IMG/VR virus record: IMGVR_UViG_3300029461_000006 | Origin: a virus | Taxonomy: Duplodnaviria > Heunggongvirae > Uroviricota > Caudoviricetes | Strand: one strand, 5' to 3' | Length of the DNA: 25,512 nt | Shown: piece by piece, positions 1 to 25,512 of the stretch | Layout: each line of letters starts with the position of its first letter | Position numbering within the stretch: position 1 is the first letter of the stretch | The notes under the pieces: generated by a model | What the model was told of the DNA's origin: nothing | The model's database searches: none | What the model saw: the letters and a program-made list of their open reading frames with translations, nothing else | Program-made: the position numbers and the translations under genes

Positions 1-2
1 AT

Positions 3-152
3 CACTTCGTTATTGCACCGACAGAAGATGAGGCCCGCTCTCAGCTTCCTGACGCCCCATGTATTTTCTCTGCCCGTTTTTCCACTGATTCACGCAATTC
101 TCTCAGTTACTGGTGCCTCCCTGTTAACGCTTCTGCTCAGGAGGGACTATGA
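3..152 (+). CDS. icd: icd-like (interference with cell division) protein, 5' end cut by the window edge
   Basis: Homologous to the 3' part of the 73-aa ORF at 7120-7341; stop overlaps the ant ATG in an ATGA junction, as in the P1 ImmI operon. Confidence 0.4.
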   Translation, partial: HFVIAPTEDEARSQLPDAPCIFSARFSTDSRNSLSYWCLPVNASAQEGL

Positions 153-1267
153 GAACGTCATTAGTCACCCGTGAAGAGATGATCGAGGCAATTGAACAGC
201 ACACTGCCTGTATCAGTACCAGGGATATACCAGGCGTTATTGCCAACTACTTCATGATCACCAAACAACTTTACCGGAGAAAGGACAAGAACGCGGTTCA
301 CCGTATCCTGTTGTCTGATATCCGCGAATACCTGCTCGAACAGGGTCATCTGAATTACGCAACCGCCGCAGCCGAAGCACGCAAGGAGGCACACAGAATG
401 AAAGCAACTAACGTTAAATCAGAAAAAATTCATGCACCTTCAGTTCAAGAATCGGAGCTGGTGGTTGTTCAGAATCAGTCTGATGAAATTCCCGTTCTGG
501 AATGGCAGGGAGTGCGTGTAGTGACAACCGAGACTCTTGCTAGAGGGTATGGGACAGAAACAATCCGTATTCGCCAAAATCATCATGAGAACAAAGTACG
601 CTTTGTTGAAGGGAAGCACTTTTTCAAAGTTGAAGGAGAATCATTGCGCGAGTTGAAGCACAGAGTAGCTTTAAACTACTCTGTAAAAATTGCTCGCAAT
701 GTTCGCTCACTCACCCTCTGGACAGAACGCGGCGCAGCCCGCCACGCTAAAATGCTCGAAACCGATCAGGCATGGGCATTCTTTGAAAAACTGGAAGACA
801 GCTACTTCCGACAAAAAGAACAGCAACCGATCGCAATCCCCCAGACGCTTCCTGAAGCCCTACGCCTGGCTGCCGAACTGGCTGAACAAAAGCAACTTCT
901 GGAACAGAAAGCCCACCAGCTAAATCAGCAGCTGGTGGCCGCCGCTCCTAAAGTCGATTTTGCCGACCGGGTATCAGTAGCTAAAGGGATCCTGATTGGG
1001 AATTTTGCAAAGGTTGTTGGACTTAAACAAAACGCGCTGTTTGTCTGGTTACGGGAGAACGGCATCCTGATAGCGTCCGGTGGACGTAAAAATGTGCCGT
1101 TCCAGCAGTACATCAACGCGGGGTATTTCACGGNNNNNNNNNNNNNNNNNNNNNNNNNNNNNNNCTACCAGATACGGTTGACGCCTCAATTAACGGGTAA
1201 AGGCCAGCAGTGGTTGACGCGTAAACTGCTCGATGCTGGCTTGTTAAAACCGGTGGCGGCTGAATAA
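149..1267 (+). CDS. ant1: Phage antirepressor (Ant-like, KilAC-type C-terminal domain), copy A; contains a 31-nt N mask
   Basis: 372-aa ORF with an AGGAGGG RBS; C-terminal region (…VAKGILIGNFAKVVGLKQNALF…GGRKNVPFQQYINAGYF) is typical of phage antirepressor KilAC domains; in-frame internal Met (MKATN) could give a shorter Ant2-like product; paralogous to 7338-8453. Confidence 0.7.
   Translation: MRTSLVTREEMIEAIEQHTACISTRDIPGVIANYFMITKQLYRRKDKNAVHRILLSDIREYLLEQGHLNYATAAAEARKEAHRMKATNVKSEKIHAPSVQESELVVVQNQSDEIPVLEWQGVRVVTTETLARGYGTETIRIRQNHHENKVRFVEGKHFFKVEGESLRELKHRVALNYSVKIARNVRSLTLWTERGAARHAKMLETDQAWAFFEKLEDSYFRQKEQQPIAIPQTLPEALRLAAELAEQKQLLEQKAHQLNQQLVAAAPKVDFADRVSVAKGILIGNFAKVVGLKQNALFVWLRENGILIASGGRKNVPFQQYINAGYFTXXXXXXXXXXXYQIRLTPQLTGKGQQWLTRKLLDAGLLKPVAAE
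1134..1164. other. Run of 31 N (masked or unresolved bases) inside ant copy A
   Basis: Literal n characters; the run is exactly the length of the corresponding segment in copy B (8323-8353), so it preserves the reading frame. Confidence 1.
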
Positions 1268-1274
1268 TAGAAGA

Positions 1275-1296
1275 ATGCCCGGTTGATGCCGGGCAT
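1275..1296. terminator. Hairpin (ATGCCCGG-loop-CCGGGCAT) between the convergent ant and c1 genes; candidate bidirectional terminator
   Basis: Perfect 8-bp inverted repeat with a 6-nt loop, lying between the ant stop (1267) and c1 stop (1300), followed by A/T-rich sequence. Confidence 0.4.
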
Positions 1297-1299
1297 AAT

Positions 1300-2151
1300 T
1301 TATTGCGCGCTTTCGGGGTTGTCGTTTACTGGCTGCCCCTTCTTGGTTTTACGGCTGCGCGTAACTGATGCGGCTGACTTAACCTTTTTCTCTTCGCGAG
1401 TGATGGCAATTTGTTTTTTTACATTTTCAATATCTGCCAGGCGATATATTTTTGCTTGCGGCCAGCGGTCGCAGATGATCGGTTCTATGGAGTCATAAAG
1501 GCTAAATTTTGCTTTTTCGAATTCACCGTTGATGATAATTCCATCACGGAGAGTTTCATCGCAGATAAACACGCCACACAGTGGCACATGGTAACTAACT
1601 GATTTACCATCATTGTAGTTAGGGCTACTGGAAATGTAGTGGACGCGCAGCATTGTTTCGCTAAAGCCGTGTACGCGCATACGGAATTTTTCATCCTCCG
1701 GGTACTGCTTCATTAGCTCTTTTGTTGCTTCCAGGTTCTCTATGTATTTCGCACTGTGCTCATTGATCCCCGCGCTTTTTTGGATGCGAATGTCCTTATC
1801 AATCAGATGAATAATGCGGCCAGCGGTCATGTTGACGCTGTTCACAGCTTCTGTCTGATAAGTTGTAACCTTACGCACACCGCGAAGGATGTTAGGCACT
1901 GGATATAAAATAGTCTTTGGGATATTGAGGTCTGGATACTGTTCCAGTTCCCGCGCCATTAAAGTCCATTTATCAATTTCAGCCTGAATGCTGTCCGTTT
2001 CTTTGAACGGCAGAACGACAACCGGGCGAACAGGACGACCGTCGCTGGCGGCATCAACGTGTTGGGCGCGTGCAACAGCTTTTTTTAGAAAGAGATCCCT
2101 GAAGCTGACGAACTCCTGGTACAGTTGTTCGCCGTAGACATAATTTATCAT
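1300..2151 (-). CDS. c1: C1 repressor of lysis (primary immunity repressor, ImmC)
   Basis: 283-aa ORF recognised as the P1 C1 repressor (MINYVYGEQLYQEF…); strong GGAGGAGG RBS; followed upstream by coi and 17-bp C1 operators. Confidence 0.92.
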   Translation of the reverse strand: MINYVYGEQLYQEFVSFRDLFLKKAVARAQHVDAASDGRPVRPVVVLPFKETDSIQAEIDKWTLMARELEQYPDLNIPKTILYPVPNILRGVRKVTTYQTEAVNSVNMTAGRIIHLIDKDIRIQKSAGINEHSAKYIENLEATKELMKQYPEDEKFRMRVHGFSETMLRVHYISSSPNYNDGKSVSYHVPLCGVFICDETLRDGIIINGEFEKAKFSLYDSIEPIICDRWPQAKIYRLADIENVKKQIAITREEKKVKSAASVTRSRKTKKGQPVNDNPESAQ

Positions 2152-2261
2152 TGATCCTCCTCCAGAATTGACATGGCCAACAACTCACAGCGGATTACAC
2201 TGGGAGTTGTTGGCCACCATTATAGAAGGATCCAACGAAAATAATAGATTTATTAGTGCAT

Positions 2262-2471
2262 TTATTGTGAGTCTGGCTGGTTAGTGGCCATGAGATATTC
2301 GATTGTGTCAGTGAGATCATCCAGGTCGTCTTGGGTGATGCGGTACTCCTGATTGGATATCTTTGAGTAGTGTTCAGCAATGGCGCGGGCAGCGTCGGTT
2401 TCGGCGGGGTCTACAGATAAAGCGTTAGAGCAATGTCTAACGTCGTCGATGGTTGGTGGAATGAAAGCCAT
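2262..2471 (-). CDS. coi: Coi, C1 inactivator
   Basis: 69-aa ORF directly upstream of c1 on the same strand, matching the P1 coi-c1 operon layout and size. Confidence 0.7.
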   Translation of the reverse strand: MAFIPPTIDDVRHCSNALSVDPAETDAARAIAEHYSKISNQEYRITQDDLDDLTDTIEYLMATNQPDSQ

Positions 2472-2709
2472 AATTATGCCTCACTGTATTGACAACACAG
2501 AGCCTGAAGCTCTGACCTACTGTTTCACCCATGATCCATGCTGGGGTAATCTAACAACATTGCGCTGTGTGTAAGATGAGCAATGCATAGCTGTAATGCC
2601 GTTGTATAAGGTTTCCCTGTTTGCTCATTTCCTTCTGAGCCGCTCTACAACGCTGAAGACACATTAAATAGTGAATCCAAAGTCGTATTACGAAACGGCG
2701 GCAAAACTA

Positions 2710-2726
2710 TAATTTATTAGAGCAAT
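2710..2726 (-). promoter_or_regulatory. C1 operator (Op99-type), minus strand
   Basis: Reverse complement reads ATTGCTCTAATAAATTA, 16/17 to the P1 C1 operator consensus ATTGCTCTAATAAATTT. Confidence 0.75.
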
Positions 2727-2792
2727 TGTCAAACAACTATGAAAAACAATCCAGTTTTTGGCTGGTGGAGTGGGATTTTTCTCTCAAAATTT

Positions 2793-2809
2793 ATTGCTCT
2801 AATAATTCT
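2793..2809 (+). promoter_or_regulatory. C1 operator (Op99-type), plus strand
   Basis: ATTGCTCTAATAATTCT, conserved ATTGCTCTAAT core; pairs with the operator at 2710-2726 upstream of coi-c1. Confidence 0.7.
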
Positions 2810-2852
2810 TGATTTTTATGCGCAGCTGGACGTAAACTCCTCTTCGGACCTA

Positions 2853-2886
2853 ATAACTTCGTATAGCATACATTATACGAAGTTAT
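2853..2886. other. loxP: loxP site-specific recombination site (34 bp)
   Basis: Exact ATAACTTCGTATA-GCATACAT-TATACGAAGTTAT: two 13-bp inverted arms around the 8-bp asymmetric spacer, about 420 bp upstream of cre. Confidence 0.97.
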
Positions 2887-2905
2887 ATTAAGGGTTATTG
2901 AATAT

Positions 2906-2978
2906 GATCAATTTACCTGTAAATCCATACAGTTCAATACCTTAGCAGGTCAAATAGTGATCACTTGATCATTTGATC
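2906..2978. promoter_or_regulatory. GATC (Dam site) cluster in the cra/cre upstream region
   Basis: Four GATC sites, three of them within 21 bp (2958-2978); consistent with the Dam-sensitive cre promoter described for P1. Confidence 0.45.
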
Positions 2979-2984
2979 AAGGTT

Positions 2985-3043
2985 GCGCTACGTAAAATCT
3001 GTGAAAAATTGGCGGTGTTAGTCCTACAGATTTCGCGTAGCGC
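2985..3043. repeat. Imperfect 18-bp inverted repeat (16/18) with a 23-nt spacer upstream of cra
   Basis: GCGCTACGTAAAATCTGT … ACAGATTTCGCGTAGCGC, read directly from the sequence. Confidence 0.6.
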
Positions 3044-3075
3044 ACTTAGCACCACCAATCAATCAGAGGTGAAAA

Positions 3076-3297
3076 ATGGGATATTCAACTGCTAAAGTGT
3101 CCACTCATCTTGAGCTTGAGAAAAACCGTGGTTACTGGCGGGCAAAAGGGTTTGATCGTGATAGTTGCCAACTGTCATTATCGCGCGGTGAAGAGAAAAT
3201 AGAACGCACGCGCGGTCGCTGGCGTTTCTATGACGAGAACCATAAACAGGTAAAGGCAGAGCCGATCCTGTACACTTTACTTAAAACCATTATCTGA
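3076..3297 (+). CDS. cra: Cra (cre-associated) small protein
   Basis: 73-aa ORF between loxP and cre, ending 8 nt before the cre ATG; matches the P1 position and size. Confidence 0.55.
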   Translation: MGYSTAKVSTHLELEKNRGYWRAKGFDRDSCQLSLSRGEEKIERTRGRWRFYDENHKQVKAEPILYTLLKTII

Positions 3298-3304
3298 GTG
3301 TTAA

Positions 3305-4336
3305 ATGTCCAATTTACTGACCGTACACCAAAATTTGCCTGCATTGCCGGTCGATGCAACGAGTGATGAGGTTCGCAAGAACCTGATGGATATGTTCAGG
3401 GATCGCCAGGCGTTTTCTGAGCATACCTGGAAAATGCTTCTGTCCGTTTGTCGGTCATGGGCGGCATGGTGCAAGTTGAATAACCGGAAGTGGTTTCCCG
3501 CAGAACCTGAAGATGTTCGCGATTATCTTCTATATCTTCAGGCGCGCGGTCTGGCAGTGAAAACTATCCAGCAACATTTGGGCCAGCTAAATATGCTTCA
3601 TCGTCGGTCCGGTCTGCCACGACCAAGTGACAGCAATGCTGTTTCACTGGTCATGCGACGGATCCGAAAAGAAAACGTTGATGCCGGTGAGCGTGCAAAA
3701 CAGGCGCTGGCGTTCGAACGCACTGATTTCGACCAGGTTCGTTCACTCATAGAAAATAGCGATCGCTGCCAGGATATACGTAATCTGGCATTTCTGGGGA
3801 TTGCTTATAACACCCTGTTACGTATAGCCGAAATTGCCAGGATCAGGGTCAAAGATATCTCACGTACTGACGGTGGGAGAATGTTAATCCATATTGGCAG
3901 AACGAAAACGCTGGTTAGCACCGCAGGTGTAGAGAAGGCACTTAGCCTGGGGGTAACTAAACTGGTCGAGCGATGGATTTCTGTCTCTGGTGTAGCTGAT
4001 GATCCGAATAACTACCTGTTTTGCCGCGTCAGAAAAAATGGTGTTGCCTCGCCATCATCCACCAGCCAGCTATCAACTCGCGCCCTGGAAGGGATTTTTG
4101 AAGCAACTCACCGATTGATTTACGGAGCTAAGGATGACTCTGGCCAGAGGTACCTGGCCTGGTCTGGACACAGTGCCCGTGTCGGTGCCGCGCGAGATAT
4201 GGCCCGCGCCGGAGTTTCAATACCGGAGATCATGCAAGCTGGTGGCTGGACCAACGTAAATATTGTCATGAACTACATTCGTAACCTGGATAGTGAAACG
4301 GGGGCAATGGTGCGCCTGCTGGAAGATGGCGATTAG
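3305..4336 (+). CDS. cre: Cre tyrosine site-specific recombinase
   Basis: 343-aa ORF recognised as Cre (MSNLLTVHQNLPALPVDATSDEVRKNLMDMFRDRQAFSEHTWKMLLSVCRSWAAWCKLNNRKWFPAEPEDVRDYLLYLQARGLAVKTIQQHLGQLNMLHRRSGLPRPSDSNAVSLVMRRIRKEN…); adjacent loxP. Confidence 0.98.
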   Translation: MSNLLTVHQNLPALPVDATSDEVRKNLMDMFRDRQAFSEHTWKMLLSVCRSWAAWCKLNNRKWFPAEPEDVRDYLLYLQARGLAVKTIQQHLGQLNMLHRRSGLPRPSDSNAVSLVMRRIRKENVDAGERAKQALAFERTDFDQVRSLIENSDRCQDIRNLAFLGIAYNTLLRIAEIARIRVKDISRTDGGRMLIHIGRTKTLVSTAGVEKALSLGVTKLVERWISVSGVADDPNNYLFCRVRKNGVASPSSTSQLSTRALEGIFEATHRLIYGAKDDSGQRYLAWSGHSARVGAARDMARAGVSIPEIMQAGGWTNVNIVMNYIRNLDSETGAMVRLLEDGD

Positions 4337-4353
4337 CCGTTCATTTGCGCCCG

Positions 4354-4370
4354 ATTGCTCTAATTATTTG
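4354..4370 (+). promoter_or_regulatory. C1 operator immediately downstream of cre
   Basis: ATTGCTCTAATTATTTG, conserved operator core; 17 nt upstream of the ORF at 4387. Confidence 0.7.
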
Positions 4371-4386
4371 ATATTTATGGTGACAT

Positions 4387-4698
4387 ATGCGGAAGGATTT
4401 CAAAATAGACGGAAAATATGTGGTGCTGTCTGTAAGCTCTCAAATTCAGTCACCATCTGTCATTGTCACCGTAAAGTTGAGCGATAGGATGCCTGATATC
4501 GACTCGATATCTGTTGCGTTCCCCGTTAAAAGCATGCGGAGTGCTGAACATTTTGTGCTGAATGCAACGGAGGAGGAAGCGCGGCGCGGGCTTACTAGAG
4601 TGATGGCGGAATTTGGCGAACTCCTGGGTAAGGTAAACAATTCCCTTTCAATCAGTTCAGCAAGATCCAAAGCGTTAACAGCTTCCTTGATGAAATAA
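4387..4698 (+). CDS. Hypothetical 103-aa protein in the position of P1 c8
   Basis: ORF between cre and ref preceded by a C1 operator; no motif I recognise. Assignment to c8 is positional only. Confidence 0.35.
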   Translation: MRKDFKIDGKYVVLSVSSQIQSPSVIVTVKLSDRMPDIDSISVAFPVKSMRSAEHFVLNATEEEARRGLTRVMAEFGELLGKVNNSLSISSARSKALTASLMK

Positions 4699-4828
4699 AA
4701 AAGCCTGGCAAGGAGCCAGGCTACACAAAAGAGCGGGTTTGTATTCCGCATCCAATCAATCAAGAAGGAGTATAGCACACAGGTACTGAAGTGAAAAAAT
4801 GTGATTCGCGATAAACAAAATATCTACC

Positions 4829-4858
4829 ATTGCTCTAATTGATTGCTATAATTGAGCC
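4829..4858 (+). promoter_or_regulatory. Tandem overlapping C1 operators with an embedded TATAAT (ref promoter region)
   Basis: ATTGCTCTAATTGATTG (4829-4845) overlapping ATTGCTATAATTGAGCC (4842-4858); TATAAT at 4847-4852. ref is known to be C1-controlled in P1. Confidence 0.7.
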
Positions 4859-4912
4859 GCAGTTTTTGTCAACTACGAAGACGTTGCCATTACTTAACTC
4901 CTTGACATCATT

Positions 4913-4938
4913 GGCGGCCATCAGGCCGCCTTTTTTTT
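4913..4938 (+). terminator. Intrinsic-terminator-like hairpin with a T8 tract, ending 5 nt before the ref ATG
   Basis: GGCGGCC-ATCA-GGCCGCC followed by TTTTTTTT. Confidence 0.6.
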
Positions 4939-4943
4939 GCCAT

Positions 4944-5504
4944 ATGAAAACAATCGAACAAAAAATTGAACAGCACCGTAAGTGGCAGAAGGCAGCCAGA
5001 GAACGAGCGATCGCTCGGCAACGGGAGAAGTTGGCTGATCCGGCCTGGCGAGAATCTCAATATCAGAAAATGCGGAATACTATCGACCGCCGTATCGCTA
5101 AACAGAAAGAGCGCCCACCAGCCAGCAAAACGCGGAAAAGCGCGGTAAAGATAAAATCTCGTGGCTTGAAGGGGCGAACACCGACAGCGGAGGAACGGAG
5201 CATCACCAATGCTCTTGGCGCTCTCCCCTGCATTGCCTGCTACATGCATGGAGTAATATCTGAAGAGGTATCTCTGCACCATATCTCCGGTCGTACCGCG
5301 CCGGGTTGTCACAAAAAGCAATTGCCCCTTTGTAGATGGCACCACCAGCATGCAGCACCGGCTGAAGTAAGAGAAAAATTCCCCTGGCTGGTCCCTGTTC
5401 ATGCTGATGGTGTGGTTGGAGGCAAGAAAGAATTCACCTTGCTGAACAAGTCAGAGATGGAGTTGCTGGCTGACGCCTATGAAATGGCAAACATCATGCA
5501 CTAA
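4944..5504 (+). CDS. ref: Ref recombination-enhancement protein (HNH-family nuclease)
   Basis: 186-aa product starting MKTIEQKIEQHRKWQ…; Cys/His-rich HNH-like segment (CIACYMHG…HHISGR…CHKKQLPLCRWHHQH). The longer 221-aa ORF in the track starts at a TTG inside the operator and is unlikely. Confidence 0.88.
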   Translation: MKTIEQKIEQHRKWQKAARERAIARQREKLADPAWRESQYQKMRNTIDRRIAKQKERPPASKTRKSAVKIKSRGLKGRTPTAEERSITNALGALPCIACYMHGVISEEVSLHHISGRTAPGCHKKQLPLCRWHHQHAAPAEVREKFPWLVPVHADGVVGGKKEFTLLNKSEMELLADAYEMANIMH

Positions 5505-5542
5505 TAAATATATTATTTTTAATCTTAAATGATTGACAACTG

Positions 5543-5552
5543 ACAAGTGACT
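5543..5552 (+). promoter_or_regulatory. ACAAGTGACT motif upstream of mat (candidate late-promoter box)
   Basis: The same core recurs upstream of prt/darB (21128-21148) and, reverse-complemented, upstream of lyz (24864-24873). Confidence 0.3.
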
Positions 5553-5570
5553 TGAGTCAGAATCATCACA

Positions 5571-5633
5571 CGCCCGGTACGGATGGATCCCTTTTCAAAT
5601 ATTCCATGGACGGCACAGTCTGAGTACCGGGCG
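5571..5633. repeat. Perfect 10-bp inverted repeat (CGCCCGGTAC … GTACCGGGCG) with a 43-nt spacer in the mat leader
   Basis: Read directly from the sequence. Confidence 0.6.
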
Positions 5634-5655
5634 CTACCTTCAGTTGTATTGCTAA

Positions 5656-5680
5656 GCCGCCGCTGGTGGCTTTTCTTTTT
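5656..5680 (+). terminator. Hairpin plus T-rich tract 14 nt upstream of the mat ATG (terminator or attenuator candidate)
   Basis: GCCGCC-GCT-GGTGGC (one G-U pair) followed by TTTTCTTTTT. Confidence 0.35.
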
Positions 5681-5693
5681 TATAGGGGGCGCT

Positions 5694-6335
5694 ATGGATA
5701 AGAAAATATGCGTTGTTTCGATGAGCGTCGGTAAACCGGCGTCAATGACTGCTGCATGGATCAACAACGAGTTGATAATGGCTGAGCGGACCAGCTACCC
5801 TGAACGCCGCCGCGATATGGAACTCCAGCTGCTGCGCGAATTGCGAGAAAAAGAGGAAAAGGGTTTTATCGTGCTGGTGGAAGAGGAAAACAGCTTTATT
5901 ACGGGTCGAGTTGGCCAGCGTGTAAGGTTGCGCGATCCCTTCATGAACGGCAGGCCGGTACTAATTGAAGCAATGCAGATTTACAAGGAGCTGGAACGCC
6001 AGAAAGCAATCAAGTTACCGCGCAAGGAATCCGGCAAATACATCCTCCACCAAAGCATCTTCGATTCCGAACACGATAAAAAAGGCGATGAATTTTTCAA
6101 CATCAACTGGAGCGAAATAACGACAGAGCATGTTCTGACGTTACTATGTTGCTTTGCGACGGAATACAACAACGTTGCAAGCGCCGACTACATCAGGGCA
6201 ATGGCTGGAGAAGTTGAGGCACGCCAGGAACCATCGTTACTAAGCCCTCTGATTAACATAATTCGCGGCACACAGAGACTTGCGGAAAAAAGAGTTCCAC
6301 ACGGAATCTTAACTGGAAAGGGAAACTATTTTTAA
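5694..6335 (+). CDS. mat: Mat (maturation control) protein
   Basis: Product starting MDKKICVVSM… with a GGGGG RBS; sits after ref as in P1. The track ORF starts earlier (5583) at a weaker start. Confidence 0.75.
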   Translation: MDKKICVVSMSVGKPASMTAAWINNELIMAERTSYPERRRDMELQLLRELREKEEKGFIVLVEEENSFITGRVGQRVRLRDPFMNGRPVLIEAMQIYKELERQKAIKLPRKESGKYILHQSIFDSEHDKKGDEFFNINWSEITTEHVLTLLCCFATEYNNVASADYIRAMAGEVEARQEPSLLSPLINIIRGTQRLAEKRVPHGILTGKGNYF

Positions 6336-6368
6336 CATCCCCAAATCCTTTTGGGGAACAACTCATGC

Positions 6369-6680
6369 TTACAATTTCTGCCCCATACATTTTCTCCAGG
6401 CACTCCCCTCATTACCGTTGCCGAGGAAAGTAGAGGTTGCATATGGAATGCCTCTGATTTGTGTTGATGTGAATGGACCATCAGACGTCGAAGTTGTGCG
6501 CAGTTTTGATGTAAACTCGTAATTTCCACTGATGCCTTTCTCTGCCAGAGCTTTTGATTTTGTGATAACTAAATCTGCACATTTCTCTGCGGCTACATAT
6601 TGCGGGTCTTTTTCAGCTTTTCCGGCACATGCAGTTATCGTTAAAACAATAGCTGCGGCTAACAAATTACCTGGTTTCAT
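6369..6680 (-). CDS. Small predicted lipoprotein (103 aa), divergent from the ImmI-like operon
   Basis: N-terminal signal peptide with lipobox (MKPGNLLAAAIVLTITAC|AGK); AAGGT RBS; no recognisable catalytic motif. Confidence 0.6.
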   Translation of the reverse strand: MKPGNLLAAAIVLTITACAGKAEKDPQYVAAEKCADLVITKSKALAEKGISGNYEFTSKLRTTSTSDGPFTSTQIRGIPYATSTFLGNGNEGSAWRKCMGQKL

Positions 6681-6785
6681 CTGAATACCTTATTAAGTGC
6701 ATTAAAAACAGTAGGTTGCCAAGGTTTTAAACAAATTTCAATTCCCCATGACGCTCAACATGAGCAAAAATAACACACAAACATC

Positions 6786-6802
6786 ATTGCTCTAATTAAT
6801 TT
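6786..6802 (+). promoter_or_regulatory. C1 operator (Op51-like) at the head of the ImmI-like operon
   Basis: ATTGCTCTAATTAATTT, 16/17 to consensus; candidate sigma70 promoters follow (TTGATC 6844-6849 / TATAGT 6867-6872, 17-bp spacer). Confidence 0.7.
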
Positions 6803-6930
6803 GATTTTTTAGGTCAAATAAACTACCATTGCGCACTGCCCTATTGATCTCCTTACCGTTCAGGCTTATAGTTCCTACGTCGTAGCAAATTCTGCGACCG
6901 GGTTTAGCAGCCTGAATGTACATGCGGACA

Positions 6931-6960
6931 ACCGCAGATATCCGATATTGCGGTATTTTT
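6931..6960 (+). terminator. Hairpin plus T5 tract between the a1/b1 boxes and the c4 candidate (attenuator or terminator candidate)
   Basis: ACCGCAGATAT-CCG-ATATTGCGGT (one bulged G) followed by ATTTTT. Confidence 0.3.
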
Positions 6961-6990
6961 GTGTCCGTAAAACCACGTTACGCCCGAATT

Positions 6991-7070
6991 ATGGTGGGGC
7001 GTGATGGGGAGGCTTCGGCCTGCTGGTTTCATGTACGCCAGTCTGCTAACCCCGTCACGTCCTGCCACCC
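6991..7070 (+). ncRNA. c4: Candidate c4-type antisense RNA (secondary immunity repressor); boundaries approximate
   Basis: About 80-nt segment closed by GGTGG/CCACC; contains CATGTAC (7030-7036) and CTGCTAAC (7043-7050), complementary to the repeated TGTACATG and GTTTAGCAGC boxes at 6902-6924 and 7071-7108, the latter overlapping the icd RBS. Confidence 0.45.
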
Positions 7071-7119
7071 GTTTAGCAGCGGGTAGCAGGTTGTTAAACC
7101 TGTACATGAGGCCGTAACT

Positions 7120-7341
7120 ATGGTTAATGCCAATCCTTGCGCACGCCCGGAATTCATCTGGCGTTTCTATTCTTGTCAAAAACGTCACTATCACTTCGTT
7201 ATCGCACCGACAGAAGATGAGGCCCGCTCTCAGCTTCCTGACGCCCCATGTATTTTCTCTGCCCGTTTTTCCACTGATTCACGCAATTCTCTCAGTTACT
7301 GGTGCCTCCCTGTTAACGCTTCTGCTCAGGAGGGACTATGA
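7120..7341 (+). CDS. icd: Icd-like small protein, translationally coupled to ant
   Basis: 73-aa ORF with a GAGG RBS inside the a2/b2 target region; stop overlaps the ant start (ATGA). A 78-aa alternative in another frame (7127-7363) overlaps ant by 26 nt and fits the coupled layout less well. Confidence 0.5.
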   Translation: MVNANPCARPEFIWRFYSCQKRHYHFVIAPTEDEARSQLPDAPCIFSARFSTDSRNSLSYWCLPVNASAQEGL

Positions 7342-8480
7342 GAACATCGTTAGTTACCCGTGAAGAGATGATCGAGGCAATTGAACAGCACACTGCCTGT
7401 ATCAGTACCAGGGATATACCTGGCGTTATTGCCAACTACTTCATGATCACCAAACAACTTTACCGGAGAAAGGACAAGAACGCTGTTCACCGTATCCTGC
7501 TGTCTGATATCCGTGAATACCTGCTCGAACAGGGGCATCTGAATTACGCAACCGTCGCAGCCGAAACACGCAAGGAGGCACACAGAATGAAAGCAACTAA
7601 CTTTAAATCAGAAAAAATTCATGCACCTTCAGTTCAGGAATCGGAGCTGGTGGTTGTTCAGGATCAGCATGATGAAATTCCCGTTCTGGAGTGGCAGGGG
7701 GTGCGTGTAGTGACAACCGAGACTCTTGCTAAAGGGTATGGGACAGAAACAATCCGTATTCGCCAGAATCATCATGAGAACAAAGTGCGCTTTGTTGAAG
7801 GGAAGCACTTTTTCAAGGTTATTGGCGATGAGCTGAAAAATTTGCGGGTAGCTTTAAACTACTCACAAAATCCAGTCTCACCCAAAGCCCGCTCACTCAC
7901 TCTCTGGACAGAACGCGGCGCTGCCCGCCACGCTAAAATGCTCGAAACCGATCAGGCATGGGCGTTCTTTGAAAAACTGGAAGACAGCTACTTCCGACAA
8001 AAAGAACAGCAACCGATCGCAATCCCCCAGACGCTTCCCGAAGCACTGCGCCTGGCTGCCGAACTGGCTGAACAAAAGCAACTATTGGAACAGAAAGCCC
8101 ACCAGCTAAATCAGCAGCTGGTGGCCGCCGCTCCTAAAGTCGAGTTTGCCGACCGGGTATCAGTAGCTAAAGGGATCCTGATTGGGAATTTTGCAAAGGT
8201 TGTTGGACTTAAGCAAAACGCGCTGTTTGCCTGGTTACGGGAGAACGGCATCCTGATAGCGTCCGGTGGACGTAAAAATGTGCCGTTCCAGCAGTACATC
8301 AACGCGGGGTATTTCACGGTGAAAGAAGTGGTGCTGGATGATGAAGATGGCTACCAGATACGGTTGACGCCTCAATTAACGGGTAAAGGCCAGCAGTGGT
8401 TGACGCGTAAACTGCTCGATGCTGGCTTGTTAAAACCGGTGGCGGCTCAATAATGGAAGAATGCCCGGTTGATGCCGGGC
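7190..8480 (+). repeat. Copy B of the ~1.29-kb diverged direct repeat (icd 3' end + ant + hairpin)
   Basis: Collinear with 1-1294; differences include a clustered divergent patch at 7820-7906 (copy A 631-720). Confidence 0.9.
7338..8453 (+). CDS. ant1: Phage antirepressor (Ant-like, KilAC-type), copy B, within a complete ImmI-type module
   Basis: 371-aa ORF with an AGGAGGG RBS; same family as 149-1267; internal in-frame Met as a candidate Ant2 start; preceded by operator, c4 candidate and icd. Confidence 0.75.
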   Translation: MRTSLVTREEMIEAIEQHTACISTRDIPGVIANYFMITKQLYRRKDKNAVHRILLSDIREYLLEQGHLNYATVAAETRKEAHRMKATNFKSEKIHAPSVQESELVVVQDQHDEIPVLEWQGVRVVTTETLAKGYGTETIRIRQNHHENKVRFVEGKHFFKVIGDELKNLRVALNYSQNPVSPKARSLTLWTERGAARHAKMLETDQAWAFFEKLEDSYFRQKEQQPIAIPQTLPEALRLAAELAEQKQLLEQKAHQLNQQLVAAAPKVEFADRVSVAKGILIGNFAKVVGLKQNALFAWLRENGILIASGGRKNVPFQQYINAGYFTVKEVVLDDEDGYQIRLTPQLTGKGQQWLTRKLLDAGLLKPVAAQ

Positions 8481-8483
8481 AAA

Positions 8484-8492
8484 GGGGGGGGG
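8484..8492. repeat. G9 homopolymer at the junction between the ant terminator and the lxc relic
   Basis: Nine consecutive G; the equivalent position next to intact lxc (13623-13626) has GGGG. Confidence 0.95.
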
Positions 8493-8494
8493 AA

Positions 8495-8595
8495 TTAATC
8501 AGCATTCAGGAGCAATGCGTTATCTATGATGATCTGCTCCCATTCTTCGAATGCCCGATCGCGGACGCCCTAGGGAACACTGTCTGTTTTGAAAT
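8495..8595 (-). pseudogene. Relic of the lxc 3' end (last ~33 codons) with an in-frame stop, abutting the res 3' end
   Basis: 101 nt at about 90% identity to 13631-13731. Minus-strand translation gives FKTDSVP*GVRDRAFEEWEQIIIDNALLLNAD* against lxc FKTNSVPQGVRDRAFEEWEQIIIDNALLLNAD*; 8 of the 10 differences are synonymous. Confidence 0.6.
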
Positions 8596-8626
8596 AAGGA
8601 GGTTTTCACCTCCTTTTAAACTGGAA

Positions 8627-11539
8627 TTATGGTAATGCGCTCTTGATTAGCTGATAAATATCATCATTAGCAAACTGCGTTCTGAATTCAACTTTAACAG
8701 ACCGACTTATTTGATTGAAAAGCGCCTGGGCATGTTCAATTTTCCGTTTTTCTTCAAGCCGTAAACTATCCTTACTATCTACGTTTTTTGTTTCAATGAT
8801 AAAGTTAAGATAATCACCTTCTGCTGTTTTTACAACATAAGCAAAATCGGGTGAGTAAGTGTATCCACCAGCTACCGGGATCTTAATAGAATTCTTCGGT
8901 ATCTTTGAAAAAACAACAACAGACTGGATCTCTCTATCTGTTATATTACGCCTTTCAAGCTCTGAATCATAAAAAACTTCTTCAAAAAGATAAGTATCTA
9001 ATGGTGCTTTTGCATTATCCTGCAATACACCAAGATCACTTGATAATACCTCATCTAGAGGATTACCATCAGCATTTGTGAACTTTGTAGGATGAATTGA
9101 ACCCGAAATCAAATTATATCCGAGGCTGAATTTGTTAAACGAATTGTTCAACAAATACTTACTAAAACCAGATTTAATTTTTCTGATTGTTTGAATATTA
9201 AGGTATTCAGTGATATTAATAGTGTCTTTTATATCACAAAAAACTTTATGTAAAGTATCGTGTTTAACAAAAATAGTTTGTGATAAGTTATCGAGAAACT
9301 CTCGATAGCTCATTGTGTTTAGCTTAGCAAAGTCATCGTCATCACTGACAATGCTTTTCGACATTGCCATATCATTGTGGATGTAAATTTTATCAATGCG
9401 AGTATGAACGCCTGATTTGGTAAATCGTTCTGTTTCTTCGAGCATGAATGACTTGAAAATGGATAAAAATTCACTTTCACTGTTTATTTTGTACTCAATC
9501 ACCGCTTTTTGATTGATCAAATCCCATAGTTCTTTCAGCTCACTGAACTTACCAACACGCATTTTAGTGCGTCTTTTTCCATCAGTAGCTTTTTTGATTT
9601 TACCAGGTTTCACTCCTATAGGGAATGCTGCTGGATATTTGGATTTTAAGCGGCTATATGCATCTGAATCTTTGAAATTATCATTGTCATCAATGATTTC
9701 ATCATTGAAAAGTTCATTCATTAGTGCTCTGGATGAAAGCTCAGGATACTGAGCCCTGATTTGTTCCTTAAGCTCTTGAGTAAACTTACTTGGAACCCTT
9801 TCTTTGAAAGAACTCTCGTTGACCTCTTTAACAAGTGAGTCAACAAAATCTTTTTCTGTAAAATCAACATAATAGTTGAGAGTGAAATTGCGATCTTTCA
9901 CTCGACACATGTATTCATTCACAGGAAGACGCAAACCGCGCCCTACCTCTTGAAGCTTAGATGTGGTACTACCGCTCGAACGGAGCTTACAGATCTGAAA
10001 GACATTAGGATTATCCCACCCCTCACGCAACGTCCATTTTGAGAAAATAAACCGACGGGGATTATCTAAAGACAGCAAAAGCTCTTTGTCATGAAGGATT
10101 TCGTTGATTTCCTGCTCGATTTTATCATCCTTATCACTGTTATCTTTTGAGAAATAACCACCATGAACGGAAGATATATCTTTGACTGTTTTTTCAAGAT
10201 AGTTTTTATAAAACGCATCTTGCTCTGTTTTTAACAGTTCATTAGCTTCTGCCAGAACGTATTCTTCGAATTTGGTTTTCAGGCTTCCGGCAATATCATT
10301 ACCGTCACGATAGCCTTCAATATCGTCAATAAAGAAAAGAGTAAGAGGCTTTATGCGTGGCCTTTGTGTCAGAAGTTCTTTTTCTAACTTAAAGTGTTCT
10401 TTGACAGCCTTACGCATCATATTATCAGCAAGTGTCTGATCGTAAGAATAGGGATTTATTGAGCTACCAATCTTCAGCTCAATACCATTACTCAACACTG
10501 CTGTGCTCTTGTTTAAAGCATCAAGAGTTAAATCATGGATCGCACTATGCGTCTTAGACAGTGATTCACCTTTAGCTAACTTAAACGTTTTTTTATTGTT
10601 GTTTTCATTCAGTTCAAATGTAGCTTCTTTTCCGTCAGATTTGACGAATTTGAGGTTTGCGTTACCATCGCCGACTATATCCTCAATATATGCATCAATA
10701 CCTTTAACGAGATCCTCGTTAAATGCGTCCACGGCTGTAAGACGATAAACCAGGTTCTTATAGCCTTCGCTAAAGGTTGCGCCATAGCGGATAATATATT
10801 GTGCGTTAAATTTCTCTATGTTTTCCCATGTTTTTTTACCAGTAGGAAATCTATGTGGTTCGTCAATGATGATAAATGGTTTTACAGCTCTGAGCGCGTC
10901 AACTGGAGTATTAAACTGATTATCAAGCAAGCCAGTATCGTAAGTATCCGTTAAAGACTTAGAGTTGATCATTCCTGAGTTAATAACAAGAACGTGTATA
11001 TATTTTTTATTGAAGTTACTTGCTTCAACAAAATCATGTATAGCCTGAGGCATATACGATTTTGTATTTTTGCCAGAGTTTTTCTGACTTTCAACAACGT
11101 AAGTTCTCAGCTCACGCTCGTAATCATCCCGGAAGTGTTCTTTTAAAGCATCACTTTTTAAAAAGTTAACGGTTCCGGCCTTGATAGATAGAGTCGGAAC
11201 AATGATGATAAACTTGTTAATACCAAATGATTTATTCAGGTCAAAAATAGTTTTGGTATAGGTGTACGTCTTGCCTGTACCTGTCTCCATAGAAACATCA
11301 ATGATGTTGCTTTTAGCATCGTAATTATCTTTTGAGTGCTCAATACCATTAAACTCCTGAACATTTTTTATGTTGTTGTAGTATTGTTGTTCAGATAGTT
11401 CCAGTTCTGGATTAGCTAACAGGCGAATAGTAACATTATCCGTCAGGTGAGGTATTGCGGAAACAAAAACATTCATCACCGCATCGACTCCGGCTTTCTG
11501 ATGCGGCAAGTTCTTTTCGAGAGTGAACCCTTTTGACAT
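8627..11539 (-). CDS. res: Type III restriction-modification Res subunit (SF2 helicase/endonuclease, EcoP1I-type)
   Basis: 970-aa ORF recognised as P1 Res; Walker A (METGTGKTY) and DEPH box (IIIDEPHRF); start lies 2 nt after the mod stop (translational coupling). Confidence 0.93.
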   Translation of the reverse strand: MSKGFTLEKNLPHQKAGVDAVMNVFVSAIPHLTDNVTIRLLANPELELSEQQYYNNIKNVQEFNGIEHSKDNYDAKSNIIDVSMETGTGKTYTYTKTIFDLNKSFGINKFIIIVPTLSIKAGTVNFLKSDALKEHFRDDYERELRTYVVESQKNSGKNTKSYMPQAIHDFVEASNFNKKYIHVLVINSGMINSKSLTDTYDTGLLDNQFNTPVDALRAVKPFIIIDEPHRFPTGKKTWENIEKFNAQYIIRYGATFSEGYKNLVYRLTAVDAFNEDLVKGIDAYIEDIVGDGNANLKFVKSDGKEATFELNENNNKKTFKLAKGESLSKTHSAIHDLTLDALNKSTAVLSNGIELKIGSSINPYSYDQTLADNMMRKAVKEHFKLEKELLTQRPRIKPLTLFFIDDIEGYRDGNDIAGSLKTKFEEYVLAEANELLKTEQDAFYKNYLEKTVKDISSVHGGYFSKDNSDKDDKIEQEINEILHDKELLLSLDNPRRFIFSKWTLREGWDNPNVFQICKLRSSGSTTSKLQEVGRGLRLPVNEYMCRVKDRNFTLNYYVDFTEKDFVDSLVKEVNESSFKERVPSKFTQELKEQIRAQYPELSSRALMNELFNDEIIDDNDNFKDSDAYSRLKSKYPAAFPIGVKPGKIKKATDGKRRTKMRVGKFSELKELWDLINQKAVIEYKINSESEFLSIFKSFMLEETERFTKSGVHTRIDKIYIHNDMAMSKSIVSDDDDFAKLNTMSYREFLDNLSQTIFVKHDTLHKVFCDIKDTINITEYLNIQTIRKIKSGFSKYLLNNSFNKFSLGYNLISGSIHPTKFTNADGNPLDEVLSSDLGVLQDNAKAPLDTYLFEEVFYDSELERRNITDREIQSVVVFSKIPKNSIKIPVAGGYTYSPDFAYVVKTAEGDYLNFIIETKNVDSKDSLRLEEKRKIEHAQALFNQISRSVKVEFRTQFANDDIYQLIKSALP

Positions 11540-11541
11540 GA

Positions 11542-13500
11542 TTAGTTCCTCACCACCAAATCTAACTCAATAGATTTTTTATTAGCATAACTTTTTAGTG
11601 CTTCATTGAGTTCCATTTGCTTTGCGCTTTCAAAGTTGCTGCCATAAAACACGATTTTGTTTGGAGCAAAGTCTTTGTCTGAATCCACCTTTTGAAGTAA
11701 CGCTTTCAATGCTTCGCTAGTAAAATTAGGTGCAATCAAATACAGACGACCATCGCACAAATGTGCTTTGTAGCCACCAAGATCAACATCTTCAATAGGT
11801 GTTGTTAGCAAACTGCCATCATACAGGCACCATGTAGTTAATAGAGTGTCATATTGTTCAGGCGTCAAGACAACATCATCAAAGAATGTATGATTAGACA
11901 GTGTAAGTTCTGATTCGTCTTTAGCGCGAAAATCTGGCATTAATTGGTAAATTTTAAAGCCAAACTTACCACTTCCCTCACAAACTCTAATTAATCTTTC
12001 TTTGGTTAGGTCATAAATGGTTTTAAAACCATGCTTAAAAGCATCAGAATTATCTTTTGTATCCTCATCTAATTGAACAGTTATGAATTGATAATTCATG
12101 CCTTTTTCTTTGTTTAAGTTTAAAATAGCATGCGCTGTTGTACCCGAACCTGCAAAAAAATCCAATACAATACCTTTGCCATCACATGCAAAAGAGATCA
12201 ATTCTTCAAGTAGTTTAATGGTTTTAGGGTTAGTGAAAGGCTTAGTCATTTCAGGGAAAATTGCTTTTAGCTCATTAGCCCCGGCTCGACCATCAATATT
12301 AATAACAGAACTTAACTTCTGCTTATAGTCTTTAGCATAAACCTTTATTTCCACTAATTTATTTTCATCTTCACCAAAGATAATCCGCCCATCATCAATC
12401 ATTTTTAGCATAGTAGCTTCAGGGAAGCGATATCCCATCAAAGGCTGCTTGCAAGGTTTCTTTGTTATTGGATGAATAATATCATACCGATATCCTTCTT
12501 TACCGGGGTTATGAATCCCCCTCTCCCCAGAATATACACCTTTACGGTCTATGAACTTATAATTTTCCAGAGGCCATAATTGACTTTTGTTTTCTCTAAA
12601 CCACTTTGTGTACTCTTCCTGTAATTTTTCGTCATCTTTTATGTCATTAATTAATGAATCCCCTACTTCAACAAGCAAATCCTTTACATCTGAGATGTTT
12701 GACTTCCACTCAGTTTCAATTAATTCTTTATTTCTAGCATAAACAACAATATATTCATGTTCTACAGCAATGTTCGACGGATTGTTATCTGTAACATTTT
12801 TCCAGACGATGTCTCCGATGTGATTTTGTTCACCAAAAATCTCATCGCAAACTAGCTTTAATTGACTAAACTCATTGTCATCAATAGAAATAAAAATAGT
12901 CCCATCTTCTCTCATTAATTCACGAGCAATATAAAGGCGTGGGTAAATGAATGTCAGCCATGCACTATGACTGCTTGACCCCTTGGTGGTAAATTCTAAT
13001 ATGCGTTTAGCCTCATCGAGGTCGATGCCTGCAAGTTCAGAAAGCTGCTCAGGTGTAAATTTGCGATCATCATTATAAACGAACCCATCCTTACCTGTAT
13101 TGTATGGTGGGTCAATGTAAATCATCTTCACCTTTTCAGCGTAAGCATTAACCATATGCTTCAATACTTCGAGATTATCCCCTTTGATTAACAGGTGTTG
13201 ACTGTTCTTGTTCTCTTCTTGTTGGTTATGTGTTTTATCTTCTGCCAACAACGTTTTCGGTGGTAGATTGGCCAACAAACGGGCATAAGATTTACCCAGC
13301 CAGTTTAAGCTGTATGATTCTCTAGAGAGTTCAACCTCCGATGCTCTAATAATCTCAAGCAATTTTTCTTGAATGAAGGCTCCGTTTTTATCAAAACACT
13401 GTGGGAAATTAGCTTTCAACACAGCCAGTTGCTTGCTGTTAGCCGTTTCTACTTCGGAAAAAATCGTTTCTTTTTTCATATCCATTTTAAACCAGATCAT
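11542..13500 (-). CDS. mod: Type III restriction-modification Mod subunit (N6-adenine DNA methyltransferase, EcoP1I-type)
   Basis: DPPY motif (IYIDPPYN) and AdoMet-binding FxGxG (FFAGSGTT); directly upstream of res. True start may be an internal Met (MDMKKET… or MKKET…), since the track ORF is slightly longer than the roughly 646 aa I recall for P1 Mod. Confidence 0.92.
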   Translation of the reverse strand: MIWFKMDMKKETIFSEVETANSKQLAVLKANFPQCFDKNGAFIQEKLLEIIRASEVELSRESYSLNWLGKSYARLLANLPPKTLLAEDKTHNQQEENKNSQHLLIKGDNLEVLKHMVNAYAEKVKMIYIDPPYNTGKDGFVYNDDRKFTPEQLSELAGIDLDEAKRILEFTTKGSSSHSAWLTFIYPRLYIARELMREDGTIFISIDDNEFSQLKLVCDEIFGEQNHIGDIVWKNVTDNNPSNIAVEHEYIVVYARNKELIETEWKSNISDVKDLLVEVGDSLINDIKDDEKLQEEYTKWFRENKSQLWPLENYKFIDRKGVYSGERGIHNPGKEGYRYDIIHPITKKPCKQPLMGYRFPEATMLKMIDDGRIIFGEDENKLVEIKVYAKDYKQKLSSVINIDGRAGANELKAIFPEMTKPFTNPKTIKLLEELISFACDGKGIVLDFFAGSGTTAHAILNLNKEKGMNYQFITVQLDEDTKDNSDAFKHGFKTIYDLTKERLIRVCEGSGKFGFKIYQLMPDFRAKDESELTLSNHTFFDDVVLTPEQYDTLLTTWCLYDGSLLTTPIEDVDLGGYKAHLCDGRLYLIAPNFTSEALKALLQKVDSDKDFAPNKIVFYGSNFESAKQMELNEALKSYANKKSIELDLVVRN

Positions 13501-13622
13501 TTAGCAACAAAGCGCCGCCTCCCCAGCCCGTTAGAGCCAGAAGTTGTGGCACTATCACTATCTATATGTTTGAAGAATCGTGCTTCTTTGAGCGATGCTC
13601 GGTGAGCAAACAGCCATAATTT

Positions 13623-13731
13623 GGGGAAGTTTAATCCGCATTGAGAAGCAATGCATTATCTATGATGATCTGCTCCCATTCTTCGAATGCCCGGTCACGG
13701 ACGCCCTGGGGAACGCTGTTAGTTTTGAAAT
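13623..13731. repeat. Direct-repeat partner of 8486-8595 (authentic lxc 3' end plus downstream sequence)
   Basis: Together the two copies bracket the mod-res cassette in direct orientation. Confidence 0.85.
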
Positions 13732-13879
13732 CGACGACCGTACGCCATTTCCCGTCCGGACGGTACATGCGCAGAGCTTTACTTCCCCCTTCCCTGCGCA
13801 CCTCAACGTTATGCTTGTCAGCAAACTCTTGTAATGCTCGTAGCGTCCCATGCTTTACTGTGTAGTATCGCTTTTTCAA
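13631..13879 (-). CDS. lxc: Lxc/Bof, modulator of C1 repressor binding (ImmT)
   Basis: 82-aa ORF of the size and position (between mod and ulx/darB) of P1 lxc; overlaps the ulx stop by 4 nt. Confidence 0.7.
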   Translation of the reverse strand: MKKRYYTVKHGTLRALQEFADKHNVEVRREGGSKALRMYRPDGKWRTVVDFKTNSVPQGVRDRAFEEWEQIIIDNALLLNAD

Positions 13880-14316
13880 GTTTTCTCTCCAGCCTGTGCC
13901 AAGGCTTCAACTTCCAAATCGTAAGACTCAAACTCATAGTACTGGTCGTCAACTTCTTCAGGCACTGGCAGTAAATGCCAGGCTGAGTATATCTGACCAT
14001 TATCAAAACGCTCCTGGCTGTAGAGCGTCGCGGCTATGAGCGTCAGCGCCGGGCGGTCATAACGGTAAATTTTGCGAACGTCACGGTCAACGAGACGACC
14101 GAAATTACCATAACCGCGCTCCAGTAATAATTTTTTAATTTCCGGCCAGTATGGACCATAGCTGCGGTACAGGCGGGGATTTTTCAGTAATCGCCCGCGT
14201 AGCCCTGACAGGAAGAAATCAACGTATTCGTCTTCTGTCTTTCCTAACAACGCTGTACGGAGTACCGCCTCAAGATATGTTTTATTCGGTTTTATTGTAT
14301 CAGATAGTGTGGCCAT
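13876..14316 (-). CDS. ulx: Ulx (upstream of lxc) protein
   Basis: 146-aa ORF between darB and lxc on the same strand, as in P1. Confidence 0.65.
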   Translation of the reverse strand: MATLSDTIKPNKTYLEAVLRTALLGKTEDEYVDFFLSGLRGRLLKNPRLYRSYGPYWPEIKKLLLERGYGNFGRLVDRDVRKIYRYDRPALTLIAATLYSQERFDNGQIYSAWHLLPVPEEVDDQYYEFESYDLEVEALAQAGEKT

Positions 14317-14349
14317 ATTATGCGACGCCCGGCGAACCGGGCGCTCCTG

Positions 14350-17300
14350 TTATGCGTATTGTTGGATGACGGCCAGAACGTCCGCCACGTTGTGTTTTGT
14401 CTCGATAATCCACCAGTTACCCGGGAAATCGCTGTTCTTCGCCTTCGCTGGCAGCCAGCGAGCGCCGAATTTCGCCTTGATTGCGTCTTTCGCACGGAAA
14501 AGAACGCCTTTCATGCCTGAGGCTTCCTGAAGCCCAAATACCTCGCCAGCGGCGAATTTTGGTGCGTACATCATCTTCAGGTCGGCGGTGGATACGCGAT
14601 AATTCAGACCAAGAGACTGAGCTATGCTGGTGGCATCACCCTGTATTGATGATAACTCTTCTTGTTTCTCGTTTCTGGCGGCAATCTCTTCCTCCGTGAT
14701 GTTGCCAAGGGTTAGGTTTATCCGATCAGCGTCGGCCTGTTTCTCTTCATCGGTGCGCCCGGCAAGAACCGTGTTAATTCTCTGCAATATCTCCACATGA
14801 TTCTTGCGCATGCTGAGCAATTCCGGCGTAACCTCGTTAAGATCCACCAGCCCAAGGATGGCAAGGTCGGAAAACATTGATACCAGGTTGTAGGTCATGC
14901 GATAGCTGAGTTGACCATAGGCTGATGGCAACTTCACCGCATCCATTTGATAGGCATCCATAAATTTAGAGCCGTTGTTTACGACATCCGCTATTGCAGG
15001 TGTGATTTTCCCTGTGGTGGCGGCCTCCCTGATTGCTGTTACCCACGATTGAGTCAGCGCGGCGACTGCATGATTCAGATTGGCTTCCCGTTCTGCTGCG
15101 ATGCGCGCGCTTGCTGCGTCCATTGCCTGCTTGATCTCGGCTTTATTGCTGTAAATGCCAATGGTGCCAAACTGTGCTGTGGTGATCTCATAATCTGACG
15201 CCCGGAACTCATTGGTACCGAAAATGGCATTGGTGACTTCAAGTTCAGAATCCCCGTTACGAGTAGCCCCCTGGCTTGTTTTTTCCGGCATTCTGGCGAT
15301 CGCATCCGCTATTTTCTCCTGAATTGCTTCAGGGGATAGCGTATCTCCGTATGACGCGATTACATCGCCATAATTGGAGCCAAACAATTCAACCAGGAAT
15401 GTTTCTGCCGAACGGATCTGGCGGTTATTCCCTTCCGACATCATACCAAGCACCCATTTTGCAATTGACGACTTCAGCGCGCCGTCACGGCGATCCGGGT
15501 AAACCGCATGCTTCAGTGGGTCCGTATAGGTACCAACAAAATCAATGCTATAGCCTGACTCTGTAGTCTGAACGCCGTACGAGTCAGTTATTTTGATCAT
15601 GCCGCGCTGCTGGAAACGGTAGAAATCGTCACAGGAAATGATGTCGTTAATCCCGGCGATGGAGACGCCACCACTGATTTTCTGCATAACAGCATCTTCA
15701 TCGGGAGTTACATCCACCTGTTTATCCAGCGTCTTCACATCCCAGTTACCCGATTTGGTGCCTTTGAAGGTAAAGATGATCTCCACGTCTGCGCGCTGGC
15801 TGTCGAAGTCCAGCGACTTAATGCGAACGATATCACCGGCACAATCGTAGTATTGGCCTACACGCCATGAGCGATCGCCGATAACAAGGAACTCACTCGC
15901 ATGGTTAACCAGGTCAGGATCAACATCCAGAATGCCTTTATTTATTGCATCCTCCACCAGCGGGCGCAGGCGTTTGATATCCGTCGCGGCCTTCTGAGTA
16001 CGGTTCAATAATTTCTCATAGCGGGAGATGGCTTGAGAGATATTAGCCTTGCGCTGAATGGCGTTTTTCAACGACGCGCGATACTGTGCTAACAACATAC
16101 GGTCTGTGTGATGGACGCTCCCCCAGCGGGCCTTCCAGTCTGCGTTATCAGCTGCTTTGGCCATTACCGCCTGTTTGAATTTAGCTACCTCGGCGGTGGT
16201 CTTTTCAAGTTCCGCTTTGCTTCGCTCTAATTCAGCGGTAAGTACCTCCACATCCTCGCCAGCTGCGTGCTGCGCCTTGATGTAGTTCTGAAGGTCGATA
16301 GTAGCCTGTTCTTTCTGGCGAGCGCGTTGCGCGGCTTTCGCCTTATCCATTTGAACCTGCATCATTGCCAGACGTTCGCCATCATCCTTAGCGGTATACA
16401 TCTGCATTTCGATCATATCGTTGGCGTCGGCGTTCTCCATTTCAGACTTATCTGAGCGGAGGATATCGGAGATCCAGCCTGCTTTACGCTTCAGCGTCTT
16501 CAGTCGGTATTCATCGAAAGAACCCTTGCCGCAGTAGTAGTGAACGCGAACGCTTGCACGGTTGGAACCAACTCGGGCACCGCGACCGTTACGCTGTGCG
16601 ATACTGGCTGGTGTCCATGGCAACGTCAGATGATGGATGTCAGTCGTTCCTCGATGCAGGTTGATACCCACCTCTGCCTTTTTGTTGCAGATGATGATCG
16701 GAGTCCGGCCCTCCTGGAAGTCGGCAGCAATCTTTTCCAGCCCACCCAGCGACATTTCATTTTGCTGCGCGATATAGGCGTCATACAGAGCCATTTGCTC
16801 GTTGTATTTCGCTATCTGTGCATCTGTTGGTTCATCCGGTAACTCTTTCGGCGGTTTAACCGCTTTCAGTTTCTTACCGGTTTTACCTGCCTCGGCAACC
16901 GTCTGAGCATTCAGGATCCCTACCTTTGAAGGTTCAAGGTTAAGAGCATTGCAGATAATGCGTTTGAGCTTCTGGTGCTGCGTTTTTTCGTCGGTGAAGA
17001 TGATTTGCTTCCCTTCCGGGAAAAACTCCTTCAGCGTGGCGATCAGCTTCGCGTATTTCGGCGTAACGGGGTGAGTTACGGTCTGTTCGTCAATGCCAAA
17101 CCTGGCCAGGCGCTTATTCACTTCCTGCTCGAACGCTTCCGGAACCTGCAACTGAATAAACTCGCCCTTATCTATCAGGGAGTATTGCGATTGCTGCGTG
17201 ATTGAATCATCACTGTCGTCGTCTTCGCTGGTGGCTTGTTTAGGCAAACTGTCCGCCAGCTGCTGCACCGCATCGGCGTACTCCGGCAGGAAACGATAGG

Positions 17301-20300
17301 TGATCCGGCGATAGTACAGGTCCATGTCAGTACATACGCGGTCCATATCCCTGATTATTGAGAAGATCGGACGGGCTTTCTCGTGCTCAATCACGCCGTC
17401 TTCATTGACCGAGGTCGTTACGCCATTGTTGGCTTTTGCTGCCGCTTCCGCCTGCTGACGTAATTCTTCATACGCCGCCAGTTGTTCTTCAGTAAGTGGT
17501 GCATCCTGCTGGTGCTCGTCCAGTTCCGGGATCTCCACGGTATCCTTAACGTCTTCCGCCGTTTTAAGCGTTGTCCAGCGATGGAATATGCCGCGCAGCG
17601 CATCAAGGTTTTCAAAGCCCACCAGCGCCATTTTTTCTTCAACTTCACCGCTGATTTTCTGTACCGTTTCCAGCCTGGTCTTGCCGAAGAATTTTACGAA
17701 GTCATCAGGACTGTAGATCCCCATCTTCTGCCAGTATTCCTTCGGCAGAACATGAGAAAGCATGTTGTATGCATCGATCGGGGTGTTAACGACTGGCGTT
17801 GCAGTCAGGAGAACCGGTCCGCGCCCACCATTCTTTTTCATCAGGTACGCGTTTTTAATTGCCATATCCCGCGCCGATTGCGCCACCGCGCTGGTGGGCA
17901 GATAGGCCAGTTGTGACGCTTCGCGACCATTTTTATAGCTATTGCGGTAGTTGTGACCTTCGTCAGCGATCACACTATCGAAGCCCATATCCTCAAAGTA
18001 CGGATACTTCTCTGCTTTTTCGGTGCCGGTATCTGAATACTCCGACAATACCCGGCGACGCGCGGCCTCTTTGCGGTGGGAGTCGGAGTCCATTGCGCTG
18101 GCTACGCGCCCGGCGGCAACGAAGTCATAAAGCATATCCTGTGCATGCTCATCTACGGTGTCATCACGTAGCGGAATGCGGGCGTATTGTTCTTTGGTAA
18201 ACACGACTGCACGGTAATTTGAGTGCGGGATCGCGTTCATCCGCGCCGTGATAGTGGCTTCATCTGCCAGCTTAAGAGCATCGCGCATAACTGGAGTGCC
18301 ATCAGTACCAAGAACAGGTTTACCGTTCTCATCGAGCACCGGCACCTGGCGAATCTGATCGCCATCCATCAGCACATCAAGACCGACGAACAGGTAGTTA
18401 CTGAATGCCTCTTCACTCAGGAATTCTTTTGCTTCGTAATACCAGTTTTCCAGCACTGATTTAGGCACTACATACGCAGTACGGGTGGAGCGACCGTTCT
18501 CATAGTTGAACGCCTCAAGCGCCAGCGCGGTCGTGGTTTTACCCAGCCCGGTGCCGAAGCCCAGGATGCCGCGCCCATCTTCGGACAGTCGGCGCACCTC
18601 GCTATTCTGGTAATCAAATGGCTGGCGCTTACCGCTTAATCCCTTCAACCCAAGCGGATCGCCAGAGTGTTCATACGGGATATTGCTATTGAACACATCG
18701 TTGTATTTGGCAACCAGCTCATCGTAGCGATCGTGCGTCTTGATCCACTTATTGAACTGGTCCTCAAGCAGTGCCATCTGCTCGCGGTAGCCGTTCGCCG
18801 TCGCGCTATCTTTGCCACCGATACGCGCACCATTGAGATACTTTTCCAGCTGTGCCGGGAACCCGGTCGCGTTTTCACCTGATTTACGGTCCCACTCGTA
18901 GCGGATCTCGCCTGTTTCTTTATCCTTGCGCTGGACGACACCGTATCGGTGCCCGACGAACAGACCATCACCACCGTGATAGGTGTCAGAAACCATTTCG
19001 TCGCCTTCCAGCTGCACTGACTGCACATAGCGAAGATCCGGATAGCCGTTTTCCTGCAAAAATTCCAGAATGACGGAACGGTCGAACCAACGGCTATTGA
19101 GCTTAAAGCGGATATTCTCTGCTGGCGTCTTGATGCGCTTCTCTTCGATCGCTGCCAGCTGATTAAGGACGTTGTTCTTTACTGGACCGTCGGGGAGTGT
19201 GGCAAGGAATTCCTGTTTTGGTACCACTATCTCGTTAATGTCGCCGCTGGTGGCGCGGGCGAACGGAACAATCCCGCCATACGGTGAAACCGCAATGCCA
19301 GGGGTGCTGGCCAATAAATTAAGCAACTCGTCATCACTGGCTGGCAGTTCGCCGGTAAACGCAAGGCGGAAATCATCGAGCTGGATTGGATCGCGAGTGA
19401 GATCACTGTAGAGATAACGCAGGGTGTCCTGATAGCTGGTGGAGTCATAACTGGCGCTGGAATCATGCGTAACCAGTTTTCCTGTCAGCTCGTCAGAAAT
19501 AGTGCCATCCAGCTTAATTGCACCACGGAAAGCAAACCAGGCGCGCGCACCGCTCCCCGATAATTTCGCTATCGGACCGCGACCGGGGTTACCAAAACGG
19601 TCAATCTCTGCCTGCAAACGGGATACCAGAGAAAGGCGCTGCTGTTCGATTTGTTCAGCACTATGCCCGGCGGCCTTCATGTCCTGATATTCAATTAACA
19701 TCCGGCCAATCATCGCCCCGCGATACAAGCGTTCACGGTATTTTTCAGGCTGGCTGTTAATCCAGTCCACCAGCTGCACCATATCGTCGCTGATTGATGT
19801 GGTGTACTTATCGCGGACATTTGCCATCTGGGTAAATGTCATACCGAGACGGCCTTCTGTTGTAGTCAGGTTACGCTGAAGAGCCTCCCAGCTGTCCGCG
19901 CCATAACTGGCAACATCAATCTTCAGCTCCTTCCCTGCATCAGCTTCAATCCAGCGACCACCAGCATATTTTTGCCATACGCCATTAATCAGGCGCATTT
20001 CCCCTTCATCAACAACGTCTGCGGTCGGTGACGGTTCAGCCATATTGAGCAAAGACCAGTCGATACGACTTTCGAAACGATGAATCAGCTTCGCTTTAAG
20101 AGCCTGGTTATCAATCTGCCCGTCGGCACGAACCTCAATACGCCCCTGGAATCCCTTCTCCTGAGTGCCATGAACAAACCGGCGGCCGTCCTTTTCAAAC
20201 CACTTGCCAGAAATAAACGTTGGCCAAAGCACATTTGCCGATTCAAGAGTGCTTTCATCCACCAGGGGGATTTTCTCAGCCATCTCTGCCGGATGTTTGC

Positions 20301-21117
20301 GCATCAGCACCACATCAACGACTGTACTGGTCCCGTTTGCGTCAAAAGTACCGGTAGGCAAGCGGTGAGCACCAAGAAATTCAGCTTTCCGTGATAGGCG
20401 CAGGCGTAACCGCTTCATGTTTGAACCTGAAACAATGGACGGCGGCACAATCACGCACATGAATCCGCCTGGCTTTATCTTGTCCAGCATGCGGAGCATG
20501 AAGTAAGAACCCATGTCCGTTTCTTCTGCGTAAGGCTTATCGATGTTGCGTGTGTTATCACGACCACCGAACGGAACGTTACCCACAACATGGTCGAATG
20601 AATCGTTAGGCGTGCTTACAGCCAGCTGTTCGAACGGGGAAATCTGTACGCTGTCTTCCGGGTGTAACAGCTGGTTTATACGACCGGAAACACTGCTGAT
20701 CTCAGTCGCAGTCATCACCGTACCAACCGGTTTTGTCTCATTAAAAACGCCGGTGCCCGCCGATGGTTCCAGAGTGTTACCTACGTCCGCGCCGTAGAGC
20801 TTCATGATCTCCCAGACACCTTCAGCGATCGGCTTTGGTGTGTAATATTCGGAGACGGACCCGCCAATGCCGCCTTCACCGGTGTACCCAGCCAGGATCT
20901 GGCGCTGTTCATCTGTCAGTGTCGCGCCGTCCACCAGCGAATTAAGCAAATCTATCGCCTTCTGATTCGCCTCCCGGCGCAGTCGGTCATAGCTTTTGCC
21001 TTCCACCTTTTCCACGCCGTATTTAATCGGCGCTCGGTGAGATGTTATTGCCCTAATGTATTTCAATATTTCGCTGACACTTGAACAGCGAAACACCCCC
21101 ATAGATAGCTTGTTCAT
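14350..21117 (-). CDS. darB: DarB antirestriction protein (giant methyltransferase-helicase fusion)
   Basis: 2255-aa ORF, the length of P1 DarB; N-terminal methyltransferase-like NVPF motif (GNVPFGG), SF2 helicase Walker A (GFGTGLGKTT) and DEGH box (VIADEGHNYRN); AAGGA RBS. Confidence 0.9.
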   Translation of the reverse strand: MNKLSMGVFRCSSVSEILKYIRAITSHRAPIKYGVEKVEGKSYDRLRREANQKAIDLLNSLVDGATLTDEQRQILAGYTGEGGIGGSVSEYYTPKPIAEGVWEIMKLYGADVGNTLEPSAGTGVFNETKPVGTVMTATEISSVSGRINQLLHPEDSVQISPFEQLAVSTPNDSFDHVVGNVPFGGRDNTRNIDKPYAEETDMGSYFMLRMLDKIKPGGFMCVIVPPSIVSGSNMKRLRLRLSRKAEFLGAHRLPTGTFDANGTSTVVDVVLMRKHPAEMAEKIPLVDESTLESANVLWPTFISGKWFEKDGRRFVHGTQEKGFQGRIEVRADGQIDNQALKAKLIHRFESRIDWSLLNMAEPSPTADVVDEGEMRLINGVWQKYAGGRWIEADAGKELKIDVASYGADSWEALQRNLTTTEGRLGMTFTQMANVRDKYTTSISDDMVQLVDWINSQPEKYRERLYRGAMIGRMLIEYQDMKAAGHSAEQIEQQRLSLVSRLQAEIDRFGNPGRGPIAKLSGSGARAWFAFRGAIKLDGTISDELTGKLVTHDSSASYDSTSYQDTLRYLYSDLTRDPIQLDDFRLAFTGELPASDDELLNLLASTPGIAVSPYGGIVPFARATSGDINEIVVPKQEFLATLPDGPVKNNVLNQLAAIEEKRIKTPAENIRFKLNSRWFDRSVILEFLQENGYPDLRYVQSVQLEGDEMVSDTYHGGDGLFVGHRYGVVQRKDKETGEIRYEWDRKSGENATGFPAQLEKYLNGARIGGKDSATANGYREQMALLEDQFNKWIKTHDRYDELVAKYNDVFNSNIPYEHSGDPLGLKGLSGKRQPFDYQNSEVRRLSEDGRGILGFGTGLGKTTTALALEAFNYENGRSTRTAYVVPKSVLENWYYEAKEFLSEEAFSNYLFVGLDVLMDGDQIRQVPVLDENGKPVLGTDGTPVMRDALKLADEATITARMNAIPHSNYRAVVFTKEQYARIPLRDDTVDEHAQDMLYDFVAAGRVASAMDSDSHRKEAARRRVLSEYSDTGTEKAEKYPYFEDMGFDSVIADEGHNYRNSYKNGREASQLAYLPTSAVAQSARDMAIKNAYLMKKNGGRGPVLLTATPVVNTPIDAYNMLSHVLPKEYWQKMGIYSPDDFVKFFGKTRLETVQKISGEVEEKMALVGFENLDALRGIFHRWTTLKTAEDVKDTVEIPELDEHQQDAPLTEEQLAAYEELRQQAEAAAKANNGVTTSVNEDGVIEHEKARPIFSIIRDMDRVCTDMDLYYRRITYRFLPEYADAVQQLADSLPKQATSEDDDSDDSITQQSQYSLIDKGEFIQLQVPEAFEQEVNKRLARFGIDEQTVTHPVTPKYAKLIATLKEFFPEGKQIIFTDEKTQHQKLKRIICNALNLEPSKVGILNAQTVAEAGKTGKKLKAVKPPKELPDEPTDAQIAKYNEQMALYDAYIAQQNEMSLGGLEKIAADFQEGRTPIIICNKKAEVGINLHRGTTDIHHLTLPWTPASIAQRNGRGARVGSNRASVRVHYYCGKGSFDEYRLKTLKRKAGWISDILRSDKSEMENADANDMIEMQMYTAKDDGERLAMMQVQMDKAKAAQRARQKEQATIDLQNYIKAQHAAGEDVEVLTAELERSKAELEKTTAEVAKFKQAVMAKAADNADWKARWGSVHHTDRMLLAQYRASLKNAIQRKANISQAISRYEKLLNRTQKAATDIKRLRPLVEDAINKGILDVDPDLVNHASEFLVIGDRSWRVGQYYDCAGDIVRIKSLDFDSQRADVEIIFTFKGTKSGNWDVKTLDKQVDVTPDEDAVMQKISGGVSIAGINDIISCDDFYRFQQRGMIKITDSYGVQTTESGYSIDFVGTYTDPLKHAVYPDRRDGALKSSIAKWVLGMMSEGNNRQIRSAETFLVELFGSNYGDVIASYGDTLSPEAIQEKIADAIARMPEKTSQGATRNGDSELEVTNAIFGTNEFRASDYEITTAQFGTIGIYSNKAEIKQAMDAASARIAAEREANLNHAVAALTQSWVTAIREAATTGKITPAIADVVNNGSKFMDAYQMDAVKLPSAYGQLSYRMTYNLVSMFSDLAILGLVDLNEVTPELLSMRKNHVEILQRINTVLAGRTDEEKQADADRINLTLGNITEEEIAARNEKQEELSSIQGDATSIAQSLGLNYRVSTADLKMMYAPKFAAGEVFGLQEASGMKGVLFRAKDAIKAKFGARWLPAKAKNSDFPGNWWIIETKHNVADVLAVIQQYA

Positions 21118-21127
21118 TGGTAATCCT

Positions 21128-21148
21128 TAACAAGTGACTAGTGTTAAA
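21128..21148. promoter_or_regulatory. Near-palindromic element TTAACAAGTGACTAGTGTTAA in the darB/prt divergent intergenic region
   Basis: Perfect 6-bp outer arms (TTAACA/TGTTAA); shares the ACAAGTGA core with sites upstream of mat and lyz. Candidate shared late-promoter element. Confidence 0.35.
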
Positions 21149-21183
21149 TTCCGTTCAAACACGATGTGAATTATTCTAATTAA

Positions 21184-23914
<2,731 letters not shown>

Positions 23915-23925
23915 CCACCAAAAAT

Positions 23926-23947
23926 AACCCCGGCGGCTGCCGGGGTT
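23926..23947 (-). terminator. Hairpin (CCCCGG-loop-CCGGGG) with a T-rich tract on the minus strand; terminator for the lyz transcript
   Basis: On the minus strand the hairpin is followed by TTATTTTT; lies between the convergent pro (stop 23914) and the small minus-strand ORF (stop 23959). Confidence 0.5.
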
Positions 23948-23958
23948 CTCGTTAACTA

Positions 23959-24213
23959 TTATCGCCTTCTCCTGCGTGCCATATATTTGCGCACCGCGCG
24001 GCGTGGACAATCTGAAGCGGTTTCTTTCTGCTGCATCAATCTTGCAGCCATGCTCAAAAATGTCAGGCACAGCCGAAGCCCGGCATACAATAGCGGTTCC
24101 AGTGGCCACGTCTCATTGAGCACATATACCGCCATGAAAATCGAGTCAAAAACTATCGCCGCCAGCGATAACTTCATTGTCGAAAGTCGGCGGAGCTGCC
24201 GGAGTTTATTCAT
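23959..24213 (-). CDS. Small predicted membrane protein (holin-like?) coupled to lyz
   Basis: 84-aa ORF whose ATG overlaps the lyz stop (ATGAATAA); two hydrophobic stretches (LSLAAIVFDSIFMAVYVL; LLYAGLRLCLTFLSMAARL) and a very basic C-terminus (RRAVRKYMARRRRR); followed by the minus-strand terminator. Confidence 0.35.
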   Translation of the reverse strand: MNKLRQLRRLSTMKLSLAAIVFDSIFMAVYVLNETWPLEPLLYAGLRLCLTFLSMAARLMQQKETASDCPRRAVRKYMARRRRR

Positions 24214-24763
24214 TGACCAGTCCCGTCAGGCAAAGCTGGCGTTCTTTTTCACGGCGAATCTTTAAACCTCGCAGGGGCACGCCGTTACTGTTCACGAAAT
24301 CAGGGAGATGGTTACACATATTCACCCATTCCCCTTTCTGCGCCCACTTGTGGATGGACGTTTCTACTCGCATGCCTCGCGCTTTGCTGTAGTAGGTCCG
24401 TAAGCTATTGCATCCCATATTGAATGCCGCGCTTGTCATTGCACTGAAGGCATTATCGGGCATGTCTTTGCCCCGGAAGTGCTGATTAATACAGCGTTCA
24501 GCGATCAGGATATTCTTTTCCCAATCAGCGGCGATTTGCTGGTCTGTTTTTCGCACACCCGGCGTTACCCCGTGTGTATTACCGATCCCGTCAGTCCATA
24601 CCCCTGCCGGGCACATGTATGGATCACGTCGGCAACCTTCAGCGTTACCAATCAGCTCAAGCCCCGCCTGGTTGGTTCGCACATTGCCATTACCCATCAC
24701 GATGGTAATCATCACCGCGATAGCGCAAATTGCACCGCCTCCTGCGGCTGTTTTTCCCTTCAT
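24206..24763 (-). CDS. lyz: Lyz, SAR-type endolysin (lysozyme)
   Basis: 185-aa product from MKGKTAAGGGAICAIAVMITIVMG… (Gly/Ala-rich SAR-like N-terminus) with a GAGGT RBS; the track's longer 218-aa start is probably an extension. Confidence 0.88.
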   Translation of the reverse strand: MKGKTAAGGGAICAIAVMITIVMGNGNVRTNQAGLELIGNAEGCRRDPYMCPAGVWTDGIGNTHGVTPGVRKTDQQIAADWEKNILIAERCINQHFRGKDMPDNAFSAMTSAAFNMGCNSLRTYYSKARGMRVETSIHKWAQKGEWVNMCNHLPDFVNSNGVPLRGLKIRREKERQLCLTGLVNE

Positions 24764-24863
24764 AAAGACCTCATAAGCGAATTTTTTACGCTCCAGGACA
24801 AACACCCATTCACAGCCAATACCGACTGACTCGATCCCTTTAGAAGGCACAGGATAATGCAAA

Positions 24864-24873
24864 TCACTTGTTA
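24864..24873 (-). promoter_or_regulatory. TAACAAGTGA motif upstream of lyz (candidate late-promoter box)
   Basis: Reverse complement of TCACTTGTTA; same core as at 5543-5552 and 21128-21148. Confidence 0.3.
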
Positions 24874-24896
24874 GCTACGTTTCAAAGATATACATT

Positions 24897-24913
24897 ATTG
24901 CTCTAATTATTTT
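24897..24913 (+). promoter_or_regulatory. C1 operator in the lyz/ssb divergent intergenic region
   Basis: ATTGCTCTAATTATTTT, 15/17 to consensus, 20 nt upstream of the ssb start. Confidence 0.65.
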
Positions 24914-24932
24914 ATTTTATTAGGTAAGAAAA

Positions 24933-25421
24933 GTGGCACAACGCGGTGTAAACAAAGTCATCCTGATTGGTACCCTGGGGCAAGACCCGGAGATCAGGTA
25001 TATACCAAATGGCGGCGCGGTCGGAAGACTCAGCATCGCAACGAATGAATCATGGCGCGACAAGCAAACGGGCCAACAGAAAGAGCAAACAGAATGGCAT
25101 AAAGTCGTTTTGTTCGGAAAACTTGCTGAAATTGCGAGTGAGTATTTACGAAAAGGTTCTCAGGTCTACATCGAAGGGAAACTTAAAACCCGTAAGTGGA
25201 CAGATGACGCCGGTGTAGAACGTTACACGACGGAAATTATCGTCAGCCAGGGCGGCACCATGCAAATGATCGGCGCTCGCCGTGACGATTCACAGTCCTC
25301 AAATGGCTGGGGGCAATCAAACCAACCTCAAAACCACCAGCAATACAGTGGTGGCGGTAAACCTCAGAGCAACGCCAATAACGAACCTCCAATGGACTTT
25401 GACGACGATATTCCGTTTTAG
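24933..25421 (+). CDS. ssb: Single-stranded DNA-binding protein (SSB)
   Basis: 162-aa product closely resembling E. coli SSB (…[20 protein letters not shown]…[41 protein letters not shown]…, acidic C-terminal DFDDDIPF); GTG start with an AGGTAAGAA RBS. Confidence 0.9.
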
Positions 25422-25461
25422 AGTTAACTTGTGAGTTATTTGTAAAGAATCCATACGCAGG

Positions 25462-25485
25462 CCCCTGTTAATTCAGGGGTTTTTT
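25462..25485 (+). terminator. Rho-independent terminator downstream of ssb
   Basis: CCCCTG-TTAATT-CAGGGG followed by TTTTTT. Confidence 0.7.
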
Positions 25486-25512
25486 GTTTCTATCGTCGGA
25501 AAAAGTGTCTTG

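Follow-up and report, generated by a model that had tools for sequence, protein, structure and literature searches.

Why an antirepressor gene should lie beside the repressor gene c1, with a second copy of it further along in the same orientation, is the question raised by the present locus, which is found in a stretch of 25,512 nucleotides from a Caudoviricetes virus (IMG/VR record IMGVR_UViG_3300029461_000006; the whole stretch is here called the window). Direct copies of the 3' part of icd, of ant and of a terminal hairpin occupy 1-1295 and 7190-8481 of the window. The original prediction, which had placed the repeated icd'-ant-hairpin at 1-1294 and 7190-8480, is therefore upheld by both the repeat search and the MAFFT alignment, with ends at 1295 and 8481. 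The repeat search resolves copies A and B into three collinear direct blocks (1-300/7190-7489, 98%; 697-996/7883-8182, 96%; 1165-1295/8351-8481, 98%), and the alignment gives 95.1% identity, with 62 mismatches and 9 gap columns over 1258 comparable columns. The length and identity of the repeat are far above chance expectation. Within a patch of about 90 nt (621-712 in A, 7810-7898 in B) the copies have different alleles, with two indels. On its left side the repeat stops at the edge of the window and at no biological boundary: the first nucleotide lies in codon 25 of icd, and the cassette A of relatives extends upstream by another 420 nt or so, as far as a C1 operator abutting the pacB stop codon. 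The features of cassette A within the window are:

1..152, plus strand: 3' end of icd (icd') in cassette A, 49 codons and the stop, truncated by the window start
149..1267, plus strand: ant of cassette A, 372 aa (ORF list), with an ATGA overlap with icd
1275..1296, no strand assigned: hairpin ending cassette A, which marks the right end of the repeat between the convergent ant and c1

In translation, icd' matches residues 25-73 of Icd from copy B without a difference, and it is homologous to P1 Icd. Ant A has the Pfam domains ORF6N (116-202) and KilAC/ANT (260-361), and an Ant2-type internal start at 398, in frame with 149, whose Shine-Dalgarno sequence and ATG align with the start of P1 ant2; 31 masked Ns (1134-1164) lie inside the gene. 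In the terminator scan the hairpin was called as an intrinsic terminator in either direction (9 pairs on the plus strand, 8 on the minus), and the boundary of the insertion at this point was set by comparison with empty sites. From the stop of ant A to the stop of c1 there are 32 nt. Cassette A thus has the icd-ant overlap, the Ant1/Ant2 nesting, the KilAC domain and the terminal hairpin of a P1-type immI. Its operator, leader and C4 lie upstream of the window start, and their presence and type are taken from relatives: at the same site in NZ_LR130557.1 and ECdb0007_p3, the operator directly follows the pacB stop, and behind it come an isrK-like leader and a C4 with the loops ACCTTGGAC/AAGGCC. 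Cassette B lies wholly within the window, and its features, with those of the gene beside it, are:

6369..6680, minus strand: orf103, encoding a small predicted lipoprotein (MKPGNLLAAAIVLTITAC...), divergent from the cassette (ORF and translation)
6786..6802, plus strand: C1 operator of cassette B, ATTGCTCTAATTAATTT, with one mismatch to the 17-bp consensus (operator scan)
6844..6872, plus strand: sigma-70-like promoter, TTGATC-17-TATAGT (promoter scan, consensus match only)
6866..6918, plus strand: a1/b1 decoy target boxes for C4 (Rfam RF03163 c4-a1b1, 53.2 bits, gathering score 46.7)
6987..7072, plus strand: C4 antisense RNA of cassette B (Rfam RF01695, 71.7 bits, gathering score 45, E=8e-12)
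7073-7079, plus strand: a2 target of C4, TTAGCAG (sequence)
7102-7111, plus strand: b2 target of C4, GTACATGAGG, covering the icd Shine-Dalgarno, 8 nt before the icd ATG
7120..7341, plus strand: icd of cassette B, 73 aa (ORF and translation), homologous to P1 Icd
7338..8453, plus strand: ant of cassette B, 371 aa (ORF), with an ATGA overlap with icd
8461..8482, plus strand: hairpin ending cassette B, with the same stem as in A, then a G-run and no T tract

The operator of cassette B aligns with Oc4/Op51 of P1 and Op(c4) of P7, and the portable unit begins with it on the left, since homology to the cassettes at other sites begins there. The promoter-like site lies at the position of P1 P1c4/P51b in the alignment to the P1 annotation. 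The C4 RNA matches the RF01695 model over its full length, and loop extraction gives TCATGTAC for b' and CTGCT(AA) for a'. The loops have exact complements within the cassette, with cognate antisense runs of 11 nt for b and 7 nt for a, while the b-loops of non-cognate C4 RNAs reach at most 7 nt. Ant B contains ORF6N (116-201) and KilAC (259-360; PF03374, E=4e-32) and has an Ant2-type start (AGGAGG-N8-ATG at 7587), in frame and aligned with P1 ant2. The terminator scan did not call the hairpin of cassette B as a terminator. Both ant ORFs are intact, and the proteins share 338 of 373 positions, masked residues being counted as mismatches; the expectation of two antirepressor alleles was therefore correct, and they belong to two distinct loci. 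The gene orf103, which has no match to a Pfam family, is part of the insertion and occurs only where this site is filled. P7 has a lipoprotein gene upstream of c4 as well; that orf103 is its homologue was considered and rejected, since the two share no nucleotide homology and the match to P7 begins at the operator.

Cassette B (6786-8482) has the make-up of the immI of P1 and P7, with a C1 operator over a promoter, a1/b1, C4 (RF01695), a2 and a b2 lying on the icd Shine-Dalgarno, a 73-aa Icd overlapping ant, nested Ant1/Ant2 starts and a C-terminal KilAC domain. The a' loop of P7 is the same as that of cassette B, whereas the b' loop is CATGTAC in cassette B, CACTAAC in P1 and CACAATC in P7. 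P1 and P7 have one immI, upstream of kilA-repL, whereas the window genome has more than one cassette, at the junctions of pacB with c1 and of mat with res. The overall nucleotide identity of the window cassette to that of P1 is only about 65%, with the 3' third of ant at about 86% to P1 ant. The Ants of the window have a central ORF6N domain that was not detected in P1 Ant1, and the terminal hairpin of the P1-type cassette differs from that of the window cassettes.

These observations, together with the distribution described below, make it likely that the window derives from a P1-like phage-plasmid with two independent immI-type cassettes at two polymorphic sites, and not from one locus that was duplicated or misassembled. 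Site A is defined as the position between pacB and c1, and site B as that between mat and the res/ulx region. Indeed, P1 has neither site filled, while site A alone is filled in RCS47, NZ_LR130557.1 and vB_EcoM-673R5, site B alone in NZ_CP122822.1, NZ_CP076303.1 and NZ_LC511659.1, and both in p95JB1A, AP026456 and ECdb0007_p3. Insertion replaces a spacer of 24 nt at site A and of 43 nt at site B, where the comparison of empty and filled sites identifies mat as the last backbone gene. No target-site duplications or recombinase genes were found at the cassette ends.

The ant-c1 junction that marks a filled site A is present in 407 of about 705 P1-like PLSDB plasmid records, and the pacB-c1 junction of P1, which marks an empty one, in 314 of 703. 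Site B is filled far less often (16 of 758 PLSDB records and 14 of 5426 complete E. coli genomes). At least eight finished plasmids, p95JB1A and ECdb0007_p3 among them, have both cassettes. The double-cassette records were found by junction queries and inspection of each record, given that coverage of a 9-kb query is unfit for such counts because BLAST pieces of one copy also cover the other. Among complete E. coli genomes, ECdb0007_p3 is the closest proxy for the window, being 99.66% identical to positions 1165-8595; GTDB representative genomes contain relatives at 91-97% only, and no PLSDB record reaches 99% over the region. In p95JB1A a third cassette lies at the canonical position upstream of kilA-repL. 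Stx phages are listed among the matches to window 1-9000, and a link to them was considered and rejected: the cassette by itself, used as the query, matched P1-like phages only, so the matches to Stx-converting phages belong elsewhere in that interval.

The statement that P1 has the 3' end of pacB at this position proved right, since P1 pacB ends 24 nt from c1 with no ant between them. The original prediction had taken a P1 reference with ant adjacent to c1 as an argument against it; P1 itself lacks this arrangement, and the P1-like phages RCS47 (where ant is annotated next to c1), JL22 and vB_EcoM-673R5, all recovered as virions, have it. The ant-c1 junction of the window is identical to those of RCS47, p95JB1A and NZ_LR130557.1. 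An ant insertion between pacB and c1 in P1-like elements, and icd-ant homologues in the res-mod region (RD-1 of pSvP1), have been described by Venturini et al. 2019 (PMC6906374). Given that the arrangement occurs in these phages and in more than half of the plasmid records, and is already published, it is no anomaly: what the window contains is an ordinary polymorphism of the family, with the pacB-c1 site filled in most relatives. The insertion site and gene content of cassette A are those of RCS47, pTZ20_1P, JL22 and vB_EcoM-673R5, and the 16 records filled at site B include pSvP1 (MN510446). The window differs from these elements in having both sites filled, with res-mod retained after cassette B. 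No description of the C4 RNAs, the specificities or the direct repeat of these insertions was found in the literature, nor anything beyond Venturini 2019 on P1-like plasmids with several or with heteroimmune C4 cassettes.

The possibility that the two copies have different c4 specificities, which had been suggested for this locus, is supported by proxy. In ECdb0007_p3 and p95JB1A the cassette next to pacB combines an isrK-like leader with the C4 loops ACCTTGGAC/AAGGCC, and the one next to mat combines a P1-type a1b1 leader with the loops TCATGTAC/CTGCT, just as in copy B of the window, so that the two cassettes differ in both leader and loops. The leader of the relatives at site A scores 60.8 bits against isrK (Rfam RF01394, gathering score 50), and it resembles the IsrK-orf45-anrP module of Salmonella Gifsy-1 in that isrK is followed downstream by a C4-like RNA and an antirepressor gene. 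It differs from that module in preceding icd-ant under a P1 C1 operator, an arrangement that for the window is taken over from the relatives. In our reading of the alignment, the isrK-like segment may act as the a1/b1 decoy boxes.

At least 13 combinations of C4 loops are found among the cassettes. In 12 of them the targets are exactly complementary, and the pairing of the ACCTTGGAC/AAGGCC type relies on G-U wobbles. This covariation of loops and targets across at least 13 types implies selection on pairing. In all 12 multi-cassette genomes that were examined, the cassettes differ in C4 type, although in AP026456 those at B and C share b' and differ only in a'. This count is not a significant test, given that random draws would be all distinct about 13% of the time by a rough estimate, and it arises in part from site-linked lineages, with isrK-type leaders at site A and a1b1-type leaders at B and C.

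In P1 and P7, the leader-derived C4 pairs with a2 and b2, which blocks the translation of icd and so the expression of ant, and Ant, once made, inactivates the C1 repressor. By analogy, each cassette would be a self-contained unit of about 1.7 kb running from the C1 operator to the hairpin, the upstream half of cassette A being modelled on relatives, in the order C1-repressible promoter, a1/b1 decoy leader, C4, a2/b2, icd, ant1/ant2 and hairpin. The C4 produced from the leader would here also pair with a2/b2, of which b2 covers the icd ribosome-binding site, and the nested ant1 and ant2 would be translationally coupled to icd. Given the different leaders and C4/target specificities in the closest relatives, we propose that each cassette is silenced only by its own C4. 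That Ants A and B inactivate C1 is an assumption made from P1, and the binding of Ant to C1 is likewise assumed, since these Ants have an ORF6N domain that P1 Ant1 lacks.

The extra cassettes might instead be redundant relics without function, only the canonical immI beside kilA-repL, outside the window, being of importance. Several relatives have broken extra ant genes, with a frameshift in NZ_CP076303.1 and in ECdb0007_p3 and a Tn3 insertion in NZ_LC511659.1, which indicates that extra copies are not always maintained, and P1 and P7 manage without them. Nonetheless, both ant ORFs and the entire regulatory leader of B are intact in the window, most P1-like plasmids have a cassette at site A, as do phages recovered as virions, and the C4 loops covary with their targets, which together make the relic explanation unlikely.

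If the two cassettes were instead the outcome of a recent duplication within this genome, one being copied to the other site and the copies then diverging as paralogues, the 95% identity of the icd-ant bodies and the shared hairpin, unlike that of the canonical P1-type cassette, would be readily explained. However, NZ_LR130557.1, a plasmid that has no copy B, contains at site A a cassette with 100% identity to copy A (window 1-1295), so the description of A and B as paralogous copies does not hold in its simple form. The closest double-cassette relatives, moreover, have different leader classes (isrK-like and a1b1) and different C4 loops at the two sites. Alleles of ant segments also move from site to site among genomes: for the divergent patch, the sequence of copy B recurs with 100% identity in site-A alleles of other genomes, and the allele of copy A is found at site B elsewhere. 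Ant B is a new mosaic, no set of its segments exceeding 98% in any single record. The leader classes, the matches to plasmids filled at site A only and the sharing of alleles across sites argue for reassortment within a cassette pool and against a single local duplication, which we regard as improbable, and the similarity of the bodies is attributed to the free exchange of ant segments among cassettes. The 1.3-kb direct repeat would then be a by-product of the stacking of independent cassettes, and it may support exchange between them.

The original prediction had also seen in the repeat a substrate for deletion or amplification of the sequence between the copies, in which the following features were identified:

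1300..2151, minus strand: c1 repressor gene, 283 aa (ORF; annotated C1 in collinear records)
2853..2886, plus strand: loxP, canonical 34 bp (exact string match)
3305..4336, plus strand: cre, 343 aa (ORF; cre or site-specific integrase in collinear records)
4829-4845: C1 operator before ref (operator scan)
4839..5504, plus strand: ref (ORF as listed; Ref family protein in collinear records)
5583..6335, plus strand: mat (ORF; maturation control protein in collinear records)

The gene c1 is the first of the enclosed block, and the annotated Ref of relatives corresponds to a 561-nt 3' part of the listed ref ORF. RecA needs a minimal length of perfect homology, which is exceeded by the perfect runs between A and B (the longest of 142 nt, with 14 of at least 30 nt), and ref lies inside the block, so that recombination removing or amplifying c1-loxP-cre-ref-mat, and yielding for example lytic derivatives without c1, is mechanistically possible. 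The predicted pacB-cassette-ulx deletion junction is, however, absent from all 809 PLSDB plasmid records. Its sole occurrence is in an IMG/VR draft contig in which the c1-cre block is missing, and this junction may be a misassembly caused by collapse of the repeat. The divergence of about 5% would lower recombination, and an excised circle would have no replicon. In addition, a lysogen could not keep such a deletion, since it removes c1, cre and loxP. The mechanistic part of the claim is therefore retained, and, with the occurrence of the product confined to one draft contig, it is doubtful that the repeat serves as such a substrate.

An assembly artefact, in which only one icd-ant locus existed and was entered at two places, or a repeat was wrongly joined, is scarcely credible: although the window begins within the repeat, as is frequent for contigs at repeats, and the draft contig just mentioned has the junction expected from repeat collapse, the copies differ at 62 positions, by indels and by a patch of a different allele, their right-hand flanks differ, the finished ECdb0007_p3 matches the window across a 7.4-kb interval that includes the copies, and finished plasmids of independent origin (Australia, Japan, Thailand, Switzerland and other places) have the two-site arrangement as well.

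In the preferred reading, that of two independent cassettes, a prophage carrying several heteroimmune cassettes would be immune to superinfecting relatives of each C4 type that it carries, and as an invader a multi-cassette phage would escape the immunity of residents lacking even one of its types. A wider and more tentative reading, to which we give somewhat less than even weight, is that immunity in the whole P1 family is combinatorial in this way, with at least 13 C4/target types, two leader classes, two to four cassettes per genome and at least five intergenic sites. The shared ant bodies would be recombination handles by which leaders, ant alleles and sites are reshuffled, and occasional excision of c1-lox-cre may give lytic variants without repressor.

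In P1 and P7, the specificity of immunity resides in C4. The conservation of c1 at 98-100% in nearly all loci, next to flanking genes such as pacB that fall to 86%, fits the same allocation here. Given that C1 is nearly invariant in P1-like elements, the C4/ant layer would decide which relatives coexist and which displace one another. Resistance genes of E. coli and Salmonella are often carried on such elements, and knowing that most of these elements have extra immI cassettes with different C4 types would help to predict superinfection, incompatibility and induction among co-circulating phage-plasmids. For annotators and assemblers, near-repeats of 1.3-1.7 kb are to be expected two to four times per genome.

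The original prediction of a direct repeat of icd'-ant-hairpin copies is borne out by the alignment of positions 1-1295 with 7190-8481. The repeat search returned three collinear blocks of 96-98% identity, which MAFFT merges into a single alignment with an identity of 95.1% (62 mismatches and 9 gap columns over 1258 comparable columns, counted on that alignment), perfect runs of up to 142 nt and 14 runs of at least 30 nt. Copy A (between pacB and c1) and copy B (between mat and res/ulx) share a complete ant ORF, preceded by the 3' portion of icd and followed by a GC-rich hairpin, with copy A truncated by the window edge at icd codon 25. The ORF list gives:

149-1267, ant A, 372 aa
7338-8453, ant B, 371 aa

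Judging from the sequence, both ant genes are intact. The two proteins are identical at 338 of 373 residues, with 11 masked residues scored as mismatches, and in both an ORF6N domain is followed by KilAC/ANT. The 31 Ns at 1134-1164, inside ant A, look like masking and not a real gap, given that neither the reading frame nor the match with copy B is broken by them. A patch of approximately 90 nt within the ORF6N domain carries different alleles in A and B, with indels. Among the relatives' loci, the allele of copy A is also found at site B (L030, L031, L034) and that of copy B at site A (L014-L018, L076). The two copies are not simple paralogues, unlike the "diverged paralogous copies" first proposed; the ant bodies are mosaics, with segments taken from a common pool. 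No single locus compared matches all copy-B segments at >98%, and the window is a new mosaic within a known family.

Upstream of copy B, every element defining the immI operon of P1 can be recognized, and the regulatory anatomy of this cassette is complete:

6786-6802, C1 operator, one mismatch to the consensus
6844-6872, promoter-like site, same position as P51b of P1
a1/b1 boxes, Rfam RF03163, 53.2 bits
6987-7072, C4 antisense RNA, RF01695, 71.7 bits versus a gathering score of 45
a2 box, TTAGCAG; b2 box, GTACATGAGG

The icd Shine-Dalgarno, 8 nt 5' of the ATG at 7120, lies within the b2 box, icd and ant overlap by ATGA, and an in-frame Ant2-type internal start at 7587 (B) and 398 (A) aligns with P1 ant2. 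Cassettes located elsewhere in genomes, among them the canonical immI of P7, are homologous to this one from operator to hairpin and, therefore, the portable unit spans approximately 6786-8481, roughly 1.7 kb. At sites A and B it takes the place of a short intergenic spacer where two genes converge, and neither target duplications nor recombinase genes were found at the cassette ends. The site-B cassette is accompanied by orf103 (6369-6680, minus strand), divergent from the cassette operator and encoding a small predicted lipoprotein with a signal peptide ending in LTITAC and no Pfam family. In P1, sim occupies a similar position beside c4, as does the upf50.5 lipoprotein gene in P7, and orf103 may be a superinfection-exclusion gene.

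The region upstream of copy A lies outside the window, and the operator and c4 sought there were found by proxy, in relatives. Copy A and the pacB|c1 cassette of NZ_LR130557.1 show 100% identity, and plasmid ECdb0007_p3, which has both cassettes, matches window 1165-8595 at 99.66% identity in a single 7431-nt alignment. In these two, as in p95JB1A and RCS47, a C1 operator (TTTGCTCTAATAAATTG) lies directly 3' of the pacB stop codon, followed by an isrK-scoring leader (RF01394, 60.8 bits versus a gathering score of 50), C4 RNA (75.9 bits), target boxes and icd. By this proxy, cassette A would have an operator and a c4 of its own. The leader upstream of C4 in two site-A loci (L001, 5729-5806; L003, 3726-3803) also exceeds the gathering threshold and scores as a member of isrK, a Salmonella Gifsy-1 sRNA family. 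In it, a stem and a T run come after a1/b1-like boxes, and it may thus give rise to a short, terminated leader RNA; PGAP often annotates this stretch as "ash family protein".

Both C4 loops were extracted from 90 cassettes (IMG/VR, GTDB, PLSDB, P1 and P7), which fall into two leader classes and have 13 or more combinations of loops. Loops and targets covary, the a2/b2 targets being exactly complementary in 12 of 13 combinations; the exception, ACCTTGGAC/AAGGCC, is paired via G-U wobbles. Pairing runs of the b loop reach 8-11 nt for cognate and at most 8 nt for non-cognate pairs. The loops (b'/a') are:

P1, CACTAAC/CTGTC
P7, CACAATC/CTGCT
window cassette B, CATGTAC/CTGCT
cassette A, inferred type, ACCTTGGAC/AAGGCC

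Cassette B has the a' loop of P7, whereas its b' loop is unlike that of P1 or P7. Loop differences of such size reportedly account for the heteroimmunity of P1 and P7 (Citron and Schuster 1990). Within 12 of the 12 multi-cassette genomes examined, no two cassettes have the same combination of loops, which is suggestive only, given that type is linked to site and that AP026456 has two cassettes sharing b' and differing only in a'. The sequences of relatives show differing leaders and C4 types, and the different c4 specificities proposed for A and B are supported by proxy, the type of cassette A being taken from the leaders and C4 loops of these relatives.

In P1, the end of pacB is 24 nt from c1, in agreement with the original prediction. 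The presence of ant beside c1 is a difference from P1 itself; in the family it is the majority state and already published. This junction occurs in 407 of 705 matching records of P1-like plasmids in PLSDB (the P1-type pacB|c1 junction in 314 of 703) and in phages RCS47, JL22 and vB_EcoM-673R5. Venturini et al. 2019 (PMC6906374) reported that pTZ20_1P has an ant insertion at pacB|c1 "as in RCS47", and icd-ant homologues in the res-mod region of pSvP1. Site B is rarely filled (16/758 PLSDB records; 14/5426 complete E. coli genomes). All four occupancy states were observed:

neither site, P1
A only, RCS47, NZ_LR130557.1, 673R5
B only, NZ_CP122822.1, NZ_CP076303.1, NZ_LC511659.1
A and B, p95JB1A and its twin CP021340, CP099053/CP099043, NZ_CP100532.1, AP026456, ECdb0007_p3

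Overall, the original prediction overstated the oddity of ant beside c1 and was right in recognizing two real loci, not an artefact, with probably different c4 specificities. NZ_CP128972.1 is probably the same plasmid as AP026456 (identical length and match coordinates). The third cassette of p95JB1A is the canonical one upstream of kilA-repL, and the source of the window probably also carries one there, outside the window.

Further cassette sites, both in reverse orientation, lie between cra/ref and mat and between pro and the lysozyme gene. AP026456 (L097, 222-10351) and NZ_CP100503.1 (L096, 5720-10351) have a reverse cassette between cra/c8 and mat in place of ref, and both have, upstream of cre, a toxin pair of HigB/RelE type. 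AP026456 has three cassettes (A+, C-, B+) inside 10 kb, and its inverted pair around mat could make the mat segment invertible. The loci L068 and L069 have a reverse cassette between pro and the lysozyme gene, corresponding to window ~23910-23966, where the window has none.

In P1 and P7, C4 blocks icd translation and hence ant expression, Ant inactivates C1, and C1 is interchangeable between relatives. The latter fits with the 98-100% identity of c1 across nearly all loci compared. Stacked heteroimmune cassettes would widen prophage immunity and would leave an invader better able to escape a resident. Some relatives have broken extra ant genes and, therefore, extra copies are not always retained. 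Some novelty would seem to lie only in the family-wide pattern of multiple cassettes with multiple specificities.

Deletion or amplification of the c1 block between the two copies, also proposed originally, is possible but unsupported. The repeat has sufficient length for exchange that depends on RecA. The deletion would take c1, cre and loxP with it, so that no stable lysogen could keep it. The predicted product (pacB-cassette-ulx, without c1 through mat) was found in 0 of 809 matching PLSDB records and in no finished plasmid. Its only occurrence is in an 87.9-kb draft IMG/VR contig (IMGVR_UViG_2548876945_000003, L038), where locus 2017-4407 holds pacB, one cassette and then ulx, and c1-coi-loxP-cre-ref-mat is absent. 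This junction is the expected product of recombination between site-A and site-B cassettes, and it is also exactly what is produced when an assembler collapses a direct repeat.

A 101-nt direct repeat (90% identical) at 8495-8595 and 13631-13731 brackets the res-mod genes; the latter copy is the 3' end of a ulx-like gene, and the former a detached piece of that end, immediately after cassette B. Given that in ECdb0007_p3 and p95JB1A cassette B directly adjoins ulx, without res-mod, this type III R-M pair seems to be a subsequent insertion or joint that could be lost again via recombination between the repeats. In the MOB-suite typing of PLSDB, many P1-like plasmids are labelled IncHI1B rather than IncY, which seems to be an oddity of replicon typing in this family. 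The 17-bp C1 operator consensus is matched, with 1-3 mismatches, at further positions:

2246-2262, 2710-2726, 2793-2809, 4354-4370, 4829-4845, 21047-21063, 24897-24913

These sit at the positions expected from P1 (around c1/coi/lox, 3' of cre, 5' of ref and within the late region) and, therefore, the layout of the C1 regulon is conserved.

Follow-up and report, generated by a model that had tools for sequence, protein, structure and literature searches.

A probable supernumerary ImmI-type immunity cassette between mat and res of a P1-like phage-plasmid

P1-like phage-plasmids are frequent carriers of resistance genes in Enterobacteriaceae. In the P1 reference, ImmI lies at 48.1–49.7 kb, 45 kb away from mat (2716–3468) and res (3544–6456), which are separated from each other by 75 bp, and the mat-res site is without an ImmI-type module in both P1 and P7. 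The C4 RNAs of the two phages represent two classes, with a′/b′ sequences of CUGUCAA/CACUAAC in P1 and CUGCUAA/CACAAUC in P7. Homologues of icd and ant1/2 have been described in the RD-1 region of pSvP1 and of the STEC plasmids CP021336 and CP021340; for this insertion, the available portion of the paper names icd and ant1/2 and does not give the C4 RNA or its specificity (Venturini et al. 2019, PMC6906374). Apart from Venturini 2019, our literature search returned no paper that deals with several C4 specificities among P1-like plasmids.

The DNA analyzed here, referred to as the window, is the 25,512-nt Caudoviricetes record IMGVR_UViG_3300029461_000006. It contains a complete ImmI-type operon at 6786–8453, consisting of a C1 operator, a1/b1 boxes, a C4 RNA, a2/b2 boxes, icd, and ant1/ant2 (Table 1). 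A sequence-only reading had listed an operator, a/b boxes, a c4-like RNA, icd, and ant within about 2.3 kb between mat and res; each element was found at or near the place proposed for it, and the interval measures 2.29 kb (mat end 6335, res end 8627). The P1 map given in that reading, with mat close to res/mod and ImmI far off, agrees with the distances in the P1 reference, whose 75-bp mat-res gap holds no such module. The window module lies between mat and res and not between sim or its replacement and kilA-repL, but position is a trait of the P1 map and not of the ImmI mechanism. We consider it likely that, in RD-1, the known mat-lxc/res cargo hotspot, this P1-like phage-plasmid holds a supernumerary cassette for ImmI-type secondary immunity. 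The cassette is real and probably functional, and it is ordinary for the P1-like group: extra cassettes of this sort are already common among sequenced P1-like plasmids and have appeared in print.

Table 1. Positions of the cassette, of its flanking elements, and of the second module in the window.
Feature	Position	Strand	Details
Second module, cut by window start	1–1267	+	icd′ 1–152; ant 149–1267 (372 aa, Pfam ORF6N + ANT); repeat families D1–D3
Lipoprotein-like ORF, 103 aa	6369–6680	-	MKPGNLLAAAIVLTITAC..., lipobox ITAC; divergent from c4 operon
C1 operator (Op51 equivalent)	6786–6802	+	ATTGCTCTAATTAATTT, 1 mismatch versus consensus ATTGCTCTAATAAATTT
P51a-like promoter, overlapped by operator	-35 TTTGAT 6800–6805; -10 TACCAT ~6824–6829	+	Placed by alignment to P1
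P51b-like constitutive promoter	6844–6872	+	TTGATC, 17-nt spacer, TATAGT; promoter scan
a1/b1 leader	6866–6924	+	Rfam RF03163 (c4-a1b1) match 6866–6918, 53.2 bits versus gathering 46.7
a1 TTAGCAG	6904–6910	+	
b1 GTACATG	6918–6924	+	
C4 antisense RNA, 77 nt	6993–7069	+	Rfam RF01695 match 6987–7072, 71.7 bits versus gathering 45, full model length
b′ CAUGUAC (C4 loop)	7030–7036	+	
a′ CUGCUAA (C4 joint)	7043–7049	+	
a2 TTAGCAG	7073–7079	+	
b2 GTACATG	7102–7108	+	
icd, cell-division-inhibitor/coupling ORF, 73 aa	7120–7341	+	NF033153 49.8 bits; phrog_1426; both full length
ant1, 371 aa	7338–8453	+	Pfam ORF6N + ANT (KilAC); phrog_63
ant2-like in-frame internal ATG	7587	+	Strong Shine-Dalgarno AAGGAGG just before; Met84 conserved with P1 Ant1
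lxc′ relic, non-coding	8491–8590	-	Last ~33 lxc codons, 90% identical to 13631–13731; repeat family D4

The control region resembles that of P1 element by element. The operator and upstream promoter align with the annotated Oc4/P2c4 of P1 and the P51b-like promoter with its annotated P1c4 (P51b), and the window as a whole holds eight operator-like sites with at most three mismatches, against 0.15 expected from shuffles. Nucleotide identity to P1 is ~79% from the operator through icd into the 5′ segment of ant1. The C4 RNA folds at -45.4 kcal/mol (z = -5.4), with b′ exposed as a hairpin loop and a′ as a single-stranded joint. Boxes a1 and a2 are identical, as are b1 and b2, and at both sites they are perfect 7 + 7 nt complements of a′ and b′; b2 adjoins the icd Shine-Dalgarno sequence GAGG (7108–7111).

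Comparison of the C4 RNAs showed that the window C4 is identical to P7 C4 at 73 of 77 nucleotides, that all four differences fall in the b′ loop, and that b1 and b2 carry exactly the matching changes. The window a′ is that of P7, while its b′ matches neither the P1 nor the P7 class. Because the b′ change is mirrored exactly in b1 and b2, the C4/box set is, by its sequence, a third specificity beside those of P1 and P7. Since its b boxes are unlike those of P1 (GUUAGUG) and P7 (GAUUGUG), the window cassette should be blind to P1- and P7-class C4, and vice versa; as the a box is common to the window cassette and P7-type modules, a P7-type C4 resident in the same cell may cross-talk with it in part.

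The same correspondence between RNA and target was found across 33 distinct modules from P1, the plasmid of the closest relative, E. coli and E. albertii plasmids, and IMG/VR contigs. All 462 of 462 box-pair cells were Watson-Crick or G-U paired, compared to 26–50% in slid controls; seven of the 14 pairs were changed on both sides, with no one-sided changes. Pairing with a′/b′ was complete for the leader boxes a1/b1 as well as for a2/b2. A pattern scan of IMG/VR for c4 modules returned 103 loci. Eight specificity classes were distinguished, as four b types by two a types, and the targets matched the RNA in all 105 complete modules among the 107 known at that stage, the other two being cut by a locus end. 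In the final tally of the survey, 10 of 111 modules were of the window class. Co-resident modules were never of the same class in ~10 pairs, an outcome with a probability of ~12% by chance as estimated from class frequencies and hence not significant.

By homology with P1 and P7, the C1-controlled and the constitutive promoters would make a single c4-icd-ant RNA, from whose leader the 77-nt C4 RNA would be excised. At the icd ribosome-binding site, b2 and a2 would then be bound by the b′ loop and a′ joint, which would block icd translation, and ant would be blocked too, via translational coupling and premature termination (Rho-dependent polarity). Ant would be kept off in the lysogen; upon entry into a cell without cognate C4, Icd and Ant1/Ant2 would be made and Ant, presumably by binding C1, would inactivate it. 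What is known of the working of ImmI is left unchanged by the window cassette.

The icd and ant ORFs are intact, and the icd stop overlaps the ant1 start in an ATGA at 7338–7341. ORFs 6916–7086 and 7127–7363, which overlap c4/icd in other frames and have no family matches, were rejected as genes. The mat-side ant of the closest relative is annotated as broken, in a record with many frameshift calls. BLASTP gave 55% overall identity between window Ant1 and P1 Ant1: the N-terminal 83 residues (~66% aa) and the C-terminal ~140 residues carrying KilAC (~90%, with ~81% nucleotide identity over the KilAC end of ant) are homologous, whereas the middle ~145 residues form an ORF6N domain that is unrelated to P1 Ant. 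P1- and P7-type Ant have the ANT domain only and lack ORF6N. Within the central segment, which is the most variable part of ant among paralogues, the 117 nt at 7755–7871 share 90.6% identity with the ant genes of many Stx-converting phages. Window Ant is therefore a mosaic whose middle comes from a different antirepressor lineage, and given this lambdoid-Stx-like middle third its target could differ from C1. Taken further, an intact cassette might encode an Ant that acts through its lambdoid-derived ORF6N on another repressor, e.g., that of a co-resident lambdoid prophage, and that would serve inter-prophage warfare or cross-induction and not P1 immunity. The absence of ORF6N from P1- and P7-type Ant, the Stx-phage similarity, and the variability of the central segment speak for such retargeting, but the Ant1-specific N-terminus and the KilAC C-terminus are common to P1 Ant1 and the operon retains a C1 operator, and we regard it as improbable.

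The window holds a second module, cut by its start, which lies between pacB (off-window) and c1 (1300–2151, minus strand), is convergent with c1, and is ~92% identical to 7190–8481. The same pacB-c1 position is also occupied in RCS47, vB_EcoM-673R5, and L001. We rejected an assembly duplication as the origin of the two ant copies, which differ by ~8% in a patchy manner and both have open frames. The nearest relative, 99.4% identical here, carries three modules: one on the mat side, one on the pacB-c1 side, and a canonical P7-type sim-c4-icd-ant-kilA-repL. On four further long IMG/VR contigs, a mat-adjacent module is likewise accompanied by a second one: in three of them the second has sim or pmgC markers upstream, and in the remaining one (UMNF18) it lies at the coordinate expected for the canonical module. 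In all four, the second module is of a different class from the mat-adjacent one. The mat-lipoprotein-c4-icd-ant block was also found in 14 complete E. coli genomes. Because of the second copy in the window, the three modules of the nearest relative, and the two-module contigs, we read the cassette as supernumerary, that is, as added and not as a translocated ImmI; the relatives suggest that a canonical ImmI is present in the same element, which, like the closest relative, probably carries two other immunity specificities.

The sequence-only reading had instead placed ImmC, ImmI, and ImmT (lxc) together within about 14 kb in a rearranged or mosaic architecture. The proximity holds, as c1, the module, and lxc (13631–13879) span 12.6 kb, but with a second icd′-ant copy in the window this does not amount to the ImmI having moved there. 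Likewise, the mosaic part of the description is borne out by the lxc′ relic and the hybrid ant, while the rearrangement of ImmI gives way to an extra cassette. A single functional ImmI that had moved from sim-kilA to mat-res and become linked with ImmC and ImmT would fit this proximity, the off-window position of the canonical locus, and the coincidence in pSvP1 of a modified ImmI with icd-ant gain in RD-1, as noted by Venturini 2019 (PMC6906374). Such a relocation is nonetheless unlikely in view of the two ant modules in the window, the canonical P7-type ImmI retained by the 99.4%-identical relative, and the sim/pmgC-marked or expectedly placed second modules of the four contigs. Moreover, the b′ class AUGUA was seen at the canonical ImmI site in only one of 26 modules, which argues for a separate cassette lineage and not for a resident ImmI that moved.

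On its mat side, the cassette includes the lipoprotein-like ORF, which sits where sim lies in P1 and the lipoprotein upf50.5 in P7. It matched phrog_16031 (function unknown; E = 1e-66) and is annotated as hypothetical in relatives, with no match in Pfam or NCBIfam and an empty tblastn search against 50,697 phage records. On the res side, the lxc′ relic parts ant from the res terminator, a P1-type hairpin downstream of res at ~8590–8610. ORF 8453–8635, which lies opposite the lxc relic and has no family matches, was rejected as a gene.

The exact ant-lxc′-res junction was absent from our scans of JGI metagenomes, GTDB representatives, and IMG/VR, and megablast of 8250–8950 against PLSDB and complete E. 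coli genomes gave no record covering at least 80%. The mat-to-lxc′ and lxc′-to-res parts each occur separately in other plasmids. These observations would be expected if the join of cassette and res-mod were a misassembly of two co-resident P1-like plasmids via the ~100-bp lxc 3′ sequence. However, the flanks 1–8595 and 13623–25419 are both 98–99% identical to one relative, which would require a chimera to have switched twice, and the two lxc copies differ at ~10% of positions. In addition, the lxc of that relative is a hybrid, whose 3′ end has SNPs of the lxc′ type and whose further part has those of the lxc type, as expected for the product of a res-mod deletion between the repeats of a window-type ancestor; this hybrid implies that the relative derives from such an ancestor. 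We therefore think a chimera very improbable, and the cassette with its mat junction is in any case independent of the ant-lxc′-res join.

The window offers a clean natural example of the evolution of antisense-RNA immunity specificity, in which four C4-loop substitutions are mirrored in two target boxes, and P1-like phage-plasmids accumulate extra antirepressor cassettes. A more tentative reading, which we hold to be less likely than not, is that the RNAs of these phage-plasmids form a combinatorial "immunity barcode" with four or more b by two a classes, and that two to three mutually orthogonal cassettes may be stacked around the ImmC-lox-cre core, in shield and weapon roles and perhaps with read-through interference. 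As a shield, extra C4 RNAs may silence Ant from a wider range of incoming relatives; as a weapon, Ant may escape the C4 of more kinds of resident relatives and break C1 immunity. Each cassette is convergent on a lysogeny gene: c1 for the copy beside pacB, lxc for the one beside mat (in relatives without res-mod), and c8 for the inverted one. Read-through after derepression may interfere with these genes. Should the cassettes be orthogonal, superinfection, coexistence, and displacement among P1-like elements would be predictable from how many C4 modules they have and of which classes. For annotation, a P1-like genome cannot safely be assumed to have a single ImmI placed as on the P1 map.

Among the described systems, every annotated element of P1 ImmI (NC_005856, 48.14–49.73 kb) has a counterpart in the window. 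The P1 a/b boxes, TTGACAG and GTTAGTG, both differ from those of the window; in the window, an unrelated lipoprotein ORF takes the place of sim, Ant has a different middle, and the site is 45 kb off on the P1 map. P7 ImmI (NC_050152, 50.85–52.45 kb) has the same order of parts, Op-c4-icd-ant1/ant2, the same a boxes (TTAGCAG), icd-ant overlap, and nested ant2 start, and a lipoprotein gene divergent from c4. It differs in its b′ (CACAAUC versus CAUGUAC, with matching b1/b2 changes), in an Ant without the ORF6N middle, and in its place upstream of kilA-repL.

With pSvP1 and CP021336/CP021340, of which the latter two are ~95% identical to the window region, the window cassette has in common both its genes and its site, after mat and replacing or beside res-mod. 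These three plasmids lack res-mod, whereas the window cassette coexists with it through the lxc′ relic. p321-pO111 carries a pSvP1-like version with HTH and DUF3944 genes added. The pacB-c1 ant insertion of RCS47 and pTZ20_1P is a paralogous icd-ant with ORF6N and KilAC, to which the window copy at 1–1267 corresponds; its site is not that of the mat-side cassette, and in the relative L001 the C4 of the pacB-c1 module is of a more divergent type and follows an isrK-like leader. Finally, pO111-type plasmids (e.g., pE2865-1) have a c4-icd-ant of the same b′ AUGUA class between c8 and mat, inverted relative to the window and replacing ref. In these plasmids a SIR2 gene lies between mat and lxc′, and the lxc′-res cassette downstream is the same as in the window.

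The ORF map and blastn against the P1 reference identify the window as a segment of a P1-like phage-plasmid, with 95.8% identity between window 2870-6336 and P1 1-3469, 91.3% between 8593-11934 and P1 3510-6851, and 98.4% between 12902-25419 and P1 9021-21537. The sequence-only reading had the P1 map right: mat (2716-3468) and res (3544-6456) are separated by 75 bp, and ImmI, the c4-icd-ant immunity locus, lies far away at 48.1-49.7 kb. In the window, mat and res are 2.29 kb apart, and 6337-8590 has no equivalent at the mat-res site in P1 or P7. The centre of mod (11934-12902) does not match P1 mod by blastn, is flanked by sequence 91-98% identical, and lacks IS5; here the target-recognition domain is probably a different one, which would give a type III specificity other than EcoPI.

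All the cassette parts proposed from the sequence (operator, a/b boxes, C4, icd, and ant) were found. Operator-like C1 sites number eight in the window versus 0.15 expected from shuffling. The C4 RNA (6993-7069) has a predicted folding energy of -45.4 kcal/mol (z = -5.4), and the fold places b' within a hairpin loop and a' within a single-stranded joint. The ant gene has an in-frame internal start at 7587, preceded by AAGGAGG, as for ant2 in P1. We consider the cassette real, intact, and probably functional. The 103-aa ORF next to it belongs to phrog_16031, a family of unknown function, and occupies the position held by sim in P1 and by the lipoprotein upf50.5 in P7. It had no homologue by tblastn in 50,697 phage records and is a candidate superinfection-exclusion factor.

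Features of the window and of related P1-like elements (L001, plasmid ECdb0007_p3; L007, pE2865-1; L003 and L113, other P1-like elements)
Feature	Record	Coordinates	Strand	Details
icd'-ant	window	1-1267		ORF map; first module in window
pacB-side ant facing c1	window	1267-1300
c1	window	1300-2151	minus	then coi, imc, lox
cre	window	3305-4336		then c8, ref
mat	window	5583-6335
103-aa ORF	window	6369-6680	minus	lipoprotein signal (…LTITAC…); divergent from c4
C1 operator	window	6786-6802		ATTGCTCTAATTAATTT; 1 mismatch vs consensus
P51b-like promoter	window	6844-6872		TTGATC, 17-nt spacer, TATAGT; scan and alignment to annotated P1 promoter
c4-a1b1	window	6866-6918		Rfam 53.2 bits (gathering score 46.7)
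a1	window	6904-6910		TTAGCAG
b1	window	6918-6924		GTACATG
C4	window	6987-7072		Rfam 71.7 bits (gathering score 45)
77-nt C4 RNA	window	6993-7069		by alignment to mature P1 C4
b'	window	7030-7036		CATGTAC
a'	window	7043-7049		CTGCTAA
a2	window	7073-7079
b2	window	7102-7108		abuts icd Shine-Dalgarno GAGG
icd	window	7120-7341		73 aa; ATG at 7120; full-length match to NF033153 and phrog_1426
ant	window	7338-8453		371 aa; overlaps icd stop (ATGA)
lxc' relic	window	8491-8590		100 nt of lxc 3' end; 90% identical to lxc 13631-13731
res	window	8627-11539	minus
mod	window	11542-13500	minus
lxc	window	13631-13879	minus	then ulx, darB, prt, pro
mat-side ant facing lxc	L001	14154-14195		relatives without res-mod
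inverted ant facing c8	L007	1792-2032
SIR2-family gene	L007	4655-5959		mat-lxc interval
RelA/SpoT-family gene	L003	12458-13006		mat-lxc interval
HTH + DUF3944 pair	L113	3801-5024		mat-lxc interval

The arrangement had been read as a rearranged ImmI. The module is indeed present between mat and res, but relocation is unlikely, as the window carries a second copy and relatives keep modules at the canonical site. A repeat search of the window identified 1-1295 as a paralogue of 7190-8481, ~92% identical overall; divergence between the two ant copies, both with open frames, is patchy and lies mostly in the central ORF6N segment. These icd'-ant direct repeats, with 300-nt stretches 98-99% identical, flank the 7.2-kb c1-coi-lox-cre-c8-ref-mat segment, and recombination between them would excise the repressor gene together with lox-cre. 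The patchiness of their identity points to earlier exchange between alleles of ant. The first copy lies between pacB, outside the window, and c1, an insertion also present in RCS47, vB_EcoM-673R5, and ECdb0007_p3. This last plasmid, the closest relative, is 99.4% identical to window 6300-8595. Of its three modules, the one between pacB and c1 comprises an isrK-like leader, C4, icd, and ant; the one between mat and lxc comprises a lipoprotein ORF, C4, icd, and ant; and the third is the canonical sim-C4-icd-ant-kilA-repL. Four IMG/VR contigs of ~97-103 kb with a mat-adjacent module each also have a second module, whose class (a/b box combination) differs. In three of them it has sim or pmgC upstream, which identifies the canonical site; in the fourth (UMNF18 plasmid), the second module lies at ~46 kb, consistent with that site, in a locus too short for the flanking genes. 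Given the second window copy, the three modules of ECdb0007_p3, and these contigs, the mat-res module is better described as a supernumerary cassette than as a rearranged ImmI, the element's own canonical ImmI locus lying outside the window. In the pacB-c1 module of ECdb0007_p3 (L001 5393-5583, upstream of the counterpart to the window's first ant copy), C4 is more divergent (75.9 bits) and the leader matches Rfam isrK (60.8 bits) instead of c4-a1b1, which connects the module with Gifsy-type isrK/antirepressor loci in Salmonella.

Downstream of ant follow a hairpin, a 9-G tract, the lxc' relic, and the P1-type hairpin that follows res. The nine-G run (8483-8491; eight G in the closest relative) is prone either to sequencing error or to slippage. 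Plasmids of E. albertii and of the pO111 type carry the lxc'-res cassette after other cargo (such as a SIR2 gene or a hypothetical gene), and the mat-to-lxc' part occurs in 14 complete E. coli genomes without res-mod; one mat-to-lxc' variant has HTH and DUF3944 genes added after ant. The full ant-lxc'-res combination has no other copy in PLSDB, complete E. coli genomes, IMG/VR, JGI metagenomes, or GTDB representatives, which could point to a chimeric assembly join. This is nonetheless unlikely because both window flanks are 98-99% identical to the closest relative, whose lxc (L001 14189-14295) also fits a deletion from a window-type ancestor: it is a hybrid, with lxc'-type SNPs at the 3' end and lxc-type ones past a 40-nt identical stretch. 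The lxc 3' end is directly repeated on either side of res-mod (8491-8590 and 13631-13731), and the hybrid would be the expected product of res-mod deletion between the two copies; its presence in a relative without res-mod implies that the type III R-M genes were lost in this way. P1-like elements have a hotspot for cargo in the mat-lxc interval, and its SIR2-family and RelA/SpoT-family cargo look like defence genes.

Boxes were compared by alignment with P1, P7, and the three ECdb0007_p3 modules. The cassette combines the a box of P7 (TTAGCAG; TTGACAG in P1) with a distinct b box, GTACATG (GTTAGTG in P1, GATTGTG in P7). Its C4 is identical to P7 C4 at 73 of 77 nt; the four mismatches are confined to the b' loop and are mirrored in both b1 and b2. 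An IMG/VR scan with C4 stems fixed and loops free gave 103 loci; with the window and other loci the set comprised 109 modules, and 111 in the final tally after two more loci. Eight classes are represented among the modules (four b' loops by two a' variants), and every module uncut by a locus end has the RNA-predicted a and b boxes upstream and downstream. Among 33 distinct sequences, all 462 cells of a'-a2/b'-b2 and a1-a'/b1-b' were paired, with 7 of 14 pairs changed on both sides and none on one side only; when the partner was slid by 1-3 columns as a control, just 26-50% of cells paired. Since the targets were absent from the search pattern, this covariation was not built in. With 3-4 of the 7 b-box positions differing from P1 and P7, the cassette is expected to be insensitive to their C4 RNAs; some cross-talk with P7 may occur through the a box that both have. 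Of the 111 modules, 26 belong to the window's b' class (AUGUA): 15 inverted between c8 and mat, five directly after mat as in the window, one at the canonical site, one at pacB-c1, and four at sites not resolved. P1-type and P7-type loops are nearly all at the canonical site.

In P1 and P7, C4 arises by processing of the c4-icd-ant transcript and blocks icd translation by pairing with a2/b2 at the icd ribosome site; ant is blocked too, via coupling and premature termination, and Ant1/Ant2 bind and inactivate C1, as Citron & Schuster 1990, Biere et al. 1992, and Heinrich et al. 1995 reportedly established. The sequence elements that this mechanism requires are all present in the cassette. By analogy, its C4 would be cut from the c4-icd-ant transcript and pair with a2/b2 at the icd ribosome site, switching off icd translation and, through coupling and premature termination, ant; its Ant1/Ant2 would bind and inactivate C1. 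At three insertion sites, ant converges on a lysogeny gene (c1, lxc, or c8) at a spacing of a few tens to a few hundred bases, which may simply mean that insertion at these 3' ends is tolerated, or may allow transcriptional interference.

The cassette's Ant is 55% identical overall to P1 Ant1, keeping the Ant1-specific N-terminus and a KilAC C-terminus (~90% identical), but its middle is an ORF6N domain, which P1-type and P7-type Ant lack. Within this region, 7755-7871 shares 90.6% identity with the ant genes of many Stx1/Stx2-converting lambdoid phages, indicating that P1-like and lambdoid antirepressors have exchanged domains.

The retrieved literature passages do not mention that the mat-side cassette itself encodes a C4 whose b-box specificity is a third one, or that the classes are freely combined (4 x 2) and stacked within a single element. 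The insertions themselves are on record: the retrieved passages of Venturini et al. 2019 (PMC6906374) describe "homologs of P1 icd-ant1/2" in RD-1, the mat-lxc/res hotspot, of pSvP1, with relatives CP021336 and CP021340, and an ant insertion between pacB and c1 "as in RCS47", and GenBank annotations also name their icd/ant genes. The mat-side cassette is recurrent in P1-like plasmids, and its architecture is not surprising.

What the first reader, a model, noticed from the sequence alone, without database searches (positions are those of the whole stretch)
8486..8595. The res-mod cassette is bracketed by ~110-bp direct repeats; one copy is a nonsense-disrupted lxc relic with synonymous-dominated divergence
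The 3' end of lxc (13631-13731) recurs at 8495-8595, immediately 3' of res, at about 90% identity. Of 10 substitutions, 8 are synonymous in the lxc frame, one is N to D and one creates a stop (Q to *). That pattern indicates the relic came from a different, once-functional lxc allele rather than a recent local duplication. This marks a recombination scar where a type III restriction-modification cassette and/or the ImmI module was exchanged, and the repeats could mediate precise loss of the cassette.
Basis: seen in the sequence. Interest (0 to 1): 0.58.

Follow-up and report, generated by a model that had tools for sequence, protein, structure and literature searches.

The report
lxc relic beside P1-type restriction cassette
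A 101-base dead copy of the end of the phage P1 gene lxc sits next to a restriction-modification cassette, and with the intact lxc it forms direct repeats that can explain how related phage-plasmids gain or lose the cassette; it is a real, well-supported example of a known kind of recombination scar.

Summary
Window 8495-8595 repeats the 3' end of lxc (13631-13731) at 91/101 identity. The 10 differences are 8 synonymous changes, N54D and Q58* (pN/pS 0.066).

All 8 synonymous states are standing polymorphisms among 97 full-length lxc genes. The two damaging states occur in 0 of 97. The relic is therefore the tail of a different, once-functional lxc allele, of the type carried by plasmids without the R-M system.

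The relic|res junction is not unique to this window and not universal. P1, P7 and most R-M-positive relatives lack it; 9 of 78 res-carrying PLSDB plasmids have it. It occurs in five different cargo contexts, and each context has an R-M-less counterpart in which the same cargo runs into an intact lxc.

R-M-less siblings of this window (L004, L098, L100) differ from it by exactly the 5,136-bp repeat-bounded segment. Their lxc is relic-like at sites 7-25 and lxc-like from site 64, which places a crossover in the 38-nt identical core. Whether that event was gain or loss is unresolved.

This fits the known class "R-M insertion with long target duplication", inside the known P1 variable region RD-1. 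Interest is modest.

The parts
8495..8595 (-). lxc relic: the last 101 nt of an lxc gene (the last two bases of codon 50, codons 51-82 and the stop codon). It has no start codon or 5' part and carries Q58* (A at 8572) and N54D (C at 8584).
8520..8557 (.). 38-nt core that is identical in both repeat copies (partner at 13656-13693). It is the inferred crossover interval.
   Evidence: alignment. One search shows that all window-versus-L004 differences in the repeats lie outside this core (8558-8585 and 13637-13655).
8462..8481 (.). GC-rich hairpin between ant and the relic. It is the native sequence downstream of the R-M-less-type lxc and belongs to the cargo side.
   Evidence: -15.9 and -13.8 kcal/mol on the two strands, z about -3. 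It is contiguous with an intact lxc in L004. The consensus terminator scan did not call it.
8596..8615 (-). Left end of the res-mod cassette: a hairpin just downstream of res (AAGGAGGU-GAAA-ACCUCCUU). Similarity to P1-type cassettes starts here.
   Evidence: (P1-type matches start at window 8592/8593)
8627..11539 (-). res, the type III restriction subunit (970 aa; ResIII helicase and endonuclease domains).
   Evidence: It is 100% identical to L006 and 92% to P1 res.
11542..13500 (-). mod, the type III methyltransferase (652 aa). The central region 11973-12881 matches L005/L049 but is only 62-78% identical per 200-nt bin to L006 and 38-56% to P1-type L021/L015.
   Evidence: The exact protein is listed in 249 blocks of the collection.
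13501..13630 (.). mod-lxc spacer (the P1 record annotates its mod promoters P1mod and P2mod at the homologous position). It is 100% identical to P1-type plasmids L021/L015.
13631..13879 (-). Intact lxc (82 aa). Its last 101 nt (13631-13731) are the right-hand repeat copy. Its haplotype at the ten variable sites, CGAAGAGGTA, is shared with the widespread P1-type R-M-positive plasmids.
6336..8453 (+). Cargo in the mat-lxc hotspot: a second ImmI-like module. It comprises a hypothetical ORF 6369-6680 (minus strand), c4-a1b1 6866-6918, C4 RNA 6987-7072, icd 7120-7341 and ant 7338-8453.
   Evidence: The same module abuts an intact lxc in L004, L098 and L100.
5583..6335 (+). mat, the left border of the variable interval known as RD-1.

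Best explanation
The window is a P1-like phage-plasmid. Its mat-lxc interval, the known variable region RD-1, holds two cargo units in tandem. The first is a second c4-icd-ant (ImmI-like) module followed by the last 101 nt of its own lxc. The second is an EcoP1I-family type III res-mod cassette followed by a complete lxc.

The relic is the tail of an lxc allele of the kind carried by plasmids without the R-M system. The join of relic position 101 to the base of the hairpin downstream of res arose once, in an ancestor shared with some E. albertii and E. coli plasmids (inferred). After that the relic acquired N54D and Q58*.

Since then the relic has acted as a homology arm. Ordinary homologous recombination between it and any lxc 3' end, mostly within the 38-nt identical core, moves the cassette into backbones with different cargo or deletes it precisely. 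R-M-less siblings of this window differ from it by exactly that 5,136-bp repeat-bounded segment.

Shown: the relic's allelic origin, the shared junction, the occupied and empty site pairs, and the crossover interval. Inferred: that RecA-type recombination is the agent, and the direction of the latest event. I put loss by deletion at about 55-60%, gain at about 25-30%, and a plain inter-plasmid crossover within lxc at about 15%.
For: The repeat and its codon pattern are confirmed. The 8 synonymous states are polymorphic in 97 full-length lxc genes, whereas A78 (Q58*) and C90 (N54D) occur in 0 of 97. No full-length lxc among 699 PLSDB plasmids comes closer than 3 mismatches in 80 to a probe that joins relic positions 56-101 to the next 34 nt of intact lxc.

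The outer sites 7, 13, 16 and 25 read ACGG or a near variant (T7, A16 or A25) in nearly all R-M-less lxc genes and in most relics. Every R-M-linked lxc carries C7, A16 and A25.

The same relic|res junction is present in 9 PLSDB plasmids and 4 RefSeq E. coli plasmids, of which two (AP018809, AP027182) are in both sets. P1, P7, all 7 R-M-positive IMG/VR loci and the 9 P1-type contigs encoding the identical Mod (L088-L091, L093-L097) lack it and have mat-75 bp-res.

The relic-bearing plasmids carry different cargo to the left of the relic: one hypothetical gene in L002 and L005, SIR2 in L003, HTH plus EAL in L006, and ImmI in the window. Each has R-M-less counterparts in which the same cargo runs into a full lxc. 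Every relic-type locus has extra cargo and every P1-type locus has none.

The window and L004 show only about 9 differences over window 2000-8483. There are then 6 differences at 8558-8585, 4 at 13637-13655, and a single difference up to 14712. L004, L098 and L100 all carry lxc = ACGG|GAGGTA, which is the relic's outer half joined to the lxc inner half. A67 is found in 16 of 23 R-M-positive but only 3 of 74 R-M-less lxc genes, which favours an R-M-positive origin for that allele.

The cassette contains no transposase or integrase. No inverted repeats were found, and loxP occurs only at 2853-2886.
Against: Direction is not resolved. Integration of an excised circle, or unequal crossing-over with a relic-bearing donor, gives the same sequences as deletion.

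The R-M-less allele ACGGGAGGTA differs from the commonest R-M-less allele (ACGGGGGGTA, 14 loci) at only one of the ten sites. Within the repeat itself, the mosaic argument therefore rests largely on site 67 plus the near-identity of the flanks.

Presence or absence could also be shuffled onto different backgrounds by crossovers in the long flanks without using the repeats. The scattered position of R-M-less members among R-M-positive ones therefore does not prove repeated events.

The way the first relic|res join formed is unknown. It could have been an illegitimate join between two plasmids, or a true long target duplication that was later overwritten by allele exchange. No experiment shows recombination at this site.
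Confidence: 0.8

Rival explanations
1. True long target duplication. When res-mod first inserted, a single 109-bp target (the lxc tail plus 8 nt) was duplicated from one molecule, giving two identical copies. The present differences arose later, through gene conversion or exchange with other lxc alleles.
For: The repeat extends 8 nt beyond the stop codon on both copies, as a duplicated target would. The layout meets the published criteria for the class. Relics differ among plasmids in a mosaic way; the L003 relic, for example, carries lxc-like inner states. That shows later exchange does occur.
Against: The four outer sites separate cleanly by R-M status in more than 100 sequences. All differences except two are pre-existing polymorphisms. 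A join between two different alleles explains this more simply. P1-type cassettes have the same right-hand junction but no left copy.
Confidence: 0.15
2. The R-M-less siblings are ancestral, and this window's lineage recently gained the cassette. The route would be integration of an excised circle, or unequal crossover with a relic-bearing donor, within the 38-nt core.
For: All 13 PLSDB plasmids and all 7 RefSeq plasmids with mat-ImmI-lxc lack R-M. The window's cassette interior (about 9100-13500) has no differences from widespread P1-type plasmids, consistent with a recent import. The predicted products match the window exactly.
Against: Among contigs encoding the identical Ant2 protein, 8 of 10 places are R-M-positive. 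The empty-site allele carries A67 and an R-M-linked right-hand haplotype. Gain needs a co-resident donor and either two crossovers or a circle, whereas loss needs one intramolecular event.
Confidence: 0.3
3. A recent local duplication of the lxc tail within this plasmid, followed by mutational drift.
For: The arrangement is a direct repeat flanking 5 kb.
Against: The two copies are 10% diverged, against about 0.1% divergence between the sibling plasmids in the flanks. Eight of the 10 differences are synonymous and are standing polymorphisms. The junction is shared with distant plasmids.
Confidence: 0.02
4. The relic is retained because it does something. It could act as the 3' untranslated tail or terminator context of res. 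Alternatively, read-through from ant could transcribe it into an RNA complementary to lxc mRNA.
For: The relic directly follows the res hairpin and supplies its AUUUC tail. ant is transcribed towards it, and the 38-nt core is perfectly complementary to lxc mRNA.
Against: P1-type cassettes function without it (P1 itself). Relics vary and accumulate private changes. A strong hairpin separates ant from the relic. No expression data are available.
Confidence: 0.05
5. The arrangement is an assembly chimera at a repeat.
For: Metagenome contig L087 begins at the poly-G run just left of the relic, next to the 1.3-kb ant repeat.
Against: Independent assemblies span ant-relic-res (L092/L101, L099, L102-L107). 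Complete plasmids carry each junction separately.
Confidence: 0.01

Closest known systems
R-M gene complexes inserted with a long target duplication (class described for Helicobacter and extended to types I-IV, including type III in Campylobacter with repeats of about 106-208 bp; Furuta et al. 2010, PMC2853133)
   Same: res and mod alone make up a 5.1-kb insert with no mobility gene. The insert is flanked by direct repeats of about 100 bp, and related R-M-less genomes have a single copy of the repeat with the same flanks.
   Different: Here the host is a phage-plasmid rather than a chromosome. The two copies demonstrably derive from two different alleles of a gene rather than from one duplicated target. 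One copy carries decay mutations. The same junction has spread to several cargo backgrounds.
Variable region RD-1 / 'region 1' (res-mod) of P1-like phage-plasmids (Venturini et al. 2019, PMC6906374; PMC9603915)
   Same: The interval is the same one, between mat and lxc, where res-mod is replaced by other ORFs in many relatives. A 'partial P1-lxc homolog' is noted in RD-1 of pTZ20_1P.
   Different: Neither paper, in the passages retrieved by my term searches (I did not read them in full), describes the relic|res junction, the direct repeats, or the occupied and empty site pairs. Here R-M and other cargo are stacked rather than being alternatives.
Phage P1 EcoP1I res-mod locus (NC_005856)
   Same: The gene order is the same (lxc, mod, res, convergent with mat). 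The right-hand junction is the same. res is 92% identical, and the mod-lxc spacer is 100% identical to P1-type plasmids L021/L015.
   Different: P1 has mat-44-bp spacer-res hairpin, with no relic and no other cargo. The central region of mod differs (38-56% identity to P1-type L021/L015), so the recognition sequence probably differs.
Exchange of defence cargo at phage and satellite hotspots by recombination in conserved flanks (P2/P4; PMC13586616, abstract only)
   Same: Conserved flanking genes frame a variable defence-gene slot, and swapping needs no dedicated recombinase.
   Different: Here a fragment of one flanking gene has been copied inside the slot. That allows two cargos to be stacked and gives one of them its own excision and insertion homology.

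Membership tests
R-M insertion with long target duplication (criteria in PMC2853133) | The inserted segment contains both R and M gene homologues. | tested here: met
   res has ResIII and RE_endonuc domains; mod has N6_N4_Mtase and T3RM_EcoP15I_C domains. Both lie between the repeats.
R-M insertion with long target duplication (criteria in PMC2853133) | The insert is shorter than 20 kb and contains no other mobile-element genes. | tested here: met
   The repeat spacing is 5136 bp. Only res and mod are credible ORFs. No inverted repeats were found, and no lox-like site lies nearby.
R-M insertion with long target duplication (criteria in PMC2853133) | The flanking direct repeats are longer than 30 bp. 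| tested here: met
   101 nt ungapped, or 109 nt with one gap.
R-M insertion with long target duplication (criteria in PMC2853133) | A related genome without the R-M system has one copy of the repeat, with both flanks conserved. | tested here: met
   L004, L098 and L100.
R-M insertion with long target duplication (criteria in PMC2853133) | Both copies derive from one duplicated target molecule. This is implied by the name and is not a formal criterion. | tested here: inconclusive
   The copies differ by 8 pre-existing allelic polymorphisms. This favours two parental alleles, but later allele exchange cannot be excluded.
Functional lxc (bof) gene | A complete 82-codon ORF with a start codon. 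| tested here: not met
   The relic has only the last 101 nt and carries a stop at codon 58.
Type III R-M system of the EcoP1I/EcoP15I family | A Mod methyltransferase with the EcoP15I C-terminal domain, a Res protein with helicase and endonuclease domains, and mod upstream of res. | tested here: met
   for the domains. res is 92% identical to P1 res. Enzyme activity was not tested.
Transposon or IS insertion with target-site duplication | A transposase, terminal inverted repeats and a short identical target duplication. | tested here: not met
   No transposase, 0 inverted repeats, and a 101-nt repeat that is 10% diverged.
Site-specific (integrase or Cre) cassette | A recombinase site at both junctions. 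| tested here: not met
   The only lox site in the window is at 2853-2886. The cassette encodes no integrase.

The most novel reading that the evidence does not exclude
The relic-bounded res-mod unit behaves as a recombinase-free 'flip-in/flip-out' module. Recombination between the relic and lxc would release a 5.1-kb circle carrying one hybrid lxc tail. That circle, or the equivalent unequal crossover during co-infection, could enter the lxc tail of any P1-like plasmid. This would allow a restriction system to be stacked on top of whatever defence or immunity cargo already occupies the hotspot. It would be an active and recurrent route of defence-gene traffic between phage-plasmids, possibly stimulated by P1 Ref or by the restriction enzyme itself, rather than a passive scar.
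Probability: 0.2. Interest if true: 0.55.

Novelty: new member of a known kind. Interest (0 to 1): 0.35.

Why it matters
P1-like phage-plasmids are widespread carriers of defence and resistance genes in Enterobacteriaceae. Their mat-lxc interval is a recognised hotspot, but how cargo is exchanged there has not been worked out at base-pair resolution.

This locus provides natural occupied and empty sites with a crossover mapped to a 38-nt interval. It also offers a scar that explains how a restriction system can coexist with a second cargo instead of replacing it, and a simple PCR assay for cassette loss.

It adds a phage-plasmid example, with clear evidence of allelic origin, to the poorly understood class of R-M insertions flanked by long repeats. 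It does not reveal a new mechanism or a new gene.

Tried and rejected
- Exact-junction search (GTTTTGAAATAAGGAGGTTTTCACCTCC): 0 hits in IMG/VR and in the one-genome-per-species collection, and 1 metagenome hit. The relic type is rare in those sets.
- Probe for a full-length lxc carrying the relic's private states, which would have proved relic-to-lxc recombination at the inner end. The best of 699 PLSDB plasmids had 3 mismatches in 80. No such recombinant was found.
- Consensus terminator scan of 8300-8800 found nothing. The two hairpins rest on folding only.
- lox-like sites near the junctions: none.
- No complete RefSeq E. coli genome has ant-relic-res together (0 places covering at least 80% of the query). 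The architecture was found only in draft and metagenome assemblies.
- I tried to polarise gain versus loss from flank distances among 12 Ant2-clade sequences. The clade is too recombinant for this, and flank crossovers could shuffle the presence/absence allele without using the repeats.
- The 2004 P1 genome paper is not held. One literature search failed on a term that was too short.
- Local duplication, transposon target duplication and assembly chimera were considered and rejected (see rival explanations).

Full report
**What the window is.** The window aligns over most of its length with phage P1, P7 and many P1-like phage-plasmids at 96-98% identity. From ORFs and the P1 annotation the map is:

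| Feature | Coordinates |
|---|---|
| ant | 149-1267 |
| c1 | 1300-2151 (-) |
| loxP | 2853-2886 |
| cre | 3305-4336 |
| c8 | 4387-4698 |
| ref | 4839-5504 |
| mat | 5583-6335 |
| second ImmI-like module | see below |
| lxc relic | 8495-8595 |
| res | 8627-11539 (-) |
| mod | 11542-13500 (-) |
| lxc | 13631-13879 (-) |
| ulx | 13876-14316 (-) |
| darB | 14350-21117 (-) |

The second ImmI-like module comprises a hypothetical ORF 6369-6680 (-), c4-a1b1 6866-6918 and C4 RNA 6987-7072 (Rfam), icd 7120-7341 and ant 7338-8453.

**The observation.** The repeat is real.
- It is 101 nt long with 91 matches, spaced 5136 nt apart, and has sharp ends. BLAST gives E = 6e-35, and with one gap the repeat reaches 8 nt beyond the stop codon.
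- In the lxc frame the ten differences are eight synonymous changes, N54D and Q58*. This gives pN/pS 0.066 and Fisher p = 3.6e-5.
- The arrangement is not an assembly artefact. An independent metagenome contig is identical across relic and res. Another scaffold is 99.877% identical across 14.6 kb including ant-relic-res. Seven further draft-genome contigs show the same layout.

**Where the relic came from.** I collected 97 full-length lxc genes from 80 IMG/VR loci, PLSDB/RefSeq plasmids and draft genomes.
- At every one of the eight synonymous sites, the relic's state is a common polymorphism in functional genes.
- The two damaging states, A78 (Q58*) and C90 (N54D), occur in 0 of 97. No full-length lxc among 699 PLSDB plasmids comes closer than 3 mismatches in 80 to a probe joining relic positions 56-101 to the continuation of intact lxc.
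- The four variable sites nearest the stop codon separate by R-M status. Every lxc next to mod carries C7, A16 and A25. Nearly all lxc genes of R-M-less elements read ACGG or a near variant (T7, A16 or A25), and most relics do too.
- The relic is therefore the tail of an R-M-less-type allele plus two decay mutations. It is not a drifted local copy.

**How common the relic is, and where it sits.**
- P1 itself has only 75 bp between mat and res and no relic. P7 likewise shows no relic-length match beside res.
- The same is true of all seven R-M-positive IMG/VR loci and of the nine P1-type contigs encoding the identical Mod protein (L088-L091, L093-L097).
- In PLSDB, 78 plasmids carry this res 3' end and nine of them have the relic. 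Four RefSeq E. coli plasmids have it, two of which (AP018809, AP027182) are also in the PLSDB set.
- All relic-bearing loci share the same join: relic position 101 abuts AAGGAGG, the base of the hairpin that follows res. A single origin is the simplest reading.

**Cargo contexts.** The sequence to the left of the relic differs between plasmids: one hypothetical gene in L002 and L005, a SIR2 gene in L003, HTH plus EAL genes in L006, and the ImmI module in the window. For each context there are R-M-less elements in which the same cargo runs straight into a complete lxc:

| Relic-bearing locus | R-M-less counterpart | Identity |
|---|---|---|
| window | L004 | 98.9% |
| L002 | L029 | 96.6% |
| L005 | L029 | 98.5% |
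| L003 | L085, L081, L079, L017 and others | 97.3-99.1% |
| L006 | L039, L068 | about 91% |

In my sample every P1-type cassette is the only cargo between mat and lxc. Every relic-type cassette is stacked on another cargo.

**The empty site.** L004 is a complete E. coli plasmid with the same gene order as the window but without res-mod.
- Against the window it has about 9 differences over window 2000-8483.
- There are then 6 differences packed into 8558-8585 (the inner part of the relic) and 4 into 13637-13655 (the outer part of lxc).
- Only one further difference follows over the next 1 kb.
- Its lxc reads relic-like at sites 7-25 and lxc-like from site 64 onwards.
- Two more R-M-less members of this clade, L098 and L100, have the same allele. 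All eight R-M-positive members carry the relic ACGGAGAACT together with lxc CGAAGAG(GTA or ATT).
- The occupied and empty forms therefore differ by one reciprocal exchange within the 38-nt identical core, 8520-8557 against 13656-13693.
- From general knowledge, not tested here: 38 nt of perfect identity exceeds the roughly 25-nt minimum for efficient RecA-dependent recombination in E. coli, and P1 encodes Ref, which stimulates such recombination.

**Direction of the latest event.** Deletion from a window-like ancestor needs one intramolecular crossover.
- Favouring loss: site 67 = A occurs in 16 of 23 R-M-positive lxc genes but only 3 of 74 R-M-less ones. The empty-site allele carries it, along with a right flank typical of the widespread R-M-positive haplotype.
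- Favouring gain: all PLSDB and RefSeq plasmids with mat-ImmI-lxc lack R-M. The interior of the cassette has no differences from common P1-type plasmids, which looks like a recent import.
- Uninformative: R-M-less members are scattered among R-M-positive ones. The clade is highly recombinant, and crossovers in the long flanks could produce that scatter without using the repeats.
- I put loss at roughly 55-60%.

**The cassette itself is a mosaic.**
- res and the 3' end of mod are 100% identical to an E. albertii relic-type plasmid (L006).
- The central part of mod (11973-12881) matches L005/L049 but is only 62-78% identical per 200-nt bin to L006.
- The mod-lxc spacer is 100% identical to P1-type plasmids L021/L015.
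- Only the first ~500 bp next to the relic (7-8 differences against L088/L091, 2 against L095) distinguish the cassette interior (8592-13500) from P1-type plasmids carrying the identical Mod.

**Origin of the first join.** P1-type plasmids have a 44-bp spacer between the mat stop codon and the res hairpin. My pattern search found it only in R-M-positive P1-type loci. The relic type lacks it. Two origins remain open. One is an illegitimate join between the base of the res hairpin and position 101 of an R-M-less lxc. The other is a true long target duplication that was later overwritten by allele exchange.

**Comparison with what is known.**
- The interval is the published variable region RD-1 / 'region 1' of P1-like plasmids. 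One paper mentions a 'partial P1-lxc homolog' in RD-1 of another plasmid.
- The layout meets all four formal criteria of the class 'R-M insertion with long target duplication', which includes type III examples with repeats of about 100-200 bp.
- It is not a transposon or a site-specific cassette. It has no recombinase, no inverted repeats, and no lox site near the junctions.
- I found no description of this particular junction in the passages retrieved from the papers I could search.

**Verdict.** It is a clean, well-documented new example of a known kind of scar in a known hotspot. Its useful extras are the demonstrated allelic origin, the base-pair-level empty site, and the explanation of cargo stacking. 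Interest is modest at 0.35.

Noticed in passing
window 1-1295 and 7190-8481: There are two ant-containing ImmI-like modules in direct orientation, 96-98% identical and 7186-7189 bp apart. They bracket c1-coi-loxP-cre-c8-ref-mat, and recombination between them would delete the whole ImmC/lox-cre block. Relatives carry one copy, the other, or both (L099, L101, L102, L104, L106 and L107 lack the copy next to c1).
   Followed up: partly
window 11973-12881 (mod): The central part of mod is 99-100% identical to L005/L049, 62-78% identical per 200-nt bin to L006, and 38-56% to P1-type plasmids L021/L015. The rest of the cassette matches L006 at 100%. This looks like a swapped recognition domain, so the specificity is probably not that of EcoP1I. 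The exact protein is listed in 249 blocks of the public collection.
   Followed up: partly
window 8483-8491: There is a run of nine G between the ant hairpin and the relic. L004 has eight G. A metagenome contig (L087) begins inside the run, so it may be a slippage or assembly-break site.
   Followed up: no
L007-L086, interval between lxc and mat: The lxc-mat interval ranges from about 60 bp to more than 5 kb across 80 IMG/VR loci. Several length classes recur, and cargo boundaries often fall inside the last 30-130 nt of mat. It behaves as a multi-allelic cargo hotspot, and the cargo includes a SIR2-family gene.
   Followed up: partly
L002, L003, L005, L006 (E. albertii and E. coli relic-type plasmids): In these plasmids lxc is followed after about 300 bp by the portal gene. 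ulx and darB, the antirestriction genes, are absent.
   Followed up: no
L092/L101 positions 4361-9151 (L092 coordinates): In this otherwise near-identical scaffold, the gene in the position of darB (2255 aa) is called as a 1596-aa product with an SLT (lytic transglycosylase) Pfam hit. It ends at the same coordinate as darB. Similarity to the window stops at window 16120.
   Followed up: no
window 2785-2818, 4817-4853, 6778-6821, 24885-24932: These are repeated ATTGCTCTAAT-type motifs. The one at 4817-4853 corresponds to P1's annotated C1 operator Oref. One lies just upstream of the second c4-icd-ant module.
   Followed up: no
window 8453-8635 (+): A 60-aa ORF is called as a gene in one public assembly (L101). 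It is read antisense through the lxc relic and the res hairpin, has no Pfam match, and is probably spurious.
   Followed up: partly
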